Shown here: positions 1 through 64,000 of the stretch, one piece after another
Position numbering within the stretch: position 1 is the stretch's first letter
How the letters are laid out: each line of letters opens with the position of its first letter
NCBI GenBank assembly: GCA_016186395.1
Contig: JACPLU010000003.1
Location: 11,883-75,882 of the forward strand
DNA length: 64,000 nucleotides
Reading direction: 5' to 3'
Origin: Parcubacteria group bacterium
Lineage (GTDB): Bacteria > Patescibacteriota > Minisyncoccia > 2-02-FULL-40-12
The notes under the pieces: generated by a model
What the model saw: the letters and a program-made list of their open reading frames with translations, nothing else
What the model was told of the DNA's origin: nothing
Database searches by the model: none
Made by a program: the position numbers and the translations under genes

Positions 1-71
1 GAAAAGGGCGGAGGCGTAGGGAAACCGAGTGCGAATAGTGCGTTTACCCGCCTACATTTTTAGATTTTAAC

Positions 72-114
72 AAAAAAAACAGCTGACTGAATTTATGTTT
101 CAATACAGCTGTTA
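72..114 (-). terminator. Rho-independent terminator for the insertion-encoded minus-strand ORF
   Basis: aacagctg(79-86)...cagctgtt(107-114) hairpin followed on the minus strand by an 8-T run (A-run 71-78 on plus). Confidence 0.6.
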
Positions 115-148
115 CCACTACCACCGAAATTAAATTCTGACGGATTTC

Positions 149-376
149 TTAGTCAACCAGTAGTTTAAGGACCTCCTCGTCTTCGTTGTAAAAACCGAGG
201 AGTTCACCGAGATGATTAATCACAGTGGACTTTTGAATCCAGTTTGGAACATCCGTTGCTCCAGCGAGCCTCACTTTCGTGTAGACAACGACTTCGCTTT
301 GTGTGCCTTCCAAAAGAGCCTCAACAGAACATTTCCGAATGAATTTATCACCTTTTTTTAAGTCTTTAAATTTCAT
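149..376 (-). CDS. 75-aa protein of unknown function encoded antisense inside the 23S insertion
   Basis: RBS aaggagga sits 5 nt upstream of ATG (374-376, minus strand). The 113-aa ORF in the track would start inside rRNA sequence beyond the inverted repeat, so the internal start is preferred. A hairpin plus T-run lies downstream at 72-114 on the minus strand. Confidence 0.5.
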   Translation of the reverse strand: MKFKDLKKGDKFIRKCSVEALLEGTQSEVVVYTKVRLAGATDVPNWIQKSTVINHLGELLGFYNEDEEVLKLLVD

Positions 377-1000
377 TGTCTCCTCCTTGAAGTAAAGAAC
401 GCGTTTGTTGAAATAGCAGTATATACTATGGTAGCATATACTTTTGTTTTTGTCAATTGAATCTAAAAATGTAGGCGGGATTTGTCTCATACTTAAGACC
501 CGAAGCCGGGTGAGCTACCCATGGCCAGGATGAAGTTCCGCGAAAGCGGAATGGAGGTCCGAACCCACGCATGGCGCAATATGCGGGGATGAGCTGTGGG
601 TCGGAGTGAAAAGCTTATCGAACCCGGTAATAGCTGGTTCTCTCCGAAATGCCTTTAGGGGCAGCGTCGGATTATGTTAAGTTGGGGGTAGAGCACTGAT
701 TGGATTTCCGTGCCCTTATGGGTAGGTTTTCCAGCCAAACTCCGAATACCAATTTAATTACTCCGGCAGTGAGACTACGGGGGCGAAGCTCCGTGGTCGC
801 GACGGGAACAGCCGTGATCTCAAGTTAAGGTCCCTAAATTAAGGTTAAGTGTGAAAGGTAGTGAAGACGCTCAAACAACCAGGAGGTTTGCTTAGAAGCA
901 GCCATCCTTTAAAGAGTGCGTAACAGCTCACTGGTCGAGCTTTTTTGCGCCTAAGATGTAACGGGGCTAAAACCTTATACCGAAACTGAGGGTTATCTGT

Positions 1001-1108
1001 GGCTCATCGATGCGTCTAAGGTCAAATGACTAAGGACTAAAGCTGAAAGGTTTAATTTTTGGCTTTAGACTTTAGACTCTAGACTTTAGTCGTGACGATG
1101 AGTCACGG
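1001..1108. repeat. 108-bp hairpin element, copy 1, inserted at the 23S helix-45 IVS hotspot
   Basis: Differs from 2087-2194 by a single nucleotide. Imperfect hairpin: gactaaggactaaagc ... gctttagactttagactctagactttagtc. Flanked by ggctcatcgatg / cgatgagtcacgg. Confidence 0.8.
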
Positions 1109-1666
1109 GTAGCGGTAGGAGAGCGCTTCATGTGCAGTGAAGCCTACGACGTGAGTCGGGGTGGAGCGCATGGAGGTGAGAATGTTGGCATGAGTAACCA
1201 CAATCCGCCTGAAAACGGCGGACGCCGAAAGCCTAAGGATTCCTCCGCGATGGCAATCATCGGAGGGTTAGGCGGCCCTAAGCATAAGTCAGGTTTTGGC
1301 CTGGCGAATGCGATGGACAGCCGGTTAATATTCCGGCCCTTCCTTATATTTTTAAGGAGCCCGGAGCTTAGTAGACTTGGCATATTATTGGATTTATGTT
1401 TGTGATATAAGAATGCGTCTTTGGAAAATCCGGGATGCTGTCTTTAATGACGAATTTAAATATTATGAAAACCCTGGTAACAGGGAATCAAGTTGAGCAA
1501 GCTTCCTAGAAAAACTTCTAAAATTATGTATAAGGAGTCCGTACCGCAATCCGACACAGGTAGGCAGCCAGGGAAACTGGTAAGGCGAACGGGTGAATGG
1601 TGGCTAAGGAACTCGGCAAAACAGCGGGCGTAAGTTCGCAATATGCCCTGCCAGCCGTAGATTTTA

Positions 1667-1953
1667 GTTTTTAATTTAGTTATAAAGTATCCATGTACTG
1701 TATTTATCTAATTCAGCATTCTGTAACAAAACAAATTTATATTGGTCTAACCAATGATTTGAAACGTCGGTTGTATGAACATAATGCTTCACAACAGAAA
1801 GCGACCAAAAGAAAAATTGGAGAATGGGTTTTAGTTTATGCAGAGGCATACAGAAATAAGACGGACGCTCAAATTAGAGAAAGAAAGTTGAAGCAACACG
1901 GAAGTAATAAACGTTGGTTAAAGGACAGAATTAAGTACAGTTTATTTGAAGAT
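1667..1953. other. Second helix-tip insertion in 23S (E. coli helix-63 region), bounded by a 16-bp perfect inverted repeat
   Basis: ccagccgtagatttta (1651-1666) pairs with taaaatctacggctgg (1954-1969). Conserved 23S sequence resumes at ggggactgtttatcaaaaacacag. Confidence 0.7.
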
Positions 1954-1956
1954 TAA
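1693..1956 (+). CDS. GIY-YIG domain protein (87 aa) encoded inside the 23S insertion
   Basis: The YIGLTNDLKRRLYEHN motif is a GIY-YIG core. The ORF is in the same sense as the rRNA. Confidence 0.7.
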   Translation: MYCIYLIQHSVTKQIYIGLTNDLKRRLYEHNASQQKATKRKIGEWVLVYAEAYRNKTDAQIRERKLKQHGSNKRWLKDRIKYSLFED

Positions 1957-2086
1957 AATCTACGGCTGGCCGCAGCGAATGACCTCTGGGGACTGTTTAT
2001 CAAAAACACAGCTCTCTGCTAACTCGAAAGAGGATGTATAGGGGGCGACGCTTGTCCAATGCTGGAACGTTAACGGTGATGGTCGT

Positions 2087-2194
2087 GGCTCATCGATGCG
2101 TCTAAGGTAAAATGACTAAGGACTAAAGCTGAAAGGTTTAATTTTTGGCTTTAGACTTTAGACTCTAGACTTTAGTCGTGACGATGAGTCACGG
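2087..2194. repeat. 108-bp hairpin element, copy 2, inserted in the 23S domain IV helix-68 region
   Basis: Nearly identical to 1001-1108. It interrupts the 23S between ggtgatggtcgtg and ctggagcccgaagcgccagtcaatgacggc. Confidence 0.8.
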
Positions 2195-2241
2195 CTGGAG
2201 CCCGAAGCGCCAGTCAATGACGGCAATAACCATAATTGTCC

Positions 2242-2466
2242 AAAGGTGAATCGCATTGCCTTTGTAAAATCCGACTATATCGGTGAACATCTCACTAAGA
2301 CGTGAGACAATACCGAGGCAATCCGTGAAAACGGAGAGTCCGTAGAGACTAAACGTCGGATCCTGAGCAAGCCGAAAGGCTAGTTGAAGGAAAGATATAG
2401 TCCGAACTGCATGGCGACATGCAGAAATGAGCAGAAATGTCTCGTTCCGCCGAGTCTGATTCGGCG
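2242..2466 (+). mobile_element. Small ORF-less group I intron in 23S, near E. coli position 1917
   Basis: Inserted after ccataattgtcc (E. coli ACGGUCC). Carries P7-like core strands gagactaaacgtcgg and aagatatagtccgaac, like the Tetrahymena CAGACTAAATGTCGG / AAGATATAGTCGGAC. Ends in G. Confidence 0.6.
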
Positions 2467-2529
2467 AAGTAACAATGTTGAGCGCAATTCCTTTCCGGGT
2501 AAGTTACGGAACTTGCCCCATGAAGAAGT

Positions 2530-3200
2530 GATTCTTTATGCAAAGTCGGCTTATAACGGTGGAGCCTGTTTCATGATAAAATGGAATAGAGAATACCGTG
2601 GGAAGTTGTCTTGACCTAACTCAAGATTAACCCCGTAACGACTGAGGCGAAAGCCACAATGGCGTTTTTTGAAACGTCATTATACGCCGACCCCTTAGGA
2701 TATTATGAGGAATATCGAAGAATATATTTCTGGATATGTTGATGGCGAAGGATGTTTTACTGTAACTTTTAACAAAAGGGATAAAGCAAAAATTGGTTGG
2801 GAATTAAGACCAAGTTTTTCAGTCAGTCAGAATGAAGAAAGACGACAGGTGCTAGATATTATACAGAAATATTTTGGATGTGGTTTTATTCGAAGAGATT
2901 ATTCAGACAGAACAGTAAAATTTGAAATTCGAGACCACATACAACTTAGAGATAGGGTTATTCCTCATTTTGAGAGATTTCCATTGCTCTCAAATAAACA
3001 AAAAGATTTTGAATTGTTTAGAGAAGTATGCAAAATTATTGATCATGGAGGTCATCTTACAAAAAGTGGATTTATTAAGATTGTAAATTTTGCTTATCGA
3101 ATGAATGGATCTGGTAAGCGTAAAAGAACTTCCCAAGAAATAATTCGAAATCTTAAATGATACTTAAGGTGATGATATAGTCTATAGTCTTAATTTAAAG
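2530..3200 (+). mobile_element. Group I intron in 23S domain IV, around E. coli 1931-1951, carrying a LAGLIDADG ORF; boundaries approximate
   Basis: Non-rRNA block between ccccatgaag and ggaaccactggaggactgtctcagcc. Shares taaccccgtaacgactga and ataccgtgggaagt with the intron at 4694-5437, and has P7-like ggtgatgatatagtc. Confidence 0.6.
2705..3160 (+). CDS. LAGLIDADG homing endonuclease (151 aa)
   Basis: YISGYVDGEGCF is a LAGLIDADG motif. Size is typical of a single-motif enzyme, and it sits inside a group I intron of the 23S. Confidence 0.8.
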   Translation: MRNIEEYISGYVDGEGCFTVTFNKRDKAKIGWELRPSFSVSQNEERRQVLDIIQKYFGCGFIRRDYSDRTVKFEIRDHIQLRDRVIPHFERFPLLSNKQKDFELFREVCKIIDHGGHLTKSGFIKIVNFAYRMNGSGKRKRTSQEIIRNLK

Positions 3201-3473
3201 ATTAAGAAGTTCCGGAGCGCATGAAAAGCGGAACCACTGGAGGACTGTCTCAGCCACTGGCCCGGTGAAAATGCAATGTCAGTAAAGATGCTGACTACCC
3301 GCACCAAGACGGAAAGACCCCGGAAGCTTTACTGTCTCTTGGTATTGGTCTATGAGTTTGGATGCGTAGTGTAGTGGGTAGGATTTGAAGTCCACCTTTT
3401 GGGGTGGATGGATCCAACAATGAAACACCCATCTTTCAGATTTATAGCTCTAACTGGTGACACCCTAGAAGGA

Positions 3474-3780
3474 AAATTTATAAGGAGGAGATTCTATAAT
3501 GCTATTTGAAGGTTCTCCTAGCCCAACATTTGAAGAAGAAGAAAAGTTTGGATTTAATCTATCAACAAAAATTTATGTTCATATTAATTCACCTCTTTTA
3601 GGTGAAAATGGTAATAAGATAGAAAAGAAATTTGGTGTATTAATCCATCTTTTAACTGGAAAACACGCGAGATTCAAATTAGCTGATCAATTTCGAGTAT
3701 ATGGAAGTGCGGCTAATGTGATAAAATTTTTGAGTAGTTATTTTCAATAAATTTCCTTTTGACAAGCTAGTCTTGTCTCT
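3474..3780. other. Third helix-tip insertion in 23S (domain V helix-78/79 region) carrying a sense-strand gene cassette
   Basis: Bounded by ccctagaa (3464-3471) and ttctaggg (3781-3788). Conserved sequence resumes at caggacagtgcctggtggacagtttgaatggggcg. Confidence 0.6.
3499..3750 (+). CDS. 83-aa protein of unknown function inside the 23S insertion
   Basis: RBS aaggaggag 9 nt upstream of ATG. Hairpin gacaagctagtcttgtc immediately after the stop. Confidence 0.45.
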   Translation: MLFEGSPSPTFEEEEKFGFNLSTKIYVHINSPLLGENGNKIEKKFGVLIHLLTGKHARFKLADQFRVYGSAANVIKFLSSYFQ

Positions 3781-4148
3781 TTCTAGGGTTTCATCAGGAC
3801 AGTGCCTGGTGGACAGTTTGAATGGGGCGTTTCCCTCCTAAAGAGTAACGGAGGGGTCCATAAGGTACCCTAGTCCCGGATGGAAATCGGGACGATAGTG
3901 TAAAAGCATAAGGGTGCTTGACTGCAAGGCAAACGTGCCGCGCAGGTGCGAAAGCAGGGTTTAGTGAACCGACCGTGGCTGGTAGGAGCGCGGAAGATTA
4001 TCGGATAAAAGCTACTCCGGGGATAACAGGCTAGTACCGCCCGAGCGTCCATAGCGACGGCGGTGTTCGGCACCTCGATGTCGGCTCGGCTTATCCTGGC
4101 GGTGAAGAAGCTGCCAAGGGTTGGGCTGTTCGCCCATTAAAAAGCTAC

Positions 4149-4621
4149 GCGAGCTGGGTTCAGACCGTTAAGAATCTGAATCATAAATCATGAAACTTGA
4201 AACATCTTGTTTCGGTTTGATTTGGTTTTTTAACAGTCTGAATCCGAGGATATTCAAAAGACATCATTTAACGGCGGCACTATATAGGAATATATAGTGT
4301 GAAGTTGACCATATCGGTGAAATCCCATTGGGATAACACCTAGGGAAGTTTGTAAACTTTATTGAAGTTCTTTTTTGGGAGGTGTAGCTCAAGAGTATTG
4401 TATGATGAAAGGCGAAAGTCGGGGACTCATACAGTAGCGAGAGCACTGGACTCTGGATCCAGAGGTTGCAGGTAAAAATCCTATCACCACCCACCAATTT
4501 TTGAGTAATCAATATTTGGCACTTCAATAAAGTTTACAAATCCCGTAGAGACTATACGTCAGCCACCCTAATTGAGCTTAGCTCAGCGGGTGAAGATATA
4601 GTCCAGTGCATACAGCAATGT
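4149..4621 (+). mobile_element. ORF-less group I intron in 23S at the I-CreI/I-CeuI-type site (around E. coli 2593)
   Basis: Exon gggttcagaccgt | intron | cgtgagacaggttggtcc matches E. coli GGGUUUAGAACGU|CGUGAGACAGUUCGGUCC. Core strands agactatacgtc and gaagatatagtcc are present and the intron ends in G. The only ORF in it (4264-4527, minus strand) looks spurious. Confidence 0.7.
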
Positions 4622-4693
4622 ATGAAACATGCGTGAGACAGGTTGGTCCTTATCTGGTGTGGGCGTTAAGACTTGAGGGGAGCTGCTCCTAGT

Positions 4694-5437
4694 AGAATTT
4701 GCTACTTTAAGGAGTAATCCTTAATGACAATCCGACTTATAACGGTGGAACCTTATTGCAACTTGATTTGTTGATAACCAGAATTATCCTAATCCAATAA
4801 TTCTGGTACAATTTACTTGAGGACAAGATAGTAATAAGACAATACCGTGGGAAGTCATTCTAAAAACGATTTAGCATATATTTCCGGTTTTCTTGATGGA
4901 GACGGAAGTTTAATGTTGCAGATCAAAAAGTATAAGTACAATAAGTCAGGAAAAAGATTCATGGTAACTATTTGTTTCTATCAGGATTCAAGACACGACA
5001 AACCTCTTTATTGGATCCGTAAGATATTCGGGATAGGGTATATATCTAAAAGAAATGACGGTATTACTGAATTAAGAATAAATGGATATTCTAGAGTAAG
5101 AATAATTTTAGAAAAACTATTGCCGTTTATTAAGTTTAAGAAGAAGCAAGCAAGAATTCTTTATAAAGCGAGTAAATTACTCGAAAAAGAAAAAAAACTT
5201 AAAAAGACTTCCATGATTCGACTCGTAGATTACATAGTAAGAATCCAAGAGGAAAATTATGTGACAAGAAAAAAGAGATCGAAAGATGATTTATTAAAAT
5301 TTTTAGGATTGACCCCGTAACGACTCATCTTTAAAATAGATGGATGGCTGTTTTTAAACAGTCATAATATGTCGGCTCCCATCTTTGTCGATGGGATGAA
5401 GATATAGTCTACTCTTCTGGTGACAGAAGAAAATGTG
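4694..5437 (+). mobile_element. Group I intron in 23S inserted within the sarcin-ricin loop, carrying a LAGLIDADG ORF
   Basis: Joining exons cctagt + acgagaggattgg recreates CUAGUACGAGAGGA. The 5' exon ends in U and the intron ends in G. Core strands taatatgtcgg and gaagatatagtct are present. Confidence 0.65.
4847..5320 (+). CDS. LAGLIDADG homing endonuclease (157 aa)
   Basis: LAYISGFLDGDGSL is a LAGLIDADG motif; the ORF is intron-encoded. Confidence 0.8.
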   Translation: MGSHSKNDLAYISGFLDGDGSLMLQIKKYKYNKSGKRFMVTICFYQDSRHDKPLYWIRKIFGIGYISKRNDGITELRINGYSRVRIILEKLLPFIKFKKKQARILYKASKLLEKEKKLKKTSMIRLVDYIVRIQEENYVTRKKRSKDDLLKFLGLTP

Positions 5438-5517
5438 ACGAGAGGATTGGAGTGGGGAAACCTCTGGCGTACCAGTAGTCCTGCCAAGGGCGTCGCTGGG
5501 TATCTATGTTTCCAAGT

Positions 5518-5548
<31 letters not shown>

Positions 5549-5703
5549 ATGCCCCAAGATTAGGTCTTTCTCTCCTGGAAGACTACCAGGTTGATAGGAT
5601 TCAGGTGTAAGCGCGGCAACGCGTTCAGCCGAGAATTACTAATAGAGAAACAATTTATTTTACCTTTTTTATAAATTCACCGAATACATAGTTTAAGAAT
5701 TGA

Positions 5704-5834
5704 AAAGACTAATTTGGCGATAATGCCGAGTGTGTCCCACCTCTGGTTTGTTTACAAGCCTTAATCCATTCCGAACAGAGAAGTGAAATCACTCAGGGCC
5801 GATGGTAGTTCGAGCTTAGCTCGAGCCAGAGTAG
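5704..5834 (+). rRNA. rrf: 5S rRNA, with a roughly 17-nt expansion in the helix III / loop B region
   Basis: Carries the 5S blocks gtcccacct, ccattccgaacagagaagtgaaa and ggccgatggtag, and ends in agagtaggtcgtcgccag. It lies about 55 bp after the 23S end. Confidence 0.7.
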
Positions 5835-6014
5835 GTCGTCGCCAGATTAGTCTTTTTAATTTGCTCTGTCACCAGGTCCAGCATAGCCACGCACCTTTTG
5901 TAAAACAAAAGGTGCGAGAGTACAAAAAATTAGTGCTGGGCTCCCTGTCCTGTCCGGCAGGCGGGGATGCGGGGCTTCTTGCAATAAAACAGATATTCGC
6001 GGTACGATTGAAGC

Positions 6015-6782
6015 ATGTCGCAGTTACGTTTAGTTAAGCAAATAGTTTATGCATTTATTTTAATATTGTTGATTCTTTTGATTGGTTTTGGTTTGTTCTC
6101 TCTTTTTAAACCAACAGAGCCAATTCAAACTTCCACTGCTTCACCTGTAAAACCACTTATTGTTGAAAATTCCTATCTAATTTCGCAAGGTATATTAGAT
6201 TACGACGTTTTAGTAACTGTCAGAAATCCAAATGTTGATTATGGTGCTTCAGAATTTGAATACGAGCTTAAATTTTCTGATATTCAAGGGAATCCAATAA
6301 AAACTGTTAAAGAAAAATCTTATATTTTACCGGGGCAGAGGAAGTATTTAATTTTTTCAGCGTTTAGACCACAAAGTGAAGTGTCTAACGTGCAGGTTGA
6401 AATTAATCAAGTTGTGTGGTCAAAATTGAAATCTTTTGTGGAGCCGTCGGCTTTATTTTTTGTGAAACAACAGAACTTAAGGAAAGAAGGGAGCTTGTTT
6501 ATTTTAGATGCTGTTATTTCCAATATTTCTAATTTTGATTTTGATACTGTTAATATTGTTGTTAGACTTGAGGGTTCCGGAGTAGACCCAGTAGCTGTGG
6601 GCGTAAGAAGAGAGGATACATTTATTTCTAAAACAGACAGGAGTGCTCGTCTTGTTTGGACTAAAGATTTTGGTCAGCCAATAACCGGGATAACAATAGA
6701 AACCTATACAAATGTGTTTAAAAATGATAATTTTTTACGTGATAAAGGAGGAGAGATTGAAAAATTTCAACAATTCTTTTGA
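6015..6782 (+). CDS. Hypothetical membrane-anchored protein (N-terminal TM helix, then an extracytoplasmic domain)
   Basis: 255-aa ORF with a hydrophobic N-terminal segment, ILILLILLIGFGLFSLF. Ends at a TGA stop. Confidence 0.55.
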   Translation: MSQLRLVKQIVYAFILILLILLIGFGLFSLFKPTEPIQTSTASPVKPLIVENSYLISQGILDYDVLVTVRNPNVDYGASEFEYELKFSDIQGNPIKTVKEKSYILPGQRKYLIFSAFRPQSEVSNVQVEINQVVWSKLKSFVEPSALFFVKQQNLRKEGSLFILDAVISNISNFDFDTVNIVVRLEGSGVDPVAVGVRREDTFISKTDRSARLVWTKDFGQPITGITIETYTNVFKNDNFLRDKGGEIEKFQQFF

Positions 6783-6791
6783 CCCTGAAGC

Positions 6792-7919
6792 ATGAAACAT
6801 GAGTCGTGCATCAAAAGGTTTAAAGATGTTTCATGTTTCATGTTTCATGATTTGAGAAAATTAGATTGGTGGCTTTTGACCCCTGTACTCGCTTTATTTT
6901 TAGCGAGTCTTTTAAACTTATACGGCATCGGAGGTTTTGATTCTTTCTTTATAAAACAACTTATTTTTGTATTAGTCGGTCTTGTTCTGTTATTATTTTT
7001 TGTTAGTATTGATTTTAGAATCTTTAGGGAATCAAGTATATTACCATCATTACTTTATGTTGCGTCTCTAATATTTTTATTCGGCACTCTATACTCTTCA
7101 GAAGTTCGCGGTATTAAAGCCTGGTTTTTTATAGGATCTTTTGGGTTTGAACCATCTGAAATTACAAAGTTAGCTTTAATATTATTTCTAGCTAAGTTTT
7201 TTTCGAGTAACGGCGGGCAAAGAACTAACCAACCCTTCTCATTGGGGATATCTTTGATATATACCCTAATTCCTATTGGCTTCATACTTTTACAACCAGA
7301 TTTTGGTTCGGCAGCAGTTTTAGGCGCTATATGGCTAAGTGCGTTAATGAATTTTAAAATCAAAAAGACACATATGCTATTTTCGACAGGTGTTTTGGTG
7401 TTGCTTGGTATTGTGATTTGGATTTTTATGCTCGCGCCGTATCAAAAAGCTAGATTTACTGCTTTTTTAGATCCGTTGGAAGATCCGCGCGGTTCCGGTT
7501 TTCAGAATCTTCAAGCTCAAATTTCAGTTGGTTCCGGAAACTGGTTGGGTTACGGTGTACAAAATGCTACTCAAGTTAAACTTGGTTATTTGTCAGAGCC
7601 AAGAAATGATTTTGCATTTGCGGCCTTTGCCCAACAGTTTGGTTTTTTAGGTACTTCTTTGGTCGTAATTTTGTATGGTTTATTTTTATATAGACTGTCC
7701 TCCATAGGGATATTTACAAAAGACCGATTTGTTCATATATTTGTTTTTGGATTTTTAATTTTTATTTCTACTCATTTAATTATTAATATTGGAATGAATA
7801 TCGGCGTTTTGCCTGTCACAGGAATTCCACTATCCTTTTTTAGTTATGGTGGGAGTCATCTATTAACTTTGATGTCTGGGCTTGGCATTGTTCAAAGTAT
7901 AAAGGTTCATACTTCTTAA
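6792..7919 (+). CDS. SEDS-family peptidoglycan glycosyltransferase (FtsW/RodA)
   Basis: Ten-TM SEDS architecture, with ...DFAFAAFAQQFGFLGTSLV... matching the FtsW/RodA conserved block. An alternative in-frame start at 6840 (MFHDLRKLDWW) lies inside a heptamer repeat array. Confidence 0.85.
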   Translation: MKHESCIKRFKDVSCFMFHDLRKLDWWLLTPVLALFLASLLNLYGIGGFDSFFIKQLIFVLVGLVLLLFFVSIDFRIFRESSILPSLLYVASLIFLFGTLYSSEVRGIKAWFFIGSFGFEPSEITKLALILFLAKFFSSNGGQRTNQPFSLGISLIYTLIPIGFILLQPDFGSAAVLGAIWLSALMNFKIKKTHMLFSTGVLVLLGIVIWIFMLAPYQKARFTAFLDPLEDPRGSGFQNLQAQISVGSGNWLGYGVQNATQVKLGYLSEPRNDFAFAAFAQQFGFLGTSLVVILYGLFLYRLSSIGIFTKDRFVHIFVFGFLIFISTHLIINIGMNIGVLPVTGIPLSFFSYGGSHLLTLMSGLGIVQSIKVHTS

Positions 7920-7929
7920 CTGGGGTTAT

Positions 7930-7976
7930 GTTCGGGCGATCATACGTCCAGGGCGTATGATCGCCCGAACATTTTG
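7930..7976 (+). terminator. Hairpin terminator after ftsW/rodA
   Basis: gttcgggcgatcatacg tccaggg cgtatgatcgcccgaac is a 17-bp perfect stem, followed by attttg. Confidence 0.6.
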
Positions 7977-8368
7977 TAAGACAAAATGTTTTAGGGGGTT
8001 GACCTCCACCTAACTTTTATGGAAACTTGATTAGTTTAACTATATAATTGTTTTAATTAATATCTAGTAATTCCATCTATTAAAATAAAAGTTAGATAGG
8101 GGTGGACAACGAGGGGCTTGACACCTTTTTTTCATAAGAGTAAGATAATAACGCTTTACTTGAACCCTTAATTTTTCCATATTTTACTGTATTTTTTGTT
8201 GGCTGCTAATTTTTAAAACATTTAAATCCCCAATAACCCTAACCCAGATGTCGGGCTAGTTTTTTCTTGTGCACCTGTAACTATGGGTGTCAATTCATCA
8301 ACTCAACGGCAAAAGATTTATTACGAAATATGAAATAGACGGTTTTCATATACTCGTTAATCTTTATT

Positions 8369-11300
8369 TTGAGTCGTTGCAACTTTTTGCAAAAGAAAAA
8401 TCTCTCAAAATTTTTACCGGAAGTTGCCGAAATACCAAATCTTATAGAGATTCAGTTAGAATCTTTTAATTGGTTGACAAAGGTTGGGCTTCGCGAGCTT
8501 TTTACCGAGGTTTCTCCTATTGAAGATTGGACAGGGGAAGAATATGAATTACATTTTGTTGATTATAGAATTGAAGAACCGAAGTTAGATCAACAAACTT
8601 CTAAAGAAAAAAATATGACTTTTGAGTCTCCGTTGAGGGTAAAGCTTAAATTAATAGACAAGAAAATAGGAGCATCAAAAGAACAGGAAATTTATCTGAG
8701 TGATTTTCCTTTAATGACTGAAAGGGGAACCTTTATTATTAACGGAATTGAACGTGTTGTAATTTCTCAATTAGTTAGGAGTCCAGGCGCATTCTTTGTT
8801 CTTACTAAGGAAAACCGTTTTAGAAAACTCTTTGGCGCAAAAATTATACCTTCACGTGGAGCTTGGTTGGAATTTGAAACCGATGACTCCGGTGTGATTA
8901 GCGTAAGAATTGACAGAAAGAGAAAGGTTGCCGCAACAGCATTGTTGCGGGCTTTTGGTTATGGCACCGACGCAAAGATTAAAGAATTATTTGGATCAGA
9001 TGAGAAAATAATGCAATATGTTGCGCCTACCTTAGTGCAGGATCCATCTTCTTCGGAAGAAGAAGGTTTGGTGGAGATTTACAAACGCATTAGACCGGGT
9101 GACAGAGCTACGGTCGATAACGCCAGACAGATGGTTCATAATATGTTCTTTAATTTCAGTCGATATGATTTATCAAACGTTGGAAGACATAGGATGAATC
9201 AAAGATTTAATGGAAGTTTTCCTCTTGATGAAAAAAATAGAGTTTTAAAGCCGGAAGATATAGTAGAGGTTATGAAAGAGATTATAAGATTGAACAATGA
9301 TCCTCAAGCCGAACAAGATAATATTGATCATTTATCAAACAGAAGAGTAAAAACTATTGGTGAACAACTTCAAGGTAAATTAAGGATCGCTCTTGCAAGA
9401 ATTGAACGTATTGTGAAAGACAGAATGAGTACATTTGAGGTTGAAACAATCGTGCCAGCCCAGCTGATTAATTCTCGTCCTTTTAATGCCGCACTGAAAG
9501 AATTTTATGCTTCTGGTCAGCTCTCACAATTTATGGATCAGACTAATCCCTTATCTGAACTTGAGCATAAACGCAGGCTGTCAGCCTTGGGTCCCGGGGG
9601 ATTGTCTAGAGAAAGAGCGGGATTTGATGTTCGTGATGTCCACCCGAGTCACTACGGACGTATTTGTCCGATTGAGACTCCGGAAGGGCCAAACATCGGG
9701 TTAGTCGGTCACTTAGCAAGCTTTGCAAAGATTTCTCCCCTCGGATTTATCACTACTCCTTATAGAAAAGTTGAAAAAGGAAAGGTTTTGGATGACATAA
9801 TTTATATGGATGCGGCTGAAGAAGAGAAATTTGTAATTGCACAGGCCGGTATTAATATTGATTCTAATGATAAAATTTTAGATAAAATGGTTGCCGCGAG
9901 GGTTAATGGGGAACCAAGTTTTGTTCATGTAAGCGAGGTGGAGTTTATTGACGTGTCTCCCAAGCAGCCATTTTCTGTTGCTACTTCTCTAATTCCATTT
10001 TTAGAGCATGATGACGCAAATCGCGCTTTGATGGGATCTAATATGCAACGTCAGGCGGTTCCACTTGTCCGAACTCAAGCGCCATTAGTTGGAACCGGAA
10101 TGGAAAACAGGGTAGCTAAAGATTCCGGCATGGTTGTTGTCGCAGAAGACAATGGAGTTGTTAATTCAGTTGACGGTTCAAAGGTGGTCATCAAAACTGA
10201 TGCCGGTAAAACTAAGACTTATAATTTGTTAAAGTTTGCAAAATCAAACGCTTATACATCTATTAACCAAAAGCCTTTAATTGAGCCTGGTGAAAGAGTT
10301 AAGAAGGGTCAAGTTATTGCAGATGGTCCATCTACGGATAATGGCGAGTTGGCTTTAGGCCAAAATCTTTTGGTGGCCTTTCTTTCTTTTGAGGGTGCCA
10401 ACTTTGAAGATGCCATAGTTATATCCGAACGTTTAGTAAAAGAAGATACATTTTCGTCTATTCATATAGAGGACTATACAATAGATGTAAGAGAGACAAA
10501 ATTAGGTCCGGAAGTAATAACTTGTGATATCCCAAATGTAAGCGAAGAGAGGTTAAAGGATTTGGACAGCCAAGGAATTGTTAGAGTTGGGGCGGAAGTG
10601 AGATCACAAGATATTTTAGTCGGAAAGATTTCTCCAAAAGGTGAAGGTGATTTAACCCCAGAAGAAAGATTACTTCGGGCTATTTTTGGTGAGAAATCAA
10701 GAGATGTGAAAGATACCTCTTTGCGTCTTCCTCATGGTAAACAAGGAAGGGTTGTGGGTGTTAAGATTTTTTCGCGCGATGAGGGGTATAAATTGCCAGC
10801 AGGTGTTATGCAGACAATACAAGTTTCAATAGCTCAACGTAGAAAAGTTCAAGTTGGTGATAAACTTGCTGGAAGACACGGTAATAAAGGGGTAATATCG
10901 ACCATTTTGCCAGAAGAGGATATGCCGTTTTTACCAGATGGGCGTCCTGTTGATATTGTTTTAAGTCCTTTGGGTATTATCTCTCGTATGAATATAGGTC
11001 AGATTCTTGAAACTCATTTGGGATGGGCAGCAGACAAATTAAATTATCGAGCGGTAGTTCCTTCAATGGGCGGACCGACAGAGGCCGCTATCAAAGAGGA
11101 ACTTAAGAAAGCGGGTTTACCAGAAAATGGAAAGATTCAGCTTTATAATGGGAAAACAGGTACGCCGTTTGATCAGGAGACTACTGTTGGCATAATTTAT
11201 TTTATGAAATTGGGACATTTAGTTGAAGATAAGATTCATATGCGAGCCATAGGGCCATACTCATTGATTACACAGCAGCCATTAGGAGGAAAGGCCCAAT

Positions 11301-11533
11301 TTGGCGGCCAAAGATTTGGAGAGATGGAAGTATGGGCTCTTGAAGGATATGGAGCGGCTTATACATTGCAAGAGATGTTAACCATAAAGTCAGATGATGT
11401 AGTCGGAAGAGCCAAAACATATGAAGCAATCGTGAACAACGAAGAAATAAAGGCTCCGCATATACCCGAATCTTTTAAGGTGTTATTGTCAGAAATTAAA
11501 GGTTTGGGATTAGATGTGGAATTACAAGAATAA
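8369..11533 (+). CDS. rpoB: DNA-directed RNA polymerase beta subunit
   Basis: Full-length RpoB homology ([23 protein letters not shown], the NMQRQ region). Uses a TTG start, at 8369 or 8387; there is no ATG after the in-frame TAG at 8336. Confidence 0.95.
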
Positions 11534-11605
11534 GTCGCTAGCCACTAGAAACTAGCCACTAGGAGTTTTTAATCTAGTCGTTAGTCATTAGTCGTTAGTC
11601 ATTAG
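11534..11605. repeat. CTAG/TAG-rich tandem repeats immediately 3' of rpoB
   Basis: gctagccactagaaactagccactagg, followed by tagtcgttagtcat x2. TAG occurs in all three forward frames. Related to the repeat at 23338-23415. Confidence 0.7.
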
Positions 11606-14600
11606 TTGGACTTTAGCTCAATTCGTGTAAAACTTGCTTCGCCAGAAGATATCTTAAACTGGTCACATGGAGAGGTAACAAAGCCGGAAACCATAAACTA
11701 TAGGACTCAAAGACCAGAGCCCGAGGGTTTGTTTTCGGAAAAGATTTTCGGTCCACAAAAAGACTGGGAATGTTATTGCGGTAAATATAGGAGAATAAGG
11801 TATAAGGGAATTATTTGTGATCGTTGCGGGGTAGAGGTTACTCGTTCTATAGTTCGACGTGAAAGAATGGGACATATTAGTTTGGCGGCTCCAGTCGCTC
11901 ATATTTGGTTTTTGCGCGGAGTACCAAGCAGAATGGCGATGTTGCTTGATTCATCTTTACCGGAATTGGAAAAAGTAATTTATTTTGCGGCCTATATAGT
12001 TACCAGAGTTAATGAAGAAGCTAAAACAGAAGCAATGAAAAAACTTGAGAGTGAGTTTCGTTCGGCAATGGCTATCTTAAAGAAGAAAGGGAATGACGAA
12101 AAGGAATTAGAAAAATTGAGAGCAATTAAAGAGCGTGAACGGCTTCTGCTTAGAAATATTCAAAAATATCAGATTCTTTCAGAAGTTGACTATCGAGAGC
12201 TTTCGTTGAAATATGCGGAAGTTTTTGAGGCCGGGATTGGTGCTGAAGCGGTGAAAAAATTGCTTTCAGAAATTGACTTGAATAGTTTGGCAATAGATGT
12301 CGAAAATAAACTTACTTCGGTTGATAACCCATTCTTGCAAAAGAAGATAGTAAGGAGATTAAAGTTGCTTAAAGGATTGGCGAAAGCCGGTATTAGGCCA
12401 GAATGGATGTTTCTTGATGTCATTCCGGTTATTCCACCTGATCTTAGACCAATGGTTCAGTTAGATGGTGGTCGTTTTGCCACATCGGACCTGAACGATC
12501 TTTATCGAAGAGTAATAAATCGGAATAACCGGTTAAAACACCTTATTGAATTAAGAGCGCCAGAAGTCATAACCAGAAACGAGAAAAGAATGTTGCAAGA
12601 AGCAGTAGACTCTTTAATAGATAATGCAATGAGAAGGGGACAGACAATTACCACTTCACAAGCTGGCCAGCGAAGAGCATTAAGGTCTTTGGCCGATATG
12701 TTAAAGGGAAAACAAGGAAGATTTAGACAGAACCTTTTAGGTAAAAGGGTTGATTATTCTGGACGTAGTGTAATCGTTATCGGACCAGAGTTGAATTTTG
12801 ACCAATGTGGTTTGCCAAAACACATGGCATTGGAACTTTTTAAACCTTTTGTAATTCAGAAATTAAAGGAAAGGGGAATAATTCATAACATTCCTGGAGC
12901 AAGACGACTTATTGAACAGGAAAGCCCCGAAGTTTGGGAAGCGTTAGAGGAGGCTATAAAAGATAAATTAGTTCTTCTTAATCGAGCTCCAACTTTACAT
13001 AGATTGGGAATTCAGGCTTTTCGTCCTATTCTTCACGAAGGTAAGGCGATCAGAATTCCGGCCATGCCAACTCATGCTTTTAACGCTGACTTTGACGGTG
13101 ACCAAATGGCTGTTCATTTGCCCTTAACCAAAGAGGCACAGGAGGAAGCCAAAAATTTGATGCTTTCTTCTAAGGGAATTCTAAAACCGGCCACTGGTCG
13201 TCCCATTGCTACGCCGACTAAAGATATTGCTTTTGGGATTTATTATTTAACTCTTGGAATTGACGGATTAATTGGTGAGGGGAAGGTTTTCGGTTCTCCG
13301 GGGGAAGCATTGATGGCATATGATAACAAATGTATTGAACTCCATTCTAAAATAAAAGTACGTTTTAATTCAAATTTAGAGACGGCAACTGACGAGAATA
13401 TAAAAAGTGAATTGGTTTTAACTACTGTTGGGAGGATTTTATTTAGTAAGATTTTACCAAGCGGAATGGCATATGTAAATCAAGCTTTAAACAAGTCTGA
13501 TCTTGAAAAAATAGAAGCAACAATTTTAGAGAAGTATGGAGAAACAATGGCAGCGGATTTTTTGAACAACGTTAAAGATCTTGGTTTCTTTTTCGCAACC
13601 GTTTCCGGTATATCGTGGTCTATGGATGATCTTCGTATTCCGGAGGAAAAACATCAAATTGTTGCTAAAGCTGATGAGTTGATTGAAAAAAATCACGAAC
13701 TTTATGAGCAAGGTCTTTTAACGGATCTTGAGCGAAAAATTAAAGCTATCGAAATATGGAATGACGTTAAGTCTGAAATTGGGAAATCAGTTAAAAAGGC
13801 TTTAAGATCTGATGATCCGGTTAAGATTATAGTAGATTCAAAGGCTCGAGGAAGTTGGGATACGGTTAACCAGCTTATGGGTATTAGAGGTTTATTTGCT
13901 AATCCAGCCGGAGAAATTATTGAACTGCCCGTGAAAAATTCTTTCAAAGAGGGCTTAAACGTTTTGGAATATTTTATTTCTACTCATGGTGCCCGAAAAG
14001 GATTAGCCGATACAGCCTTGCGTACGGCTACAGCAGGCTATCTTACTCGTAGATTAGTTGACGTAGCTCAAGATATCGTTGTTAGGGAGGAAGATTGTAA
14101 AGACAGCGAGGGCTATGATATTTATCGTGAAGATGGTAACTATACTGGAGAAACTTTGGGTGGCAGGGTTAGAGGAAGATTTGCCGCAGAAACAATAAAA
14201 TCAGATACAGGCGAAATTATAGCTAAGAAAGGAGAGTTAATAGATAAGGCTAAGGGTGACAAGATGGATTTAGCAAAGCTTAACCAAGTTCGGGTTCGTT
14301 CGGTTATAACTTGTAAGTCAAGAATTGGTTTGTGTCAGACTTGCTATGGTTATGATTTGGGTAGAAATAAAATTGTAGAACTCGGAGAATCGGTAGGAAT
14401 AGTAACGGCTCAAGCTATTGGAGAACCAGGCACCCAGCTTACTATGAGAACATTCCATACCGGTGGAGTTGCCGCATCTGGAGATATTACGTTGGGTTTG
14501 CCCCGTGTTGAGGAAATTTTTGAAGCCCGTATTCCCAGGTCACCAGGTGTAATTTCTGACGTTGACGGCAGGGTGGTCTCTATAGAAGAAAAGGGAAAGC

Positions 14601-15247
14601 AGAAGATTGTAAAAATTGAAATTACCAAAACTTCTAAAGAAGGTGGAGAAGTTGTTGCAAAACCTAGCGGTGAAATTAGAGAAATGATATTTCATCATCA
14701 CATTGCTTTAACTATGAAAGAGGGCGATGTTGTAATAAAAGGACAACCTCTTTCGGAAGGCCATCTTGATTTAAAAGAATTATTTATGATTACGGGCCGT
14801 AATAAAGCAGCCGTTGCTAGATACATAACCAGGGAAATTGAAAGCATTTACTTTACTTCTGGTGAGGGAATTCACGACAAACACGTTGAATTAATTATTC
14901 GTCAGATGTTTTCTCGCGTTAGAATTATAGATTCTGGAGATACGGACTTATTGGCTGGGGAAATAATGGAGGTCGGTCTAGTTTTAAATGAAAATGACAG
15001 AGTAATTGAAAAAGGGAAGAAGCCTGCTCAATTTGAACAATTATTGCTTGGTATTACCAAAGTATCTTTAACCACAGAAAGCTTTTTGTCAGCAGCTTCG
15101 TTCCAAGAGACGGCCAGAGTTTTAATTGATGCGTCAATTATGGGTAAAGAAGATCGGTTAAGGGGACTAAAGGAAAATGTAATTATCGGTCGTTTGATTC
15201 CTGCGGGGACGGGGTATCGGGTAAGAGAAGAAGGTGGTTTAGTGTAG
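11606..15247 (+). CDS. rpoC: DNA-directed RNA polymerase beta' subunit
   Basis: LASPEDILNWSHGEVTKPETINYRT and NADFDGDQMAVH are beta' hallmarks. Uses a TTG start. Confidence 0.95.
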   Translation: MDFSSIRVKLASPEDILNWSHGEVTKPETINYRTQRPEPEGLFSEKIFGPQKDWECYCGKYRRIRYKGIICDRCGVEVTRSIVRRERMGHISLAAPVAHIWFLRGVPSRMAMLLDSSLPELEKVIYFAAYIVTRVNEEAKTEAMKKLESEFRSAMAILKKKGNDEKELEKLRAIKERERLLLRNIQKYQILSEVDYRELSLKYAEVFEAGIGAEAVKKLLSEIDLNSLAIDVENKLTSVDNPFLQKKIVRRLKLLKGLAKAGIRPEWMFLDVIPVIPPDLRPMVQLDGGRFATSDLNDLYRRVINRNNRLKHLIELRAPEVITRNEKRMLQEAVDSLIDNAMRRGQTITTSQAGQRRALRSLADMLKGKQGRFRQNLLGKRVDYSGRSVIVIGPELNFDQCGLPKHMALELFKPFVIQKLKERGIIHNIPGARRLIEQESPEVWEALEEAIKDKLVLLNRAPTLHRLGIQAFRPILHEGKAIRIPAMPTHAFNADFDGDQMAVHLPLTKEAQEEAKNLMLSSKGILKPATGRPIATPTKDIAFGIYYLTLGIDGLIGEGKVFGSPGEALMAYDNKCIELHSKIKVRFNSNLETATDENIKSELVLTTVGRILFSKILPSGMAYVNQALNKSDLEKIEATILEKYGETMAADFLNNVKDLGFFFATVSGISWSMDDLRIPEEKHQIVAKADELIEKNHELYEQGLLTDLERKIKAIEIWNDVKSEIGKSVKKALRSDDPVKIIVDSKARGSWDTVNQLMGIRGLFANPAGEIIELPVKNSFKEGLNVLEYFISTHGARKGLADTALRTATAGYLTRRLVDVAQDIVVREEDCKDSEGYDIYREDGNYTGETLGGRVRGRFAAETIKSDTGEIIAKKGELIDKAKGDKMDLAKLNQVRVRSVITCKSRIGLCQTCYGYDLGRNKIVELGESVGIVTAQAIGEPGTQLTMRTFHTGGVAASGDITLGLPRVEEIFEARIPRSPGVISDVDGRVVSIEEKGKQKIVKIEITKTSKEGGEVVAKPSGEIREMIFHHHIALTMKEGDVVIKGQPLSEGHLDLKELFMITGRNKAAVARYITREIESIYFTSGEGIHDKHVELIIRQMFSRVRIIDSGDTDLLAGEIMEVGLVLNENDRVIEKGKKPAQFEQLLLGITKVSLTTESFLSAASFQETARVLIDASIMGKEDRLRGLKENVIIGRLIPAGTGYRVREEGGLV

Positions 15248-15480
15248 AAAACTCAATTATGAATTTCTTTTCGTATTCAACATCAACAAATAGTATTCGG
15301 TAAATCTTAATTTTCTGACAAAATTTTAGTATCCGTTTGCCATTACCAAAAACCAGGCATAAATGCCTGGTTTTTGGTAACATGTTTTCCGACTAAAATT
15401 TTGTTCTCATAAAATTAATGATTTGTCTCATCTATTTGTATTGATGTTTCATAAAGCAGAAATTTATAATTGAGTTTTCT
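15248..15480. repeat. Imperfect long inverted repeat of about 230 bp, centred on the rpoC terminator
   Basis: agaaaactcaattatgaatttct... (15243-15300) and its reverse complement agaaatttataattgagttttct (15455-15480). Inner arms aaattttgtcagaaaattaag and aaattttgttctcataaaattaat also pair. Confidence 0.6.
15343..15380. terminator. Bidirectional-type hairpin terminator after rpoC, at the centre of a large palindrome
   Basis: ttaccaaaaaccaggca..tgcctggtttttggtaa. The A/T runs form part of the stem. Confidence 0.65.
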
Positions 15481-15887
15481 ACCGAGAAATAAAAATAAAG
15501 TATGGTTATTTATATGTGACTCAAGTAAATTCAAAAATAATAACAAAACTTCTACGCTAAGCAAGCTTCTTGGGCACGCAAAATTCACCAGCGATGAAAA
15601 GGGGTTAGTATAGATGTAATTTATTCTGTTTCTTCAATTATTTTCGCCAATAAATAATTCTCATTATTTTTAAATTGGCGACACGCACCTCCTCGCTCCT
15701 GTTGTAGACGAGGAGGTGTCATTGTGTTAACGCCAATTTATCAAACAATTTCGGTTATTTATTTTTGGCTCAAATAGATTCAGAAACACAATAAATTATA
15801 TCTGCTACGAGCATAAAACTAACTATTAAATTCAGAAATAATAATAAAACTTCTACATGGATAAATTGATAAATTATTGGAAATAAA

Positions 15888-15932
15888 AAAAGAGGCCGCG
15901 GTTCCTTGTGCAGTGGAACCGCGGCCGGGGAA
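15888..15932 (-). terminator. GC-rich hairpin terminator on the minus strand, downstream of the small peptide gene
   Basis: ggccgcggttcc...ggaaccgcggcc, followed on the minus strand by 7 T (aaaaaaag on plus, 15880-15887). Confidence 0.6.
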
Positions 15933-15946
15933 AGGTGGGGGGATGG

Positions 15947-16021
15947 TTAGGAGCACTTCGCCAAGAAAAGAAATAAGGCGAAGGCCAGAAGAAACAAAAA
16001 TGGTGTAAAAACGTGCTTCAT
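15947..16021 (-). CDS. Unannotated 24-aa hydrophobic peptide, MKHVFTPFLFLLAFALFLFLAKCS
   Basis: RBS aaggagg 7 nt upstream of ATG (16019-16021, minus strand). Stop TAA at 15947-15949, with a terminator immediately downstream. Too short for the six-frame ORF track. Confidence 0.45.
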   Translation of the reverse strand: MKHVFTPFLFLLAFALFLFLAKCS

Positions 16022-16196
16022 TTTCTTTCCTCCTTTGGGTCTTTCTTGAAAGTAGGGCTGAATTGTCATACTTTCATTATCTTTATTATACTACTTTTTA
16101 TAGTAAAAAGTCAAGGCAAAAACTTAGTCAGTAAACCACAAGCCTTTTGTCTTTAAATACCATTGAAATCTAAATCTGGAATAGTATAATAGTTAG

Positions 16197-18404
16197 GTGG
16201 CTAAATCTAAAAAGGTTGTTAAATTGGTGCCGGAAAAAACGCAGTGGTTTGATCTGTCTCAAGAAACTAAAAATGGAATTTGGGTGGTATTAAGTTTTAC
16301 GGCCGCAGTTTTATCTGTTTTGGCCTTTTTGCATAAGGCCGGTACAGCAGGAGACATATTTTCAAGTTTTTCCAAAACTTTATTTGGCTGGGGTTTTTTT
16401 GTTATTCCGATTGCTTTTGCACTTTTGGGCTCGGCTTTTTTAAGGTCGTTTTCAAAAAAAGCATCTGTTGGGGCACTTTTTGGAACTGCTCTGATGGTTT
16501 TGGGTTTTTTAGGTGTTTTATTTGTTATTCGTGACGTTGATACTCAAGTTCGGTTAGTTCAGGGAGGGTATCTTGGAACAATTTTTGGGTTTCCACTCCT
16601 TAAACTCACAGGCTTTACCGCTTCATTGGTTGTTTTGTTAGCCGTAATTTTTGTATCATTTTTAGTTGCTTTAGATATTCCGTTTCATTCGTTAATTTTT
16701 AGAAAAAAGGAAGAAGGGGGAACAGATGAAGAGTCAAAGCTTAGCGGGGAATTAAATGAAAAATTAATTATTAAGCAGGGTTCTCAAGTGGTTGGTTCAA
16801 AGCCGATGTTTGAGGCCAAATCAATTCAACAAGATAAGAAGGTCGTTTCTGCATCGGTCCGGACGAAAGACGACGAAGAAAATGAATTTTCTATTCGAAC
16901 GGCGCTTAATAGAGAGTGGAAATTGCCTCCGCTAGAATTTTTGCACGCTGACAGCGACTCTCCAAAGGCGGGTGATATTGCCGCAAATGCCAGTATTATT
17001 AAAAGAACTTTGGCTAATTTCAGTATTGACGTTGAGATGGGTGAAGTTAACGTAGGACCAACCGTTACTCAATATACTTTGCGTCCGGCGGTAGGTGTAA
17101 AAATTGCAAAGATTACAACTTTGCAAAACGACCTTTCGTTAGCCTTAGCCGCTCATCCTTTACGTATTGAAGCTCCAATTCCTGGAAAGTCTCTAGTCGG
17201 TGTCGAGGTACCCAATAAAAAGTCAGCCCTGGTTGGTCTAAGAAATATTATTGAGTCCGAAGAATTTCAAAAAAGTCCCCACTTTTTGGCTTTGGGAGTT
17301 GGCCGTGATGTGGCTGGCTATCCTTTAGTTGCCGGATTAGAACGAATGCCCCATCTTTTAATAGCCGGAGCTACTGGGACAGGAAAATCAGTTTCTATTA
17401 ATACAGTACTTTTATCGCTTTTATACCGGCACTCTCCTGATATTTTAAAACTGATTATGATTGACCCGAAAAGAGTTGAACTTAGTTTGTATAACGGCAT
17501 ACCTCATTTAATAACTCCGGTAATTGTTGATTCTAAAAAGGCAATCAACGCTTTAAGGTGGGCAGTAAAAGAAATGGAGCGGCGTTATGAGCTTTTATCA
17601 GGTATCGGTTCACGCGATATATTTTCATATAATACAAAACAAGCCGCGGCTAAGAAGTCTTTGATCCCTTTTGTGGTCATCGTTATAGATGAATTGGCTG
17701 ATATTATGGCGGCTTATGGTCGTGATGTTGAAGGGGCAATTGTTCGTCTTGCTCAAATGGCGCGAGCAGTCGGGATTCATTTAATTGTTTCAACCCAACG
17801 GCCGTCGGTAGAGGTCATCACAGGTCTTATTAAAGCAAATATTACTTCGCGTATTGCTTTTCAGGTTGCTTCACAAGTTGACTCTCGAACAATTTTAGAT
17901 AATGCCGGCGCTGAAAAATTATTAGGCAACGGGGATATGCTTTATCAAGCAGGGGATGTAAGTAAACCAAAGCGTGTTCAGGGGGGTTATGTTTCAGAGA
18001 AAGAAGTAAAAGATGTGGTTAGATTTTTGAAAGACCAGGATTATGAAGCGACTCTGACAGCTGCGCCGGTTGGTGAAGATATAACTCAACCTCACTCTAA
18101 TATTAGTGACTTTACTGACTCTCACGACGACGATTATCAAGGCGGGGACGATCCATTATTTGAAGATGCCAAAGAAGTTGTTCTGCAAGCCAAGAAAGCA
18201 TCTTCTTCTTTGCTTCAGCGTAGACTACGCGTAGGTTATGCCCGCGCCGCACGTCTGATTGATATGCTTGAAGAAGCGGGTATAGTTGGCCCGGGCGAGG
18301 GCGCAAAACCAAGAGAAATTTTGGTTGGTACTCCAATTAGTATGGTCTCAACCGGCGAACCAATAGCCGTAGAGGAAGAAGAATCTCAAGATAATTTGAT
18401 ATAG
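16197..18404 (+). CDS. ftsK: DNA translocase FtsK/SpoIIIE
   Basis: N-terminal TM segments, a linker, then the ATPase domain with IAGATGTGKS (Walker A) and VVIVIDELAD (Walker B), and a C-terminal gamma-like domain. Confidence 0.9.
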   Translation: MAKSKKVVKLVPEKTQWFDLSQETKNGIWVVLSFTAAVLSVLAFLHKAGTAGDIFSSFSKTLFGWGFFVIPIAFALLGSAFLRSFSKKASVGALFGTALMVLGFLGVLFVIRDVDTQVRLVQGGYLGTIFGFPLLKLTGFTASLVVLLAVIFVSFLVALDIPFHSLIFRKKEEGGTDEESKLSGELNEKLIIKQGSQVVGSKPMFEAKSIQQDKKVVSASVRTKDDEENEFSIRTALNREWKLPPLEFLHADSDSPKAGDIAANASIIKRTLANFSIDVEMGEVNVGPTVTQYTLRPAVGVKIAKITTLQNDLSLALAAHPLRIEAPIPGKSLVGVEVPNKKSALVGLRNIIESEEFQKSPHFLALGVGRDVAGYPLVAGLERMPHLLIAGATGTGKSVSINTVLLSLLYRHSPDILKLIMIDPKRVELSLYNGIPHLITPVIVDSKKAINALRWAVKEMERRYELLSGIGSRDIFSYNTKQAAAKKSLIPFVVIVIDELADIMAAYGRDVEGAIVRLAQMARAVGIHLIVSTQRPSVEVITGLIKANITSRIAFQVASQVDSRTILDNAGAEKLLGNGDMLYQAGDVSKPKRVQGGYVSEKEVKDVVRFLKDQDYEATLTAAPVGEDITQPHSNISDFTDSHDDDYQGGDDPLFEDAKEVVLQAKKASSSLLQRRLRVGYARAARLIDMLEEAGIVGPGEGAKPREILVGTPISMVSTGEPIAVEEEESQDNLI

Positions 18405-18478
18405 TTCAATTTAAATATGACTTTGCATAGTTTTATTTTTTATAGAATATTGTAATATGATTATAATGAAGACCAGAA

Positions 18479-18502
18479 TCCATCCATCCATCCATCCATC
18501 CT
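18479..18502. repeat. (CCAT)n microsatellite
   Basis: ccatccatccatccatccatcc, between ftsK and the DGR RT. Confidence 0.9.
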
Positions 18503-18535
18503 AAGTTTTAGAAGAACTTTTATTTAGTTTATTTA

Positions 18536-18557
18536 GACCGCAATTAGCGGTTTTTTG
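18536..18557 (+). terminator. Weak hairpin plus T6 terminator after ftsK
   Basis: accgc aatta gcggt tttttt. Confidence 0.45.
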
Positions 18558-18568
18558 TTTCGTTTGTT

Positions 18569-19651
18569 TTATTCGTTAAGCCAGAACCAAAATTGATTTT
18601 TAAGTTTCTGAGACAATTTATATGAATCAGCGTGGCTCAAAACACCGAGATATGATTGCAAGGATTGTTCGAGGGTTTCATTTGTTATAACTCCCGATTT
18701 ATACTCCGCAATTTTTTTATTTAATTTTTTAAATATCCGTTGTCTTGTTTTAGCTCTAAGAATTCGATAATGAGGGAAAACTATATACCCGAGAAAATCT
18801 ATTCCCCGTTGAAATTTATTGATAGAAATCTTTTTTGGATGAATTTCCAGTTGTAGTCTTTGCCTTAGGAAAGAACTTATTTTTGGGATTAATCCTGATA
18901 GGTAATCACGACTGTCAGAAACTATGGTAAAGTCATCGGTATAACGGCAATAATATTTCACTTTTAAATCATGTTTAATAAACTGATCAGATTCGTTCAT
19001 ATAGATGTTTGCGAAAAGCTGTGAGGTTAAATTGCCTATTGGTAGACCCTTTCTGGCGAATAAATTTGAGCAAGAAGACAGAAAACTTCTGATAACCTTT
19101 TCAAGTAGCCAGATGGTATCTGTGTCTCGAATCCGTTTCTTCAGTATAGAAATCAAAATTTTATGATCTACCGCATCAAAAAACTTTTTAACATCACATT
19201 TAAGAATGAAGCAAGGTTTCGTTCCATTGCCGGATACTTTTCTGGTCATCTGTTCAAGGACGCGGATTCCTTTGTGGCTTCCGAATCCAACCCGACAAGA
19301 AAAAGAATTTTGAATGAATGTTTGTTCAAAAATCGGATTGGCTACCGAAAAGATGGCATGATGCAAAATTCTATCCCGAACCGTGGCTTTGTGGATATGC
19401 CTTTGTTTTGGGTCTCGGATGTAGAAACCAGTATATTGTCCGTGTTCATAAGTCTTATTCTGAAGTTCTCGACGAAGTTTAAAAATATTTTCTTCAAGAC
19501 AAAATTCAAATCTTTGAACATCAACTTTATTCCTCTTGTCGCTTTTGAAAGTATCCCACGCTGAAAATAGGTTTTCCAGCGAGATTATTTTATTAAACAA
19601 GTTTTTATAGGTTTTCATAATAAAATTAAATGAACGAATTCGATACCCCAA
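18569..19651 (-). CDS. Diversity-generating retroelement reverse transcriptase
   Basis: RT motifs are present: KCDVKKFFDAVDH (motif A), LPIGNLTSQLFANIYMN, where the [I/L]GxxxSQ form is typical of DGR RTs rather than the group II intron QGxxxSP, and YCRYTDDF (YxDD). The length of about 350 aa fits. The true start is probably MKTYKN at 19618. Confidence 0.85.
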   Translation of the reverse strand: MGYRIRSFNFIMKTYKNLFNKIISLENLFSAWDTFKSDKRNKVDVQRFEFCLEENIFKLRRELQNKTYEHGQYTGFYIRDPKQRHIHKATVRDRILHHAIFSVANPIFEQTFIQNSFSCRVGFGSHKGIRVLEQMTRKVSGNGTKPCFILKCDVKKFFDAVDHKILISILKKRIRDTDTIWLLEKVIRSFLSSCSNLFARKGLPIGNLTSQLFANIYMNESDQFIKHDLKVKYYCRYTDDFTIVSDSRDYLSGLIPKISSFLRQRLQLEIHPKKISINKFQRGIDFLGYIVFPHYRILRAKTRQRIFKKLNKKIAEYKSGVITNETLEQSLQSYLGVLSHADSYKLSQKLKNQFWFWLNE

Positions 19652-19977
19652 TATTTATAAAATCCTACGATTTATACAAGCTATTTTATAGTTTCCGTAC
19701 CCTGGTTCCCAAAAATGACCGCTACACAATCTGGCAAAGGTGCGAAAATTTAATGCTGGATATAATCGATGGAATTCTATATGCCAGCCAAATTTCAAAA
19801 ATTGAGAAACTCCCGATTCTTGAAAAAACAAGCATGAAGTTAAGTCTCCTGCGTGTTTTTGTTCGGCTTATGAAAGATACCAAAGCGATAGATAATAAGA
19901 AATACGTATCACTCGAAACCATTATCGACGAAATTGGCCGTCAGCTTGGAGGCTGGATAAAATCAACTAAAGGATAA
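19630..19977 (+). CDS. avd: DGR accessory variability determinant (Avd-like four-helix-bundle protein)
   Basis: 115 aa. The C-terminus IDEIGRQLGGWIKSTKG resembles Bordetella phage Avd IAEVGRILGSWIARVNRKG, and the N-terminal region VPKNDRYTIWQRCEN resembles IPRKHGVAREMFLKC. Transcribed divergently from the RT. Confidence 0.65.
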   Translation: MNEFDTPIFIKSYDLYKLFYSFRTLVPKNDRYTIWQRCENLMLDIIDGILYASQISKIEKLPILEKTSMKLSLLRVFVRLMKDTKAIDNKKYVSLETIIDEIGRQLGGWIKSTKG

Positions 19978-20023
19978 CAGAATACCCGCCAACTGGCGGG
20001 TATTCTTAATGAGGAGCGACTTC

Positions 20024-20148
20024 GAAAGGAACCCAGACGCGGAGCCATAGTTGTCGTTCGGGTTGCTTACGTCGTTCGTGTTGAACTTGACCTTGTCGTC
20101 GTTGAAGTTGAAGTACGGCGCGCTGCTGAACCTGCCATCAGCGTCTGG
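20024..20148 (-). repeat. DGR template repeat (TR)
   Basis: 125 bp homologous to 20620-20744. All 15 mismatches are T on plus (A on the coding/minus strand) in this copy. The translated frame is Asn-rich (NFNDDKVKFNTNDVSNPNDNY), typical of AAC-rich TRs. The 70-aa ORF 19963-20175 is therefore not a gene. Confidence 0.85.
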
Positions 20149-20613
20149 AAATTGCTTTTGCCCATCTATAGTCACCGGATATCGAGGCTTGCCACCTTAA
20201 CGGTCTATATCCTCTCAATCCTGAATTTTATTCGGGAGCATCTCGCAAAAGAATCTCCGCTGGGCGGAAGCAAGCAGTAGTCTCCTCAATTTGGCACTCT
20301 CGGAGAATCCGTGAACGCTCCGACTCTGGCCGTTTGATCTCTTTTTTGAAGAGAGAGTTCGGTGACGGCAATCCGAGAGCGATTCTAGTCGGGCTAAAGC
20401 GCCGACTAAGAAACTTCGCCCAGATAAACTGCCGTTCATTAACCTAAGCTCACAGGAAGTATACAAATAATCCAATTAAAAGTGAATATATAAAAAGAAA
20501 AAGAGGGCCACCCACGATGGAACTGTGGATAACCCTCTCAAAAATTTCGCCGAACTCAAGGATCAAGAAACAACGAATCAAAAGATCCAAGTGTTCGAGC
20601 GATCAAGGCCCTA

Positions 20614-21471
20614 CTACTGCGAAAGGAACCCAGACGCGGAGCCAAAGCTGTCGTCCGGGTCGCTCACGCCGTACGCGTTGAACTTGACCCTGACGTCGTC
20701 GAAGAGGAAGTACGGCGCGCTGCCGAACCTGCCATCAGCGCCTGGACTGTACTCATCGCCTGGGCAGTCGATGTGCAACTGTTCCCATTGAATGAGCCGT
20801 TCCGGATGAGACAGAAGCATGCAGTCGACGATGAACGAGCCGAGCCCGAACTCGTGAGGAGCATAGACCACGCGCATCCTTCGCACGGACCGACCCCGAT
20901 GGGTCAGGCCGAACTGGGCTGGGATCAGTAGAAAGTCGCCCTTCTGCTTTTCGCCGATCATCTGGAGCGCGACGGCTGTCCGTTCGGAGAGCCGCAGGTA
21001 TTTCGGGCCGAGCGCGCCTTTGCGGTAGTTGTGGAAGGTGCGGGTCTTTCCGATCAGGTCGAGAACCTTCTCGACAGCCTCGTTGTACGAGGACGCAACC
21101 TTCTCCCACCGCGGAACGGCGAACCAGCCTTCCGCGCCAGCGGGCAGAGCCGGAAGCTCCTTGGAGCAGGCCAGCACCGAACTGGTGTTGAGACCGTTGA
21201 AGTGCTTGGAGAGCTCCACGAGCTGTTCGCAGACCGGCTTCACGGCGTACCCTTGCGGATAGCCGTAGTTGGACTTCACCTCTTCGTTGGCGAAGAACGG
21301 ACTCGCCGTGACGAGAGGTGCCGAGGTCACTTCCTTCTCCTCGACGATGGACTGCAGGTTCCTGGCGACGAAACTCGGCTCGAGCGTCCCTTCCATGAGG
21401 CGGCGCTGGACTTCCCACATGCGGCGGGAAATCGTTCCGAGAGTGTCGTCTGCGACGATGTGAGTCGTCAT
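20614..21471 (-). CDS. DGR target (variable) protein, 285 aa, with a C-terminal VR-encoded ligand-binding region
   Basis: Good RBS aaggagg upstream of the start. The C-terminal 40 aa (...PGADGRFGSAPYFLFDDVRVKFNAYGVSDPDDSFGSASGFLSQ) is paralogous to the TR translation. About 58% GC, unlike the surrounding sequence. No signal peptide was detected. Confidence 0.8.
   Translation of the reverse strand: MTTHIVADDTLGTISRRMWEVQRRLMEGTLEPSFVARNLQSIVEEKEVTSAPLVTASPFFANEEVKSNYGYPQGYAVKPVCEQLVELSKHFNGLNTSSVLACSKELPALPAGAEGWFAVPRWEKVASSYNEAVEKVLDLIGKTRTFHNYRKGALGPKYLRLSERTAVALQMIGEKQKGDFLLIPAQFGLTHRGRSVRRMRVVYAPHEFGLGSFIVDCMLLSHPERLIQWEQLHIDCPGDEYSPGADGRFGSAPYFLFDDVRVKFNAYGVSDPDDSFGSASGFLSQ
20620..20744 (-). 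repeat. DGR variable repeat (VR) at the 3' end of the target gene
   Basis: Matches the TR except at template-adenine positions. It ends 4 nt from the target stop codon. The GC-rich 3' end ctccgcgtctgggttcctttc is conserved between TR and VR (IMH-like). Confidence 0.85.
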
Positions 21472-21707
21472 GATGACAACCTCCTTTTGATTTAACTTGC
21501 GAATTGTCTTGGCTCTCTTTGTCCCGCTGGGAGACTTTAGTGAGCCATATCCTGTTCCTCAGGATGCGGTCCCATCTCGGTTGAGACGAGCATGCTGGAA
21601 GTCTATGTTTTAGATGTCCAAAATGCTCATCTCAAGCCAAAACCTTATTGTAAGAACTGTATAATAATTATATACTATAAAAATATTAAAGTCAATGGTT
21701 AAATATT

Positions 21708-22778
21708 TTGGCTATTGTTATAGTAATTTCCATGGCAAAAAAACAGGATACTTCCCCAAAAACTTTAACGGAAAAGCAAAAAGATAAAGACGGAAAGAAT
21801 AAAAATATTGATCTTGCGGTAAAAGAAATAAAAGAAAAATATGGTGACGGGTCTATTATGCGTTTAGGAGAAGCGCGTAAAGTTAATGTAGATGTAATTC
21901 CGACCGGCTCTATTTCGCTTGATGCGGCTTTGGGTGTTTGGGGAATGCCAAGAGGAAGAATTATAGAAATTTATGGACCGGAATCAAGCGGGAAAACAAC
22001 TCTTTCTTTGCATGTTATTGCTGAAGCTCAAAAAATGGGCGGTTCAGCTGCATTTGTTGATGCAGAGCATGCTTTGGACCCTGAATATGCAAAAAAGGTG
22101 GGTGTAAAGATAGATGATCTTTTAATATCTCAACCGGATACAGGTGAGCAGGCTCTAGAAATAGTTGAAACTCTTGTACGTTCTGGCGCAGTGGACGTAA
22201 TAGTAATTGATTCTGTTGCCGCTTTGACTCCGAAGGCAGAAATTGAGGGAGAAATGGGGCAGCAGCATATGGGGCTTCAAGCAAGACTTATGTCTCAAGC
22301 GCTTCGTAAGCTTACAGCAATCGTAGGGAAGACAAATGTTGTGCTTATATTTTTAAACCAGATTCGGCAAAATATCGGAGTCTTTTACGGAAATCCAGAA
22401 ACAACAACCGGAGGAAAGGCTTTGAAGTTTTATTCGTCAGTTAGAATAGAAGTAAGGCGTGCCGCTCAAGTACAATCTGGTGAAAAAATTATCGGAAATC
22501 GTACAAAAGTGAAAATTGTTAAAAACAAAGTGGCTCCGCCGTTTAGAACTGCCGAGTTTGATATACTGTATGGTGAGGGAATTTCTAAATTGGCGGACTT
22601 AATTAACACAGGAGTAAAATATGATGTTCTTACTCGTTCGGGATCGTGGTATACTTATGGTGATATTAAACTTGGTCAGGGGCTGGAGGGCGCCCGATCG
22701 TTTTTAAAAGAAGATAAAAAACTGGAAAACGAGATCGCTAAGCAAGTAAAAATTAAAATGCAGACAGAAGAAATTTAA
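21708..22778 (+). CDS. recA: Recombinase RecA
   Basis: GPESSGKTT Walker A and a conserved RecA core. The likely true start is MAKKQ at 21732. Confidence 0.95.
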
Positions 22779-22845
22779 TTTTTGTCTAAGAACTAAGTTT
22801 ACGATAGTAAAGACTACCGTATCCGTACTCATAGACAAGTTTCGT

Positions 22846-23028
22846 ATGTCTAGAAAAGTTGCAGATTGTAGGTTAATGCCGAGTGAGAAAAACTGTTCAC
22901 TCACAATTGCTGGTACAGAGGAGGAAGTTACAAAAGTTGCCGTGCGTCATGCTATTGAGGACCATGGTCATCAAGATTCCCCAGAACTTCAGGAGCAGGT
23001 TAGATCCATGCTTAAAGACGAGGCATAG
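22846..23028 (+). CDS. DUF1059-family small protein
   Basis: 60 aa; C..PSEKNC...GTEEEVTKVAVRHAIEDHGH...ELQEQVRSM matches the DUF1059 pattern. Confidence 0.55.
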   Translation: MSRKVADCRLMPSEKNCSLTIAGTEEEVTKVAVRHAIEDHGHQDSPELQEQVRSMLKDEA

Positions 23029-23051
23029 ATTTTAATTTTTTGTTCAAAAAA

Positions 23052-23086
23052 CAAACCCGCTTTTAACGGGTTTGTTTTTTAATAGT
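23052..23086 (+). terminator. Rho-independent terminator
   Basis: caaacccg cttttaa cgggtttg followed by tttttt. Confidence 0.7.
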
Positions 23087-23337
23087 AAAAAGACTGAAAC
23101 TAGAACTCTGAAGGAAATCTTCCAAACTTTCTTTGGTGGGCTGACGTTGCTGGAAGTAATGCCATTTGTCTAGCTGTCTTAATTGCTCTAGCTAGTCTTT
23201 TTTGATGAGGAATACAAAGCCCAGTGTATTTGCGGGGCTTTATTTTTAAGTCAGGCATTAAAAATCTGCGCAGTAGGGGTGCGTTTTTATAGTCAAATTT
23301 TTTTCGATTGTCTTGGCAGAGTTGACAGACGATGTTA

Positions 23338-23415
23338 GCGACTAGTGCCTAGCGCGACTAGTGCCTAGTAATTAAAAATGTTCTTTACTAGTTTCTAGTG
23401 GCTAGTGGCCAGTTT
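23338..23415. repeat. CTAG-rich tandem repeats immediately 3' of ssb, in the gene's orientation
   Basis: gcgactagtgcctag x2, then ctagtttctagtggctagtggccagtttctag. The reverse complement contains ctagaaactggccactagccactagaaactag, which is related to the rpoB-distal repeat. Confidence 0.7.
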
Positions 23416-23913
23416 CTAGAATGGTATATCTTTTAAGTCCACACTTGTTTCTTCTACGTCTTCATCTGAATTTGTTGGCGGTTCGTCCTCATTAACTACT
23501 GGTATTTCTTCTGGTGCAACCGGTCTGGTTTGATTTCTTGCTGTTGGGTTTGAGTTTGCCGTTGTTATTGTTTTTGGTTCACCTTGAAATCTCGGACCTA
23601 ATTGTAGATTTTCAGCTACTATTTCTGTTTGGTATCTTTTAAGACCATCTTTTCCTTCATAAGATCTAGTTTGAATTCTTCCTTCTATCATGACTAGCCT
23701 TCCTTTGGTTAAATATTGATTAGCAAGTTGGGCGAGTCTACCCCATAAAACTACTCGATGGAATTCAACTGCTTCTTGTTTTTCGCCTGCCTGGTTGTTC
23801 CAAACTCTATTTGTGGCAATTCTAATCGTGGCTACTTCTTGGCCATTCATTGTTGTTCTAAATTCCGGGTCAGCAGCTAGATTTCCTAGAACGAAAGCTT
23901 TGTTGAGATTCAT
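23416..23913 (-). CDS. ssb: Single-stranded DNA-binding protein
   Basis: OB fold with N-terminal MNLNKAFVLGNLAADPEFR and an acidic C-terminal tail ending DIPF. Confidence 0.9.
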   Translation of the reverse strand: MNLNKAFVLGNLAADPEFRTTMNGQEVATIRIATNRVWNNQAGEKQEAVEFHRVVLWGRLAQLANQYLTKGRLVMIEGRIQTRSYEGKDGLKRYQTEIVAENLQLGPRFQGEPKTITTANSNPTARNQTRPVAPEEIPVVNEDEPPTNSDEDVEETSVDLKDIPF

Positions 23914-23920
23914 GGTTTCG

Positions 23921-23980
23921 ACTAAAGTCAAAAGACTAGGGACTAAAGTTTTGGTCTTTAGACGCTAGACATTAGACTTA
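23921..23980. repeat. Stop-rich hairpin element (gactaaag family) between ssb and rpsF
   Basis: gactaaagtcaaaagactagggactaaagttttggtctttagacgctagacattagac. Confidence 0.6.
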
Positions 23981-24421
23981 TTAAATATTTCCCAATATTT
24001 CTTCTAATCTTTTGTCTAATTCTTCTTGTTTTACTTCTACTTTTTCTTCTTGCAGTCGTGGTATTGGTTTAGGTTTGACAACAAATGTTTTCCTTGGCGC
24101 AGGCAGTTGTCCCTCCTTAATCTTTGTGGTTATTAGACTTCTTGTGATTACGCCTATCATTTTTAAGTCATTTGTAATTTCATTAATACTCGAGCTTGGA
24201 GCGGAAAAGTCGATCCAAAAAAAATCACTTATCCCTTGTTTTCTGATAGGATAAGATAATTTTGTTTTATTGTTTTCGGACACTCTAACCACAGTTCCCC
24301 CGTGGTTACTAATTTTTGCCTCAATTTCTCCTATATTCTTTTTAAACTCTTCTTCATTTAAGCCAGTTCTAAGATGCACAGCCAGTTCATAGTTTTTTGT
24401 ATTAATTAATGTTTCTTCCAT
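23981..24421 (-). CDS. rpsF: 30S ribosomal protein S6
   Basis: NYELAVHL...LSYPIRKQ...GISDFFWIDFSAP follows the S6 pattern (YEI..I....L.YPI.K...G.Y). C-terminal extension present. Confidence 0.8.
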   Translation of the reverse strand: MEETLINTKNYELAVHLRTGLNEEEFKKNIGEIEAKISNHGGTVVRVSENNKTKLSYPIRKQGISDFFWIDFSAPSSSINEITNDLKMIGVITRSLITTKIKEGQLPAPRKTFVVKPKPIPRLQEEKVEVKQEELDKRLEEILGNI

Positions 24422-24915
24422 AGTCCAGTATTAGAACCCAGTAGTAGAGTAAAACTCACTACCGGACTTTGCTTCGACAGTATAAGAAGCGAACGAAGTG
24501 AGCGTAGTCCAGCACTAAACAAAGTTTTAGTGCTGGATTTCAGCTGGGCATGTCGTCTCCAGATAATAGCAAATTAGATGTGGATTCGTCAACTTACTGT
24601 GTGCCTTTCCACATCTGCCTTTCCACATCGGGTGTGGAAAGGCGTTGGGATAGGGAGTAATCGTTAATGAGGTACTTGCGTCGAGATTTGATGTGATTTT
24701 CGACATCGCAAGTCGAAGAGGTTTTGTTTGCGGTGTCTTACGACATTCAATGTCGTAAGAGTAAGAAATTTATGAGTTTTGACGATTCAAGACTGTGAAT
24801 TGGATCTCTAGCGGGGGTTGATCCCTAACGGGATCAACCCCCGCCCTTAAGTTTAAGAGTGGGGTTGATAATAGATTTTGGAATTCTTGAGTTTTGGTAT
24901 ATTATCACAAATACT

Positions 24916-26766
24916 ATGTGTGGCATTTTTGGTTTTGTTAGTAAAAAGCCTGTTACTGGTATAGGTAATATGCTCCAAGCTTTAAAAAAGCTTGAATATA
25001 GGGGTTATGACTCTACTGGTATCGCTGTTGTAACCCAGAAGGGAATTTATAGTCAAAAAAAAGCCGGCCGAATAAGCAAGTTGGAACCATTTTTAGATAA
25101 AAAAGTTTTAGGCTCCGTTTTTATTGGCCACACTCGTTGGGCAACTCATGGAAAGCCTTCCGATAAAAATGCTCATCCACATTTTGGATGCGATAATAAA
25201 ATTCAAATAGTACACAATGGAATAATAGAAAACTATAAATCTTTGAAGCATGAATTAGAAGGTCGTGGTCATCGTTTTAAATCCGATACCGATAGTGAAG
25301 TTTTTGCTCATTTAGTAGAAGAGTTTCTGGGACGTAAAAACGGATCTGAAATAAGATATTTCGAAGAAGCAGTAAGATTATCTTTAAAAAGAATTAAGGG
25401 GGCCTATGCCTTTGCCGTTATTCATCAAAATTATCCTAAAGTTATAATTGTAGCAAAAAATTCAAGTCCATTATTAATTGGATTAAGCGATCAGGCTAAA
25501 TACATTGCTTCAGACCCCATAGCCTTACTTCGTCATACTCGTAAGGTCATTTATCTTAATGATCAAGAGTTGGCTATTGTTACCCCAGATCAATTAAAGA
25601 TTTCAACTCTCCAGAATAAAGAGATATTAAGAAAATATCAAGAAGTTAGTTGGTCTGAGGATGCAGTCAGGAAAACTGGATTTACTCATTTCATGGAAAA
25701 AGAAATTTTTGAGGAGCCGGAGGCTGTAGAAAATGCTATTAGAGGCCGGTTGATCGTTTCTCAGGGTTTGGCAAAGTTGGGAGGATTAGAATCTGTACGC
25801 CAAAAATTAGAAAGTGTTAAAAGGTTGATTATAACTGCTTGCGGTACAGCTTTTTTTTCTGGTTTAGTTGGAGAGTACATGTTGGAAGAGTTTGCGGGTC
25901 TGCCAGTAGAGGTTGAGAGCGGTTCGGAGTTGCGCTATAAAAGATCTCCGTTTGATGATAAAAGTGCTTTGTTGGCTGTAAGCCAATCAGGAGAGACTGC
26001 CGATACTCTCGGCTCTATTAAGGAAATAAAAAAAACAGGTCTTTTAACGCTGGGGTTGGTAAATACAGTGGGTTCTTCTATTGCTAGGGAGACAAATGCC
26101 GGAGTTTATAATCATGCAGGACCAGAAATTAGCGTTGCCTCTACCAAAGTTTTTATTTCTCAATTAGCAGTTTTTGCTTTACTGACTTTATTTTTAGGCC
26201 GTCAAAGATCTATGAGTAAAAATATGGGCAAACTTATAGCCTCTGAGCTGACTTTGATACCAAGAAAGTTGAGAACTATATTAGAAAGTTCTGTCTATAT
26301 TAAACGTGTGGCTCGAAAATACTTTAAATATAATAACTTTTTATTTTTAGGTAGAAAATTTAATTATCCTATTGCACTTGAGGGAGCCTTGAAATTAAAA
26401 GAGGTATCCTACATTCATGCTGAAGGATATGGAGCGGGGGATATGAAACATGGACCGTTGGCTTTGATAGATGAGAATTTTCCATCTATAGTAATTGCTC
26501 CAAAAGACAGTGTATACGATAAAGTAGTTAGTAACATGGAGGAACTAAAAGCTCGGAAGGGTAAAATAATCATCATAACTACTAGCGGAAATAAAGGACT
26601 TGATAAATTAGCGGATGAGGTTTTGTATATTCCTAAAACGATTGAAATGCTTACTCCGCTTTTGACAGTGATGCCGTTACATCTCTTGGCATATTACATG
26701 GGAGTTTTTAGAGGTCACGATGTAGATAAGCCACGTAATCTTGCTAAATCAGTAACGGTGGAATAA
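24916..26766 (+). CDS. glmS: Glutamine--fructose-6-phosphate aminotransferase
   Basis: MCGIFGF N-terminal nucleophile followed by two SIS domains. The start is set at the Cys-2 ATG (24916), not the upstream ORF start. Confidence 0.95.
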   Translation: MCGIFGFVSKKPVTGIGNMLQALKKLEYRGYDSTGIAVVTQKGIYSQKKAGRISKLEPFLDKKVLGSVFIGHTRWATHGKPSDKNAHPHFGCDNKIQIVHNGIIENYKSLKHELEGRGHRFKSDTDSEVFAHLVEEFLGRKNGSEIRYFEEAVRLSLKRIKGAYAFAVIHQNYPKVIIVAKNSSPLLIGLSDQAKYIASDPIALLRHTRKVIYLNDQELAIVTPDQLKISTLQNKEILRKYQEVSWSEDAVRKTGFTHFMEKEIFEEPEAVENAIRGRLIVSQGLAKLGGLESVRQKLESVKRLIITACGTAFFSGLVGEYMLEEFAGLPVEVESGSELRYKRSPFDDKSALLAVSQSGETADTLGSIKEIKKTGLLTLGLVNTVGSSIARETNAGVYNHAGPEISVASTKVFISQLAVFALLTLFLGRQRSMSKNMGKLIASELTLIPRKLRTILESSVYIKRVARKYFKYNNFLFLGRKFNYPIALEGALKLKEVSYIHAEGYGAGDMKHGPLALIDENFPSIVIAPKDSVYDKVVSNMEELKARKGKIIIITTSGNKGLDKLADEVLYIPKTIEMLTPLLTVMPLHLLAYYMGVFRGHDVDKPRNLAKSVTVE

Positions 26767-26802
26767 CTTTCGACATCGCAAGTCGAAAGATATGGGTAGT
26801 GA

Positions 26803-27918
26803 CTATATTTTTATTTCAACCACGTCGCCTTCTTGTACGACGTAATCTCGGCCTACGGTTTTGATTACGCCCTTGATTCGTGCTTGTGACCAAGCATCTG
26901 CTTCCCGCCCATTCGGGCGAGGCTCGCCTCCTTCGGAGGCGGCAATTAGTGTTTTCCAATTTATGATTTCAGCCCTAATAAAAAGTTTTTCAAAATCGGT
27001 ATGAATGGCTCTGGCGGCGATTGGTATGGGGTCGCCTTTTTTAGCGGTCCAGGCACGGGTCTCATCTTCACCAGTTGTTAAAAAGGTTATAAGTTCAAGA
27101 GTTTCATAGCCGATTTTTATTAGTCGATCCAGACCACTTTCTTTTAAGTTAAGTTCTGTTAAATACTCTTTTTTTAAATCTTCGGTTGATTCAGATAGTA
27201 ATAATTCAAGTTTATTCGACATCACTGCATAAGAGGCGTGATTCATCAAAAAAAGTAATTTTTGATCCGGCTGCCAATTTTCTGCAATCTGTTTTTCAGA
27301 GGCGTTAAACGAATATATAAACTTTTTAGAGGAAAGCAGATTTAGTTCTTTGGCTAACTGCTTCTCGCTTTCTGAAAGTTCAAGATTTGAAATAATATTA
27401 TCGCTTTCAAGCTGTTTTTTAAATTTTTCAAGAATAATAAGTTCTGTGGAAGCTTTTTTGTCTAGTTTCGCTTGTTTTCTGGTTTTTTCTATTCTGTTTT
27501 CAATGGTTTCAAGATCGGCTAGGATTAATTCAGTATTTATAACCTCAATATCATTTTTTGGATCAACCTTATTATTAATATGAGTAATATTTTCGTCGTT
27601 AAATACCCTTACTACTTGGCAAATTGCATCTACCTCTCTTATGTGTGCAAGAAATTTATTTCCAAGTCCCTCGCCTTGGGCGGCCCCCTTAACAAGCCCG
27701 GCAATATCAATAAAAGTTATAGTGGTCGGGATTGTTTTTTTTGAATTTGAAAGCAGGGTTAATGCTTCTAATCTTTTATCGGGTACGCTAACAACGCCCA
27801 CATTTGGCTCTATTGTGGTAAACGGATAGTTCTGAATATCTATTGGATTGTTAGTCAGGGCTTTAAAAAGGGTTGACTTGCCCACATTAGGTAGCCCCAC
27901 GATTCCTATGGAGAGCAT
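26803..27918 (-). CDS. ychF: Ribosome-binding ATPase YchF
   Basis: IGIVGLPNVGKSTLF plus a TGS-type C-terminus. The extra 69 aa at the 5' end of the ORF overlap the neighbouring gene and are treated as spurious. Confidence 0.85.
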   Translation of the reverse strand: MLSIGIVGLPNVGKSTLFKALTNNPIDIQNYPFTTIEPNVGVVSVPDKRLEALTLLSNSKKTIPTTITFIDIAGLVKGAAQGEGLGNKFLAHIREVDAICQVVRVFNDENITHINNKVDPKNDIEVINTELILADLETIENRIEKTRKQAKLDKKASTELIILEKFKKQLESDNIISNLELSESEKQLAKELNLLSSKKFIYSFNASEKQIAENWQPDQKLLFLMNHASYAVMSNKLELLLSESTEDLKKEYLTELNLKESGLDRLIKIGYETLELITFLTTGEDETRAWTAKKGDPIPIAARAIHTDFEKLFIRAEIINWKTLIAASEGGEPRPNGREADAWSQARIKGVIKTVGRDYVVQEGDVVEIKI

Positions 27919-28011
27919 ATTTAAAAGCAAAAGTTCAAACAAGACAAGTTTTATGTTTTGTTTTGGCTTGCTATACTTAAGACTTCTTACACAACAAGTC
28001 TTAAAACTACA

Positions 28012-29493
28012 ATGACAGAAAACAATATTTTGGACAAGATTTTTAAGGCCTATGATATAAGGGGAATTTATCCTGGAGAAATAAACGAAGGTATTGTTGC
28101 TAAAATTGCATATGCAATGGTTCAATTTTTAAAACCCAAAAAGATAGTTTTAGCTCAAGATGCCAGGGTTTCTTCTAAACCATTAGTTGAAAGTATTCAA
28201 AACTCTCTTGTTGGCCTTGGTGTAGATGTTATATTAATTGGTCAAACCACTACCCCTCTTTTTTATTTTGCCGTAAATGAGTTAAACGTTGACGGGGGAA
28301 TTATGGTTACAGCTTCCCATAACCCAAGGAAATTTAATGGTTTAAAGATGGTTAAAATGGGTGCGGTGGCTATTGGTGGAAATAACGGGTTAATGGAAAT
28401 AAAGCAGATTATAAAAGATGGGTTACCTGATATGTCTTATGAGCCGCCGGGGAAATTAGAAAAAAAAGATTTATCAGAAGAGTATATTGATTTTTTGATA
28501 ACTAATTCTTGGTTTAAATCTCTTAAAATTAACCAATATGGTGAGATAAGTTGGGAACCAAATCCATATACTTTTAAAGCCGTAGTTGATTCAGGTAATG
28601 GGATGGCTGGTTTTTTGTTGCCGCGACTTTTTGAAAAAATTAAATTTGAAATTACTCCACTTTTTTGGGAAATTGACGGTTCTTTTCCTAATCGTGATCC
28701 AGACCCGACTAAATTAGAAAATCTAAGTGCATTACAGAGTAAAGTTTTAAAAGAGGGGGCTGATTTAGGGGTAGCTTTTGACGGCGACGCTGATAGGATA
28801 ATGTTTTTGGATAGGTTTGGAAACTTTATAAGAACCGACTGTATTGGTTTACTCTTAGCCCAACAATTTAATTTACCGTTGGTTAAAGAAAGTAAATCAG
28901 CTAAAAGAATTGTTTATGATTTAACGATGTCTCATTCGATACCGGAGTTTTTAGATCAATGGGGGATTGCCTCTGTAAAATCAAGAGTCGGTCATCCGTT
29001 TTTAAAGCAAAAGATGCGTGAAACAGATGCAGATATGGCTGTAGAATTATCCGGACACTACTTTTGGAAGGAAATGAATTATGCTGAATCAACTCTTTTA
29101 ACTATGTTAAGAATTTTTTCAATCCTTGCTAAGACCCAAAAGCCGTTGGATCAATTAGTAAAACCGTTCCAGAAATATTACCATAGTGGAGAAATAAACT
29201 TTGAAATTGATAAATTAAATCAAGTCGAGATTTTTAATGAGTTAAAAATAAGATATAAAGACGCAAAGATAGATGATTTAGATGGTTTAACTTTTGATTA
29301 TTGGGACCTCTTGACCTCCTTCGATTTGACTCAGGACAGGCCGCTCGGGTCAAGTTGGTGGTTTAATGTTCGACCATCTAACACAGAACCAATACTGCGT
29401 TTAGTAGTAGAAGCAGGTACCGAAAGTTTAATGAAAGAAAAAATAGTTGAGATTCAAGAAATTATCAAAAAAACCCGTTTAAATGCGGGTTAA
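28012..29493 (+). CDS. alpha-D-phosphohexomutase (phosphoglucomutase/phosphomannomutase family)
   Basis: TASHNP active-site serine loop, FDGDADR metal-binding loop and GNGMAG. The start is set at MTENN. Confidence 0.85.
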   Translation: MTENNILDKIFKAYDIRGIYPGEINEGIVAKIAYAMVQFLKPKKIVLAQDARVSSKPLVESIQNSLVGLGVDVILIGQTTTPLFYFAVNELNVDGGIMVTASHNPRKFNGLKMVKMGAVAIGGNNGLMEIKQIIKDGLPDMSYEPPGKLEKKDLSEEYIDFLITNSWFKSLKINQYGEISWEPNPYTFKAVVDSGNGMAGFLLPRLFEKIKFEITPLFWEIDGSFPNRDPDPTKLENLSALQSKVLKEGADLGVAFDGDADRIMFLDRFGNFIRTDCIGLLLAQQFNLPLVKESKSAKRIVYDLTMSHSIPEFLDQWGIASVKSRVGHPFLKQKMRETDADMAVELSGHYFWKEMNYAESTLLTMLRIFSILAKTQKPLDQLVKPFQKYYHSGEINFEIDKLNQVEIFNELKIRYKDAKIDDLDGLTFDYWDLLTSFDLTQDRPLGSSWWFNVRPSNTEPILRLVVEAGTESLMKEKIVEIQEIIKKTRLNAG

Positions 29494-29496
29494 TTT

Positions 29497-29607
29497 CTAT
29501 TTTTTAATTTTCGGATAATTTTTGCTGATTCGCGAGAGCCAAACTCCGATTAATGGACCAACTATAGTTAAGATCAAAAACCAATAGCCGAGTATTTTAA
29601 AGATCAT
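29497..29607 (-). CDS. Unannotated 36-aa hydrophobic peptide, MIFKILGYWFLILTIVGPLIGVWLSRISKNYPKIKK
   Basis: RBS aaggagg 5 nt upstream of ATG (29605-29607, minus strand). One predicted TM helix with a basic C-terminus. Immediately downstream of trpS. Confidence 0.45.
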   Translation of the reverse strand: MIFKILGYWFLILTIVGPLIGVWLSRISKNYPKIKK

Positions 29608-29624
29608 TGGTTCCTCCTTTTGTG

Positions 29625-30602
29625 TTAAATTAGTCCCATTTTTTGTTTCACCTCTTTAAGAGTTTTGTTTGCAATAGCAGATGCTTTTTCTTCATGGTCG
29701 CGAAGTAGATCTTCAATTTTGTCCATATCTTTGGAAAGTTCATTGCGTTTTTGTTGAAATGGTTTGAGAAAATCTATTATAACTTCAGCTAAAATGTTTT
29801 TGAATTCTGCATAAGATTTACCATTGTATATATCCTTATCTTCGCCGTGTGATTTACCGTAGAGTAAGTGATAAATCATAATTAAATTTGAAATTGCCGG
29901 TTTATTTTCTGGGTGGTAGTATATCTCTTTTCCTGAGTCGGTAACGGCCTTTTTTATTTTAGCACGAACAGTATCTGGGTCATCAGAAAGAGCAATTCCT
30001 TCATCTCCAGTTTTGGACATTTTTTTAGCCGGGTCTTGAAGAGACATTATTCTAAGTCCTTCTTCAAGGTGGGGTTTTATCGCTGGAAATGTTTCGCCAA
30101 ACAAATGATTAAATTTTTTGGCAATTTCATTTGTTACATCTATGTGAGGAAGTTGATCTTCTCCAACTGGAACTAAATTGGATTTGTAAAGTAAAATATC
30201 GGATGCCATTAAAACAGGATAGTCAAGAAGACCAACATGATTATATTTTGGATTTTTTTCAAGTTGTTCTCTATAAGTTGGTAGTCTGTCAAGCCAGCTG
30301 ACTGATGTAATGGTATTAAAAATCCAAGCAAGTTCAGTATGGGCTGATACATGAGATTGCCGCATGAGGATTACTTTTTTTGGATCAAGTCCTGCGGCAA
30401 GATAATCCAAAACAGTATCCATTACTTGCTGATGATAGATTTTTGGATCAAATGGGGTAGTGATGCCATGATAATCCACCACGGCATAAACCGCTTGTTC
30501 TAAATCAGGGTGGTTTTGAAGTTCAATCCAATTTTTGATCGCCCCCAGATAGTTACCTAAATGTAATTTACCTGATGGGCGGATACCGCTAAAAATACGC
30601 AT
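29625..30602 (-). CDS. trpS: Tryptophan--tRNA ligase
   Basis: Class I aaRS with GKLHLGNYLGAI (HIGH-type) and KMSKT (KMSKS). Confidence 0.9.
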   Translation of the reverse strand: MRIFSGIRPSGKLHLGNYLGAIKNWIELQNHPDLEQAVYAVVDYHGITTPFDPKIYHQQVMDTVLDYLAAGLDPKKVILMRQSHVSAHTELAWIFNTITSVSWLDRLPTYREQLEKNPKYNHVGLLDYPVLMASDILLYKSNLVPVGEDQLPHIDVTNEIAKKFNHLFGETFPAIKPHLEEGLRIMSLQDPAKKMSKTGDEGIALSDDPDTVRAKIKKAVTDSGKEIYYHPENKPAISNLIMIYHLLYGKSHGEDKDIYNGKSYAEFKNILAEVIIDFLKPFQQKRNELSKDMDKIEDLLRDHEEKASAIANKTLKEVKQKMGLI

Positions 30603-30851
30603 AATTAAAAAGTTAAAAATTAAAACTCAAAATTACAAATGAAAAATCAAAAGTTATTTTTCTTATATTTATTATAGTATTTTCTGGGATAATTTACATT
30701 TGACAGAATTGTTTATTCTTTTTCGACAATGTGGAAGCGTGGCGGCTTGGTGTCGGGCTAAAAGCCTGACCGCCGCGCTGGAACGTTAGCGAGCATATCG
30801 CTGGAATATGCGAGCGTGTCGGAAAAGTATAAACGATTCTGGAAGTTAAAG

Positions 30852-32792
30852 TTATACCTCAATTATAACAGGAAGTACCATTGGTCTTCGTTGGGTTTTT
30901 TGGAAAAGGTGCTGACCAATTTTTTCTCTGATTTCTTCTTTGAGGTATGCCCAGTTAATCGGACCGCCGCGCATAGTTTTTTGTTCGATTATGGCACGAA
31001 CTTTTTTTCTAACCTCGTTTAACATGTCTACATTGTCTCTAAGATACACAAATCCACGAGAGATAATATCGGGGCTGGTTCTAATTTTTCCAGATCGGCC
31101 ATCAACCAAAGTTACAATAACAAACATGCCATCTTCAGAAAGCATTTGTCGATCGCGTAAGACGACTGACCCAACGTCACCAATTCCGAGGCCGTCCACC
31201 ATGATGTAGTTGGAGGGAGCAGTTTTTTTATCAATCCACCATTGATCAGGGGACAGATGAATAATTTGACCGTTGTCGGCAATGATAATGTTTTCTTCAG
31301 GAATACCTTGAGCTGTACCTAGTTGCCCTAAAGTGACCATCATTGAATATTGGCCATGGTGGGGCATGAGGAATTTTGGCCTTATTAATTTGATGATTTC
31401 AATTAAGTCATCTTGGTGTGCATGGCCACCAGCATGGATGTCCATCATTTGGTAGTGATAGACTCGAACACCACCTCGGTAGAGCATATCTTTCAGGTAT
31501 TGAACCGAGCGTTCGTTACCCGGAATGACTGAAGAGGAGAAGATAACTGTGTCGCCTTTTTGAACTTGAATACGGCGATGTTCACGGTTGACTATACGCA
31601 TCAGAGAAGCTTCTTCTTGGCCCATGGCGCCGGTTGCGATGACGGTTAAGCGATTGCGTGGGTAGTTGTTGATTTGGTCTTTGGATATCTCGGTGCCTTT
31701 GCCGATTTTAATATAGCCCATTTCTTTGGCAATTTCGATATTGGTTTTAACCGAGTAACCGTCAAACAGGACTTTGCGTTCGTATTTTTCGGAAAGCTGA
31801 ACTAACTGTTGCATACGATTAATCATTGAAGAGAATGTGCCAACAATGATAAGACCGGTGGCTTCTTTGAAAATAATTTCCATGTTTTCGTAGATGGTTT
31901 GTTCTGAAATGGAATGACCAGTTTTTTCCGCACTGGTTGAGTCACACATCAACATGTGGATGCCGCGGTCGCCAAAAGCACGGAGTTTGTCAAAGTCAAC
32001 CGGAACATCATTGAGTGGTGTCGGATCAAATTTGAAATCGGCCGTGTGTACAATGTTGCCTACGGGAGTTTCGATGAATACACCCAGGTCATCCGGGATA
32101 TTATGATTCATGTGGAAGAATTCCACTTTGAAATAGTCTCTCATTTGAACAATATCCCCATCTTTCACGACGTGGATTGGAAGTTTTGGGAGATGCGGAA
32201 ATTCGCTATGGCGTTTTAGAACGAAATTTTTAGTCAAAAGAGCAGTATAAATATCGGGATTGCCGAGTTTTTCTTGAAGATAGGGTATAGCTCCAATGTG
32301 GTCTAAGTGTCCGTGAGTTAGGATAAGACCACGGATATTTTTAATTCGGTCTTGCAAATAGCCGGTATTAGGAATAACAAAATCAATACCTGGCATATCT
32401 TCACCTGGGAACATGACCCCGGCATCAATAAGTATAATGTCGTCTTTATATTCGAGCATATACATGTTCTTGCCGATTTCCCCCAAGCCGCCAAGAGCAA
32501 TTACTTTGAGTGTGTTATCACTGTTGATCAGAGCTTGTCCGGAACTGGTCGAGGGGCCAAACTTGCCGGCTTGTATGCTAGTAGGAGGTAGGCGACGCTG
32601 GCTAGCAGGTTGTGATCGGTGTTGGTGGAATCGATTGCGCATTGTGCGCACGGTTTTCTTAGCCTGTGGAGCGGTGGTGGTTTCGGGTGTGCGAGAGCTT
32701 GGGTTGATAGGGGTGCGAGTGTCGCGACGTATGGGTCGCTGGCTGCGGGAACGGTTAAAGTTCGCCCGCGGAACTTTTGTAAATGGTGACAC
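30852..32792 (-). CDS. rnj: Ribonuclease J (beta-CASP metallo-beta-lactamase), with an Arg/Pro/Ser/Thr-rich N-terminal extension of about 100 aa
   Basis: HGHLDHIGA and beta-CASP motifs. The N-terminal extension is encoded by GC-rich DNA (about 32500-32792). Confidence 0.9.
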   Translation of the reverse strand: MSPFTKVPRANFNRSRSQRPIRRDTRTPINPSSRTPETTTAPQAKKTVRTMRNRFHQHRSQPASQRRLPPTSIQAGKFGPSTSSGQALINSDNTLKVIALGGLGEIGKNMYMLEYKDDIILIDAGVMFPGEDMPGIDFVIPNTGYLQDRIKNIRGLILTHGHLDHIGAIPYLQEKLGNPDIYTALLTKNFVLKRHSEFPHLPKLPIHVVKDGDIVQMRDYFKVEFFHMNHNIPDDLGVFIETPVGNIVHTADFKFDPTPLNDVPVDFDKLRAFGDRGIHMLMCDSTSAEKTGHSISEQTIYENMEIIFKEATGLIIVGTFSSMINRMQQLVQLSEKYERKVLFDGYSVKTNIEIAKEMGYIKIGKGTEISKDQINNYPRNRLTVIATGAMGQEEASLMRIVNREHRRIQVQKGDTVIFSSSVIPGNERSVQYLKDMLYRGGVRVYHYQMMDIHAGGHAHQDDLIEIIKLIRPKFLMPHHGQYSMMVTLGQLGTAQGIPEENIIIADNGQIIHLSPDQWWIDKKTAPSNYIMVDGLGIGDVGSVVLRDRQMLSEDGMFVIVTLVDGRSGKIRTSPDIISRGFVYLRDNVDMLNEVRKKVRAIIEQKTMRGGPINWAYLKEEIREKIGQHLFQKTQRRPMVLPVIIEV

Positions 32793-32880
32793 TTAATAAA
32801 AATCAAAAATCAAAAGGCAAAAGTCAAAAGTATGAATAAAGATCTTTTGATTTTTTGAAGTTTTTAGAGAAATTACTTAA

Positions 32881-32962
32881 TGCCGATGGTGGGATTTGAA
32901 CCCACAAGCCTTACGGCACATACTTCTGAAGTATGCATGTTTGCCAGTTTCATCACATCGGC
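32881..32962 (-). tRNA. tRNA-Leu (anticodon CAG)
   Basis: Cloverleaf: acceptor GCCGATG/CATCGGC, anticodon stem CATAC/GTATG with loop TTCAGAA, long variable arm GCCGTAAGGC, T-arm GTGGG TTCAAAT CCCAC. No encoded CCA. Confidence 0.8.
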
Positions 32963-32970
32963 CTCGGGCA

Positions 32971-33131
32971 CTGGCGGGCAGGTCTGTCAGCCTGCCCCGT
33001 ACCGAGCTTTGCTCTGGTGCGGGGTTCCGCCATCTGCCCGCCAGCGGAATGAGGATTAATCTGCCAACCTGCCCCGCACCGAACTTTGCTCTGGTGTGGG
33101 GTTCCGCCATGGGGGCAGGAGCTTTTTGGGT
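32971..33131. repeat. Tandem duplicated GC-rich structured element (2 units of about 45-75 bp) next to tRNA-Leu
   Basis: cctgccccgtaccgagctttgctctggtgcggggttccgccat and cctgccccgcaccgaactttgctctggtgtggggttccgccat. Unit 1 is closed by an 11-bp perfect stem, ctggcgggcag/ctgcccgccag. Unit 2 ends in a hairpin followed by agcttttt. Confidence 0.6.
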
Positions 33132-33179
33132 TAAAGCTCTTCCGAGAAAATGTTAAATGTGAGCCAAGTTTTTAGTAGG

Positions 33180-34184
33180 CTAAGCTGTTAATTTTTCTAA
33201 ATCTTTAAATCTATCCAAAAGTTCGTTATTACTCGGATCTTGTTTAGAGTTGATTGCCATAAAGTAACTGGTCCATATCGCAAGAGTATAATTAGTAAAA
33301 ATTTTCTGAATCACATTATCTCCTTCTAGGGTAATAACTTGATGGTTTATACTAAGATCGCTAAGTATTTTAACGGCGACATCTAATTTTTTTATTTGTT
33401 TTGGGTTCTCTTGGGGATCAGATAATAATATCGAATAAAAGTTTTTACTAGATTCAAATCCAACAATTTCGTTATGAGCAATACTTGGAAAGTGGTTCCA
33501 AAAAGAATGAGCCTTCGCGTTTTCATTGAAATTTATCTTCCATAATAGAGGCAGTGCCCGCCATTTATAAGAAGAATAAATGATTGGGGTAAGATTATTA
33601 ATTTGATTGGCTATATTTTTACCGGTTATCTCTAACTCTTCGGGTTTCAGTGTATTTTTAAGATCCAAGAGTTGCTTTAAAATGTTATTTTCTGGAAATT
33701 TAAGTATAGCAGAATCATTCAAGAAGGTCAATAGGGCAGAAAACATATAAGCGGTTCCAATCCGTGGCGGTATATTTTCCTGGGGTAGCAGTATAAAACC
33801 GAGAGAATTTTGAGCCAATTCTCTTAACTTTCCTCCTTTTGTTATAACAACTGTTTGAATGCCTTTTTCTATGGCAGATTTGTATGAGGAAATAGTTTCA
33901 TCGGTATTGCCGGACCAAGAAACACATATTACAAGATCATTTTTTGAGACCCAACTTGGCAGTTCGTAGTCGCGATGAATATAAAAATTATAATTCGGGG
34001 TTTGAGTAACTTCACAAAGAGTCATTAGGATTTCTGCGGGCATCATTGATCCACCCATTCCGCAAAGAACGATTTTATCAAATTTTTTTTGATCGAACTT
34101 AACACTTTTGGCAGATTCACTTCCTGTTTGAAATTGTTCCGGGATATTTAAAATTGTTTGGCGGAAGTCCGAATCGTGAATCAT
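33180..34184 (-). CDS. Bifunctional phosphoglucose/phosphomannose isomerase (SIS domain, archaeal-type PGI/PMI)
   Basis: CGMGGSMMPAEI SIS motif and about 330 aa size. Confidence 0.7.
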   Translation of the reverse strand: MIHDSDFRQTILNIPEQFQTGSESAKSVKFDQKKFDKIVLCGMGGSMMPAEILMTLCEVTQTPNYNFYIHRDYELPSWVSKNDLVICVSWSGNTDETISSYKSAIEKGIQTVVITKGGKLRELAQNSLGFILLPQENIPPRIGTAYMFSALLTFLNDSAILKFPENNILKQLLDLKNTLKPEELEITGKNIANQINNLTPIIYSSYKWRALPLLWKINFNENAKAHSFWNHFPSIAHNEIVGFESSKNFYSILLSDPQENPKQIKKLDVAVKILSDLSINHQVITLEGDNVIQKIFTNYTLAIWTSYFMAINSKQDPSNNELLDRFKDLEKLTA

Positions 34185-34262
34185 GAATCATGAAACATGA
34201 AACCTAAATCATGAAACATGAAACATCGTAATGTTCCATATTTCATGTTCAATGTTCCATGG
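34185..34262. repeat. (C)ATGAAAC heptamer tandem array abutting the PGI start codon
   Basis: gaatcatgaatcatgaaacatgaaacctaaatcatgaaacatgaaacatcg, plus inverted copies ttccatatttcatgttcaatgttccatgg. Confidence 0.7.
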
Positions 34263-34263
34263 C

Positions 34264-36060
34264 TTACCTTCTTACTCTTTTAGTTTCAATATACCATTTG
34301 TTTATGTTAGAAAATCTATCTGAAGGAATCCCAATAAGTTGGATGTCTAGACCCTGGACCTTTTTTGTTACTGGATACAGATAGGTTGGGCTGTATAGAA
34401 AGATTGCCGGTATATCTTCAGCGACTATTTTTTGGAAATTATCGTATTTTTGTTTACGAGCGTCTGGATCAAGAGTTTGTCGGGCTTCCTCTAAAAGTTT
34501 ATCAGCATCTTTGTTGTCATACAATGCCAGATTTAAACCAGGATCTTTTTTTTGAGAAGAATGCCAAAAACTGAATGGGTCAGGATCTATTGTTAAAACC
34601 TCCCCAAATAACATTATTTGATAGTCCCTATTTTTGATGTAGGTTTGTTGAAGTTCGTTTACCATCGCGCTTTGAATGTTCAATTTAACGCCGATGTTGG
34701 CCCATTGATTTTTTACTAGGTTAGCAACTTCTAACAGCTCGGACCAATTTGAAGTAATAAGATTTAATTCTAATTTTTCAGTTTTGGTTACATTACCTTT
34801 TTTGTCTTTTTCCTGTTTTTCACGTACTCCATCGTTGCCGATTTGCCATCCTGCATTGTCTAGAATCTGTTTTGCAAATTCTGGATTAAAGTCGTATTTT
34901 TTTATATCGCTATTGATTTTTAAAATTTCTGGAAGCATTGGAGAGTCAGCTGTTATAGCTTCACCGTCAAGAATATCATTTATAATTGCTTTTTTTTCTG
35001 TGCCGTAGCTTAAAGCAATACGGATGTTTTTGTCTGATAAGAGTTTGCTTTGGTTCGGGTTTAAAAATAATGCAAAATATCTCGGTAAATTAATTTGGTG
35101 CAATGTAAATCGTGACTGAAATTGCAGTTTTTTTAATCCTCGGTTTGAGACAAAACTTATTCCGTCAATTTCACCGTGTTTGTAAGCATCCAGTATTTCT
35201 TCCTCGGAAGCGTATGATTTGGTGACGAACTTTTGAATGTATGCTTTGCCACCGTGGTATTCTTTGTAAGCTTCCAGGTCGTATTCTATAATTTTGCCTG
35301 ATGAATCTTTTTTTAATTTAACAAATTTATATGGCCCGGTCCCTATGGGTCTTAAGTTGCTTTCAGTTCTGGCAAAGTTCATCGGTTTAATATCTGCCCA
35401 AACATGTTGAGGCAAAATGCCAATTTGAGTGTTAACAATAAATTGAGCGTATTTATTTTTTAAACTGAATCTGACAATATAATCATCAACTTTTTCTGCT
35501 TCTACTCCTTGCCAATTAATTCTTTGAGCGCTGTTAAAATCGGCATTCTGTATGGTGAAGATTGTAAATATTACATCGTCGGCGGTGAATGGTTTGCCAT
35601 CATGCCATTTAACATTTTTTTTCAAAAAGAATGTGTAGCTTAGGCCGTCGTTGGATAATTCATAGTGGCTGGCTAGATCGGGTATCAAGTTGCCCTTGCC
35701 GTCGTTTTTCATCAAGCCTGAATATAAAAGGGCGGTAAGATCTCTATCTGCATCCGAAGCCTCCAATACAGGATTAATGAATCTCGGTTCACCTAAAATT
35801 CCTTCTTTGTATGTACCTCCAAAATCGGGCGCCGCTTTTGTATAATGATAATAACTTGAAATAGGGATAGCTATTATTCCAGCAGCTGTTAAAAGAATAA
35901 ATAAAAATATTAAATAGCGTTCTTTTTTTGTTAGAACGTGAGGAAGGTTCTTTGTAAAAATATCAATACCAAAACGATTTTTCAGTCGTTTTAGAAGAGA
36001 ATCTTTATTAGTCTTTTCTTTTTTTGGGTTTGAGTTGTAAAAAAAATCTAGTTCGTCCAC
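34264..36060 (-). CDS. ABC transporter substrate-binding protein (family 5, peptide/nickel type), membrane-anchored
   Basis: 598 aa with an N-terminal TM anchor and an SBP_bac_5-like body. Confidence 0.75.
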   Translation of the reverse strand: MDELDFFYNSNPKKEKTNKDSLLKRLKNRFGIDIFTKNLPHVLTKKERYLIFLFILLTAAGIIAIPISSYYHYTKAAPDFGGTYKEGILGEPRFINPVLEASDADRDLTALLYSGLMKNDGKGNLIPDLASHYELSNDGLSYTFFLKKNVKWHDGKPFTADDVIFTIFTIQNADFNSAQRINWQGVEAEKVDDYIVRFSLKNKYAQFIVNTQIGILPQHVWADIKPMNFARTESNLRPIGTGPYKFVKLKKDSSGKIIEYDLEAYKEYHGGKAYIQKFVTKSYASEEEILDAYKHGEIDGISFVSNRGLKKLQFQSRFTLHQINLPRYFALFLNPNQSKLLSDKNIRIALSYGTEKKAIINDILDGEAITADSPMLPEILKINSDIKKYDFNPEFAKQILDNAGWQIGNDGVREKQEKDKKGNVTKTEKLELNLITSNWSELLEVANLVKNQWANIGVKLNIQSAMVNELQQTYIKNRDYQIMLFGEVLTIDPDPFSFWHSSQKKDPGLNLALYDNKDADKLLEEARQTLDPDARKQKYDNFQKIVAEDIPAIFLYSPTYLYPVTKKVQGLDIQLIGIPSDRFSNINKWYIETKRVRR

Positions 36061-36150
36061 TAATTTTAAACATGATCCGTCAGAGACTCGTTTCGCTCTC
36101 GTTAAAGAGAAAGGAAACGAGAATCGTATACGGTTATAACACGTATAAAT

Positions 36151-36366
36151 TTATAATAAGAGTCTGGCTATCGATACCCCAATAAAAAGTACCGTCAATA
36201 CGATACTTGAGATGAATATTGTTTTTTCAATTCCTCGGCGTGTACTGTAAAGACTACTTTCTCCGCCGAAAACCCCTGAAAGACCCCCGCCTCTTTGTTG
36301 AAGAAGAATAGCGGCTATTAAAAGAATTGAAATTATAATTTGGGCGATATTTAATGTTGTTGTCAT
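36151..36366 (-). CDS. secG: Preprotein translocase subunit SecG
   Basis: 71 aa, two TM helices, LLQQRGGGLSGVFGG glycine-rich motif. Confidence 0.75.
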   Translation of the reverse strand: MTTTLNIAQIIISILLIAAILLQQRGGGLSGVFGGESSLYSTRRGIEKTIFISSIVLTVLFIGVSIARLLL

Positions 36367-36371
36367 GTTTT

Positions 36372-36728
36372 CTATGCGACTATTTTATTTGTAATTCCTC
36401 CTAACACATTTGAGATTCCAATAATGATAGTGCTCCAAAATAATGCTTCAATTGTCTCAATAGTAAAGAAGTTAAATATATAGTCTGTGGTTAAAAGCAG
36501 GACAGCGTTTATGACAATTGAGAACAAACCAAGGGTTATGATTATCAGTGGGGCAGTAATTAATTTAATAATGGGTTTTACGACCAGATTTAAGATAGCC
36601 AAAACAACTCCAATAATCAAGTATTCTTTGATTCCTCCGTTTACTAAAAAACCGCTTACAAAGTAACTAGCAAGCCATAAGCCTGCTAAATTAGCTAGAA
36701 TTGAAACTATAAACCTAGTCATTTTCAA
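36372..36728 (-). CDS. Phage_holin_4_2-family 4-TM membrane protein
   Basis: 118 aa; LVKPIIKLITAPLIIITLGLFSIVINAVLLL matches the family core. Confidence 0.55.
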   Translation of the reverse strand: MKMTRFIVSILANLAGLWLASYFVSGFLVNGGIKEYLIIGVVLAILNLVVKPIIKLITAPLIIITLGLFSIVINAVLLLTTDYIFNFFTIETIEALFWSTIIIGISNVLGGITNKIVA

Positions 36729-36776
36729 GCCTATCTATATTAGCATGTCCTAACGGATGTGGGCTCTTGACAATAT

Positions 36777-38066
36777 CTAGTTTATCAGTCTTATTCTGTG
36801 TAATTTTCTGTAATAAGAAATCGCAAATCGGTGAGCTTCGGAGTCAATATTTAGTATGAGATTTTTAGTTTCTTTTGGCAGGTCGCCTAATTTGATAGGC
36901 GATTTTTTTGTAGAAGTGAAAATATGATCGCCACGATGTTTGGCATCTTTAGTTAAAGCGATTATTGGGATTTTAAATTTGAATAATTTTAGTATTTTTA
37001 TTGCTAAATTCAGTTGCCCCTTTCCGCCGTCTAGTATTATTAAGTCTGGCATTGGCCATTCTTGATGATTAAATCTTCTTTCTAAAACTTCCTTTAACAT
37101 AGCGATATCATCTGGAGTCGTTTTGCTTCTAATTTTAAATTTTTTGTATTCTTTTTTTTCTGGTTGACCGTTTGTAAAAACAACCATTGAGCCAGTTGCA
37201 AATTTACCTTGAATGTTAGCTATATCGTATCCTTCGATTCTTTTGGGAATGTGAGATAGTCTTAGATAACTTTTTAGTTCTTTTAGGGCATTACTATTTG
37301 TTGTATTCGTATGAGTTTGTCTTTCGATAAACTCAGGATTGGCATCGCGCAGAATTTTTGCATTTTCAAACACCCTTTCCATCTTTTGAATTTTTTGCCG
37401 TAGCTCAATTGCTTCCTCAAATTTTTCATTTTGGGCTAAATTATCCATTTCTTTTGTTAGTTTTTTGACTAAGGCCGTCTTTTTACCACTTAATATGTTT
37501 TTAATGGCATTTATATTTTTTCTATATGTCTTTTTTTCTAAATCTGATACTTTTTTCTTTAAACAGCAAAATCCAAGACAGTTGCCAATATGATAATTGA
37601 GACATAATACATTATGAGTTTGTTTGCAGGTGCAATAGGGGAATATTTTGCGTAAAAGCCTTAGCGTCGTTTTTAAAGCAGTTCCATCTGTGAATGGACC
37701 AATAAATTTTTTGCCAAGTTCAACGACTTGATGGGTAATATATATTTTAGGGAAGTTCTCTTTAGTAATTGCAGCATAAAAATATCGTTTTTCGTCACGA
37801 AGTTTAATATTAAATAAGGGTTTGAGTTTTTTAATAAGCTGGGATTCTAAAATTAAAGCTTCGATTTCAGAGTTAACCATCTGATAATCTAAGCGAGTCG
37901 CTTCATGTACAAGAAGTTTTATACGCGAATCCTGGGTGCTAGTAAAATATGACTTTACTCGGTTACGCAAATTTAGCGCCTTGCCAACATAAAGAAGTTT
38001 TCTGTTTTTGAAAAATTTGTATACCCCCGGTGATTGAGGAATTTGTTTAAAGTCTGGTCTTTGCAC
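36777..38066 (-). CDS. uvrC: Excinuclease ABC subunit C, short form lacking the C-terminal (HhH)2
   Basis: N-terminal GIY-YIG (GVYKFF...LLYVGKA...R), UvrBC-interacting region and RNase H-like endonuclease domain. Only 429 aa. Confidence 0.8.
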   Translation of the reverse strand: MQRPDFKQIPQSPGVYKFFKNRKLLYVGKALNLRNRVKSYFTSTQDSRIKLLVHEATRLDYQMVNSEIEALILESQLIKKLKPLFNIKLRDEKRYFYAAITKENFPKIYITHQVVELGKKFIGPFTDGTALKTTLRLLRKIFPYCTCKQTHNVLCLNYHIGNCLGFCCLKKKVSDLEKKTYRKNINAIKNILSGKKTALVKKLTKEMDNLAQNEKFEEAIELRQKIQKMERVFENAKILRDANPEFIERQTHTNTTNSNALKELKSYLRLSHIPKRIEGYDIANIQGKFATGSMVVFTNGQPEKKEYKKFKIRSKTTPDDIAMLKEVLERRFNHQEWPMPDLIILDGGKGQLNLAIKILKLFKFKIPIIALTKDAKHRGDHIFTSTKKSPIKLGDLPKETKNLILNIDSEAHRFAISYYRKLHRIRLIN

Positions 38067-38151
38067 AGCAGTATTATTAGAACATTAATGATATATCTAG
38101 TCAATGAATGAGAGTTAGTTCAGAAAATATTATTTGTGATATAGTGCAATC

Positions 38152-39102
38152 GTGTTAAGCGAAAGAGCAAAATTATTGCTTTCTAATATTGTGTATCGGA
38201 GTTTGTTTGGCGTTTTTTTTACATACGAACAAATAGAGTCAGTGGGACTTAAGGATGCGCTGACGGAACTTTTTGAAAAAAAAATAATCAGAGAATGCAT
38301 GTTTCATGAAAAAAGATTTATAGTACTTGTTGAACATGAGAAAGAATTGGAAAATTTCTTGGCCATGCGGAAAGTTGCGGAACAGAAAAAGGGGACCCTG
38401 ATAAAATATTTAAAATTTTTTCGTATTTCTCCCTTTATCAGAGCGGTCTTTATAAGTGGGTCATTAACTTTAGGCAGAGTAGAGGACGATAGTGACCTTG
38501 ATGTTTTTGTTTTGACTGCACCCGACCGAATTTGGACAGCCAGATTTTTACTTTCAGCTATTCTCTCATTATTTGGAATTCGTAGAACGAAATTTGAATC
38601 TATTGCTCCCAATAAAATTTGTTTGAGTCATTATATGACTACAAATGCATTGTTTGATTATGAAAGTATTTTTACCGCTCAAGTTCTGGGAAATTTAGAG
38701 CTTTTGTGGGAAGCAAAACCAGAAATTGGCAAGACTTTTGTCAGAAAACATAAATGGCTTCGAAAGTATCTATTAATAAGCCCTAATGAGTTATTGGAAA
38801 AACAAGTTAATAAAATAGGTCAAAGTTTGGTTCAAAAAATAGGGGAATGGTTTTTAAACGGGTGGTTTGGGTCAATCATTGAATGGTTTTTAAGAATTAT
38901 TCAGTTAAGGAGGATAAAAAATGATCCCAAAACTCTACGTCCCAATGGCAGAATAGTAGCAACAGATCAAATGCTCGAATTTCATCCTGATTCAAAAGAG
39001 GGGGAAGTAATCAGGGACTACAATTTGGCTATGAAAAAACTCGGATTTCCCGAGTTTGCGAATGAGAGGAGTTCTAAGATGGAAGTAGTGATTAGTAACT
39101 AA
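38152..39102 (+). CDS. Hypothetical nucleotidyltransferase-fold protein
   Basis: ISGSLTLGRVEDDSDLDVFV resembles the pol-beta-superfamily NTase GS...D.D motif. Confidence 0.45.
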   Translation: MLSERAKLLLSNIVYRSLFGVFFTYEQIESVGLKDALTELFEKKIIRECMFHEKRFIVLVEHEKELENFLAMRKVAEQKKGTLIKYLKFFRISPFIRAVFISGSLTLGRVEDDSDLDVFVLTAPDRIWTARFLLSAILSLFGIRRTKFESIAPNKICLSHYMTTNALFDYESIFTAQVLGNLELLWEAKPEIGKTFVRKHKWLRKYLLISPNELLEKQVNKIGQSLVQKIGEWFLNGWFGSIIEWFLRIIQLRRIKNDPKTLRPNGRIVATDQMLEFHPDSKEGEVIRDYNLAMKKLGFPEFANERSSKMEVVISN

Positions 39103-41287
39103 GAATCAATAGGCCCGTTTTTGTACCTACAAAAAGGCGTTCATTTTCTGTGGTCATACTTAATGGCGCACTGGTAAGATTGAAAAGGTAAAAAAATCTG
39201 AATATAATTGAATTTGTTGAGTCGAAGAATATCAATCCGTTTTCTCCTCTAACTATGGAACTTAGCTCACTAACTCGATGGCTAAATATGCCAACTCGGT
39301 TATCGACTATTGTATTTGTGCCGCAAGATCCGGAGATACCCTTAATCAGTGAGGGATTTCTCGGGTCACTAACATTAAATACTTCTAAACCGGTTTCATC
39401 CAGAGAAGTAAAACAGGTACTGCTGTAAAGAAGGTCTCTGTTTACGGAAAGGTTATTAATATAACCATTTCCAAAGAACGTTTTTATCGTTTTAATGCTT
39501 CTTGGGTTGGATATATCAGCTATTCCAATTCCTGTTTGGCCTGATACAAAGAAAAGCAGGTTTCCAGAAATATGCGGATGATCCACTCCATATGACCCCG
39601 GTCCATAATAGGTATAAACTCTTTTAAGGTTGTAGGGGTCTGAGATATCAATTACTTCAATAGATGCTGATACAGCCACGAAAATCAGATTATCTTTTCT
39701 GGCGAATGCTTTAGCTCCTCCCCAATAAGATGAACGGATACTTCCTGTCAATCTTGGATTATATGGATCCCTGACATCGTAGGCGCTAAACCCTTCTTCC
39801 GGTCCTATTGCATACAGATATCCATTATGAAATAACAGCCCGTTAATTCTACTGTAATCTTTGGCTCCAATTCTACTGATTATAAATGTTTGATTTGGGT
39901 CGGAAGTATCTAGGGTCAATATTCCATAGGCCTTATAGGGATAATTAGTATATCCGACAAAAGCATAGTTTCCATTAACGGCAATGGCAGATACGGATAA
40001 ACCCGTCCATTCCCCAAGAAACTTTGGAGTATTTGGTGAGGTCTCACCAATCAGATCTTTTTTGATAGAATCAAAAATGCTTAATCCGTTTTCACAAATT
40101 TTACTCATGTTTTCATGAAGATCTATGTGGTCACAGTTGGGGCAAGCTACTGTTTTTGAGACTAGGTGTCCGGCGAATGATGCGCTTGCGACAGGTACCA
40201 TGCCGTCATTTCGTTCATAGTGGTTTCTGTTTTTGTATAGGCCATAATTTAAAGCTATACTGCCACAAACTAACTTTTTGTGGTCGTCTTCGGCTTTTAA
40301 AATTTGTCCGATAAGAACCTTAGGTCCGGCCAGCGGGCTTAACGAATAGATTTTATCAACTATGGTTCTATATTCATCACTACGGGTATCTATAACTCCG
40401 TAATAAGCGGTTATTTTGGAATCATAAAGAGTGCCCGAATTTAATTCTTTAAGCCACAAGTTCATGTCAGGGTTATTTTCATCCATGACATGGTCAAAGT
40501 TGTCCCACAGAAGGTCTTTTCTATTTGGTTCGGTGTATTCGATTCTTTCCCAGTCATGAGTCCAGAAAAATAACGATCCTGCTTTAATTACACTAACCCA
40601 ATTATTAAATAAATTTTCTGCTGTCCAGTAACGTTGGTAATCAGAATCTCGTGTATCGGCATTTTTAGCTAAGTCGTTTCTCGAATCACGATTTGTACCC
40701 GGTGAACCATGGTGTGGTGTGCCAAGAGTAATAAGTTTTGTTCTTTCTCCACCGCGCTGATTTTTATAATTTCCATATAGATGAGAATGCTGTTGCATGT
40801 AAGATCGCGCAACAAGTCCTCCCATACTGTGAGCAATGATTACAAATTCGTTGTCGTTTATAAATCTTTTAGCTATTGCGTTGTCAAGTTTATTTCTTAA
40901 ACTTCGGGCGATTTCCCAAACATTTTGTTGATCGCTTAGATAAACAAAGCGATAAGGTTTATATTTTTCTTTGAGATCCTGATCGTTTTCAAAGTTATAA
41001 ATAAAATTATCCCATCCGGATAACTGTTCGCCTGCTTCTTGTTCATCCAGTAAGCCATCTTTATTAAACTCTTTAGTCGCATGGATACCATGAATTAAAA
41101 TAAGAGGGATTTTTTGATCATTTACAACTTCGTTTTTATTGTACGGATAGTTTACTAATTGGGTTATGCCGTCAGCCGGACTCGGATCAAAGCTGCTAAA
41201 ACTATCGGTAAAACCATGGGTTTGGAGTCCAGATCCAAGAAAAGATCCTATCAAAATAATTGATAGAACAAATTTAGGTATTCCCAT
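39092..41287 (-). CDS. Secreted two-domain protein: N-terminal alpha/beta-hydrolase (PGAP1/DUF676-like lipase-esterase) and C-terminal LVIVD-repeat beta-propeller
   Basis: Signal peptide MGIPKFVLSIILIGSFLGSG. IIAHSMGGLV (GxSxG) and GTPHHGSPG. Repeated ...D(I/V)SDP.NP... propeller blades. Confidence 0.55.
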   Translation of the reverse strand: MGIPKFVLSIILIGSFLGSGLQTHGFTDSFSSFDPSPADGITQLVNYPYNKNEVVNDQKIPLILIHGIHATKEFNKDGLLDEQEAGEQLSGWDNFIYNFENDQDLKEKYKPYRFVYLSDQQNVWEIARSLRNKLDNAIAKRFINDNEFVIIAHSMGGLVARSYMQQHSHLYGNYKNQRGGERTKLITLGTPHHGSPGTNRDSRNDLAKNADTRDSDYQRYWTAENLFNNWVSVIKAGSLFFWTHDWERIEYTEPNRKDLLWDNFDHVMDENNPDMNLWLKELNSGTLYDSKITAYYGVIDTRSDEYRTIVDKIYSLSPLAGPKVLIGQILKAEDDHKKLVCGSIALNYGLYKNRNHYERNDGMVPVASASFAGHLVSKTVACPNCDHIDLHENMSKICENGLSIFDSIKKDLIGETSPNTPKFLGEWTGLSVSAIAVNGNYAFVGYTNYPYKAYGILTLDTSDPNQTFIISRIGAKDYSRINGLLFHNGYLYAIGPEEGFSAYDVRDPYNPRLTGSIRSSYWGGAKAFARKDNLIFVAVSASIEVIDISDPYNLKRVYTYYGPGSYGVDHPHISGNLLFFVSGQTGIGIADISNPRSIKTIKTFFGNGYINNLSVNRDLLYSSTCFTSLDETGLEVFNVSDPRNPSLIKGISGSCGTNTIVDNRVGIFSHRVSELSSIVRGENGLIFFDSTNSIIFRFFYLFNLTSAPLSMTTENERLFVGTKTGLLILSY

Positions 41288-41368
41288 CTTAAGCTCCTAT
41301 TTTAAAGATCAAAAAACTACCCTATGGTAGCAAAAAGCAATTAATTATACAAGTTTTTGTGGATTTAG

Positions 41369-41517
41369 TGTATAAATACTCTTTCTCTTTCTTCGCAAAC
41401 CCCAGCGTGGTTTGCTCAGGGGTTGAGCCCTTCGCTCTTACCCCCATCTGATTTAATATCAGGTGGGGATAAACCATGCCCGCTATGGGCTCAAAACCCG
41501 TTCAAGAGTATTTATAC
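41369..41517. mobile_element. MITE-like element, copy 1 (149 bp), with 15-bp terminal inverted repeats
   Basis: TIRs tgtataaatactctt / aagagtatttataca. Internal conserved blocks are shared with 54558-54741: ctttcttcgc, ctcaggggttgagccctt, catgcccgctatgggctcaaaacccgttcaagagtat. Confidence 0.65.
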
Positions 41518-41536
41518 ATGACACTAGAACAAGGAT

Positions 41537-41794
41537 TTATTTCTTATTAATCAGTTTCATCAACCGCGATTTTTTTCTTGCGGCAGCTTTTTTGTGTAGA
41601 TATGTTTTAGAGCTTTTGTCTATTGCTTTATAGGCTTTGGGAACTAAAGCTTTAGCTTCTTCTTTTTTGCCCGCTAAAACTAGTTTTTTGATTTCTTTTA
41701 CAACGTCTTTAACCGCCTCTTTTCTTTTGAGGTTTATTCTATTTTTTCTTTTTGATTGTCTAAGCGCTTTTATAGCTGATCGAGTGTTTGGCAT
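41537..41794 (-). CDS. rpsT: 30S ribosomal protein S20
   Basis: MPNTRSAIKALRQSKRKNRINLKRK is a typical S20 N-terminus. Confidence 0.85.
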   Translation of the reverse strand: MPNTRSAIKALRQSKRKNRINLKRKEAVKDVVKEIKKLVLAGKKEEAKALVPKAYKAIDKSSKTYLHKKAAARKKSRLMKLINKK

Positions 41795-41896
41795 TTGAAA
41801 ATTATTCTAGCATACTAACTTATGTTTGGCAAAATTGTAAAATTTAATCGTTGTATCAATATAGATATTAAGAACTTAGTTGTAAGGAGACTAACT

Positions 41897-42265
41897 ATGC
41901 CAAAAGTACCCGCGGCACTTTTAAAAGAAGCAAAAGAGTATTTTGATCAATTAGAGCAATGCGCGCGTCAGCTATTTCCAGTAAATGAAAATTATGATCA
42001 TCAGGTAGTGTTAAAGATGAACGATAATGGTTCAGTTGAGAACGTTAAAACCGTAATTATTCTTGGAGGAATAGCAAAAAAGACAACTGGAGATGTGGTA
42101 TTTGAACCAGGAATCTATATATTTTTTGATCAAGCCGGGAAGATGAAATGCCGTAGGTTAGACCACTCTATATTTGAATATGAGCCTTGGAAAGACAACC
42201 CAAAGCTTTTGCAAGAATTTATAGAAAAGGCTAAAGACGTTTTAAGCTCGCAAAAGAAATCATGA
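41897..42265 (+). CDS. Hypothetical protein (122 aa)
   Basis: RBS aaggaga 7 nt upstream of ATG at 41897. The earlier ORF start at 41822 lacks an RBS. Confidence 0.45.
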   Translation: MPKVPAALLKEAKEYFDQLEQCARQLFPVNENYDHQVVLKMNDNGSVENVKTVIILGGIAKKTTGDVVFEPGIYIFFDQAGKMKCRRLDHSIFEYEPWKDNPKLLQEFIEKAKDVLSSQKKS

Positions 42266-42281
42266 ACCCCGTTAGGGGTTT

Positions 42282-44288
42282 TTAACTGGCAAAGTTTTCT
42301 TTTTTCAATCTTTGGATCTGCTCACGGATAATCAATGCTGTTTCAAAATCAAGTTGTTTTATTGATTTTTCCATTGCCCGTTTTAGTCGATCAATCATTT
42401 GTTCAAAATTTCCATTTTCTGATTCCGTTAATATGACTCGGTAGTCTTCTGACAACTGTTTGACCTTTCTTTTGATCGGTAAGTCAAAATCAACGATTGC
42501 TTTTTTAATTGTTTGTGGCGTTATGCCGTGTTTTTTGTTGAAGATTTCTTGAATTTTTCTTCTTCTGTTTGTCTCGTCAATCGCGGCTTGCATAGATTTG
42601 GTTATTTTATCTGCATACATTAAAACATGACCTTTATCGTGTCTGGCTGCTCGTCCCATTGTTTGGATTAAAGTAGTTGCATTTCTTAAGAATCCTTCTT
42701 TATCAGCATCTAAAATTGCAACTAGCGAGACTTCCGGTAAGTCAAGCCCTTCTCTTAAAAGATTAACCCCGACTATTACGTCGTATGTTCCAAGTCTTAA
42801 GTCTCTTATAATTTCAAGGCGGTCAAGGGTTTTAATTTCTGAATGAATGTAGTTGACTTTAATTTCGGCATCTGCAAGGTACTCGGTTAAATCTTCGGCC
42901 ATTCGTTTGGTGAGTGTAGTTATTAGAACCCTATGATTCTGGCTAATCCTCTTTTTGATTTCTTGAATTAAGTGTACAACTTGATTTTTGCTTTCCACTA
43001 TTTCTATTTTTGGATCTAAAAGTCCGGTTGGCCTTACCAACTGTTCCACCAGTCCTTTTTTAGTGGATTTTTTGAGTTCGTATTTTGCCGGAGTGGCTGA
43101 AACATACATTGTTTGTTGTATTCTTTTTTCAAATTCCTCAAATACTAACGGTCGGTTATCTAATGCGGAAGGTAACCGAAAGCCGTATTCTACAAGTGTT
43201 TCTTTTCTTCGTCTGTCGCCTCGATACATACCTCTTAATTGCGGAACTGTGATGTGGGACTCATCAATAATAGTTAAAAATTCTTTTTTAGTTTTAAAAA
43301 AGTCTAGTAATGAAAATGGTGGATCGCCGGCATTTCTAAAATCTAAATGACGGGAATAATTTTCAATTCCATGGCAGTAGCCGGTTTGTTTAATCATTTG
43401 AATGTCACGTAATGTCCGTTCAGTTAATCGGCCAGCCTCAATTCCTTTGCCCTGCCGTTTTAACTTTTCAGTATGCTGCTGCATCTCTGTTTGTATGTTT
43501 TGTAATGCAATATCAACTTTATTTTCCGGCGTTATCCAATATTTTGCAGGGAAGACTTTTACTTGAAGTAAACTTTGAAAACTCGGTCGTTTATATTCAA
43601 GTTCATCCTGGTTTATATTTTCAGCTACACCGATTCTTACAATTTTTCCTTTTACAATCTTAAATTTATAAATAACATTTCCTGTGGCAGAGAAAATTTC
43701 AACTTCGTCTTTTGTGTTTCTAAATGTTCCGCGCTTTAATTCGTAATCCCTAATGTACTGAAGTTTTTGAACATTCTTGATAAAATCAACAAGTGAAATT
43801 CTTTGTCCTTCAAAAGCTTCCATACACATTTTTTCATAATCTTCCGGAGAACCAAGGTTATAAATGCAGGAAACTGATGCAATAATAATTACATCGTCTC
43901 TGCTTAAAATGGCTTGAGTGGCGGCGTGTCTTAAGCGATCAATTTCTTCGTTAATGCGAGAATCTTTTTCAATATAAGTATCAGAGTGGGGGAGGTAGGC
44001 TTCTGGTTGATAGTAATCATAATAACTGACAAAATAATGTACTGAATTTTCTGGGAAATATTGTTTAAATTCTTGATAAAGCTGAGCGGCTAAAGTTTTA
44101 TTGTGAGAAATCACTAGGGTAGGCTTTTTAAGATTTGATATTACATGAGCCATGGTAAATGTTTTACCACTACCGGTTACTCCTAATAGGGTTTGATTTT
44201 TTTTGCCATTACTAAAACCTGCTGTAAGTTTACCTATAGCTTGTGGTTGGTCGCCGGTAGGAAGATAGGGTTCGTGTAATTGGAACAT
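42282..44288 (-). CDS. uvrB: Excinuclease ABC subunit B
   Basis: GVTGSGKTFTMA Walker A, helicase motifs, and a C-terminal UVR domain. Confidence 0.95.
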   Translation of the reverse strand: MFQLHEPYLPTGDQPQAIGKLTAGFSNGKKNQTLLGVTGSGKTFTMAHVISNLKKPTLVISHNKTLAAQLYQEFKQYFPENSVHYFVSYYDYYQPEAYLPHSDTYIEKDSRINEEIDRLRHAATQAILSRDDVIIIASVSCIYNLGSPEDYEKMCMEAFEGQRISLVDFIKNVQKLQYIRDYELKRGTFRNTKDEVEIFSATGNVIYKFKIVKGKIVRIGVAENINQDELEYKRPSFQSLLQVKVFPAKYWITPENKVDIALQNIQTEMQQHTEKLKRQGKGIEAGRLTERTLRDIQMIKQTGYCHGIENYSRHLDFRNAGDPPFSLLDFFKTKKEFLTIIDESHITVPQLRGMYRGDRRRKETLVEYGFRLPSALDNRPLVFEEFEKRIQQTMYVSATPAKYELKKSTKKGLVEQLVRPTGLLDPKIEIVESKNQVVHLIQEIKKRISQNHRVLITTLTKRMAEDLTEYLADAEIKVNYIHSEIKTLDRLEIIRDLRLGTYDVIVGVNLLREGLDLPEVSLVAILDADKEGFLRNATTLIQTMGRAARHDKGHVLMYADKITKSMQAAIDETNRRRKIQEIFNKKHGITPQTIKKAIVDFDLPIKRKVKQLSEDYRVILTESENGNFEQMIDRLKRAMEKSIKQLDFETALIIREQIQRLKKENFAS

Positions 44289-44335
44289 AAACTATGAAAC
44301 TTGAAACATGAAACTTGAAACATTTTGCGCTTCAC
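44289..44335. repeat. ATGAAAC-type heptamer repeats abutting the uvrB start codon
   Basis: aaactatgaaacttgaaacatgaaacttgaaacatt, directly 5' of the uvrB ATG on the minus strand. Confidence 0.7.
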
Positions 44336-44365
44336 GTTTTAGGTTTCGCATGTTAGTCTTAAATC

Positions 44366-44953
44366 ATGATTGCTTATCTAAAAGGAAAAATTTTAGCAAC
44401 TTATGATAAATACGTAATTTTAGATGTAAACGGTGTGGGTTATCGCGTCACTTTATCTGATAAAATGATAAACAGTATACCAGGAATTGGTTCAGATTGC
44501 AAATTTTATATCCATACGGATTTTAATATGCATGAGGGGAGATTTGAGCTTTATGGGTTTTACACTCAAGATGAGTTATCGTTTTTTGAATTATTGCTTT
44601 CTGTTTCTGGAATCGGGCCCAAAAACGCACAGGCTATTATTAGTTCGGGCGAGATTGATAAAATAAAAACGGCCATTGCCCAAAATAATGAGAAATACCT
44701 TTGTCAGTTTGGCGGAATAGGTCCAAAAACTGCGAAACGAATGGTGCTTGAGTTAAAAGATAAAATTGAGAAAACCCTTACCAGAACCCAAAAAGGTACT
44801 GATCTTTCAAGTGAAATGGACGCAGTGGAGGCTCTTATTTCTTTGGGTTATAGTCGAAATGAAGCACAACAGGCTTTAAAGGACATTGGAATTAAAACCA
44901 GAACTCTTGAAGAAAAGGTGAAAGAGGCGTTGAAGAGTTTAGGGAAAAAGTAA
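44366..44953 (+). CDS. ruvA: Holliday junction branch migration complex subunit RuvA
   Basis: MIAYLKGKI...VILDVNGVGYRV N-terminus, HhH motifs (GIGPK x2), and C-terminal domain III. Confidence 0.9.
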   Translation: MIAYLKGKILATYDKYVILDVNGVGYRVTLSDKMINSIPGIGSDCKFYIHTDFNMHEGRFELYGFYTQDELSFFELLLSVSGIGPKNAQAIISSGEIDKIKTAIAQNNEKYLCQFGGIGPKTAKRMVLELKDKIEKTLTRTQKGTDLSSEMDAVEALISLGYSRNEAQQALKDIGIKTRTLEEKVKEALKSLGKK

Positions 44954-45004
44954 TCGGTTTTTAAAAGTTTCTTCACACTATTCATCCCGAACAAATACTA
45001 CTCT

Positions 45005-45130
45005 TTGATAATAAGATTTTATGATAAAGATTTAGTAACGGTTTGCCTCTATAAATACTTCGCATTACATGCTTTTATTATAACGAGTTTTCCAACTAAA
45101 TCTTTATTTCTCATAAAATCTTATTACCAA
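45005..45130. repeat. Inverted repeat of about 30 bp with a 60-bp spacer, downstream of ruvA
   Basis: taataagattttatgataaagatttag versus ctaaatctttatttctcataaaatcttatta. Confidence 0.55.
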
Positions 45131-45280
45131 CTCATGTATTTGTAGTCAGGATTCATAAATTCAGAAAATTTTAAAAACTTTCTTATCAACAAAAACGCAT
45201 TAAAAAGTTAGAAAATATTTGTCATAAGTCCCAAGGGGGCTCTTTTGTTTTTTAAAGGAATATACTAGGTTAAAGATACA

Positions 45281-45706
45281 ATGAGAGTAGTTGGAATAAT
45301 TATAAAAGACAGTAAGGTTTTATTAATGCATCGGAAAAGACATGGTGACGATTTTTATGTTTTTCCCGGTGGCCGTCTAGAGGACGATGAAACCGTTGAA
45401 CAGGCTTTAGTAAGAGAAATGAAAGAAGAGGTGAGCTTGGATATAATAAATTTTAAAAAACTATTCCAACTAAAAAATCAGTTAAAAGATGAATACGGAG
45501 GTTATTATCCCGGGTATTCTGAAGAAGAGTATTTTTTAATCGAAAGTTTTTTGGGTGATCCAGTATTAGGCGGTCCAGAAAAAGAAAAGATGAATGATCA
45601 AAATCAATATTATTTGGAGTGGACTGATTTATCAAAAATTAATCAAATCGAAAGTTTATATCCTAAAGAAGCGATTAACAAATTGTTGGAATATTTACAA
45701 CGGTAA
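45281..45706 (+). CDS. NUDIX hydrolase
   Basis: GGRLEDDETVEQALVREMKEEVSL matches the Nudix box (GX5EX7REUXEEXGU). Confidence 0.8.
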   Translation: MRVVGIIIKDSKVLLMHRKRHGDDFYVFPGGRLEDDETVEQALVREMKEEVSLDIINFKKLFQLKNQLKDEYGGYYPGYSEEEYFLIESFLGDPVLGGPEKEKMNDQNQYYLEWTDLSKINQIESLYPKEAINKLLEYLQR

Positions 45707-45742
45707 ACAAAAACCGCCTATGATATTTTAGGCGGTTATAAG

Positions 45743-45964
45743 TTATATAAGTTTTGTTTTCTTTGCGATTAGCCAACAAAGAAAGATCATTGGTGCCGAG
45801 ACCGCTAAAAATAAGGAAATAACTATTGCTGGAAGTTCCTCGGGTTGTAATTTAATCGAGTTGAAATATTGGTCAATAATTGGTCCAATCCAATGAATTA
45901 AGAAAAGATAGTGCAGAATACAAATAATTGTAATTCCTAAGTAACCAAGTAATTGTAGTTTCAT
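45743..45964 (-). CDS. Small hypothetical membrane protein (2 TM helices)
   Basis: 73-aa hydrophobic ORF; no recognisable motif. Confidence 0.35.
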   Translation of the reverse strand: MKLQLLGYLGITIICILHYLFLIHWIGPIIDQYFNSIKLQPEELPAIVISLFLAVSAPMIFLCWLIAKKTKLI

Positions 45965-46012
45965 TAAATTTCTCCTATCAAATCAAAGAACTTTTGGGGT
46001 TATACTAACAAA

Positions 46013-46927
46013 ATGAAATCATTTTTGCAATCACAAGATTGGGTGGAGTTTCAAAAACAAGTTGGACGGAAAGTCTGGCAGTTTAATGATGAAAAAATTC
46101 AAGCAAATATAATTCGGCATAATTTATCTTTTGGTAAGAATTATCTTTATGTTCCTCATGGACCGGAAATTTTATTTGATCAAATAACCGGAGGTATTAA
46201 AAATGAGGTTCGGACGTTTGTACAATATTTAAAACAGCTCGCCAAAGAAAATAAGTCTATTTTTATTAAAGTCGAACCATTAACTGATACAGTAGCTGAA
46301 GTTTTATGTCAGGAAGGTCTTAAAAAGTCAAAAAAAACTATCCAGCCACAAAAAACAGTTGTTATTGATTTAACTAAAACCGAAGACGAACTTTTTAAAG
46401 CTTTAAGCCATGGAGCTCAATATAGTTTATCTGTTGCCCAAAAAAGTAACTTAGAAATTATTCAATTTGAACCAGAAGATTTCAATAAGATTTGGAAATT
46501 ATTTAAAGATACCGAAAAGAGAGACAAGTTCTTTTTACATGAAAAGTCTTACTATGAGAAACTTCTTAATTTTAAAAGTGAAGAATTTTCTACTAAACTT
46601 TTTGTTGTTAAGCGTGAAAACAAAAATATCGCTGCAGCGATATTCGGATATTATAAAGATACAGTTTATTATTTTCATGCCGCGGCTGACATCAAGTATC
46701 GTGAATTTCAGGGACCGCGGACGCTTTTGTGGCATATAATAAAAAATGCCAAACAAGATGGCTACAAATATTTTGATTTATGGGGAATTGATGCTTATCG
46801 TATGCCTGGGGTCACAAAATTTAAATTAAGTTTTGGCGGCCGTGTGGTTGAGTATCCGGGCAGTTTTGATTTGCCAATATCGCGTTTTTGGTATTTAATG
46901 TATAGAATTGCACAAAAGATTCTTTAA
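46013..46927 (+). CDS. FemAB-family peptidoglycan bridge-forming aminoacyltransferase-like protein
   Basis: N-terminus MKSFLQSQDWVEFQ resembles the FemAB-family 'LQS.EWA.FK' start. The size and alpha/beta pattern fit a GNAT-like fold. Confidence 0.6.
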   Translation: MKSFLQSQDWVEFQKQVGRKVWQFNDEKIQANIIRHNLSFGKNYLYVPHGPEILFDQITGGIKNEVRTFVQYLKQLAKENKSIFIKVEPLTDTVAEVLCQEGLKKSKKTIQPQKTVVIDLTKTEDELFKALSHGAQYSLSVAQKSNLEIIQFEPEDFNKIWKLFKDTEKRDKFFLHEKSYYEKLLNFKSEEFSTKLFVVKRENKNIAAAIFGYYKDTVYYFHAAADIKYREFQGPRTLLWHIIKNAKQDGYKYFDLWGIDAYRMPGVTKFKLSFGGRVVEYPGSFDLPISRFWYLMYRIAQKIL

Positions 46928-46936
46928 CAAAAGGAG

Positions 46937-47500
46937 GTGGTAGCTTTGGGAAAGATATTTTTAGTTAGGCACGGTCAGTGTACGGATAATGCCGCGGGTA
47001 TTTTAAATGGGCTTAGAGATTCGGAGCTTACCAGGCGGGGCAAGAAGCAGGCTTATTTGGTAGCCCAAAATCTAAAAGATAAAAATATTCGGTTTATTTT
47101 CAGCTCGTGGTTGAAAAGGCATACACAAACAGCTGGAATTATTGGCAAGGTGCTTGGCATAGATCGAATTGATATTTCTAATCTTTTAGTTGAAAGAGAC
47201 ATGGGAATACTTACCGGTCAGCTCTATAAAGTGATTCCTGTATTAGCAACAGAATTAGTATATTGGGACAGAATTAACTATTTTATTAAAGCACCAGACG
47301 CTGAAGAGTTCCCAGATGTTTTAGAAAGAGCAAGAAAAGTTCTTAGGGAAATTAAGATCCAATTTAGCTCGTTTAATTTAGTAATTGTCACTTCTGGAGA
47401 TATGATGAAAATGCTTAGAGCAGAACATTTTGGTTGGGACTGGGAAAGAGGACTAAAAACTCCATTTATTGATAATTGTGGTGTTATTGAGTTGTCGTAG
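46937..47500 (+). CDS. Histidine phosphatase family protein (phosphoglycerate mutase-like)
   Basis: FLVRHGQCTDN is the RHG catalytic motif. Confidence 0.75.
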   Translation: MVALGKIFLVRHGQCTDNAAGILNGLRDSELTRRGKKQAYLVAQNLKDKNIRFIFSSWLKRHTQTAGIIGKVLGIDRIDISNLLVERDMGILTGQLYKVIPVLATELVYWDRINYFIKAPDAEEFPDVLERARKVLREIKIQFSSFNLVIVTSGDMMKMLRAEHFGWDWERGLKTPFIDNCGVIELS

Positions 47501-47502
47501 GA

Positions 47503-47880
47503 ATGAAGTTTCTTACTTCAACTTTTCCTTTTATCTTTCTGGCGGTCATGTACTTATTTGGGTTTTTTTCAATTCTGGGTGTCGTTTTTAATAAGTATCC
47601 TTTGCGGAATAGGCCTAAAGAAAAAGTCGAGTTGGTACTAACCAGAGAAGAAAAAGGGTTCATACTAAAATATTTTTCGATTTCTTTTATCGCCTTTCTA
47701 ATTTATACTTCCATTGGTTGGATCAAGGACTATGATAGTAACAAAATGCAAGATTGGTTGAGATTTTTGGTTGTTCTTTCTATGGTTGTAGGAGCGGGTT
47801 GTTTTTTGAAGGTTATATTCTATCTTAGGACAATAATTTATCTATTTCTACGAAATAGATACCCACCGGACGAATTTTAA
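47503..47880 (+). CDS. Hypothetical membrane protein
   Basis: 125-aa ORF with about 4 hydrophobic segments. Confidence 0.35.
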   Translation: MKFLTSTFPFIFLAVMYLFGFFSILGVVFNKYPLRNRPKEKVELVLTREEKGFILKYFSISFIAFLIYTSIGWIKDYDSNKMQDWLRFLVVLSMVVGAGCFLKVIFYLRTIIYLFLRNRYPPDEF

Positions 47881-47941
47881 CTTTTAACATGCCAGATTAT
47901 TATCTGGTTTTTCTTTTTAATTTTTGTGTTAAAATCAACTC

Positions 47942-49243
47942 ATGTTTAAAGAGATTAGAATAGTTGAGAATATGTTAAGGTTTATTAGAGGTTTAATTCC
48001 GCGACGGGTATTTAGGTTTTTTCAACCTTGGTATCACGGCACTCTTTCTTTACTAGGATCATACTTTTATGGCCAGCCATCAAAAAAAATAAAGGTTATT
48101 GGGGTTACTGGCACTAAAGGAAAATCAACCACTGTTTTTTTAATATCTAAACTTTTAGGTGAAGCTGGTAAATCCGTAGCAGCCATCGGTTCCTTGGGTT
48201 ATAGAATTAAAGATAGGCAATGGCCTAATGAATTAAAAATGACTATGCCAGGGAGATGGAAACTACAAAAGTTTTTATATGAGGCGGTAAAAGAAAAGTG
48301 TGAATATGTGGTACTTGAAGTTACTTCTGAAGGATTGGCTCAAAATAGACATTGGGGCGTTAAATTTGACTGTGCGGTATTTACGAATTTATCCAAGGAA
48401 CATCTTGAAAGCCATGGCTCATTTAGCAAATATTATCAAGCTAAACAAAGATTATTTGAAAAAACGAAAAATATACACGTTCTAAATGCAGACGATTCAC
48501 ATATTGAGCTTTTCTCAAAATTTGAATCCAGTAAAAAGATCTTTTATGGCATAAATCATGGGGATATGAAAGCTGTAGATACCAATGTTTTATCAGATAG
48601 AGTTGAATTTGAAATATATGGTACGAAGTTCAATATCAATTTGGGGGGTGAATTTAATATTTATAATTGTTTAGCCGCTCTATCCTGTGTAGCAATGTAT
48701 GGGATGGATTTACCACAGAGTAAAGCAATTCTCGAAAAAGTAACAAACATTTCAGGCCGCATGGAATTTGTGCACAAAAATCCAGACGTGATTGTTGATT
48801 ATGCCCATACTCCGGATTCGTTGGAGAAAGTTTATAAAACCTTTCGGGAGGATACAAGATTCAAGATTCAAGGTTCAAGACTAATTTGTGTACTCGGTGC
48901 GGCTGGCGGGGGACGCGATAAATGGAAAAGGCCGGAATTCGGGAAAATTGCTGAAAAATATTGTGACGAAATTATCCTTACTAACGAAGACCCTTTTGAT
49001 GAAGATCCTTATCAGATTTTATCTGAAATAAAATCCGGAATTTTAACTCCCAGAATTCAAAGTTCAAATTTTTACGAAATCCTTGACCGTAAAGAGGCAA
49101 TTAAACAGGCCTTGACCTTAGCTGGAGAAAATGATACTGTTATTATTACAGGTAAAGGATCAGAGACTTCTATTGCTGTTTCAAATGGCAAGAAAGTCCC
49201 CTGGTCTGACAAGAAGATTATTTTAGAACTTTTAAAAAAATAG
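47942..49243 (+). CDS. murE: Mur ligase family protein, MurE-like
   Basis: VIGVTGTKGKSTT P-loop and the DYAHTPDSLEKV motif, which is characteristic of MurE. Confidence 0.7.
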   Translation: MFKEIRIVENMLRFIRGLIPRRVFRFFQPWYHGTLSLLGSYFYGQPSKKIKVIGVTGTKGKSTTVFLISKLLGEAGKSVAAIGSLGYRIKDRQWPNELKMTMPGRWKLQKFLYEAVKEKCEYVVLEVTSEGLAQNRHWGVKFDCAVFTNLSKEHLESHGSFSKYYQAKQRLFEKTKNIHVLNADDSHIELFSKFESSKKIFYGINHGDMKAVDTNVLSDRVEFEIYGTKFNINLGGEFNIYNCLAALSCVAMYGMDLPQSKAILEKVTNISGRMEFVHKNPDVIVDYAHTPDSLEKVYKTFREDTRFKIQGSRLICVLGAAGGGRDKWKRPEFGKIAEKYCDEIILTNEDPFDEDPYQILSEIKSGILTPRIQSSNFYEILDRKEAIKQALTLAGENDTVIITGKGSETSIAVSNGKKVPWSDKKIILELLKK

Positions 49244-49253
49244 GGAGGTAAAA

Positions 49254-49955
49254 ATGCTAAAGAATGTAAGTACTTTTTTAGATTCTGATTCTAGGGCAAA
49301 AGTTGTGACTGACGAAACAGTGGATACTGACTTTGATCAGTATATCGACGAGTTAGCAACTAAAAATCAAGCCAGATTAACTAAACCAGAGTTGTTAGAA
49401 CAAAAATTAGCATTATTATGTTATTCGTCGTTATCTGAAAAAACAAAAAAGAGAATTGAAGAAATTAGATTTAGAGCTAAGAATATTTTTTTCCATTTTT
49501 GTAAAAAGCAAGAAAAACTGGATATAGAATATGTATTGAAATTAAGTGATCAAGAAAAAAATATGCTTGCTAATAACTTTTTTGTTAAGGCAGGATTAGT
49601 ATCTAAACAGCTAGCCAATATTCTGGTGGGTTCGTTAGTAGTTTTGTTACTCGTCTCTCCTTTTATTGGTCAGTGGTTTTTGTACATATGGTATCAAAAT
49701 CAATTAAACCATCTTACTTTTGGGAGTATCGATTACTTGTCCAGAAAGCCTGATTTCGTAATCTTTTTTGCACGAAGCTCATTTTTTTTATTTTTAGGCA
49801 TGGGGCTTTCTGTGTGGATCATCTTTATTCAAGTATTCGTCCGGTGCCGTATCTTTAGTCTCCTTTGGTATCGTAAATATATGAAAAAACTGCATAGTTA
49901 TGGGATTGAACTTTTTGGAGAAACAGGAGAAATTAAGTCAACCGGAATTCAGTGA
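49254..49955 (+). CDS. Hypothetical membrane protein
   Basis: 233-aa ORF with RBS gggaggtaaaa upstream; hydrophobic C-terminal half. Confidence 0.4.
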   Translation: MLKNVSTFLDSDSRAKVVTDETVDTDFDQYIDELATKNQARLTKPELLEQKLALLCYSSLSEKTKKRIEEIRFRAKNIFFHFCKKQEKLDIEYVLKLSDQEKNMLANNFFVKAGLVSKQLANILVGSLVVLLLVSPFIGQWFLYIWYQNQLNHLTFGSIDYLSRKPDFVIFFARSSFFLFLGMGLSVWIIFIQVFVRCRIFSLLWYRKYMKKLHSYGIELFGETGEIKSTGIQ

Positions 49956-50014
49956 TTCTTTTTTGAATCACCAGAGGTCTTGAAGGCCTCTTTTTAAATT
50001 GCTAAAGTAAAAAT

Positions 50015-50497
50015 ATGTCTCTTAATCCTGTAAAACTTATTAAGAAGGAGCCGGTAAAGAAATTTGAGATAATTGAAGAATCTCCTAATTTAAAGATTAA
50101 GGTTTTTGGCAGATCGCCAAGAGAAATTTTTCACAACGCTCTTTACACTATGGCTTACATCCAAAGTCCTTCTCTTATTGAACCATCTACAGTCGATAAA
50201 CTCATAAGCGCGTTTAGAGGCAAGAAATTAGCTGAAGAAATAGTCATTGACGGTATGGATTATCAGACTCTACTTATTGATTTTCTTGAGCAAGCCTTGG
50301 AGCTTTCCGACGAAAAAAACTTTTTATTTTTTGAGCCGAAATTTAATGAGTTCTCTGAACAAAAATTAGTAGGCAGACTAATTGGGGTAAAATTTGAGAA
50401 TCTTGAAAGGCCAATTAAAGATATCAATTATGAAAATATAGACGTAAAAGAAGTAGAGCCAGGGAAATGGGAAGCGATAATTGTTTTTGAACTTTAA
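50015..50497 (+). CDS. Hypothetical protein, possibly archease-like
   Basis: FEIIEESPNLKIKVFGRSPREIFHNALYTMAY loosely resembles the archease N-terminus (YE.LDHTADVGI...G.SLEE.F.NAA.AM). Confidence 0.3.
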   Translation: MSLNPVKLIKKEPVKKFEIIEESPNLKIKVFGRSPREIFHNALYTMAYIQSPSLIEPSTVDKLISAFRGKKLAEEIVIDGMDYQTLLIDFLEQALELSDEKNFLFFEPKFNEFSEQKLVGRLIGVKFENLERPIKDINYENIDVKEVEPGKWEAIIVFEL

Positions 50498-50499
50498 TT

Positions 50500-50922
50500 A
50501 TGGTCGAAATTCATCGGGGTCATCAGCATTATTTGTGGTTTTTAATTGCAATTCTTCTTCTGGTTTTTGCAGGAGCAATCTTTTTGTTCCAAAACGGAGA
50601 ATCTATTGGAGTAAGTGACCCATTTCCGACGTCAACTATTAAATTAGGAAGAACGTATACTGTATATTATAATAATGGAGTCTTTAGCCCGACTATTTTA
50701 CAAGTTAAGGTAAATGACACTATCCGATTTAAAAACGAGAGCGATAAATTAATTTATATAATTTCGGATTCTCATCCGGATCATAATCTTTTCGCAGAGT
50801 TAGACAGTAAAGGATCAATTAAAAAAGGTGATAGTTGGGTGTTTGTTTTCAATAAAAAGGGTATCTGGGGTTATCATAATGAAAAAAGTCCTGAAGAGGG
50901 TGGAACAATAATAGTAAAATAA
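50500..50922 (+). CDS. Hypothetical membrane-anchored protein
   Basis: 140-aa ORF with one N-terminal TM helix. Confidence 0.4.
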   Translation: MVEIHRGHQHYLWFLIAILLLVFAGAIFLFQNGESIGVSDPFPTSTIKLGRTYTVYYNNGVFSPTILQVKVNDTIRFKNESDKLIYIISDSHPDHNLFAELDSKGSIKKGDSWVFVFNKKGIWGYHNEKSPEEGGTIIVK

Positions 50923-50959
50923 GTTTTTGTCTACTATTCGTCCAGGGCGGAGAGTAGAT

Positions 50960-51095
50960 CACAAAATCTTACCTAGCTCTTTCACGCGTGAGCTTCTCAT
51001 TGTAAATGGGAGCTAAAAACGAAGTGGCCACTAGCATTAGAGGTACTTCAATCTAAGTGAAGTTCACGGGAGAAAGAGCTGGGTGCTGAATTCTG
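50960..51095 (+). ncRNA. Candidate structured ncRNA (long imperfect hairpin) in a 380-bp gene-free gap
   Basis: agctctttcacgcgtgagcttc ... gaagttcacgggagaaagagct forms a closing helix of about 110 nt with internal helices. Local GC is higher than the surroundings. No match to RNase P, tmRNA or SRP cores could be confirmed. Confidence 0.2.
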
Positions 51096-51305
51096 TAGCT
51101 ACGCGCTACGCTTGTAGACATAATTCGCATGCGTAATCCGCTAACGATAAAAATTGAGTCTTGGTTTGGGGTTTTTTTATTAATTTCCGCGATGATTTTT
51201 GTTTTGATTACTACATTTTCAGCAGTGGCTAATTTTGAAGATGAAATAAGTGGTTTATCTGCTCAGCAGTTAGAAAGGAGTCAATAATCTCTTTATCTAT
51301 AAACT

Positions 51306-52127
51306 ATGCATTGGAAAAACTTTTTTAAAGAGTTAATTCTTTTTTTGGCAGTTCAACTGCTTGGGATTTGGGTGTCGTATAGTTTCGTATCTTATCTTCC
51401 TTCTGAAAATCTTTCTAAGGTTGAATTTAATTTTGGTTTTGGTGACCTAATTGTATTTGTTATTATTATCGGAGCTTTTGTTTTGATAGGTCGCCATTCT
51501 CCTTTAAGAAGAGCTATTTTATATAAAACCTTTTTTGCGATTATTTTATTTGTAGGTGTTCAGACGGTTTTAGCTCTGTGGTTGAATGTTTCTTTATCAA
51601 CTATCCTGTCAATTTTATTAATCTACGCACTTTTTAAAACCAAGAAAGTCTGGATACATAATCTGGCTGTTGTTTTAGCGCTTGCCGGAATCGGTGGAAC
51701 ATTTGGAGCATCTTTAACGCCTCTAAATGCCGTGTTTATTTTAGTAATTTTATCCTTTTATGACATAGTCGCAGTTTATAAAACTAAGCACATGGTACAG
51801 ATGGCTGAAGATATGATTAGGTCCAGAGCTATTTTTGGCGTTGTTTTGCCATCTGGGCGTGGGTGGTTTGAATCCTTGGAAAATGTTAAACCTGGTGGTC
51901 AATTCATGATTTTGGGTTCTGGAGACATTGCTCTGCCTTTAATTTTAATAGCTTCAATCGTAAGAACTAATATTTTTCATTCATTTTTAGTTCTAGCTTT
52001 TTCAATGGCCGGGCTTTTAATTACACACATACTTTTTGTTAGACAAAAAGAAAGAAAACCTATGGCTGCATTACCTCCAATCGCAACCATGTCGATTGTC
52101 GGCTATCTTGTTTCAACTTTAATTTAG
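51306..52127 (+). CDS. Presenilin/signal-peptide-peptidase-like intramembrane aspartyl protease (A22 family homolog)
   Basis: Multi-TM protein with LSFYDIVAV (YD motif) and LGSGDIALP (GxGD motif) in adjacent TM helices. Confidence 0.6.
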   Translation: MHWKNFFKELILFLAVQLLGIWVSYSFVSYLPSENLSKVEFNFGFGDLIVFVIIIGAFVLIGRHSPLRRAILYKTFFAIILFVGVQTVLALWLNVSLSTILSILLIYALFKTKKVWIHNLAVVLALAGIGGTFGASLTPLNAVFILVILSFYDIVAVYKTKHMVQMAEDMIRSRAIFGVVLPSGRGWFESLENVKPGGQFMILGSGDIALPLILIASIVRTNIFHSFLVLAFSMAGLLITHILFVRQKERKPMAALPPIATMSIVGYLVSTLI

Positions 52128-52139
52128 AAATAATATTTA

Positions 52140-52206
52140 ACGTCTAATGTCTTAAGACTAAGGTCTATAATCATAAAGAAGCTTTAGACATTAGCCTTTG
52201 GTCTTT
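52140..52206. repeat. Stop-rich hairpin element (variant of the gactaaag family)
   Basis: cgtctaatgtcttaagactaaggtct...ctttagacattagcctttggtctttagtc. Confidence 0.55.
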
Positions 52207-53574
52207 AGTCAAAGAATGCGAATTACCTTTTACGGTGGAGCAAAGCTTGTTACAGGAGCAAATTATTTGTTGGAAGACAAAGATTTTCTTGCTCTTGTTG
52301 ACTGTGGTTTATTCCAAGGTTCTCGTTTTTGTGAGGACTTAAATTACGAACCATTTCCTTATGAGCCCAAAAATATTAAATATGTTTTTATAACTCATAG
52401 TCATATTGATCATACCGGAAGGTTGCCAAAACTTTATAAAGAAGGTTTTAGGGGTAAAGTTTTTTCTACTAGACCCATCCGGGATATTTTAGAACACGCT
52501 TTGCCTGACAGCCTTAATCATCTTAAAAGAGAAGCAGAGGAACAAAATCGGGAACCTATTTATAGTTTTGAAGATGTTGGTTCTGTTATAAAATTGTTTG
52601 AAACTTTTGATTATGATCAAAAAACTGATTTGGGCAATGGAAAATATTTTATACTGCATGACGCCGGACATATATTGGGTTCTAGTATTATTGAATTTGG
52701 CTGGTCTGGCGGACGGATTTTATTTTCTGGTGATTTAGGTAATCCACCGACACCATTACTTAGGCCGACTGAATACATTGAGGGGGTGGATTACGTTGTA
52801 GTTGAATCTGCCTATGGCAATAGAATTCATGAAAATAGAGACGAGAGAAAGGAGATACTAAAAACAACTATCGAAGAAACTATAAAAAGAGGTGGTGTAT
52901 TAATGATTCCTTCTTTTGCAATGGAACGTACTCAAGAGCTTTTGTTTGAACTAAATGAGATGGTGGAGAATAAAAGAATTCCTTTTATCCCAATTTTTAT
53001 AGACAGTCCATTAGCTATCAAATTAACTGAAGTTTATAAAAAACACGAAGCATATTTTAACAAAGAAGCATCCTATTTGATAGATAGTGGTGATGATATA
53101 TTCAAATTTCCGGGACTCTATTTTACATCTTCGGTTGAAGAATCAAAGTCAATAAATGAGGTAAATTCTCCAAAGATTATTATTGCCGGTTCTGGTATGA
53201 GTCAGGGTGGAAGAATTTTACATCATGAAAGGCGATATTTGTCGGATCCTAACAGTACAATTTTATTTGTTGGCTATCAGGCTAAAGGAAGCTTGGGAAG
53301 AAAAATCTTGGATGGGGAAAAAGAAGTTAAAATATTTGGAGAGAGCATACTAATTAAGTGTAAAATAAAGGCTATTGGCGGCTATTCTGCTCATGCCGAT
53401 CAACCGGGTCTTGTACGTTGGGTTAAAAAGGCTTCTATTGGTGAAAAGCTAAAAAAAGTTTTTATTGTACAAGGAGAAGAAATAGCTATGGAAGCGTTGA
53501 GCGAAAAATTGAAGGATGAAATTAGCGGTCTAGAAACTGTTATACCTAGCATTGGGGACGATTTTGATTTATAG
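52198..53574 (+). CDS. beta-CASP family metallo-beta-lactamase ribonuclease (CPSF/RNase J-like), second copy in window
   Basis: HSHIDHTGRLP MBL motif and beta-CASP region, about 450 aa. Confidence 0.8.
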   Translation: MVFSQRMRITFYGGAKLVTGANYLLEDKDFLALVDCGLFQGSRFCEDLNYEPFPYEPKNIKYVFITHSHIDHTGRLPKLYKEGFRGKVFSTRPIRDILEHALPDSLNHLKREAEEQNREPIYSFEDVGSVIKLFETFDYDQKTDLGNGKYFILHDAGHILGSSIIEFGWSGGRILFSGDLGNPPTPLLRPTEYIEGVDYVVVESAYGNRIHENRDERKEILKTTIEETIKRGGVLMIPSFAMERTQELLFELNEMVENKRIPFIPIFIDSPLAIKLTEVYKKHEAYFNKEASYLIDSGDDIFKFPGLYFTSSVEESKSINEVNSPKIIIAGSGMSQGGRILHHERRYLSDPNSTILFVGYQAKGSLGRKILDGEKEVKIFGESILIKCKIKAIGGYSAHADQPGLVRWVKKASIGEKLKKVFIVQGEEIAMEALSEKLKDEISGLETVIPSIGDDFDL

Positions 53575-53613
53575 TATATAGAAATGGGCATGAACTTCGT
53601 TAAAAGACTCGGG

Positions 53614-53700
53614 TCTAGCGTCTAAGGACTAAAGTCTAAAGACTAACGGCTAACGCCAATACCTTTCAGCTTTAGTCCTTAGACATTAAGCTACACATGA
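53614..53700. repeat. Stop-rich hairpin element (CGTCTAAGGACTAAAG family)
   Basis: gcgtctaaggactaaagtctaaagactaacggctaacg...ctttagtccttagacattaagctacacatga. TAA occurs in all three frames. Confidence 0.75.
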
Positions 53701-53836
53701 CCCCGTAGTGAAAATTCGAATGGATTTATCCATGCTATATTTACTAGGGGTTAGAGAGAATTTTAATATAGACTTTCGAATAATTCTTTAAAGAGACGCG
53801 AAAATCATAAAGCATTATTCGAATTTCTACTACGGG

Positions 53837-54541
53837 GTGAAAAAACTTCAAAACGTAAACCTGCCAGCAGCAAAACTTCCAGTTTATAAGGAGACAGAAG
53901 ATTTTAGGTCTTCAATGCACTGGAGGGTTTTTAGAATATTGGCAGAATTCATTGAAGGTTTCGGGTTTATTGCTGACTTTAAAAAGTCGGTCACAATTTT
54001 TGGATCAACTAGAACTTCGGAAGATAATCATTGGTACAAAGAAGCGGAGAAGTTGGGGAAGTCTTTGGCTGAAGAAGGTTTTGCTGTAGTAACCGGAGGA
54101 GGGCCGGGAATTATGGAAGCCGTTAATAAGGGAGCAGCTGAAGGAGATGGAAATTCAGTAGGACTAAATATTCAACTACCCCACGAACAACGTACAAATC
54201 CCTATGTAAATAAACCTAAGGGGTTCCACTATTTTTTTACCCGTAAATTAATGCTTACATATTCTGCTCAAGCTTATGTTTATTTTCCTGGTGGATTTGG
54301 CACTCTTGATGAGTTTTTTGAAATTACAACTCTGATTCAAGAGAAAAAGATTTTTAGTCATATCCCGGTGATTCTGGTGGGTAAAGAGTATTGGTCCCGG
54401 TTAACCGAGTGGATAGACCAGGAACTTTACCAAAAACACAGGACTATAGATAAAGAAGATATGGGAATTTATACTATAGTTGATACGGCTGAAGAAGCTC
54501 TGGCAATAATTAAACAGTCGAAACCCAGGGATGAATTTTAA
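53837..54541 (+). CDS. LOG family protein (cytokinin riboside 5'-monophosphate phosphoribohydrolase-like)
   Basis: VTGGGPGIMEA and PGGFGTLDE motifs. Confidence 0.85.
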   Translation: MKKLQNVNLPAAKLPVYKETEDFRSSMHWRVFRILAEFIEGFGFIADFKKSVTIFGSTRTSEDNHWYKEAEKLGKSLAEEGFAVVTGGGPGIMEAVNKGAAEGDGNSVGLNIQLPHEQRTNPYVNKPKGFHYFFTRKLMLTYSAQAYVYFPGGFGTLDEFFEITTLIQEKKIFSHIPVILVGKEYWSRLTEWIDQELYQKHRTIDKEDMGIYTIVDTAEEALAIIKQSKPRDEF

Positions 54542-54557
54542 TTTTTTAGAATTTTTG

Positions 54558-54741
54558 GTGAATAATACTCTTTTTCTTTCTTCGCCCCCACCTATACAGA
54601 TGGGGGCTCAGGGGTTGAGCCCTTGCGCCACCGCTAAAGCTAAGGCGGCACGCGGTCGCTCTTTCCCAGCTCTTTCTAAAGAAAGAGCTGGGAAAACCAT
54701 GCCCACTACGGGCTCAAAACCCGTTCAAGAGTATTATTCAC
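54558..54741. mobile_element. MITE-like element, copy 2 (184 bp), with perfect 15-bp TIRs
   Basis: gtgaataatactctt / aagagtattattcac. Shares internal blocks with 41369-41517. Contains the extra hairpin cccagctctttctaaagaaagagctggg. ORF 54531-54818 lies within it and is spurious. Confidence 0.65.
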
Positions 54742-54831
54742 CCAGTTTATTTACAGAACCTCCTTTCCATCTTGACTCAGATATTTATCAATTATATAAT
54801 ATATACAAAATTTTGTAATTAAATTTTAAAT

Positions 54832-57246
54832 ATGTCTAATAAACCTCAAAATACTCAAAATCAAATTCCTTCGGAGTTGCCTATAATTGCTTTGAAAAAC
54901 GTAGTTTTGTTTCCGCGTATTATAATTCCACTTGTTGTTCAAAGACCAAAATCAACAGCGGCACTAATCGAAGCTCAAAGCAGAAATGACAATCTGGCAG
55001 TTTTCGTTACTCAAAAGGAAATCGGAAACGAAGATGAAGTAAGTGTTGATCAGTTATATAAAGTTGCAACAGTGGGCAAGATTCTTAGTGTTATAAATAT
55101 GCGGGATGGCTCTAAAAGAATAGACGTAGAGGGCGTAAGCAGAGTAAGGATTAAAGAGCTTTTTGAATCCGAACCATATTTAAAAGCTCAAATAGAACCT
55201 ATTTCGGTAAAGATTCCGGAGTTCACGGTTGAACTAGAGGGTTTAATGAGAAGTATAATTGACCTTTTTAAACATGTTATGGCAGAAATGGGCCGACTGT
55301 TACCGGCTGATTTATATATGTTATTGCGTCAAGTTAAGGATCCAGATCAACTAATTGATCTTATTATAGTTAATCTCGGAATTGATATTCCAGAACAGCA
55401 GGAGTTGCTTGAGACAACTGACATACAAGAGGTTTTAAAAAGGGTTCATAATATTTTGTTGAGAGAACGCGAAATTATAGATGCGGAAAAGAAAGTTGCT
55501 TCAGAAACAAGAAAGCGCCTTGGCAAGATGCAGAGGGAGGCATTTTTAAGAGAGCAGATGAAAACTATTGAACAGGAACTTGGTATTGAGGGGGAAAAAG
55601 GAGAAATGGAGCTTTACCGTAAAAAGATAGAACAGGCAAAGATGCCAGAGGAGATTAGGACTAAGGCTTTAAAAGAATTAAGTCGTTTAGAAAAGATGCC
55701 AAGTTTTGCGCCGGAGGTTTCCTATATTCGTACTTATCTGGATTGGTTAGTGGAGTTGCCTTGGTCAAAAAAAACAGAAAGTTCAATTGATATAAAGAAA
55801 GCCGAGAAAATTTTAGAAGAAGACCATTATGGTTTAGAAAAAGTGAAAGAAAGGATTTTAGAGTATCTTGCCGTGCAAAAACAAGTTGGTAAAATGAAAG
55901 GACCAATTTTATGTTTCGTTGGTCCTCCGGGAGTTGGTAAAACTTCTATTGGTAAATCTATTGCAAGGGCTTTGGGTAGGAAGTTCCACCGTATTTCATT
56001 GGGAGGGATAAGAGACGAGGCCGAAATTAGGGGGCATCGCAGAACCTATGTTGGAGCATTACCAGGGAGAATTATTCAAGGTATACATGTAGCCGGGACC
56101 AAGAATCCAGTTTTCATGTTAGATGAAATTGATAAAATAGGAGTTGACTTTAGAGGTGATCCGTCCGCCGCTTTGCTTGAGGCTTTAGATCCGGAACAAA
56201 ATTTTGCTTTTTCTGATCATTACCTTGAAGTTCCGTTTGATTTGTCAGACGTAATATTTATTACAACAGCTAATGTTTTAGATACGATTCCATATGCTTT
56301 GAGGGATAGGTTAGAAATTATAGAATTTCGTGGATACACCGAAGAAGAAAAAGTTCAGATTGTAAATAAGTTTTTAGTGCCGAAACTTAAACAAGAACAT
56401 GGAATCAAACAATCTTTATTGTTTGAAGACAAGGCTCTAAGAGATATTGTAAGGAAATATACAACAGAGGCAGGTGTACGTGATGTTGAGCGTCAGTTGG
56501 CAAAAATATTAAGAAAAATTGTAAGAGAATTAATTGAAAGTGGAAAAAGTAATAGAAAGATTAAAGTGGCACTTAAGGATTTAAAAAAATATTTAGGTCC
56601 GGAAAAGTATTTACAACAATTAAATGAGAAACAGGATCAAATAGGGGTTGCAACCGGTCTTGCTTGGACACCAGTAGGCGGACAATTAATGTCTATTGAA
56701 GCAATGAAAATGCCAGGTAGGGGAAGACTAACTTTGACCGGCCGTTTGGGTAAAACGATGCAAGAATCGGCAATGGCTGCTTTAAGTTACGCACGCGCTA
56801 AAGCAACAAGGTTTGGACTAAAAGAGGACTTTTATAAACAAGATATACATTTGCATGTACCTTCTGGTGGAATTCCTAAGGATGGTCCTTCGGCGGGTAT
56901 TGCTATGGCTACCGCCTTGATTTCTTTACTTTTGGGAGTCAAAATACATAAGGAGGTTGGAATGACTGGGGAGGTAACCTTAAGAGGTAAGGTTTTGGAG
57001 ATAGGTGGATTAAAAGAAAAGATTCTTGCTGCTCACCGAGCGGGATTGAAGAAGGTTATTATCCCGAGAGATAACGAACGAGATTTAGAAGAGCTACCAA
57101 AAGAAGTTAGAGATAATCTTGAATTTAAAATGGTAGAAAGTATGGACGAAGTTTTAGAAGTCGCATTAAAATGGCCAACTTCAAAGTCTTCAGTGATCAG
57201 TCCAAGTAGGTTGGCTGGTGTTGGGGGACAGGCGCCTACGGCGTAG
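54832..57246 (+). CDS. lon: ATP-dependent protease Lon
   Basis: N-terminal LON domain, GPPGVGKTS AAA+ P-loop, and catalytic PKDGPSAGIAMATAL (Ser-Lys dyad). Confidence 0.95.
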   Translation: MSNKPQNTQNQIPSELPIIALKNVVLFPRIIIPLVVQRPKSTAALIEAQSRNDNLAVFVTQKEIGNEDEVSVDQLYKVATVGKILSVINMRDGSKRIDVEGVSRVRIKELFESEPYLKAQIEPISVKIPEFTVELEGLMRSIIDLFKHVMAEMGRLLPADLYMLLRQVKDPDQLIDLIIVNLGIDIPEQQELLETTDIQEVLKRVHNILLREREIIDAEKKVASETRKRLGKMQREAFLREQMKTIEQELGIEGEKGEMELYRKKIEQAKMPEEIRTKALKELSRLEKMPSFAPEVSYIRTYLDWLVELPWSKKTESSIDIKKAEKILEEDHYGLEKVKERILEYLAVQKQVGKMKGPILCFVGPPGVGKTSIGKSIARALGRKFHRISLGGIRDEAEIRGHRRTYVGALPGRIIQGIHVAGTKNPVFMLDEIDKIGVDFRGDPSAALLEALDPEQNFAFSDHYLEVPFDLSDVIFITTANVLDTIPYALRDRLEIIEFRGYTEEEKVQIVNKFLVPKLKQEHGIKQSLLFEDKALRDIVRKYTTEAGVRDVERQLAKILRKIVRELIESGKSNRKIKVALKDLKKYLGPEKYLQQLNEKQDQIGVATGLAWTPVGGQLMSIEAMKMPGRGRLTLTGRLGKTMQESAMAALSYARAKATRFGLKEDFYKQDIHLHVPSGGIPKDGPSAGIAMATALISLLLGVKIHKEVGMTGEVTLRGKVLEIGGLKEKILAAHRAGLKKVIIPRDNERDLEELPKEVRDNLEFKMVESMDEVLEVALKWPTSKSSVISPSRLAGVGGQAPTA

Positions 57247-57316
57247 GATATAAAAATAACTATAATTTTAAGGTCGTTTCTTTATTGAAAAGTTATTCGG
57301 GGTTCTAAGTTAAAAA

Positions 57317-57781
57317 ATGCCCGAGTTGTCTTTAATCTTTCGTTTGATTCTTGCTACGGGGCTTGGTGCTTTAGTTGGTTTTGAGCGCGAGCGTTCGCAT
57401 AAAGTAGCGGGACTTCGAACTCATGCTTTAGTTGCTTTAGGATCTGCTCTTTTTGCAATTATTTCAATTTCAGGAGGGCTTTTTCAGATAAGCTCGAATA
57501 TCGATCCGTTAAGAGTTGTGTCAAATATTGTGGTTGGTATTGGTTTTATTGGTGCAGGCTCAATTTTAAGAAGGGGAAATAGGGTTGAAGGAACGACTAC
57601 TGCTGCGAGTCTGTGGACAGTTGCTGCTATTGGAGCAGCTGCTGGCTTGGGTCTTTATTTTGCATCCGTGTTTACAGCTATTGTTGTTTATATTGTTTTG
57701 ACTTTTCTTTGGCGTCTTGAGAAAAGCATGGTAGATAAGGTAAGATACGAAGATGATGGCGATAACGAGGAGGATCAATAA
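57317..57781 (+). CDS. mgtC: MgtC/SapB family membrane protein
   Basis: LGALVGFERE...GLRTHALVALGSALF is the MgtC signature. Confidence 0.8.
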   Translation: MPELSLIFRLILATGLGALVGFERERSHKVAGLRTHALVALGSALFAIISISGGLFQISSNIDPLRVVSNIVVGIGFIGAGSILRRGNRVEGTTTAASLWTVAAIGAAAGLGLYFASVFTAIVVYIVLTFLWRLEKSMVDKVRYEDDGDNEEDQ

Positions 57782-59006
57782 AAGGTTAATCTATGCCGTT
57801 AGTATTTTAGTGGGTACTATAATCGGGGTTGGGGTTTTTGGTATTCCGTTTGTTTTTGCTAAAGCCGGTTTTTTAACCGGATTATTTTTTTTAATTGGGG
57901 TATGGTTATTAGTTACAGTTCTCTATCTTGCTTATGGTGAAGTAGTTTTAAGAACTAGCACCCATCATCAGTTAGTAGGTTACGCTAACAAGTATATTGG
58001 AAATCGTGGGAAGAATTTTGCTCTTTTGGCAACTTTTTTTGGAATGTATGGTGCAATGCTGGCTTATTTAATCATAATAGGAAGTTTTTTGGTAAATGTT
58101 TTGGGCTCTTGGGTATTTTTTACTCCTTTTACGTTTTCCATTTTATTTTTTATCTTTTGCTCCATAGCAATTCTGTTGGGGTTAAGGGCAGTTGCTTGGT
58201 TTGAACTTTCTTTAACCGCGTTTTTTTTGGCTATTCTATGCTTGATATTTTATTTTGGTTTTCCAAAAGTTTCGTTTCAGAACTTTTTCCCACTTTTTCA
58301 AAAGGATTTTTGGTTCCTTCCTTATGGAGTAATTCTGTTTGCTTTTGGTGGTTTGTCAGCGATTCCTATTCAGCATGAAATTTTAGATCCTAAAATTAGG
58401 GAACGCATTCAAACGTTTAAAGATGGACAACGGATTAAGCAAACTATTTCAGATTCGGAAAAAAGTGATGGTTTAGTTGAAGAAGAAATTTCTCCGGTCA
58501 ATAAATTTAGATCTGCTGTTAGACTCGGCACATTTATACCATTCATTTTCTATTTGTTATTTGCTATTTTAATTGTTGGCGTGTCGGGTGATGCGACAAC
58601 TCCGGAAACCGTATCTGGTATTTTTGAAGTTTTAGGATCAAAAGCTGTTTTTTTGCTTTCGCTTTTCGGTATTTTGGCAATTACCACCACATTTCTTTTG
58701 ATAGGTGCTTCTATGTATGAAGTTTTTAAATTTGATTTTGGTTTAAATCGTTTTTATTCTTGGTCGCTAACCATATGGATTCCTTTTTTACTTTTTCTTC
58801 TCGGTTTAAATAACTTTATTAATGTTATTAGTGTTGTTGGTGCGGTGGGGGGTGGGATAGAAGGAATAATCGTTATGATGGTTTGGAAAAGAGTGAGGTC
58901 TAAAAGTGAACGTAAACCTGAATATTCAATAAATTTACCAAAGTGGGGTTATTATTTAATTATTACTCTTCTTTCTGTGGGTATTGGTTATGCACTCTTT
59001 AGTTAG
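57753..59006 (+). CDS. Putative amino-acid permease (APC-superfamily-like, 11-12 TM helices)
   Basis: 417-aa polytopic membrane protein with a GxG-containing TM1 and overall transporter topology. Confidence 0.5.
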   Translation: MMAITRRINKRLIYAVSILVGTIIGVGVFGIPFVFAKAGFLTGLFFLIGVWLLVTVLYLAYGEVVLRTSTHHQLVGYANKYIGNRGKNFALLATFFGMYGAMLAYLIIIGSFLVNVLGSWVFFTPFTFSILFFIFCSIAILLGLRAVAWFELSLTAFFLAILCLIFYFGFPKVSFQNFFPLFQKDFWFLPYGVILFAFGGLSAIPIQHEILDPKIRERIQTFKDGQRIKQTISDSEKSDGLVEEEISPVNKFRSAVRLGTFIPFIFYLLFAILIVGVSGDATTPETVSGIFEVLGSKAVFLLSLFGILAITTTFLLIGASMYEVFKFDFGLNRFYSWSLTIWIPFLLFLLGLNNFINVISVVGAVGGGIEGIIVMMVWKRVRSKSERKPEYSINLPKWGYYLIITLLSVGIGYALFS

Positions 59007-59018
59007 CGATTAATATTC

Positions 59019-60398
59019 ATGTATTCTCTATTAAAAAACTTTCTGGTTAGAAACTTAGTTTTCTTTTTAAATTTAGAGAAATTTCTGTTTTATTTACTTG
59101 TTTTTGCTATTCCATTTCAAACTCGTACCATAATTCGTTCATGGGGAGTCGGATTCAATGAATGGAATTCCTCATTTCTTTATGCTACCGATCTTATTTT
59201 TCTAGCCGTAATATTAATTTGGCTTTTAAGGCTGGTTTTTAAGTTGAACGCTTTGCGTGTAGGTTTTTCCTTTGCCGATTTTAGTTTTTTAGGTCTTATA
59301 GTTATTTCAGCGTTTTCGATTCTTAACGCCTCTAATTACCAGTTAAGTTTTTATAAATTAGTTAAACTTTTTGAGATGTTTTTACTTTATTATTACGTTA
59401 AGAATAACTACGGTCATCTTTTGAGCTTGAAGACTTCTATGTTTGTATTTGTTAGTTCGGGAATAATGCAATCTGTAATTGGTATAATTCAGTTGATTTC
59501 TAAAAAAAGCTTAGGTCTAAAAATTTTTGGGGAAAGTCCGTTGAATTTAGGAATTCCGGGGGTCGCAAAATTTTATTTGGCAAACGGCGAAGATGTTTTG
59601 AGAGCTTACGGAACAATGCCTCATCCAAACGTTTTGGCTGCCTTTTTGTTTTTAGCTCTTTTCTGTTGTTATTTTTTATATTTTGATTCAACTGGAAATT
59701 TAAAATTTTTATTTCTTTTTGCTCAAGTCCCAATTCTTACGGGACTTGTAATGACTTTCGGTCGTTTAATTATCATTTTGTGGGTGGCTGGCCTTTTGGT
59801 CAGACTTTTCATTCGTCTTTTCAAGGAAAAGGTTAAATATCACTTTCGCCGTTCATACACAATCCGTATTTGGTATATGACTACAATTACGATTACCGTA
59901 GTCTCGTTCTTGCTTATTTTTCTTTGGCCGACTTTTGTGGGGAGATTTCATATAGGAGTAGGTGATGAAGCTATAATATTGCGGTCTTTTTATCTTAATA
60001 TTGCCTTCGCATTAGATAAACCGTTTTTGGGTGTAGGTATTGGAAACTTTGTTCCATGGTTGATGCAAACCGTACCAGATTTGGCATATAATCTTTATCA
60101 ACCGGTTCATAATATATTTGGCCTTTTATGGGCTGAGACTGGGTTTTTAGGTTTGTTTTTCTTTTCTTTATTTTTAGTGTTTCTGTCTAAAGATTATATT
60201 AAGTCACAAAATTTTGATGAAATATTTCATTACTCATTTTTTATAGTTTTTGTGTCATTTTTGATAATTGGATTTTTTGATCATTTTCTTTTAACTCTAC
60301 AGCCGGGTTATTTGATGTTTGCCTTAGTTTTGGGTTTGATCGGTGGGATGTCAAAATTGGGATCAGTGGGTGCCATATCCAAACACTATGATGTTTAA
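59019..60398 (+). CDS. O-antigen ligase / Wzy-like polymerase family membrane protein
   Basis: 459 aa, more than 10 TM helices with a large periplasmic loop. Wzy_C-like region (FGRLIIILWVAGL...). Confidence 0.45.
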   Translation: MYSLLKNFLVRNLVFFLNLEKFLFYLLVFAIPFQTRTIIRSWGVGFNEWNSSFLYATDLIFLAVILIWLLRLVFKLNALRVGFSFADFSFLGLIVISAFSILNASNYQLSFYKLVKLFEMFLLYYYVKNNYGHLLSLKTSMFVFVSSGIMQSVIGIIQLISKKSLGLKIFGESPLNLGIPGVAKFYLANGEDVLRAYGTMPHPNVLAAFLFLALFCCYFLYFDSTGNLKFLFLFAQVPILTGLVMTFGRLIIILWVAGLLVRLFIRLFKEKVKYHFRRSYTIRIWYMTTITITVVSFLLIFLWPTFVGRFHIGVGDEAIILRSFYLNIAFALDKPFLGVGIGNFVPWLMQTVPDLAYNLYQPVHNIFGLLWAETGFLGLFFFSLFLVFLSKDYIKSQNFDEIFHYSFFIVFVSFLIIGFFDHFLLTLQPGYLMFALVLGLIGGMSKLGSVGAISKHYDV

Positions 60399-60401
60399 AC
60401 T

Positions 60402-60962
60402 ATGATTCCTCAAAAAATATTTTTTACTAAGGGAGTTGGTGTACACAAAGATCAGTTAGCTTCTTTTGAGCTTGCGCTTCGTGATGCCGGAGTTGCGCAT
60501 TGTAATCTAGTTTTGGTAAGTAGCATTTTTCCGCCTGGCTGTAAGCGGGTCACAAAAGAGGAAGGGGTAAAATTATTATCTCCTGGAGAAATTGTATTTG
60601 TCGTGTATGATCGTAATGCCACAAATGAGCCAAATCGTTTAATCGCCGCGTCTGTTGGAGTTGCTATTCCGGCAGATGCAACTCAACATGGTTATCTTTC
60701 CGAACATCATTCATTTGGTGAAAGTGATGAAAAAGCAGGGGATTATGCAGAAGATCTCGCCGCATCAATGCTTGCTACAACTTTGGGAATTGAGTTTGAC
60801 CCAAATCAAGCTTGGGATGAACGCGAACAGATATATAAAATGAGTGGGAAGATTGTTCGATCTAGCCATATTACTCAATCGGCAATTGGAAATAAGGACG
60901 GTCTTTGGACAACGGTTTTCGCCGCCGCAGTTTTTATCCCCACACCAGACAAAGATATATGA
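60402..60962 (+). CDS. pdaD: Pyruvoyl-dependent arginine decarboxylase
   Basis: [11 protein letters not shown]...[24 protein letters not shown] matches the PdaD family, including the SS self-cleavage site. Confidence 0.7.
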
Positions 60963-61078
60963 TTCATTATTTCTCATGCTCCCTGGAGTACCATGGGTGC
61001 TTGCCTTGCGTAGCCTCGGCGAAGCAAGGTAAATCCGTGGACTTCTACTTTTGATTCTATTTTGTTACGATACTCGGT

Positions 61079-62455
61079 ATGAGATCTATTTGGATTAAGG
61101 ATATAAGCAACAAGGTTGATGAGGAAATTGAACTTTTTGGTTGGGTGCACGGACGGCGCGATCATGGGAAGATTATTTTTATAGACCTTCGAGACCGAAC
61201 CGGCTTATTGCAGGTAGTTTTTACGCCTCAAATAAAAGATGCTCAAGAGTTGCGACTTGAATATGTTATTAAAGTTTCCGGACTTGTTAAAAAACGGCCA
61301 GACAATATGGTAAATGATAAGTTGGCGGGCGGGTATTTAGAAGTCGAAGCTAAGAGTTTGGAAATTTTGAGTCGTGCTGATGCTTTACCAATTCCGGTTG
61401 ACTCAAATGGTTACGAAGTAGATGAGGAAGTTAGGATGAAATATCGCTATTTGGATTTGAGAAGAGAGCGAATGAAAAATAATTTGCTCTTGCGCCATAA
61501 GGTTACAAATTTAGTCAGGCAATATCTGAACGAGCGTAATTTTGTGGAAATAGAGACACCAATGTTAACAAAAACATCGCCTGAAGGTGCGCGAGACTTT
61601 TTAGTGCCCTCGCGCTTACAGCCAGGAAAATTTTATGCTTTACCTCAAGCACCTCAACAATACAAACAGTTATTAATGATTGGTGGCTTAGAGCGTTACT
61701 ACCAATTAGCACGGGCTATGCGTGATGAAGATCTGCGAAAGGATAGGCAGTTTGAGCATACGCAAATAGATCTTGAAATGTCATTTGTTGAACAAAGAGA
61801 TGTTCTAGATTTGGTTGAGGGATTGATGATCCATGTTGCAGAAGCTTGCGGTAAAAAAATTCAAGATAAATCCTTTCCAGTTTTTACTCATGAAGAAGCA
61901 ATAAAAAGATTTGGAGCTGATAAATTTGATTTGCGAGAAGATAAAAACGACACAAATACTCTTGCGTTTGCTTGGGTAACCGATTTTCCCCTTTTTGAAT
62001 TTGATGAAAAGACCAAACACTACACCTTTGCGCATAACCCATTTTCGTCTCCTAAGCCAGAACATGTTGAGAAACTTTTAAAAGGGAAGGATTTGAGTAG
62101 CCTTCGGGCATTGCAGTATGATCTTGTTTGTAATGGTTACGAATTAGCATCTGGTGGGGTTCGAATATCAAGTCCAAAAGTGCAAAGAAAGATTTTTGAG
62201 ATCATTGGTCTTAGTGAAGATCAAATCGAATCTCGTTTTGGTCATCTGATTAAAGCATATGAATATGGGGCACCGCCGCATGCCGGCATAGCGCCGGGTC
62301 TGGACCGTTTGGTCATGCTTTTAGCCGGCGAGTCTGATATTAGAGAGGTAATTGCATTTCCTGTTTCTTCTTCAGGAAGGACTGCCGTAATGGATGCACC
62401 GAGTGAGGTCGAAAAAGAACAGCTTGACGAACTCGGTCTTAAGTTAAAAGATTAG
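61079..62455 (+). CDS. aspS: Aspartate--tRNA ligase, short form without the GAD insertion domain
   Basis: Anticodon-binding OB fold (LFGWVHGRRDHGKIIFIDLRDRTG). Class II motifs with bacterial-type MRDEDLRKDRQFEHTQIDLEMSF. 458 aa. Confidence 0.9.
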   Translation: MRSIWIKDISNKVDEEIELFGWVHGRRDHGKIIFIDLRDRTGLLQVVFTPQIKDAQELRLEYVIKVSGLVKKRPDNMVNDKLAGGYLEVEAKSLEILSRADALPIPVDSNGYEVDEEVRMKYRYLDLRRERMKNNLLLRHKVTNLVRQYLNERNFVEIETPMLTKTSPEGARDFLVPSRLQPGKFYALPQAPQQYKQLLMIGGLERYYQLARAMRDEDLRKDRQFEHTQIDLEMSFVEQRDVLDLVEGLMIHVAEACGKKIQDKSFPVFTHEEAIKRFGADKFDLREDKNDTNTLAFAWVTDFPLFEFDEKTKHYTFAHNPFSSPKPEHVEKLLKGKDLSSLRALQYDLVCNGYELASGGVRISSPKVQRKIFEIIGLSEDQIESRFGHLIKAYEYGAPPHAGIAPGLDRLVMLLAGESDIREVIAFPVSSSGRTAVMDAPSEVEKEQLDELGLKLKD

Positions 62456-62667
62456 GTGATCAATTTTATAATTCCTGTCAGAAAACCCCGAGCGTCAGCT
62501 CGGGGATGAATGACAGCCCCGAAGCGAGCGCAAGCGAGCGTAGGGAAATTATATAAGTCAGGATTGATTTTGAAAAGCATCAATATCTTTTCAAAATCAA
62601 TCCCGTACTCTCTGGAGTACCACGGGCGTAAGCCCGTAGACTTCTATAAACCCTCGCAAGAAGACTA

Positions 62668-62743
62668 TGGTCTAACGTCTAAGGACTAAAGCCGAAAAGT
62701 ACTGGCGCTAGTTGTTAGTCCTTAGACGTTAAGCTACACATGA
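62668..62743. repeat. Stop-rich hairpin element (CGTCTAAGGACTAAAG family)
   Basis: acgtctaaggactaaagccgaaaagtactggcgctagttgttagtccttagacgttaagctacacatga. Confidence 0.75.
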
Positions 62744-62865
62744 ATCCCGTTAGAGATACCCAAAATTCAGTCAATAAATCTAACGGGGGTTATAAAATAC
62801 TGTATGAATAAACACATAAAATTAACTTGGCTCGATCATCTAAAGATGATCTGTCTCTTAACGGG

Positions 62866-63843
62866 ATGAATACGCGGCCTAAAACTGTTTCAATTTTAGC
62901 TTTAATTATATTAGGTATGGGAGGCTTTTTTTTATTTGAGAAAAAGTTTAACTTTATAGAAACAAATAAGAAAAAGCCGGATATCGATCAGACCAATTTA
63001 ACTATCAAGGCTGAAAGTCTTACCCCAGTGCCACCGTACCTTTTGCCGGTGACCGAATCCAACTATCTACCATTGAGAGATTGGAATATTCCAGACCTTG
63101 ATCTTGAAGCTAAAGCTGCAGTTGCTTACGATATTAAGTCCGGGAAATATCTTTTTGTCAGAGGACTTGAAGAAAAATTGCCGATTGCTTCATTAACTAA
63201 GTTAATGACCGCCGTCGTTATTTGGGAAAATCTTAAATTAGATATGGTCGTTAAAGTAACGAAAGAAAGTTTAAACAAAACACATTCCTTGGAAGGAAAT
63301 AGTGATTTAAGCGTAGGGGAAAGTTTGTCTGTTTTAGATTTGCTTCGTTTAATGTTGATTAAATCAAGTAATGACGCGGCATATGTTTTAGAGCATGAGT
63401 CAAGGGGTGAGGAAATAGATGTTTTGGACAAAATGAATAAACTTGCTACCAGTTTAGGTATGAATAATACTAACTTTTTAGACGTAGCTGGTTTAAATGA
63501 TAACGGTTTTTCAAGTGTTGGGGATCTTGTGTTATTAATAAAATACTCTTTGAATTACGAAGGCATTTATGAAATTTTAAGAACTGAAAACGATATCATT
63601 CCTTCTTTAGACGGCAGGATTTCTCATCAAATATCCAATACTAATAAATTATTAAGTTTTCTAAAAAATGTTATTGGCGGAAAAACCGGCTATACAGATG
63701 TTGCTTTGGGTAATATGTTGCTTGTGGTTAAGGCTCCGGATGGCAACGACGATATTATTACTATTATTCTTGGTTCAAAAGATCGTTTTACAGAAATGAG
63801 GAAATTGGTAGAATGGTCTCAGAAGGCGTATAGGTGGGAATAA
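62866..63843 (+). CDS. D-alanyl-D-alanine carboxypeptidase (PBP5/6-type serine peptidase)
   Basis: ASLTKLMTA (SxxK), KSSNDAA (SxN) and GGKTGYT (KTG). The start is set at ATG 62866, after an N-terminal TM anchor. Confidence 0.8.
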   Translation: MNTRPKTVSILALIILGMGGFFLFEKKFNFIETNKKKPDIDQTNLTIKAESLTPVPPYLLPVTESNYLPLRDWNIPDLDLEAKAAVAYDIKSGKYLFVRGLEEKLPIASLTKLMTAVVIWENLKLDMVVKVTKESLNKTHSLEGNSDLSVGESLSVLDLLRLMLIKSSNDAAYVLEHESRGEEIDVLDKMNKLATSLGMNNTNFLDVAGLNDNGFSSVGDLVLLIKYSLNYEGIYEILRTENDIIPSLDGRISHQISNTNKLLSFLKNVIGGKTGYTDVALGNMLLVVKAPDGNDDIITIILGSKDRFTEMRKLVEWSQKAYRWE

Positions 63844-64000
63844 AATTCAAAAGTTAGAAATCAAAAATCAAAATTATAATTTAAAATTTAGAATTTTAAA
63901 TTAAACTTCTGACTTTTGCCTTTTGAGTTCTGATTTTATTGCATGTTGGATCAAACTTTTACTATTTTTAACGTTGTAAGAATTTTTACAGTTGCGACCC

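Follow-up and report, generated by a model that had tools for sequence, protein, structure and literature searches.

Can a hairpin of an rRNA gene house a complete gene of its own, read against the rRNA? The question is raised by a long insertion in the 23S rRNA gene of a Parcubacteria group bacterium, in which a small ORF with its own expression signals appeared to lie on the opposite strand. We consider it probable that the element is an RNase III-type IVS in a lineage-specific hairpin that serves an autonomous antisense small-gene cassette as a neutral landing pad. The window denotes the whole stretch of DNA that was analysed (64,000 nucleotides), and the features of the element are collected in Table 1.

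A clamped stem-loop inside the 23S rRNA gene

The 23S rRNA gene is of bacterial type, lies on the + strand and is already under way at the start of the window (Rfam); the 5S gene occupies 5713-5847. Positions 496-991 align to E. coli rrlB 668-1163 (blastn), window 496 corresponding to E. coli 668. The insertion lies in domain II of 23S, where it occupies a lineage-specific hairpin at a junction close to E. coli nt 651-655, and the flanks rejoin exactly into a continuous 23S around the clamped insertion. Elsewhere in the same window, a palindromic repeat family, D1, occupies two 23S sites and several intergenic gaps, and recA and ruvA are present.

The whole stem-loop spans 47-479 (433 nt). The first-pass annotation had placed an insertion at 62-464, clamped by a perfect 15-bp inverted repeat; the insertion is indeed present, with its noted limits inside the full stem-loop, and the repeat is indeed perfect, with a length of 20 bp (47-66 with 460-479). 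It is prolonged by a G·U pair (67/459) and, beyond a bulge, by six further pairs; the repeat search returned 35-nt arms of 83% complementarity, and a duplex of at least 21 bp encloses an interior of ~390 nt. The fold of the stem-loop has a z of -3.5 against shuffles. Homologues of the 5' arm, covarying with their partners, occur at 11 other loci. Across the 12 loci, 96% of the cells of the stem are paired and both sides have changed in 12 of the 21 pairs, a covariation that was reached in 0/500 shuffles and that falls sharply once the partner is slid. The clamp duplex is maintained across lineages by compensatory changes. The earlier proposal that the insertion extends an rRNA hairpin is corroborated by relatives, in which precisely this place is taken by a hairpin of 5-7 bp closed by a tetraloop (CCCGCC-UUUG-GCGGG).

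These observations bear on the possibility that a chimeric join put a foreign gene fragment into the rRNA gene of the MAG, which we regard as vanishingly improbable. The assembly is a short-read MAG, and repeats such as D1 make an rRNA region difficult to assemble; the flanks nevertheless rejoin precisely with a perfect clamp, and the GC content of the insert (0.378) is close to that of the genome (0.376). The misassembly against which the first-pass annotation had cautioned is excluded by the recurrence of the architecture in independent NCBI, JGI and ENA assemblies, one cassette (that of locus L026, through its ORF) having been found on 18 contigs.

Table 1. Features of the stem-loop and of its 23S flanks, in window positions
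Feature	Position	Strand	Description	Basis
23S exon 5' of hairpin	1..46	+	~E. coli 610-653	alignment to E. coli rrlB
Small conserved hairpin GUGCGAAUAGUGCG	within 1..46	+	Rfam model 683-696 element	alignment of relative L088
5' clamp arm CCCGCCTACATTTTTAGATTT	47..67	+	pairs with 459-479: 20 Watson-Crick pairs and one G·U	
Intrinsic-terminator-like element	72..113	-	interrupted 14-bp hairpin 113..80, then U8 79..72	minus-strand fold
75-codon ORF (MKFKDLKKGDKF...LKLLVD)	149..376	-	codons 376..152, stop TAA 151..149	
Shine-Dalgarno AAGGAGGAG	380..388	-	3 nt upstream of ATG 376..374	sequence
Imperfect palindrome GTATATACTA-TGG-TAGCATATAC	419..441	.	centred on antisense -10 box	sequence
Sigma-70-type promoter-like site	428..456	-	-35 TTGACA 456..451; 17-nt spacer; TG-extended -10 TACCAT 433..428	
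3' clamp arm GAATCTAAAAATGTAGGCGGG	459..479	+		pairing with 47-67; covariation
23S exon 3' of hairpin	480..998	+	E. coli ~655-1163	blastn to rrlB, Rfam

Antisense signals and an orphan ORF

The antisense unit described in the first pass is complete, the TTGACA-like -35 box, the RBS, the 75-aa ORF and the hairpin-plus-T8 terminator all being found on the minus strand. The promoter-like site matches 10/12 consensus positions in a promoter scan, by which 0.7-1.3 such sites per region are expected by chance in this AT-rich DNA. The Shine-Dalgarno sequence is mostly unpaired in the predicted mRNA fold. The terminator scan missed the hairpin of the window because its loop exceeds the 8-nt limit of the scan. 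The palindrome over the -10 box makes a hairpin in the sense-strand fold; judging by its sequence, it is possibly an operator or a hairpin of the IVS RNA.

The protein encoded by the 75-codon ORF, hereafter ORF75, has a pI of 5.8 and is soluble (GRAVY -0.15, maximum 19-aa hydropathy 0.63, no TM segment). Its codon usage scores +0.12 per codon in its own frame and is negative in the five other frames; among true gene chunks this score ranks at the 16th percentile, and it exceeds 795/795 wrong-frame chunks. The profile search that the first-pass annotation had suggested gave no match, and the AlphaFold2 single-sequence model is unfolded-looking and unusable, with a pLDDT of 39.8. No match was obtained in Pfam, PHROGs, NCBIfam, PADLOC or the PDB, and the sole credible match among ~15 billion proteins is ORF75 itself, HYW77_01000 of the Parcubacteria MAG. 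ORF75 is an orphan protein. Apparent matches to two repeat proteins of 3062 and 1703 aa in an exhaustive HMMER search were rejected as repeat-driven noise, being sums of weak repeat matches; in one-to-one comparison their single repeats gave BLASTP E values of at least 0.002 against ORF75, and Pfam assigns RTX, TIG and spike repeats to them.

A conserved architecture with unrelated cargo

Loci of relatives were taken from scans of public contigs. At this site, relatives carry the short CCCGCC-loop-GGCGGG hairpin, a hairpin of 60-120 nt without an ORF, or a long insertion with one, so that the comparison that the first-pass annotation had suggested returned same-site insertions both with and without an ORF. 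The long set comprises six distinct insertions, all sampled via one flank pattern: those of the window and of loci L026, L055, L053, L099 and L003. They measure 387-575 nt and each contains an antisense ORF of 70-94 aa (6/6). The ORF-less versions are 60-120 nt long and not 400 nt, and the extra length therefore goes with the ORF.

The order and orientation of the elements are identical in all six. A TTGAC[A/T] -35 hexamer lies on the antisense strand 0-16 nt from the 3' arm in 6/6; estimated from base composition, such a motif has a probability of ~0.01 per locus of falling on the correct strand within ~20 nt of the arm. An SD-like motif precedes the antisense ORF in every case (6/6), and a clear terminator hairpin with a T-run lies against the 5' arm in five of the six, that of L003 being weak. 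The promoter scan was positive for L026 and L055 (11/12 each), for L053 and for the window, and the terminator scan for L026, L055, L053 and L099, where each hairpin and T-run abuts the 5' arm; the promoters of L003 and L099 and the terminator of L003 fell below the scan thresholds.

Compared with shuffles, the length of the ORF at the six loci has p = 0.05, 0.11, 0.02, 0.02, <0.003 (0/300 shuffles) and 0.003, the value for the window ORF being 0.05. The own frame has the best codon score in 5/6 ORFs; in L055 one reverse frame is marginally higher. With a cross-species codon model, the score is positive in the four ORFs encoding soluble proteins and slightly negative in the two hydrophobic ones, which encode membrane peptides with TM-grade segments (L003, L055). 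All the cargo proteins are orphans, with no Pfam match at E<=1 for ORF75 or the five other ORFs.

The cargo is unrelated although the rRNA flanks are 89-95% identical, as calculated from flanks of 110 and 105 nt, upstream 400-nt identities being confounded by other insertions. In Smith-Waterman comparisons against shuffles, p exceeded 0.09 in 21/21 pairs, and homology was accordingly rejected. An 'SDYD' motif shared by L099 and L026 was considered as a sign of homology and rejected (p = 0.12 by the same test). The first-pass annotation had named a lack of ORF conservation across related insertions as a refutation; taken literally this applies, the ORF sequence being not conserved, and the idea nonetheless stands, because the cassette architecture is conserved in 6/6, each with a different ORF. 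Presence is sporadic among related organisms: L040 is without an ORF and L053, L099 and L003 have cassettes, at 89-93% flank identity, and in L012 flank and stem are near-identical, yet the loop is only ~25 nt. Near-identical variants of a cargo also occur, 1 nt apart in the L053 type and differing by 5 clustered nt in the L099 type.

It could be supposed that the stem-loop is nothing more than an IVS or an expansion hairpin devoid of a working gene, that its ORF and signals arose by chance or are decaying remnants in AT-rich filler, and that any antisense transcript would be non-coding. We hold this to be improbable. In 6/6 insertions the longest ORF runs antisense behind an SD, with a -35 hexamer adjoining the 3' arm, and in 5/6 a terminator lies by the 5' arm; this regularity, the gene-like codon usage of the four soluble ORFs and the gain of length that tracks the ORF speak against it. 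These points have to be weighed against the orphan status of ORF75, which is without homologues, its poor structure prediction, the one or so promoter-like site per region expected by chance, an ORF length in the window that reaches only p = 0.05, and the precedent of the Coxiella IVS ORF, itself decaying and unexpressed (PMC4990558).

Class of the element

The statement that the insertion is not a group I intron holds. Neither Intron_gpI nor Intron_gpII gave a match, whether in 1-700 (E<=0.01) or in 47-479 (E<=1), whereas group I matches occur elsewhere in the same gene (2149-2424, 3086-3206, 4255-4625 and 5316-5430), where RF00028 recognises three other intron-type insertions that serve as positive controls. 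ORF75 likewise has no Pfam, NCBIfam or PHROG match to homing endonuclease families (LAGLIDADG, GIY-YIG, HNH, His-Cys); Pfam readily recognises the LAGLIDADG and GIY-YIG ORFs that this 23S gene also carries. Neither ORF75 nor the other cargo matches the 23S_rRNA_IVP / S23p four-helix-bundle family (PF05635) in Pfam. Three features expected of an IVS are present: the loop of a small hairpin inside 23S is replaced by an extended stem-loop, its long complementary termini are evolutionarily maintained, and it occurs sporadically among relatives.

Terminal inverted repeats of 20-35 nt, presence and absence among relatives, variable cargo and the colonisation of 23S sites and intergenic gaps by the palindromic D1 family are what a small MITE- or IS-like transposable element with a passenger gene might offer, the repeats then forming the clamp by coincidence. 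This explanation is very unlikely, since insertion-free relatives have the stem base, CCCGCC...GGCGGG, as their native rRNA hairpin, no target-site duplication is seen (flanks GCGTTTA| and |ATTTGTC), no transposase is present, the arms and interior have no other copy in the 64-kb window, and site and orientation are constant. Arm hits on viral contigs are at chance level and without a mate arm. A phage origin was rejected on this last ground, the 26 hits approximating chance expectation and all lying within unrelated coding sequence, and on the lack of a PHROG match; a defence system was rejected after PADLOC gave no match.

Comparison with known systems

In classical IVSs a tetraloop is replaced by a long stem that is cut by RNase III (PMC4990558). 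As at the site described here, the 23S IVSs of Salmonella, Yersinia, Campylobacter, Leptospira and Coxiella turn a hairpin loop into a long stem-loop with complementary termini; they too are sporadic among relatives, some with an ORF, and RNase III is the expected processing enzyme. They differ in position, the classical sites being helices 9, 25 and 45 and the present one the hairpin near E. coli 651-655, and in cargo, which belongs to one family in classical IVSs and is hypervariable here. The S23p ORFs of Coxiella and Leptospira are in the sense orientation, whereas the window ORF is antisense, with its own predicted promoter, a strong SD and a terminator. In Coxiella the ribosome site of the IVS ORF is poor, in vitro expression required that a promoter be supplied, and the ORF seems not to be expressed (PMC4990558).

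The closest survey treats insertions of this class in the same organisms, with 348 genes and 968 23S insertions of CPR bacteria; it lists 535 of the insertions as non-intron, an annotated ORF being absent from 469 of these, and suspects RNase III IVSs (Tsurumaki et al, 2024; PMC11270868). It considers Pfam-domain ORFs only, is silent on strand and orientation, and does not describe orphan antisense cassettes with signals (PMC11270868). The arrangement is thus unusual, as the first-pass annotation had maintained, known ORF-bearing IVSs of the S23p type being sense. In the literature, we did not find a description of an antisense promoter-ORF-terminator arrangement in a 23S hairpin.

Phage 'morons' are autonomous promoter-gene-terminator units inserted between conserved genes. 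Like the present cassettes, they combine a sigma-70-type promoter and an intrinsic terminator at a fixed position of a scaffold, are present or absent, and carry unrelated cargo. With its predicted promoter, ORF and terminator on a conserved scaffold, variable among relatives, the window element would qualify as a moron-like cassette; the scaffold of morons is a phage genome, whereas here a cellular chromosome provides it in the form of an rRNA hairpin, with no phage link found.

Genes antisense to rRNA are also known from yeast TAR1 and the endonuclease gene of the Didymium S956-2 group I intron (PMC3026818, PMC3563013, PMC3679873). Both are, like the window ORF, coded opposite an rRNA gene or insertion, and are expressed from their own promoter against rRNA transcription. 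They are eukaryotic and transcribed by Pol II, whereas the window element is bacterial; unlike the window cassette, TAR1 overlaps mature 25S sequence, and the Didymium gene, housed by an intron that splices itself, has a product recognisable as a homing endonuclease, unlike the window ORF.

Proposed mechanism

Under the landing-pad reading, it can be hypothesised that pre-23S folds the long duplex, that RNase III removes the loop and that the large subunit is left unaffected. CPR bacteria keep rnc (PMC12641178); no RNase III gene was found among the 20 window ORFs scanned. On the minus strand, the cassette promoter would drive a monocistronic mRNA of ~350 nt, from which the 75-aa protein would be translated. 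Only the antisense orientation would survive, because the 23S is essential and single-copy and would be cut short or disturbed by a terminator (and promoter) in the sense orientation; to the rRNA polymerase, the terminator element as it stands presents an A-run and then the hairpin, and would not terminate transcription. The interior between the arms may be swapped as a unit between lineages, by homologous recombination via the conserved arms and rRNA flanks. The best reading of the landing-pad cargo, as far as the sequences allow, is that of exchangeable, self-contained 'moron-like' small genes, and the set looks like accessory or selfish small genes. During rRNA synthesis the cassette would be repressed by the strong convergent transcription of the rRNA and by the IVS RNA, to which the mRNA is fully complementary and with which it would pair.

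This last step resembles type I toxin-antitoxin systems, in which the mRNA of a small ORF is fully complementary to an abundant RNA of the opposite strand, and some of the cargo here are short membrane peptides. An rRNA-gated toxin or stress switch of this kind, in which the excised sense IVS RNA would repress the cassette mRNA and the protein would be made only when rRNA synthesis collapses (starvation, phage attack), has a low probability in our estimation. By construction the mRNA is fully complementary to the IVS RNA, transcription of the two units converges, RNase III is retained in CPR bacteria, and two of the six cargo proteins (L003, L055) are small hydrophobic membrane peptides. However, ORF75 and three other proteins are soluble and, at 70-94 aa, longer than and unlike typical type I toxins, ORF75 in particular not being a small hydrophobic peptide; the SD is not sequestered in the predicted mRNA fold, no PADLOC or toxin-family match was found, and the 'antitoxin' would have to be the pre-rRNA. 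A broader version, rather unlikely as well, is that the site is a dedicated, horizontally exchangeable 'cargo bay' in which the sense IVS RNA and head-on rRNA transcription act as a built-in repressor, making it an rRNA-transcription-gated dormancy, addiction or anti-phage switch. The universally conserved rRNA flanks and arms would then serve as homology arms that spread unrelated small genes between CPR species, and the cargo proteins would be produced only upon shutdown of rRNA synthesis.

Implications

The rRNA genes of CPR/Patescibacteria are rich in insertions, of which the explained fraction is confined to introns and their homing endonucleases, and hundreds of the others figure as uncharacterised, 'ORF-less' non-intron insertions (PMC11270868). 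One site of this kind, at least, is systematically occupied by complete, oppositely oriented, predicted expression units whose orphan genes appear to be exchanged rapidly. An IVS that serves as a landing pad would give IVS loops a testable role as safe harbours in streamlined genomes with almost no intergenic space. It would also account for the orientation rule, terminators having to avoid facing the rRNA polymerase, and expression is predicted to be inverse to rRNA synthesis. It can therefore be surmised that a pool of small proteins may lie inside rRNA genes, where annotation pipelines mask or discard it.

Results

On the minus strand of the 47-479 stem-loop in the 23S rRNA gene we found a promoter-like site (TTGACA-17-TGcTACCAT), the SD AAGGAGGAG three nt upstream of the ATG of a 75-codon ORF, and a terminator-like element, an interrupted 14-bp hairpin followed by U8. 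All elements listed by the first-pass annotation are present, some with corrected figures: the inverted repeat described as a perfect 15-bp clamp exists, its perfect part being 20 bp long (47-66 / 460-479) and followed by a G·U and six more pairs. That the insertion is not a group I intron agrees with an Rfam scan of 1-700, which matched LSU and no other family; at the gene's other introns Rfam did give RF00028. The observation is confirmed, and its interpretation is supported. A palindrome at 419-441 (GTATATACTA-TGG-TAGCATATAC, 10-nt arms, one mismatch) has its centre exactly at the antisense -10 box and could be an autoregulation operator or simply a hairpin of the IVS RNA; short palindromes also lie over the -35 regions of L003 and L026, two of the 23S loci found on other public contigs.

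Under a log-odds model of codon usage built from 24 long window genes, the ORF scored +0.12 per codon, against 0.19 ± 0.08 for true 75-codon chunks and -0.17 to -0.52 for its five other frames, a score that none of 795 wrong-frame chunks reached. The insert has the same GC content as the genome. The encoded protein is soluble (pI 5.8), its single-sequence AlphaFold model, with a pLDDT of ~40, is uninformative, and its only database match is itself (HYW77_01000, hypothetical protein, Parcubacteria group bacterium), encoded on a 239-kb contig, which makes the source a CPR/Patescibacteria MAG. The HMM search proposed in the first-pass annotation returned no family from Pfam, PHROGs or NCBIfam; nor was there a match in PADLOC or PDB sequences, a paralogue within the 64-kb window, or a credible relative among 5.8 billion clusters or 1.84 billion representatives. 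The scores of two long repeat proteins were rejected as artefacts of summed repeats.

Genomes were scanned with the 3' flank and metagenomes with the 5' flank plus 'CCCGC', which together recovered ~35 true CPR 23S loci amid many chance matches. The comparison of orthologous genes, also proposed at first pass, showed relatives with a short hairpin, an ORF-less extension or long antisense cassettes. At this site, which follows a small conserved hairpin (683-696 in the Rfam model), bacteria generally have a 4-nt junction. In many Parcubacteria an additional short hairpin is present there, CCCGC(C)-loop-(G)GCGGG, which is missing in some lineages (e.g. L007). ORF-less hairpin extensions of 60-120 nt occur at L040, L058, L059/L071, L037, L030 and L012, the last of which matches 45/46 nt of the window 5' flank and has nearly the same stem, with a loop of only ~25 nt. 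Six distinct long versions were sampled, all via one flank pattern, and in each the longest ORF is antisense to the rRNA: the window (433 nt; 75 aa), L003 (from a Ca. Yanofskybacteria MAG; 73 aa), L099 (81 aa), L026 (= L081; 70 aa), L053 (94 aa) and L055 (87 aa). All six have an SD-like motif upstream of this ORF and TTGAC[A/T] 0-16 nt inside the 3' arm, and five have a GC hairpin and T-run adjoining the 5' arm. With an E. coli-type consensus, promoters were called independently by scan in the window, L026, L055 and L053, those of L003 and L099 being weaker; terminators were called in L026, L055, L053 and L099, with a weaker signal in L003. ORF length against shuffles gave p from 0.11 down to <0.003, and the best coding score fell in the ORF's own frame in five of six, a reverse frame being marginally higher in L055. 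The L026 ORF recurs on 18 contigs, and six ENA assemblies yielded six contigs with the L053-type cassette; the cassettes are real and recur in independent assemblies.

In L003, ~250 extra nt (locus 7312-7565, oriented 436-689) separate the antisense ORF from the 5' arm; this stretch has further short ORFs and promoter-like sites, is without a clear terminator, and may be the remnant of a second cassette. In L117 and L119, two L053-type contexts, protein genes (MS channel, pyrophosphatase, RmuC, MurD) precede the 23S instead of 16S, so that the rRNA genes of this lineage are unlinked; gene callers place a probably spurious 59-aa 'protein' within the 23S 5' domain there.

Neither BLASTP nor Smith-Waterman against shuffles detected any mutual similarity among the six cargo proteins. 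Four are soluble, and those of L003 and L055 have TM-grade hydrophobic segments; the L003 protein weakly resembles the 2-TM PLDc_N domain, under the family cutoff, and that of L053 is likewise an orphan. Since the rRNA flanks share 89-93% identity among L003, L053, L040 and L099, and 95% between L026 and L055, while the cargo is unrelated, the interiors differ by replacement and not by gradual divergence. The arms of the stem are near-identical between loci, e.g. CCCGCTCAAATTTTTGGA; their differences occur on both sides, with 96% of cells paired and double changes in 12/21 pairs, and the pairing score was equalled in 0/500 shuffles and collapsed when the partner was slid.

Features of the 23S rRNA gene and its surroundings (window positions)
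Feature	Position	Strand	E. coli 23S site	Content
Stem-loop with antisense cassette	47-479	within + strand 23S		
110-nt hairpin repeat, two copies in 23S	999-1108; 2085-2194			
Clamp-type non-intron insertion	1650-1970		~1700-1770	25-nt inverted repeat
ORF in 1650-1970	1693-1956	+ (sense)		87 aa, minimal GIY-YIG domain
Group I-type intron 1	2149-3206		near 1917-1952	single-domain LAGLIDADG gene, 151 aa
Clamp-type insertion	3454-3797		~2206-2223	
ORF in 3454-3797	3499-3750	+ (sense)		83 aa, orphan
Group I-type intron 2	4169-4632		near 2593	without ORF
Group I-type intron 3	4695-5437		near 2657	single-domain LAGLIDADG gene, 157 aa
5S rRNA gene (Rfam)	5713-5847			
Inverted repeat flanking 5S	5698-5720 / 5839-5861			23 nt, 91% complementary
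Reverse transcriptase	18569-19651	-		360 aa, RVT_1, E = 5e-23
Weaker or degenerate 110-nt copies, intergenic gaps	53627-53687; 23910-23979; 52141-52210; 62665-62700			

The window begins inside a bacterial 23S rRNA gene on the + strand (window 496 = E. coli 668) whose many interruptions agree with the published picture of CPR rRNA genes, as does a GIY-YIG ORF in a non-intron insertion (PMC11270868). Because of the insertions, the LSU match in Rfam covers 393-4234 of a gene that runs from before position 1 to ~5640, and automatic annotation would mis-bound it. The 83-aa sense ORF has a strong SD, AAGGAGGAG, without its own promoter, and at the same place L003 (oriented 3564-3858) carries a sense ORF of 70 aa, different from it and likewise with an SD; the orientation of an ORF therefore seems to depend on the site. 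The inverted repeat around the 5S gene is presumably a processing stem. Ordinary chromosomal genes follow downstream (among them ftsW, rpoB, rpoC, ftsK, recA, glmS, ychF, ruvA), the reverse transcriptase gene lying between ftsK and recA.

The two 110-nt copies inside the 23S are 99% identical, one lying at helix 45, a classical IVS site (E. coli ~1163-1186), and the other directly 5' of a group I intron. The element forms a near-perfect hairpin (-57.9 kcal/mol, z = -9.9), and its degenerate intergenic copies give it the look of a REP/MITE-like family of palindromic repeats, one that colonises rRNA as well.

Discussion

The anatomy of the insertion, a long duplex replacing a tetraloop and sporadic in relatives, fits a classical IVS. 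RNase III is known to cut IVS-type duplexes (PMC4990558) and rnc is retained in CPR bacteria (PMC12641178); the loop would accordingly be excised from pre-23S by RNase III. We propose that the opposite strand constitutes a transcription unit complete in itself, and, the SD being largely unpaired in the predicted mRNA fold, its transcript should be translated. Selection is the simplest explanation of the strict antisense orientation, since a terminator placed in the sense orientation would truncate the 23S, which is single-copy; read in the rRNA sense, the element would be an A-run followed by a hairpin, and harmless. It can be hypothesised that whole interiors are exchanged via the conserved arms and rRNA flanks, which would account for a conserved frame filled with unrelated cargo; the window contains both recA and ruvA. 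More speculatively, rRNA transcription that converges on the cassette, together with an IVS RNA perfectly complementary to its mRNA, predicts that cassette expression would be inversely coupled to rRNA synthesis, and on this basis the cassette could be read as an 'rRNA-gated switch', which we consider improbable.

In the S23p ORF-bearing IVSs of Coxiella, Leptospira and others the ORFs are sense, in contrast to the antisense ORF described here; the Coxiella ORF has a poor SD, required a supplied promoter in order to be expressed in vitro and is apparently not expressed (PMC4990558). The CPR survey called ORFs in six frames but reported only those with Pfam annotation, gave 469 non-intron 23S insertions as being without annotated ORFs, and never mentioned strand (PMC11270868). 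Protein genes antisense in rDNA are otherwise represented by the eukaryotic TAR1 and the Didymium S956-2 antisense HEG (PMC3026818, PMC3563013, PMC3679873). Our literature searches found no bacterial counterpart of an antisense cassette in an rRNA gene. Functionally, the phage 'moron' is the closest analogue. What had appeared as a single odd insertion is broadened to an architecture that recurs and whose orphan cargo is hypervariable.

Follow-up and report, generated by a model that had tools for sequence, protein, structure and literature searches.

A near-identical hairpin at the tips of helices 45 and 68 of an interrupted CPR 23S rRNA gene and its putative family of rRNA-operon inserts

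Results

The window analysed here, a stretch of 64,000 nucleotides, opens within a 23S rRNA gene on the plus strand (1-5650; assigned with Rfam and Pfam), with a 5S gene (5713-5847) downstream of it. The window begins at about E. coli position 590 of the 23S gene, so that its 5′ part is cut off, and H25 lies upstream of this edge. The 23S gene is heavily interrupted, a typical state for CPR bacteria (PMC11270868). One insert occupies about 60-475, a second at about 1667-1953 encodes a GIY-YIG protein (ORF 1693-1956), and a LAGLIDADG-encoding group I intron (ORF 2705-3160) begins just downstream of the second of the two hairpins described below; three more inserts or introns follow this intron within the gene. 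The host is a Paceibacteria-like bacterium of the CPR/Patescibacteria. An FtsW gene adjoins the rRNA operon, and its nearest relatives among the GTDB species representatives come from Paceibacteria/Parcubacteria MAGs at only 36-45% identity, while the conserved 23S segments reach at most about 85% identity to any related locus compared. The gene order 23S-5S-(255-aa gene)-FtsW is conserved among relatives. The neighbouring 255-aa gene is also present on Logan contigs from SRR12113430 and SRR12113424, which end where the 23S gene ends, before the 5S gene. No RNase III (rnc) signature motif was detected in a six-frame translation of the 64-kb window.

Alignment and a repeat finder (family D3) both revealed two direct repeats of 110 nt on the plus strand, with the GIY-YIG insert between them. 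Copy A (999-1108) replaces the distal stem-loop of helix 45 (H45), and copy B (2085-2194) replaces that of helix 68 (H68). The original prediction of two near-identical copies with a single difference was correct as to identity (109/110, 99%; C1023 in copy A versus A2109 in copy B), but its length of 108 nt fell 2 nt short at the 5′ end. The predicted placements also hold: the Rfam bacterial LSU model maps copy A to the terminal loop of H45, the classical site of intervening sequences (IVSs), and the Rfam alignment shows copy B in place of 13 model positions (1891-1903) that form the H68 tip, which is GNRA-capped in relatives. Identity between the copies stops exactly at the start of the native helices. 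Both begin with GTGGCTCA followed by TCG and end with CGTGACGA followed by TGAGTCAC, within the flanks ...TTATCT and GTAGCGG and the flanks ...GATGGTC and CTGGAGC. Neither pair of flanks contains a direct repeat, and the target-site duplications for which a check had been proposed are therefore absent; the distal stem-loop is replaced, with no duplicated bases around the element. The near-identical duplicates at the H45 and H68 tips imply recent copying, as proposed earlier.

Together with four flanking bases per side, each copy folds into a single long hairpin (-57.9 and -57.5 kcal/mol; z about -9 to -10; 0/200 shuffles equally stable), as expected from the imperfect palindrome that had been noted. 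Folding in the helix context, suggested as a check, showed that pairing runs on into the host helix: at both sites the hairpin extends the rRNA helix coaxially, to give an imperfect duplex of ~50 bp in the rRNA-sense transcript. The antisense strand folds far more weakly (-34.8 kcal/mol) because many of the pairs are G·U in the rRNA sense. Each arm is built from 7-nt units in tandem, GACTAAG/GACTAAA in one and GACTTTA in the other, with a lag-7 self-match of 0.74 in a periodicity scan. Stop codons occur in all six frames of the 110-mer, in line with the stop-rich sequence first noticed, and there is no ORF.

In three respects the element resembles an IVS: it lies at a 23S helix tip in place of the terminal loop (classical for H45, non-classical for H68), its complementary termini pair to lengthen the host helix into one unbroken stem-loop, and it is sporadic, with empty sites at the same tips in relatives. 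The hairpins were also considered as group I introns, a candidate that was rejected: copy A has no Rfam Intron_gpI match to the catalytic core, and the match at 2149-2424 is not theirs but that of the neighbouring downstream LAGLIDADG intron, merely grazing the 3′ arm of copy B. Rfam otherwise returned nothing for the hairpins beyond sub-threshold, noise-level miRNA matches. The exact 20-mer GCTCATCGATGCGTCTAAGG had 0 matches in GTDB representative genomes and in JGI metagenomes, and BLAST of the 110-mer against 202 related loci gave chance-level 12-15-mers only; a close homologue of the interior was found in none of these three collections.

The comparison set of about 200 related rRNA loci (202; 1.74 Mb in total) included about 22 related 23S genes from FtsW loci and 120 further metagenome loci from a search with the H68 3′ flank. 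In most relatives the H45 and H68 tips are short and uninterrupted. The H68 tip is usually a short stem with a tetraloop, with 47 nt between two anchors in about 85 loci, whereas about 25 loci carry a hairpin of 50-150 nt at exactly the same tip. The H45 tip measures 31-36 nt in many loci; others have hairpins of 67-180 nt or larger inserts. From these insert-bearing and uninterrupted loci we conclude that both sites are recurrently occupied and recurrently empty in the clade. In many relatives the H45 insert contains tRNA genes, one to three in number and oriented like the rRNA, and cleavage at H45 must therefore take place in those organisms.

Many of the inserts in relatives have termini of the form GTGGCTCAC...GAGTCAC, which pair into a stem of roughly 22 bp. 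In their canonical form these termini read 5′ GTGGCTCAC TATTG TTCGCCAC ... GTGAYGAGC GGTAG CGAGTCAC 3′ (at least 13 loci), and the outermost part, GTGGCTCA(C)...(G)TGAGTCAC, is common to at least 13 loci and to several helices. The family thus has conserved terminal inverted repeats, a feature of miniature inverted-repeat transposable elements (MITEs). With sites assigned from the flanking rRNA sequence, members were placed at H25 (loci L156/L171, L183, L178, L151, L139/L141 and L167; flanks ...GGAGC and GTGACGGTGTGCC, compared with E. coli 542-550), at H45 (L201 and L151), at H68 (L156/L171, L183 and L196), at a domain-I helix that by eye is probably H18 (L156, L178 and L151), and at the 23S 3′ end before the 5S gene (L116). 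This use of different 23S tips in different organisms shows that the suggested copying between rRNA helices does occur. The terminal motif is absent from uninterrupted H45 and H68 helices, and is thus part of the insert and not of the rRNA. The window element keeps the outer part of the canonical termini and lacks about 7-8 nt of the inner part on each side; on the strength of these ends we take it to be a family member with shortened termini.

Fourteen distinct sequences were used in a covariation test of the terminal stem. Pairing was retained in 84.6% of cells, compared with 74.9% in shuffles (0/500 shuffles as high), and ten pairs showed changes on both sides, such as G·U, U-A and A-U at position 4. 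For covariation the score was 0.33, versus 0.158 in shuffles and at most 0.125 with slid partners. Read in the rRNA sense, the stem contains 56 G·U pairs versus 28 A-C oppositions, and this excess is consistent with selection on the transcript. Throughout the 1.74 Mb, copies with canonical termini sit exclusively in rRNA operons: none was found outside these operons, none in the 58 kb of non-rRNA window DNA, and a scan of viral contigs with the canonical terminus returned 0 matches. Shared ancestry of related elements might by itself account for the conservation of the termini.

The interiors, in contrast to the termini, are hypervariable and wholly different between organisms, although they always consist of short tandem repeats with a period of 7-10 nt. 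[quoted passage not shown] In one organism represented by three contigs (L089/L098/L188), a single 23S gene contains four homologous hairpins, including ones at H25, H45 and H68, and its H45 copy matches its H68 copy at 89% identity over 83 nt. In L156, two copies are almost the same and a third, at H68, has diverged, and L178 and L183 also have matching copies across helices. The window pair (109/110) is the most extreme case of this general same-genome resemblance. Likeness between organisms was observed as well: the H45 interior of L087 and the H68 interior of L156/L171 are 94% identical over 84 nt, against an average of about 83% for the alignable 23S segments of L087 and L156, and the basal stems of the two are entirely different despite the common interior module. 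Shorter common stretches link the H45 insert of L201 with the H68 insert of L124, and that of L131 with the H68 insert of L152/L184. The cross-helix likeness within genomes and the L087/L156 match together show that hairpin modules do move between helices, and probably also between organisms.

The original prediction further held that the rRNA element shares its core with intergenic repeats. About a dozen intergenic hairpins with tandem-heptamer arms are present in the window, and their units define three or more families. With up to three mismatches allowed, the 16-mer core CGTCTAAGGACTAAAG matches the window 14 times, versus 0.69 expected, and two of these matches are exact and intergenic. 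Both lie in plus-strand hairpins built on the GACTAAA/GTCTAAG unit, one (53608-53692) after a beta-CASP RNase gene and the other (62665-62737; repeat D7) after an Asp/Asn-tRNA synthetase gene, and they have a common 3′ flank. Segmental duplication was considered as the source of this pair and rejected: the upstream genes both encode 458 aa but are unrelated. The same unit forms a hairpin between rpsF and ssb (23912-23982, listed without strand; both genes on the minus strand) and a weaker hairpin at 52133-52203 on the plus strand (I19). A further plus-strand hairpin (11534-11600) is intercistronic between rpoB and rpoC, as assigned from the Pfam families of the L001 neighbours, and is made of TAGTCGT/TAGTCAT heptamers, the complement of GACTAAN.

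The proposed kinship with the rRNA element holds for the 7-nt unit and for the above-chance occurrence of CGTCTAAGGACTAAAG, but not for the element as a whole, since the intergenic hairpins have no GTGGCTCA termini and their identity of about 65% arises essentially through the 7-nt unit alone. A single element that targets both rRNA and intergenic sites is also not borne out by the confinement of canonical termini to rRNA operons. Nor are the intergenic sites terminator-like, as had been supposed: the hairpins follow unrelated genes or lie between genes that are usually co-transcribed (rpoB-rpoC, rpsF-ssb), and no T-run follows those at 53.6 and 62.7 kb, so these are not classical terminators. 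Most of the intergenic hairpins fold better in the sense of the flanking genes, which hints at a role in RNA. A scan of viral contigs with the intergenic core gave 0 matches, and intergenic relatives of the rRNA hairpins were not seen in the shorter loci of other genomes.

Discussion

With moderate confidence, we consider the 110-mer to be an IVS-type hairpin cassette without an ORF that is predicted to be removed by RNase III and to be copied by recombination between helix tips. The hairpin in the precursor would be cut at its basal duplex, which measures 15 bp in the window copies, as in the classical IVSs of H25 and H45, and excision would leave a fragmented yet functional 23S rRNA. In the DNA, tip-to-tip copying could proceed through gene conversion, a non-reciprocal form of recombination, or through ectopic insertion, with the conserved termini as the anchor, and the interior would then evolve through slippage of 7-nt units. 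We favour non-reciprocal recombination anchored in the termini of roughly 22 bp as the probable route. The proposed tip-to-tip copying would explain why the window copies differ at only one of 110 positions. Since a crossover between them would be lethal through the loss of 1 kb of the 23S gene, only conversion events would survive. That the hairpins are excised from the precursor we infer by analogy with known IVSs; excision is favoured because only the RNase III-sized base is conserved and because the H45 inserts of relatives hold tRNA genes that need to be released.

The resemblance to the bacterial 23S IVSs of Salmonella, Campylobacter, Leptospira and Coxiella is extensive. In both cases a helix tip is replaced by a stem-loop with complementary termini, occurrence is sporadic among relatives, H45 and H25 are used, and the basal duplex is of a size suited to RNase III. 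The terminal stems of H25 and H45 IVSs are cut by RNase III, and the Coxiella IVS has a 28-bp stem that is cut mid-stem (PMC4990558); Campylobacter IVSs yield fragmented 23S rRNA. The CPR family differs from the classical IVSs in that homologous or near-identical copies occupy several helices of one gene, in that H68, a domain-I helix and the 23S 3′ end are also used, and in that the termini are conserved across organisms around tandem-repeat interiors without an ORF. The classical H25 and H45 IVSs of one genome are not known to be homologous to each other. Several observations count against our explanation. H68 is not a known IVS site, and in an insertion screen in E. coli domain IV yielded a single tolerated site, with no mention of H68. 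The termini of the window element are shortened and its interior has no close homologue, and the 64-kb window lacks an RNase III signature.

This last observation would sit more easily with retention of the hairpins as expansion segments, in which rods of roughly 50 bp would project from H45 and H68 of a mature, unfragmented 23S rRNA in parallel to eukaryotic ES15 at H45. The location of the hairpins at helix tips, coaxial with the native helix, and the tolerance of E. coli ribosomes for inserts in H45 and H25, where eukaryotes have ES15 and ES7, are also compatible with retention. We nevertheless regard it as unlikely, since hypervariable interiors above a conserved basal duplex of roughly 22 bp are a better fit to a processing site, and the tRNA genes at the same H45 tip in relatives force cleavage. 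A long retained rod at H68 also seems risky because this helix contributes to the subunit interface. Finally, inserts in CPR rRNA are generally thought to be removed (PMC11270868).

The conserved termini also bring to mind a conventional MITE-like element, with terminal inverted repeats recognised by a transposase in trans and with rRNA and intergenic hairpin tips as targets. Conservation of the ends across organisms and sites, the filling of different helices in different genomes, the near-identical interior in two organisms, and the same 7-nt unit and exact 16-mer in the intergenic hairpins of the window all speak for such an element. Several observations speak against it: target-site duplications are absent, the element takes the place of the native tip and does not interrupt it, all copies with canonical termini in the 1.74 Mb lie in rRNA operons, and the intergenic hairpins have no such termini. 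The preference for G·U over A-C in the rRNA sense points to selection on an RNA and not on a DNA site, and one interior module is found on entirely different basal stems in L087 and L156; we consider this explanation improbable. An assembly artefact, in which a hairpin truly present at only one helix was duplicated or mis-joined in the metagenome assembly, would be in keeping with the poor assembly of rRNA operons and with the independent Logan contigs of this organism that break at the 23S end, before the 5S gene. Such an error is very unlikely, as all four junctions between element and rRNA are present, the 23S sequence between the copies is collinear and complete, the copies differ at one base, and pairing passes seamlessly from each native helix into the element. 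The multi-helix arrangement moreover recurs in independent assemblies (L089/L098/L188 and L156/L171).

Parts of this picture are already known, namely the IVSs at H45 and the presence of short inserts without an ORF in the 23S genes of CPR bacteria (PMC11270868). The main text of Tsurumaki et al. 2024, whose survey covers the same organism group, the CPR, as the window host, numbers 14 insertion sites and reports many non-intron 23S inserts of less than 200 bp without an ORF at two of them, 23IS2 and 23IS4. These two coincide with the classical IVS sites, and the inserts there are suggested to be IVSs of the RNase III type (PMC11270868). That text mentions no hairpins, repeats or tRNA, and no family with conserved termini or homology across helices (PMC11270868). 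In the literature we found no description of a family with conserved termini and repeat interiors in 23S rRNA, nor of homologous hairpin copies at several helices of one 23S gene; the same applies to use of H68 and to module exchange, where the Tsurumaki survey was considered through its main text.

Two other kinds of repeat invite comparison. Heptanucleotide STRR repeats reportedly lie inside helix P12 of cyanobacterial RNase P RNA (Vioque 1997). These are likewise tandem 7-nt repeats that lengthen a helix tip of an essential RNA and are also intergenic in the same genome, but they belong to another RNA and another phylum, have no processing-type termini and are retained in the mature RNA. 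REP/BIME repeats and MITEs of the Correia and RUP type are, like the CPR hairpins, small ORF-less hairpin repeats with several copies per genome, and some REP/BIME or MITE repeats serve as RNA processing or stability sites. The CPR family is set apart from them by the restriction of its canonical members to rRNA operons, by the lack of target-site duplication and by its signature of selection on rRNA-sense RNA.

A bolder proposal, which we offer as an improbable extension of the excised-cassette explanation, is that the hairpins constitute a distinct protein-less and rRNA-specific class of mobile cassette in the CPR that moves between helices and between co-occurring organisms. Such a cassette would combine a conserved processing stem of roughly 22 bp with an exchangeable tandem-repeat interior and would have colonised many 23S tips. 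Excised hairpins, present in amounts comparable to rRNA, might then act in trans on mRNA hairpins with the same unit, with the rpoB-rpoC and rpsF-ssb hairpins as candidate targets.

IVSs have been known since 1990, and their origin and spread are still unexplained. In the family described here, nature has replicated one module many times over different helix tips, and unoccupied sites allow comparison. The conserved basal stem predicts where cleavage would occur, and in at least one case (L087/L156) two organisms have an interior that is far better conserved than the rRNA around it. Together these features make the origin and movement of IVSs testable. Repeats inside rRNA genes also explain the poor assembly of CPR rRNA operons. 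H68 and the other helices join the list of sites in bacterial ribosomes that tolerate insertion or undergo processing, and these added sites bear on how the heavily interrupted rRNA genes of the CPR are matured.

Inserts and hairpins in the 23S gene

Analysis of the 23S gene revealed an insert of about 400 nt at positions 47-476, bounded by a 13-nt inverted repeat (cctacatttttag / ctaaaaatgtagg), which contains a 113-aa ORF on the minus strand, opposite to the rRNA (149-490). A further insert (3470-3790) carries an 83-aa ORF (3499-3750), and neither ORF gave a match when searched against Pfam. Between the two copies of the 110-nt hairpin (999-1108 and 2085-2194) lies a non-intron insert (1651-1969) with an ORF for a GIY-YIG endonuclease (1693-1956). 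This insert is bounded by a 16-nt inverted repeat with arms at 1651-1666 and 1954-1969, and its position looks like helix 63.

Two related rRNA loci from different organisms carry hairpin interiors that match at 94% identity, one in helix 45 (L087, 796-879) and one in helix 68 (L156, 8835-8918), although identity between their 23S genes is only ~83%. Judged by contig name, both contigs apparently come from related JGI metagenome samples (Ga0209542 and Ga0209541).

Intergenic hairpins and other repeats

The two best intergenic hairpins with the 7-nt unit of the 110-nt element share a 3' flank, TTAAGCTACACATGA.CCCGT. Beyond each hairpin comes a long-range inverted repeat that encloses ~100 nt and extends to the start of the next gene, the two genes concerned being a LOG/lysine-decarboxylase-like gene and a D-Ala-D-Ala carboxypeptidase gene. 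This arrangement (53690-53840 and 62729-62885) may be a repeated leader structure.

Two further families of heptamer-repeat hairpins were observed. Tandem TGAAACA/TGAATCA units form hairpins at four sites (4177-4245, 6786-6848, 34156-34262 and 44280-44345), of which one is inside the group I intron whose insertion point is near 23S position 2593 and three are intergenic; AAAATCA/AAAGTTA units form A/T-rich intergenic hairpins at 30599-30657, 32786-32844 and 63841-63937.

Three pairs of longer repeats are also present. A 131-nt direct repeat (20019-20149 and 20616-20746, 88% identical) lies in a region, at ~20-21.5 kb, with a G+C content of ~0.5-0.66, versus 0.43 in the 23S gene region, and this region may be foreign DNA. 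Copies of a 42-nt dispersed repeat (41471-41512 and 54694-54735, 95% identical) are each preceded by strong G+C-rich hairpins, and a G+C-rich, tandem-like 51-nt repeat (32983-33033 and 33060-33110, 90% identical) adjoins a tRNA gene at 32881-32962.

tRNA genes within helix-45 inserts

Many Paceibacteria-like 23S genes contain one to three tRNA genes within the helix-45 insert, on the rRNA strand, an arrangement for which no description was found in the literature searched. Among the related rRNA loci, the arrangement was seen in L077 (1886-2196), L024 (5327-5401), L099 (6384-6459), L120, L122, L123, L132, L136, L139, L143, L146, L149, L155, L174 and L198. A basal stem, GGTGATTTCATAAAGGA...TCCTTTATGAAATCACC, is conserved among the tRNA-bearing inserts. 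The presence of tRNA genes on the rRNA strand within the insert implies that cleavage of the 23S rRNA at helix 45 is obligatory in these loci.

Follow-up and report, generated by a model that had tools for sequence, protein, structure and literature searches.

A hairpin-bounded element with a GIY-YIG nuclease-type gene in helix 63 of a Parcubacteria 23S rRNA gene

In the 23S rRNA gene of a member of the Parcubacteria, helix 63 (H63) contains, at its tip, a nuclease-gene hairpin: a short element, bounded by complementary repeats, that encodes an 87-residue GIY-YIG protein. This observation was first made in an earlier note on the same DNA and is confirmed here. Taken as a whole, the evidence makes it probable that the element is a protein-coding mobile hairpin of the intervening-sequence (IVS) type, which is probably cut from the rRNA precursor. 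Insertions in rRNA genes are a hallmark of CPR bacteria and confound rRNA-based surveys; CPR introns with LAGLIDADG genes are understood, whereas the non-intron insertions are not. The results below indicate that at least one class of the latter is a discrete, hairpin-bounded unit with a nuclease gene, that this gene is kept by selection, and that the unit also moves beyond rRNA, and from phylum to phylum.

The element lies in helix 63

The window (i.e., the whole 64-kb stretch of DNA that was analysed) contains a bacterial LSU rRNA gene on the + strand, recognised by its Rfam match. At 1650–1970, the H63 of this gene is longer by ~300 nt. Two results place the enlargement. Firstly, the Rfam LSU alignment assigns 295 extra nt to the loop of a hairpin, at model positions 1750–1775. 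Secondly, E. coli anchors at 1666–1679 and 1773–1792 identify this hairpin as H63. The parts of the element are as follows (window positions):

1650–1970, + strand: whole hairpin-bounded element, 321 nt, at 23S helix 63 (E. coli about 1708–1750)
1650–1674, + strand: 5' arm, forming the 5' strand of the lengthened helix 63; 1650–1666 perfect Watson-Crick, 1667–1674 with three G·U pairs
1675–1692, + strand: leader between stem and start codon, 18 nt, A/U-rich
1693–1956, + strand: GIY-YIG open reading frame (ORF), 87 aa, UPF0213/SLX1-like branch, stand-alone domain; stop codon TAA at 1954–1956, in the 3' arm
1946–1970, + strand: 3' arm, forming the 3' strand of the lengthened helix 63; the ORF's final three sense codons and its stop run into it

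The insert had previously been read as a helix extension, and as the second repeat-clamped insertion in the 23S gene. Both readings hold: the former is borne out by the placement in the H63 loop together with a 25-bp stem, and a separate repeat-clamped insertion does lie upstream, at 47–479.

As the earlier note had also stated, there is no group I intron core at this position: an Rfam search at E≤10, run over 1–6000 and over 1480–2090, detected neither a group I nor a group II intron anywhere in 1480–2090. Group I introns (RF00028) are matched elsewhere, at 2149–2424, 3086–3206, 4255–4625 and 5316–5430, and none of these overlaps 1650–1970. The non-coding part of the element amounts to only 43 nt on the 5' side and 14 nt on the 3' side (57 nt); since nearly all of this is stem, a ribozyme core could not fit.

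No plausible + strand promoter of the ORF's own was found upstream of it. The 64-kb window, which is part of the genome only, yielded neither a gene or signature for RNase III nor a second GIY-YIG ORF. A tRNA scan of 1–6000 found none; a weak Rfam tRNA match at 4434–4485 is probably noise.

The terminal repeats form the stem of helix 63

The perfect 16-bp inverted repeat reported around 287 nt is present: the 5' repeat, CCAGCCGTAGATTTTA, lies at 1651–1666, and its exact reverse complement, TAAAATCTACGGCTGG, at 1954–1969, with 1667–1953 between them. With G1650 paired to C1970, the perfect stem is 17 bp long, and the RNA stem extends to 25 bp when the three G·U pairs are counted (1650–1674 with 1946–1970). 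The termini are hence complementary over 17 bp perfectly and over 25 bp with G·U, where the standard for an IVS is ~20 bp or more. In the 64-kb window, the 14-nt core of the arm occurs solely in the two arms (chance expectation, 0.34 matches with up to two mismatches), and no further copies of the class-A terminus were found.

Comparison with related elements (see below) suggests that this stem is maintained as RNA. An uninterrupted Watson-Crick stem of 15–25 bp is present in all 19 elements analysed, whose complementary termini span 15–26 bp. Across 18 aligned stems, 97.7% of cells are paired, and 14 of the 19 pairs show changes on both sides; none of 500 shuffles reached this level of covariation. 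Twelve of the 19 stems are lengthened by G·U pairs on the rRNA-sense strand, by 50 extra bp in total, while lengthening via A·C, the antisense counterpart of G·U, occurs in none of the 19. Extension by G·U and never by A·C points to pairing in the sense transcript.

The repeats are also tied to the ORF that they enclose. Within a class, the terminal 13 nt are 94–97% identical, as compared with 42% identity at ORF third codon positions, and the class of the repeat agrees with the C-terminal motif of the protein in 17 of 17 elements; L153 is an example of a locus with a class-B homolog. The inverted repeat is more than a clamp around an insertion: it stands where the stem of H63 would be and moves together with the ORF. 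The earlier description of a free-standing or IVS-resident nuclease stands as far as the hairpin clamp and the lack of an intron go, and needs amending in that the repeat is the H63 stem. Similarly, an 87-aa ORF in the rRNA sense is indeed encoded in the insertion, except that it does not end within the repeats; its stop codon is inside the 3' arm.

Stems that begin with CCAGC are also found as native helices in these rRNAs, for example at 1055–1142 of locus L012 and as a short H63 hairpin (CCCAGC-GCAA-GCTGGG) in L045. The repeat may thus derive in part from the host. The L012 stem was considered as a candidate mobile hairpin and rejected; the Rfam alignment shows it to be a native long-range helix around conserved rRNA.

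The open reading frame encodes a conserved, stand-alone GIY-YIG domain

The earlier assignment to the GIY-YIG proteins is supported by both profile and fold. The Pfam GIY-YIG profile (PF01541) matches residues 1–72 with E=1.5e-17 and 64.1 bits (cut-off 22.6). The AlphaFold2 model of the 87-aa protein (pLDDT 95.2) has the GIY-YIG fold, a three-stranded sheet with helices on its flanks, in the element order E-E-H-E-H-H; its top matches among solved structures are all GIY-YIG domains, with UPF0213 (1zg2, 1ywl) and SLX1 nearest and ranked before I-TevI. The motif set (both tyrosines, glycine, arginine, histidine and the glutamate of the metal-binding position) is present. Among 43 homologs, Y16, G18, R26, H30, E51, D58, R62, K67 and G70 are invariant, and Y5 and E63 are kept in at least 90%; alignment to UPF0213 and SLX1 suggests catalytic roles for the conserved residues of this putative nuclease. 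It is of the UPF0213/SLX1 type, lacks a DNA-binding domain, and is not a classical homing endonuclease of the I-TevI type. A catalytic domain of 87 aa that lacks a DNA-binding domain is unlikely to act, alone, as a site-specific homing enzyme. Viral contigs hold just distant GIY-YIG proteins (30–43% identity), which provides no link to phages.

Judged by their substitution patterns, the ORFs are under purifying selection: pN is lower than pS in 153 of 153 ORF pairs (mean pN 0.31, mean pS 0.85), with synonymous sites saturated, and ORF length is steady at 85–90 aa over at least 17 diverged copies. Selection of this strength is also compatible with a gene from which the host benefits. The 18-nt leader contains no Shine-Dalgarno motif before the ATG. 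Such motifs are scarce in the source genome, where 31 of 36 ORFs of at least 150 aa lack one.

Elements recur at helix 63 with a patchy distribution

The search of other CPR 23S genes for an insertion in the same helix, proposed in the earlier note, was productive: homologous elements lie at exactly H63 in 17 distinct 23S genes, 16 besides the source gene (the helix position of 14 loci was assigned by anchor-sequence mapping). By metagenome-bin labels, the hosts are Kaiser-, Yanofsky-, Moran- and Giovannonibacteria, Paceibacterota and unnamed Patescibacteria; element-bearing bins include GCA_002778575.1, GCA_027082835.1, GCA_042569985.1 and the Moranbacteria bin of L012.

The element is nevertheless absent from many relatives, as is found for IVSs in the tips of variable helices. 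In a set of 117 related 23S genes, 81 (69%) have a short H63 (an example of an empty site reads ...GGCCTGCCCATCGCAAGATGGGCCGCAGCG...), 36 have assorted long, repeat-clamped H63 inserts, and two (~2%), representing one distinct sequence, have a GIY-YIG ORF there. We considered whether the other long inserts could be decayed GIY-YIG elements; tblastn found remnants in L024 and L025 only, which implies that H63 is a general hot spot that receives unrelated inserts. These two are pseudogenes (L024 is frameshifted, and L025 has an internal deletion). Two loci elsewhere, L022 and L023, have 5' frameshifts. Identity of the rRNA flanks does not predict identity of the ORFs (Spearman 0.05); L009 and L019, for instance, have flanks that are 84% identical and elements of different classes.

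In E. coli, insertions into H63 are tolerated, and eukaryotes have their expansion segment ES27L at this helix (PMC2441807). The sites of classical IVSs are H25 and H45, making H63 a new site for the class.

The same termini are also found beyond rRNA

Outside rRNA, too, there are copies with these termini. L016 lies outside rRNA in a 98.7-kb Patescibacteria contig, and L020, L021 and L163 are in Spirochaetota, the last within an IS91 transposase gene; the Spirochaetota copies have strong AAGGAGG sites. None of the five non-H63 loci of the genome scan (L016 and L020–L023) gave an rRNA match. The same termini thus stand at non-homologous loci, as those of transposable elements do. In L163, deleting CCAGC...GCTGG restores the IS91 reading frame, for which the chance expectation is one in three; beyond the zinc-finger region, the rejoined transposase is too divergent from its plasmid homologs to place the boundary.

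Hairpins with the same termini and no ORF are found in other helices (H25, another helix and a domain-I helix) of the 23S genes L012, L004 and L019. A second GIY-YIG hairpin is present in L012 as well, where it lies in a helix of domain I.

No target-site duplications or direct repeats were seen flanking L016, L021 or L163, and the copies outside rRNA do not share a recognisable target sequence. The element contains no recognised transposase (DDE, HUH, or serine/tyrosine recombinase), its sole ORF being the GIY-YIG domain. The patchy distribution, the pseudogenes and the same-repeat copies outside rRNA are nonetheless marks of mobility. The repeat and the ORF travel together as one mobile unit, also outside rRNA.

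Proposed life cycle of the element

Having no promoter of its own, the element would be transcribed within the 23S rRNA precursor. The terminal repeats would then pair, with a duplex of 17–25 bp taking the place of the H63 stem and allowing the flanking rRNA to fold normally. Long duplex RNA is the usual substrate of RNase III, and a duplex of this length would make excision of the insert from the precursor the most likely outcome; what is left would be a 23S rRNA in two pieces or one with a short stub. Given excision, the 23S rRNA of these bacteria would be split at H63, a position at which, to our knowledge, no other bacterial 23S rRNA is split. Removal of CPR rRNA insertions from transcripts has been reported (Brown 2015, as cited in the text of PMC11270868). 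Alternatively, as H63 is the ES27L site, the insert could remain in the mature rRNA.

The ORF would be translated from the precursor, or from the freed fragment of ~290 nt, into the 87-aa GIY-YIG nuclease. At the DNA level, repeats and ORF would form one selfish mobile unit that enters the tips of variable, insertion-tolerant rRNA helices and, occasionally, other loci. DNA cleavage by the nuclease, either at (or close to) the repeat or at unoccupied target sites, is most probably what drives or sustains the spread. Excision, translation, nuclease activity and the part played by the nuclease are drawn from the features of the sequence and from its likeness to known systems.

A more specific version of the last step can be put forward tentatively. 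A minimal SLX1/UPF0213-like nuclease could recognise its own terminal hairpin, and move it, in which case the element would be an autonomous palindromic element of an undescribed kind. Recognition may be of a DNA hairpin or cruciform, or of a specific duplex sequence; the target sites may include rRNA helix tips, protein-coding genes and the genomes of other phyla; and the ORF-less hairpins with the same ends may be non-autonomous derivatives. Several of the above results are consistent with such an element and are no proof of it: (i) termini that are 94–97% identical beside saturated synonymous sites, (ii) the match of repeat and protein class in 17 of 17 elements, (iii) the same termini outside rRNA and in Spirochaetota, (iv) the ORF-less copies, and (v) a structure-specific nuclease as the nearest structural relative of known function. 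Should the nuclease indeed act on the hairpin that encloses its gene, the unit would be a self-contained mobile element of very small size, and the enzyme a compact sequence- or structure-specific nuclease.

Alternative explanations

Hypothetically, the same hairpin could arise in other ways. The one that survives best, which we nevertheless regard as improbable, is a long, ES27L-like H63 that is retained in the rRNA, together with a domesticated, vertically inherited host gene of the UPF0213 type, with a housekeeping or repair function, that uses the strong rRNA promoter. The tolerance of H63 for insertions in E. coli, the ES27 site and the strong purifying selection on the ORF all accord with this, as does the very large size of the UPF0213-like stand-alone GIY-YIG family (15,255 cluster representatives at E≤1e-3), of which a 52%-identical relative is an ordinary gene between rpmJ and rpsM. 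A vertically inherited segment is, however, hard to reconcile with an element present in ~2% of related 23S genes, 69% of which have a minimal H63, or with pseudogenised copies; closely related rRNAs carry different element classes, with no correlation between ORF and flank similarity; and the repeat-ORF unit is also found outside rRNA and in a second phylum. Moreover, translation of an ORF enclosed in an assembled 50S subunit is hardly possible.

Far less likely is that the ORF is a relic which is no longer expressed, with the RNA hairpin alone being of importance. Such a fate has a precedent in the S23p ORF of the Coxiella IVS (PMC4990558), and would fit both the lack of a Shine-Dalgarno motif ahead of the ATG and the pseudogenes among the family members. 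The selection test disfavours this reading: pN is below pS in every one of the 153 pairs despite the saturation of synonymous sites, and a length of 85–90 aa and the catalytic-type residues are kept over at least 17 diverged copies. The missing Shine-Dalgarno motif carries little weight against expression, given that the host genome seldom uses one and that the Spirochaetota copies have a strong AAGGAGG.

The least likely reading of all, and one that we consider very improbable, is an ordinary intron-encoded homing endonuclease, i.e., an ORF in a degenerate or unrecognised group I or II intron that is spliced out with religation of the rRNA: group I introns with LAGLIDADG ORFs do occur in the same 23S gene, GIY-YIG enzymes are classic passengers of group I introns, and the protein weakly matches NCBIfam TIGR01453 ('group I intron endonuclease'), but this match covers residues 3–44 only and, at 24.9 bits, falls far below the 56.05-bit cut-off, the tool that finds four group I matches in the gene finds nothing at the locus, copies outside rRNA keep the same architecture, and the GIY-YIG ORFs of CPR rRNAs are all in insertions unlike either intron type according to the text of PMC11270868.

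Comparison with known systems

We return to the IVS-type mobile hairpin, and compare it with systems that share its protein or its architecture. UPF0213 (YhbQ-like) proteins and SLX1 are the best profile and fold matches (1zg2, E=4e-8; 1ywl; SLX1 7cq3, TM-score 0.64). UPF0213 proteins are alike in size (~90 aa) and, as in the H63 protein, consist of the catalytic domain only; their genes are ordinary chromosomal ones, and we know of no link between them and inverted repeats or rRNA. SLX1 has an extra RING-type domain and requires SLX4. The I-TevI-type and the free-standing phage Seg endonucleases have in common with the H63 protein the GIY-YIG fold and selfish spread into conserved, highly expressed genes. 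These enzymes are some 200–250 aa long and include a linker followed by a DNA-binding domain at the C-terminus, whereas the H63 protein has 87 aa and no intron around it, and the structural likeness to I-TevI is weaker (TM-score 0.44).

REP sequences with their RAYT transposases, and MITEs with their parent insertion sequences, are palindromic mini-elements with a cognate enzyme. The H63 element resembles them in that a coding copy exists beside shorter, ORF-less hairpins with the same termini, and in that the termini are far better conserved than the interior. It differs in having a GIY-YIG rather than an HUH or DDE enzyme, in the lack of a target-site duplication, and in the few copies found so far.

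The presence of GIY-YIG ORFs in non-intron CPR rRNA insertions is already known: Tsurumaki et al. 2024 counted 15 among 348 CPR 23S genes, and the text of that survey judges them to be outside classical homing (PMC11270868). At the level of a catalogue, these insertions (Brown 2015, as cited in PMC11270868) are the same phenomenon. The survey presents the ORFs as sparse and at several sites, while here H63 is a recurrent one. Some features of the present element appear undescribed, in that the text and one supplement of PMC11270868 make no mention of a perfect hairpin at the termini, H63 as a recurrent site, selection acting on the ORF, a match between repeat class and protein class, ORF-less derivatives, or copies outside rRNA or outside the CPR.

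The closest architectural parallel is the classical 23S IVS, whose terminal repeats form a stem of ~28 bp that is cut by RNase III, which may carry a sense-strand ORF, and which is sporadic, situated at the tips of variable helices and regarded as selfish (PMC4990558). The H63 element is alike in its helix-tip insertion, terminal-repeat stem, rRNA-sense ORF and sporadic occurrence. Classical IVSs (Leptospira, Coxiella, Brucella) are in helices 25 and 45 and encode S23p (PF05635), a four-helix bundle; the H63 element has another helix and a GIY-YIG nuclease in place of S23p. While the ORF of the Coxiella IVS is decaying, that of the H63 element is clearly under purifying selection. In one 23S gene, L007, an H63 element and a PF05635 ORF occur together, the latter elsewhere in the gene.

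A hairpin-bounded GIY-YIG element in helix 63

The bacterial 23S rRNA gene lies on the + strand, is already under way at the window start and ends at ~5640, followed by the 5S rRNA gene at 5713–5847. The element of interest, at 1650–1970, comprises three features:

1651–1666, +, 5' arm of the inverted repeat, CCAGCCGTAGATTTTA
1693–1956, +, GIY-YIG ORF, 87 aa
1954–1969, +, 3' arm, exact reverse complement of CCAGCCGTAGATTTTA

The arms are separated by 287 nt; G1650 and C1970 form a 17th perfect pair of the terminal stem, and three G·U pairs lengthen the RNA helix to 25 bp (1650–1674 with 1946–1970). The earlier note's description of a perfect inverted repeat, with arms 287 nt apart, and an 87-aa GIY-YIG protein is borne out by the sequence and by a profile search (Pfam GIY-YIG, 64.1 bits against a cut-off of 22.6). 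Its placement of the ORF within the 287-nt insertion holds for the start but not for the stop codon, TAA (1954–1956), which falls in the 3' arm. The non-coding part of the element, 43 nt on the 5' side and 14 nt on the 3' side, is almost wholly stem. The NCBI annotation calls the protein a GIY-YIG nuclease family protein and assigns it to a 'Parcubacteria group bacterium' contig of 239 kb.

Rfam alignment of 1480–2090 puts 295 extra nt at the tip of one hairpin (LSU model positions 1750–1775), in its terminal loop, and aligns the repeat arms to the two strands of that hairpin; the insert is, as had been suggested, a helix extension. The E. coli anchors GGAACTCGGCAAAA (1666–1679) and ACTGTTTAT..CACAG (1773–1792) flank the hairpin, identifying it as helix 63 (H63; E. 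coli ~1708–1750). In eukaryotes, H63 is the site of expansion segment ES27L, and a transposon insertion at H63 in E. coli leaves function intact (PMC2441807).

[quoted passage not shown] Moreover, 43 nt and 14 nt outside the ORF, nearly all of them stem, leave no room for a ribozyme core. An intron is thus ruled out as host of the ORF, in agreement with the earlier note, whose overall interpretation of a non-intron insertion is supported.

The terminal stem is conserved as sense RNA

An uninterrupted basal Watson–Crick stem of 15–25 bp is present in 19/19 elements analysed. Across 18 aligned stems 97.7% of cells are paired, with changes on both sides at 14 of the 19 pairs; the covariation values were reached by 0/500 shuffles, and sliding the partner by 1–3 columns reduces pairing to 28–47%. 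One covarying pair involves the middle base of the stop codon, where a switch between TAA and TGA is accompanied by a T-to-C change in the 5' arm. In 12 of the 19 stems, G·U pairing on the rRNA-sense strand prolongs the helix past its perfect part (50 bp added in total, in events that are not phylogenetically independent), while A·C continuations, the expected appearance if the antisense strand folded, occur in 0/19. This argues that the sense transcript is the strand that folds. Taken as comparative evidence, these patterns show that the stem is a real RNA structure, selected in the sense RNA. Within a class, identity is 94–97% over the terminal 13 nt, versus ~42% at third codon positions of the ORF, and so the sequence of the termini is conserved beyond pairing alone.

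The ORF is maintained as a protein

In all 153 pairs drawn from 18 intact copies pN is below pS (means 0.31 and 0.85), synonymous sites thus being saturated while the protein is held; this substitution pattern shows selection on the ORF as a protein. Residues Y16, G18, R26, H30, E51, D58, R62, K67 and G70 are invariant, and Y5 and E63 nearly so. An AlphaFold2 model (pLDDT 95.2) has GIY-YIG topology. Among solved structures, sequence profile and fold both place it closest to two stand-alone UPF0213 proteins (1zg2 and 1ywl) and to SLX1, a structure-specific endonuclease; I-TevI and UvrC come far lower in the ranking, and the NCBIfam group I intron endonuclease model scores below its cut-off. Small GIY-YIG proteins form a very large wider family, with 15,255 cluster representatives at E≤1e-3, whereas the close subfamily numbers only 7 at E≤1e-30. 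A Shine-Dalgarno motif is absent before the ATG, as it is for 31/36 large ORFs in the window; Spirochaetota copies of the ORF have AAGGAGG.

Recurrence at helix 63

Protein searches returned 43 homologs, 41 of them with 57–76% identity to the window protein and mostly 85–90 aa long. All seven homologs with at least 57% identity that were traced to DNA lie in a 23S gene, at H63. A genome scan (one genome per species) gave 16 loci, 11 of which are in H63, in Kaiser-, Yanofsky-, Moran- and Giovannonibacteria, Paceibacterota and other Patescibacteria. With L048 added from a metagenome sample (L-numbers denote DNA loci holding homologs or related 23S genes), there are 17 distinct H63 elements, the window included. 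The insertion to be sought in other 23S genes of the CPR (Patescibacteria) does therefore recur.

The distribution was assessed among 23S genes with a common neighbouring helix-62 sequence, the region being readable in 117. H63 is minimal in 81 of these (69%), with a 5–8-bp stem and a GCAA-type loop (e.g., GCCCATC-GCAA-GATGGGC); the other 36 (31%) carry inserts of 110–531 nt, whose long closing inverted repeats represent many unrelated sequences. A GIY-YIG protein is encoded in L048 and L067 alone, which are identical in sequence, and no ORF remnants were found in the other long H63 inserts of these relatives. H63 is thus a general hot spot of which the GIY-YIG element is a rare occupant.

Some copies have decayed, through a frameshift in L024, an internal deletion in L025 and 5' frameshifts in L022 and L023. 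ORF identity shows no correlation with that of the flanking rRNA (Spearman 0.05, p=0.65; a crude test, the flanks being short), and 84%-identical flanks hold different element classes in L009/L019 and L011/L048. On these sequence comparisons, the pattern looks like repeated acquisition rather than vertical descent alone.

Repeat classes and copies outside helix 63

The repeat moves together with the ORF, and the elements fall into three classes by their terminal repeats:

Class A, termini CCAGCCGTAgATT, protein motif KQHGSNKRWL, includes the window element
Class B, termini CCAGCACCACTTT, protein motif KQHGRAKQEL
Class C, termini CCCTCACCAGTTTTGG, L048

The C-terminal motif agrees with the repeat class in 17/17 elements, a match that would also arise if the unit as a whole had descended from one ancestor.

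Elements with matching termini are also present outside rRNA. No rRNA match was obtained for any of the five loci that the genome scan gave beyond H63 (L016, L020–L023). These and other relevant copies are:

L016, class A, 22-bp perfect repeat, immediately downstream of the stop codon of a gene for 290 aa, Patescibacteria contig of 98.7 kb
L020 and L021, class B, Leptospirales bins
L022 and L023, decayed, one or part of the class-B ends kept, another Leptospirales bin
L163:2464–2774, class B, 16-bp repeat, within an IS91-family transposase gene, Spirochaetota bin GCA_042569985.1
L012 (Moranbacteria RIFCSPLOWO2_12_FULL_48_12), 731–1025, GIY-YIG hairpin element in a domain-I helix, 84-aa ORF at 751–1005
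L012, 2970–3275, GIY-YIG hairpin element in H63, differing from the domain-I element
L012, 1321–1426 (H25) and 2701–2805, ORF-less hairpins of ~100 nt, class-A termini, common 17-bp ends
L004 (H25) and L019 (domain-I helix), ORF-less hairpins, class-A or class-B termini

A scaffold gap with a duplicated flank adjoins L016, as would be expected were the element present more than once in that genome. The L163 element separates the zinc-finger part of the transposase from its Y2_Tnp domain, and removal of CCAGC...GCTGG rejoins the reading frame. IS91 fragments adjoin the related copies L021, L022 and L023. Given these positions, the element may ride on IS91 in Spirochaetota.

The domain-I element of L012 has its stop codon in the 3' arm, as in the window; it occupies the domain-I helix that holds the ORF-less hairpin of L019, and L075 also has a GIY-YIG-like ORF in that helix. 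A further CCAGC stem in L012 (1055–1142) was rejected as a native helix, since it encloses conserved rRNA. CCAGC-initial stems are also native in short H63 hairpins (e.g., L045, L135); the host helix may hence share, or be the source of, the outermost stem pairs.

Two sets of more distant homologs were observed. L146:721–1041 and five similar contigs, from groundwater CPR ribosomal-protein operons, carry a shorter, 52%-identical GIY-YIG gene between infA/rpmJ and rpsM; no inverted repeat flanks it, and the called ORF overlaps the end of an apparently shortened rpmJ. In L164:2400–2900 (Lewinellaceae), a distant homolog lies between two nearly identical tRNA-like direct repeats (GGGGTGTAGCGCAGCCCGGTTAGCGCGTCCCGACACGGGTGTCGGGAAGGCCGGAGGTTCGAATCC).

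Nature and possible spread of the element

The element is a hairpin-bounded unit at the tip of H63; it is not an intron, is patchily distributed, has decayed copies, and occurs elsewhere with matching ends. It is probably a mobile hairpin element of the intervening sequence (IVS) type, rather than an intron or a plain host gene.

GIY-YIG ORFs in non-intron CPR rRNA insertions are already on record: Tsurumaki et al. 2024 (PMC11270868) cite Brown et al. 2015 for such ORFs and report 15 in 348 23S genes, every one of them in an insertion belonging to neither the group I nor the group II introns, describing them as sparse, at several sites and outside a homing context. Full-text searches of a partial collection found no published account of (i) the perfect terminal hairpin as part of the unit or a recurrent H63 site, (ii) selection on the ORF or repeat/protein classes, or (iii) ORF-less derivatives or non-rRNA or Spirochaetota copies. 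The closest mechanistic analogue is the ORF-bearing IVS of Leptospira and Coxiella, which differs in helix and protein family, and whose ORF decays.

With its sense orientation and no promoter-like site upstream of the ORF, the unit would be transcribed inside pre-23S rRNA. The duplex would allow the flanking rRNA to fold and, as two helical turns of perfect double-stranded RNA, would be an RNase III substrate like the classical IVSs of H25 and H45, whose terminal stems are 28 bp long and whose ORFs lie in the sense orientation (PMC4990558). By this analogy we lean towards excision of the insert from the rRNA; CPR rRNA insertions are reported missing from transcripts (PMC11270868, citing Brown 2015). 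The ORF would be translated from the precursor or the released fragment.

Whether the predicted nuclease is the mobilising enzyme we rate as an even chance. It could promote spread by breaking DNA at an empty helix tip, repair then copying the element in (intronless homing); alternatively, it might act on the hairpin itself. A self-mobilising palindromic element, whose minimal SLX1-like nuclease recognises its own hairpin, seems doubtful. Insertions would persist at helix tips, since only there, and only if self-complementary, would they leave the ribosome intact; survivor selection, besides targeting, may lie behind the apparent site preference.

Other insertions in the same rRNA operon

The 23S gene carries several further insertions:

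47–479, first repeat-clamped insertion, arms 47–81 and 445–479, just upstream of E. coli position 669
152–376, −, antisense ORF in that insertion, 75 aa
999–1108 and 2085–2194, two copies of a near-perfect 110-nt hairpin, 99% identity, z-scores −9 to −10
2149–3206, 4255–4625 and ~4690–5430, group I intron matches, two with LAGLIDADG_1 ORFs (2705–3160, 4847–5320)
3454–3797, third stem-clamped insertion, 20-nt arms, 85% complementary
3499–3750, + (rRNA sense), ORF in the third insertion, 83 aa, strong AAGGAGG

A strong AAGGAGG stands 4 nt upstream of the ATG of the 75-aa ORF; the first insertion also has a promoter-like site (TTGACA-17-TACCAT) on its minus strand, at 456–428. Neither the 75-aa nor the 83-aa protein has a Pfam, NCBIfam or PHROGs match, and the former has no homolog besides itself among 5.8 billion sequences. 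Shine-Dalgarno-like motifs precede only 5/36 window ORFs of at least 150 aa (crude start calls), so the perfect AAGGAGG of both insertion ORFs hints at a foreign origin.

One copy of the 110-nt hairpin caps helix 45, a classical IVS site, at its tip, and the other is in the hairpin just before the position-1917 intron site, probably helix 66 by comparison with E. coli; the window holds no further copies. Recent movement of a small palindromic element inside this 23S gene seems likely.

The ORF-less group I match at 4255–4625 contains a perfect 20-bp inverted repeat (4349–4368 with 4521–4540), inside which is a weak tRNA-like Rfam match (4434–4485, 20.9 bits); ARAGORN calls no tRNA there. Finally, a 23-nt inverted repeat (5698–5720 and 5839–5861, 91% complementary) brackets the 5S rRNA gene and is presumably its processing stem.

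Follow-up and report, generated by a model that had tools for sequence, protein, structure and literature searches.

The 23S rRNA gene of a Parcubacteria group bacterium carries, at the tip of helix 79 (H79), an AT-rich insert of 320 nucleotides (nt) that is bounded by a long stem and holds an 83-codon open reading frame (ORF) behind a strong Shine-Dalgarno (SD) sequence. The gene-like statistics of this ORF, a single distant homologue of its product and the absence of the insert from the other Parcubacteria lineages that we compared complete the picture. From these features we infer, with somewhat better than even confidence, that the insert is an IVS-type element that is cotranscribed with the rRNA, is released by RNase III at its stem and carries the ORF as SD-led, translated cargo.

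RESULTS

An insert at the tip of 23S rRNA helix 79

The analyzed stretch of 64,000 nt (contig JACPLU010000003.1; here called the window) opens with a bacterial 23S rRNA gene that is heavily interrupted and of which the 3' four-fifths are present (positions 1 to 5650; 1270 bits against the Rfam model LSU_rRNA_bacteria), and the 5S rRNA gene comes next. Nine inserts in total lie in this portion of the 23S gene. Three of them bear ORFs without being introns, and anchoring to the Escherichia coli 23S rRNA places these three in H31, H63 and H79 (Table 1). A preliminary description of this DNA had spoken of three gene-bearing insertions in one 23S gene, and this count holds, with a 75-amino-acid (aa) ORF on the opposite strand in H31, a GIY-YIG ORF in H63 and the 83-aa ORF in H79.

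Covariance-model alignment of positions 3236 to 4170 gave perfect posterior support on both sides of the H79 insertion and placed 330 nt where the Rfam model has a 9-nt consensus hairpin loop (model positions about 2227 to 2250). In the E. coli anchoring, CTAAC at window positions 3449 to 3453 corresponds to E. coli 2196 to 2200 and window position 3797 to E. coli 2223, and positions 3454 to 3797 therefore represent H79 (E. coli 2201 to 2222), which is 343 nt long here versus about 22 nt in E. coli. The third helix extension that had been described in this gene is thus an insertion at the tip of the native H79.

An inverted-repeat search returned the arms 3454 to 3473 and 3778 to 3797. Folded as a two-arm mini-construct, these arms formed 7 bp, a 1x1 C/U mismatch and a further 12 bp (19 bp in total) with an energy of −26.7 kcal/mol (z = −7.3; 0 of 200 shuffles as good), and the fold of the whole region was closed by the same 19-bp stem (z = −2.95 versus shuffles). 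The bounding repeat ccctagaa/ttctaggg noted earlier was found at 3463 to 3470, one base further left than first reported, and at 3781 to 3788. Within the 64-kb window, the H79 insert with its terminal inverted repeats is present as a single copy.

Table 1. Features of the H79 insert and of other inserts in the 23S rRNA gene (window coordinates)
Feature	Position	Strand	Remarks
H79 basal stem, native 5' strand CUGGUGA	3454..3460	+	Pairs with 3791-3797; covariance model, E. coli anchoring, fold
Stem extension, 5' arm ACCCUAGAAGGA	3462..3473	+	12 bp; pairs with 3778-3789
Insert proper, TAGAAGG...CTTTCTA	3466..3785	+	320 nt, 31% G+C, in place of the H79 apical tetraloop
Shine-Dalgarno sequence AAGGAGGAG	3482..3490	+	8-10 nt before the ATG, depending on the motif end chosen
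ORF, 83 aa + TAA stop	3499..3750	+	ATG start; GenBank hypothetical protein HYW77_01015
Hairpin GACAAG-CUAGU-CUUGUC	3761..3777	+	6 bp (3 G-C); abuts the 3' arm of the stem; followed by TCTTTCTAGG
Stem extension, 3' arm UCUUUCUAGGGU	3778..3789	+	Repeat search, fold
H79 basal stem, native 3' strand UCAUCAG	3791..3797	+	rRNA resumes with GGACAG (E. coli 2223)
H31 insert	54-478		75-aa orphan ORF, 376->152, antisense to the rRNA; E. coli 637-653 hairpin
H63 insert	about 1660-1965 (region 1650-1970)		87-aa GIY-YIG ORF; 25-nt stem; ORF end overlaps the 3' arm
Group I intron, ORF-less	about 2243-2480		After E. coli T1931
Group I intron, LAGLIDADG protein of 151 aa	about 2501-3206 (protein 2705-3157)		After E. 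coli T1951
Group I-like insert, ORF-less	4169-4631		463 nt; E. coli 2593/2594; 43.8 bits, below the gathering score
LAGLIDADG intron	4695-5437		E. coli 2657

The 83-aa ORF is probably a real gene

The ORF begins at the first start codon past an in-frame TAA and occupies 79% of the insert. Its product is identical to the GenBank entry HYW77_01015, a hypothetical protein of Parcubacteria group bacterium, which puts the host among the CPR/Patescibacteria. Among 5,000 dinucleotide-preserving shuffles of the insert, 20 contained, in one or other of the six frames, an ORF that reached 83 codons or more (p about 0.004). We then scored codon usage as a log-odds value, for which 28 long ORFs from this window served as the training set. 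In frame, the ORF reached 0.326 per codon, while the other five frames scored between −0.30 and −1.25; for comparison, real genes cut into 83-codon pieces gave 0.348 ± 0.130, and off-frame sequence gave −0.74 ± 0.27.

The ribosome-binding site and 83-aa frame of the preliminary description were both recovered. SD sequences are used sparingly in this genome (about 9 of 42 long ORFs). Half of the AAGGAGG heptamers in the window (7 of 14) have an ATG 5 to 10 nt downstream, against a background of 0.084 (binomial P = 6e-5), and strong SDs may mark a special subset of genes in this organism. Several AAGGAGG-ATG pairs precede short ORFs, for example, at 38907 and 56950 and, on the reverse strand, at 16029 and 29613. 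The idea that the SD of the H79 ORF is sequestered in a regulatory hairpin was dropped, as the local fold was no better than that of shuffles (z = −1.27). On the strength of its length, its codon usage, the SD-ATG arrangement and a distant homologue (see below), we regard the ORF as probably a real gene. Its predicted tryptic peptides are FGFNLSTK, IYVHINSPLLGENGNK, FGVLIHLLTGK, LADQFR and VYGSAANVIK.

H79 lacks the insert in 11 other Parcubacteria lineages

The 23S rRNA genes of relatives were reached through homologues of the LAGLIDADG protein encoded by the neighboring intron. In this way H79 was recovered from 11 other Parcubacteria lineages; it measured 23 to 33 nt in each, and none of the 11 contained an insert. 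The flanking rRNA of these genes is 72 to 87% identical to that of the window, and no truly close relative is among them. A very specific 23S flank pattern, scanned over metagenome contigs, had no match. On these sequences the H79 insert is lineage specific, being absent from the 11 other lineages, and the comparative alignment that had been proposed as a check yielded no orthologous insert.

Nine of the 11 helices (L003, L007, L008, L020, L024, L030, L041, L045 and L046) measure 23 to 24 nt and share a conserved CAAAA(A)C loop, and the remaining two, from the L010 family and from L019, measure 33 nt and have UUCG or UUUG as their loop. This distribution suggests that the CAAAA(A)C loop makes a contact that was given up by the lineage of the window and by the L010 family. 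In L010, H79 reads ctggtatggaaccc-ttcg-gggaagccatatcaag (in longer form, CTGGTATGGAACCC-TTCG-GGGAAGCCATATCAAG), and its counterpart in the window is CTGGTGACACCC-[320 nt]-GGGTTTCATCAG. Set side by side at the tip, ...AACCC-TTCG-GGGAAG... in L010 versus ...CACCC-[320 nt]-GGGTTT... in the window, the insert looks like a replacement of the tetraloop. By the same comparison, the CCC/GGG of the stem extension is probably native and the remainder was probably brought in by the insert.

The predicted protein belongs to a very rare family

An exhaustive HMMER search of 1.84 billion representative proteins returned one other protein, P0002 (169 aa; E = 2.6e-5). Residues 101 to 164 of P0002 match residues 21 to 83 of the ORF product with 45 to 46% identity over 63 to 64 aa (pairwise E = 4e-15), and the two share the motifs TK[IV]YVH..SPLLGEN and DQFR..GS..NV..FL..YF. 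The remote-homology search that the preliminary description had called for was therefore productive to the extent of this distant homologue, the only one among all those proteins. P0002 is encoded on two short contigs (L001 and L002) of a higher-G+C organism (45 to 51%) that is unrelated to the host, where it adjoins a POTRA-domain protein and unknown neighbors, with a transposase nearby in L002 and no rRNA, an uninformative context. Since P0002 lies outside any rRNA gene, the domain exists elsewhere as ordinary protein-coding sequence.

Further searches widened this family no more. Word-indexed protein searches with the ORF product and with a profile of the ORF product and P0002 found nothing beyond these two proteins, and no relative of the ORF appeared in back-translated scans of the genome (twice), metagenome and viral contig collections or in tblastn searches of phages. 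An exact-sequence look-up of the ORF in a contig index had no match, and the protein and contig searches found no orthologue in any other rRNA gene. Sequence searches of Pfam, NCBIfam, PHROGs, PADLOC and PDB with the 83-aa protein gave no credible match; it did not match PF05635 (23S_rRNA_IVP/S23p), and no homing-endonuclease domain (LAGLIDADG, GIY-YIG, HNH, His-Cys or PD-(D/E)XK) was found in it at an E value of ≤1. Residues 90 to 155 of P0002 aligned with phrog_37703 at an E value of 0.066, which was uncorroborated elsewhere. AlphaFold models reached a pLDDT of 48.8 from the two-sequence alignment and 38.6 for P0002 alone, and their secondary structures disagreed; at this low confidence the models are uninformative. 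The 83-aa protein is thus a member of a very rare family without a recognizable fold or motif.

Transcription signals and intron signatures in the insert

The preliminary description had placed a terminator-like hairpin behind the ORF. A 6-bp hairpin is indeed present there, but the terminator reading is weak: the insert contains 2 terminator-like sites versus 0.7 ± 1.1 expected in shuffles, chance could account for the hairpin taken by itself, and the T-rich stretch behind it coincides with the 3' arm of the bounding stem. We rejected the hairpin as a terminator; a working one at this position would deprive the 23S rRNA of its final 700 nt, the last quarter. No promoter-like site was found on the sense strand inside or just upstream of the insert, and no RNase III gene (rnc) was found within the 64-kb window. 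A degenerate intron core, held up earlier as the observation that would speak against the insert being a helix extension with its own gene, was not detected either, as an Rfam scan of the insert gave no group I or other signal at an E value of ≤1.

Other inserts and repeats around the rRNA genes

The H31 insert was assigned to this helix, and not to H25, by E. coli alignment together with the helix table of PMC2441807. Its antisense ORF has the SD AAGGAGGAGA, the same as that of the H79 ORF, and a promoter-like site of its own (456->428; TTGACA-17-TACCAT with an extended TG). At the same H31 site, L003 has an insert with a 101-aa, SD-led antisense ORF that is unrelated to the one in the window. 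Orphan ORFs are thus a recurrent feature of helix-tip inserts in Parcubacteria 23S rRNA genes, as the H31 and L003 cases illustrate.

The H63 insert has the same layout as the H79 insert, namely, a stem and a compact ORF. A GIY-YIG homologue of the H63 ORF (54% identity) occupies the same site in L030 (257 to 584), where the insert is bounded by an 18-bp perfect stem of entirely different sequence from that in the window. Because the two stems differ in sequence and yet both pair, what selection keeps is the pairing and not the sequence, an indication that the bounding stems matter at the RNA level. BLASTP detected no similarity between the 83-aa H79 protein and the ORFs of the other inserts. 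All three ORF-bearing inserts have TAGA...TCTA ends, and we considered a transposon-like common origin on this basis; the ends of the L030 GIY-YIG insert are quite different, and the shared ends are most likely due to chance.

The same gene contains four group I or group I-like introns, all in conserved sequence (E. coli positions 1931, 1951, 2593 and 2657). The first two are only about 20 nt apart and enclose the mini-exon AGCGCAATTCCTTTCCGGGT at about 2481 to 2500. The group I-like insert at E. coli 2593 contains a perfect 20-nt inverted repeat (4349 to 4368 and 4521 to 4540) and a weak tRNA-like match. In L010 (5929 to 7126; also in L011, L013 and L017), a 1.2-kb 23S insert at E. coli 2262/2263 carries an unrelated 83-aa orphan ORF (6160 to 6411) upstream of a LAGLIDADG_2 gene; that this ORF and the H79 ORF are of equal length is a coincidence.

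A palindromic element of 110 nt is present in two copies within the 23S gene, at 999 to 1108 and 2085 to 2194 (99% identity), one on the tip of H45, the second within the hairpin that spans E. coli positions of approximately 1855 to 1890. Degenerate relatives lie in intergenic sequence at 53627 to 53687, 23910 to 23979, 62665 to 62700 and 52141 to 52210, and the element looks like a dispersed REP/MITE-like repeat that invaded the 23S gene at sites of the classical IVS type. The 5S gene (5713 to 5847) is bracketed by a 23-nt inverted repeat (5698 to 5720 and 5839 to 5861; 91% complementary), which could be a double-stranded processing stem.

DISCUSSION

Comparison with known rRNA inserts

In classical IVSs, an extended stem-loop with complementary borders replaces a small tetraloop, typically in H9, H25 or H45, and is cut by RNase III (PMC4990558). 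The H79 insert resembles the classical elements (Leptospira, Coxiella burnetii and Brucella; S23p, helix 45) in that a few hundred nucleotides stand in place of the small apical loop of a surface helix inside the rRNA gene, complementary ends form a long and stable stem (here 19 bp), a single small ORF lies on the sense strand, and the rRNA gene concerned is the single copy of a reduced genome. Its occurrence is also sporadic, as judged among 11 Parcubacteria 23S lineages, none of which is a close relative. It differs from these elements in its site, H79 instead of helices 9, 25 and 45, and in its ORF, which lacks similarity to PF05635 and belongs to an almost empty family; the list of usual sites describes the known IVS cases rather than a mechanism. 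The ORF-bearing IVSs of Leptospira and Coxiella are excised by RNase III without religation, which has been demonstrated there, whereas we infer it here. Coxiella apparently does not make the protein and breaks the excised RNA down rapidly; there the ORF is decaying and has a poor SD (PMC4990558), in contrast to the strong SD of the H79 ORF. The combination of a surface helix tip, a long duplex, a compact sense ORF and a sporadic distribution leads us to read the insert as an IVS-type element, and since the SD is strong and the frame is intact, unlike in Coxiella, we lean towards the protein being made.

The survey by Tsurumaki et al. (2024; PMC11270868) describes the rRNA genes of CPR/Patescibacteria as rich in inserts, which are reported to be removed from the transcripts (citing Brown 2015), and the non-intron inserts are proposed there to be RNase III IVSs. 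In this survey, 469 of 535 non-intron 23S inserts are without an annotated ORF; ORFs were annotated by Pfam only, so that orphan ORFs like that of H79 would be left undescribed and filed under this heading. The H79 insert shares with the non-intron class the host group, a position on top of a stem-loop where conservation is poor, the lack of a group I or II match and the lack of an annotated ORF. The GIY-YIG insert of the window likewise belongs to the class described there. Judging from the text of the survey, H79 appears to lie outside the 14 frequent CPR insertion sites.

H79 is also where the eukaryotic expansion segment ES31 attaches (PMC12368212), and H31, H45, H63 and H79 are the attachment points of ES9, ES15, ES27 and ES31, respectively (helix table of PMC2441807; PMC12368212). 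Like ES31, the insert extends H79 helically at the same point of the large subunit. ES31, however, is retained, noncoding and conserved within lineages, whereas the H79 insert is AT rich, consists largely of an ORF, is lineage specific and is probably removed. With group I introns that carry homing-endonuclease ORFs it has in common a selfish lifestyle in an rRNA gene and a small sense ORF; in contrast to them, it has no catalytic core, sits in a variable loop whose helix it continues and encodes no recognizable endonuclease domain.

A model for the H79 insert and its alternatives

In the model that we favor, the AT-rich cassette would have replaced the apical tetraloop of H79, its terminal inverted repeats prolonging the native stem into the 19-bp duplex, and it would be transcribed within the pre-23S rRNA from the rRNA promoter. 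RNase III would cut the long stem without religation and leave a 23S rRNA nicked at H79. The released RNA, predicted at about 300 nt, would consist of a leader, the strong SD, the 83-codon ORF and the 3' hairpin, and the protein would probably be translated either from this RNA or from the precursor as it is being made. In this model the ORF most likely acts as selfish or hitchhiking cargo that profits from rRNA-level transcription; a mobility function is at most conceivable. A point against the IVS reading is that excision of all five non-intron inserts without ligation would leave the 23S rRNA in six or more pieces, an extreme, if possible, state for a bacterium.

As an alternative, the insert may be a neutral, selfish IVS that is excised and degraded and whose ORF is dead or was never translated, the frame being a relic of the kind proposed for the S23p ORF of Coxiella; in our estimate this alternative has a modest chance of being correct. 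The Coxiella precedent favors it, as does the orphan status of the ORF, for which no orthologue was found in other rRNA genes and to which no function could be assigned from domain searches. A relic is nevertheless hard to reconcile with an intact frame that starts at the first ATG after a stop, with codon usage indistinguishable from that of host genes and with a domain conserved at 46% identity in an unrelated bacterium; moreover, a consensus SD stands at the right distance, where that of Coxiella is poor, and SD-ATG pairs are clearly functional in this genome. We consider it improbable that the 320 nt are retained as an H79 arm, that is, as a bacterial expansion segment whose ORF is incidental or is read from the precursor only. 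Such an arm would occupy the ES31 site, the insert does prolong the helix and has more structure than its shuffles, and in E. coli several expansion-segment sites of the rRNA accept insertions (PMC2441807). In that E. coli screen no insertion was recovered in H79, however, and transcripts of CPR bacteria reportedly lack the inserts (PMC11270868). The insert is missing in all 11 relatives examined, and a purely structural arm would not explain why so much of it is an ORF with host-like codons and a strong SD.

An assembly or binning artifact, by which AT-rich DNA of foreign origin ended up in the rRNA gene, is very improbable. The sequence does come from a metagenome-assembled genome, rRNA regions are hard to assemble and the insert is present only once; yet the junctions fall exactly at the H79 loop, the complementary ends extend the helix in register, the codon usage matches that of the host, and other inserts of the same gene have same-site homologues in independent assemblies. 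A degenerate group I intron or its core-less remnant, an origin that might be thought of in a gene with four group I or group I-like introns, is in our view scarcely credible. Those four inserts match Intron_gpI (RF00028), whereas positions 3454 to 3797 give no such signal even at an E value of ≤10, and the introns sit in conserved sequence, whereas the insert lies in the apical loop of a variable hairpin whose helix it continues. Compared with the IVS-type model, a bolder version, in which the rRNA operon would be a platform for expression, has a low probability in our view: RNase III, by cutting at the H79 stem, would release from the pre-23S rRNA a mature, translatable mRNA that encodes a new family of small proteins, and the protein would either mobilize helix-tip inserts, as a new and tiny factor of the homing type, or have the ribosome or a ribosome precursor as its target.

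Implications for CPR rRNA genes

Elements of this kind are already known, both as stem-bounded, ORF-carrying IVSs and as non-intron inserts in CPR rRNA genes. The novelty of the present one lies in where it sits, H79, and in its cargo, a small protein of a nearly unique family, encoded behind a strong SD. Although the genomes of CPR bacteria are tiny, their single rRNA operon is loaded with inserts. Surveys described the inserts with introns or homing endonucleases and left a large non-intron class uncharacterized; the H79 case indicates that at least some non-intron inserts harbor orphan genes that are compact, are preceded by an SD and resemble host genes in their codon usage. The ORF-bearing inserts occupy sites of eukaryotic expansion segments, H31 (ES9), H63 (ES27) and H79 (ES31), which fits a view of H31, H45, H63 and H79 as surface positions that tolerate interruption and does not imply that inserts are retained there.

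Should the ORF not be translated, the insert would be one more selfish IVS at a new site. If it is translated from the excised RNA of the IVS, bacteria would have provided a clear case in which rRNA processing brings a protein gene to expression, and the case would bear on how expansion segments originate. And if a functional mRNA is matured from the pre-rRNA, then, together with the antisense ORF of H31 and the GIY-YIG ORF of H63, the helix tips of CPR 23S rRNA would be a general harbor for functional protein genes.
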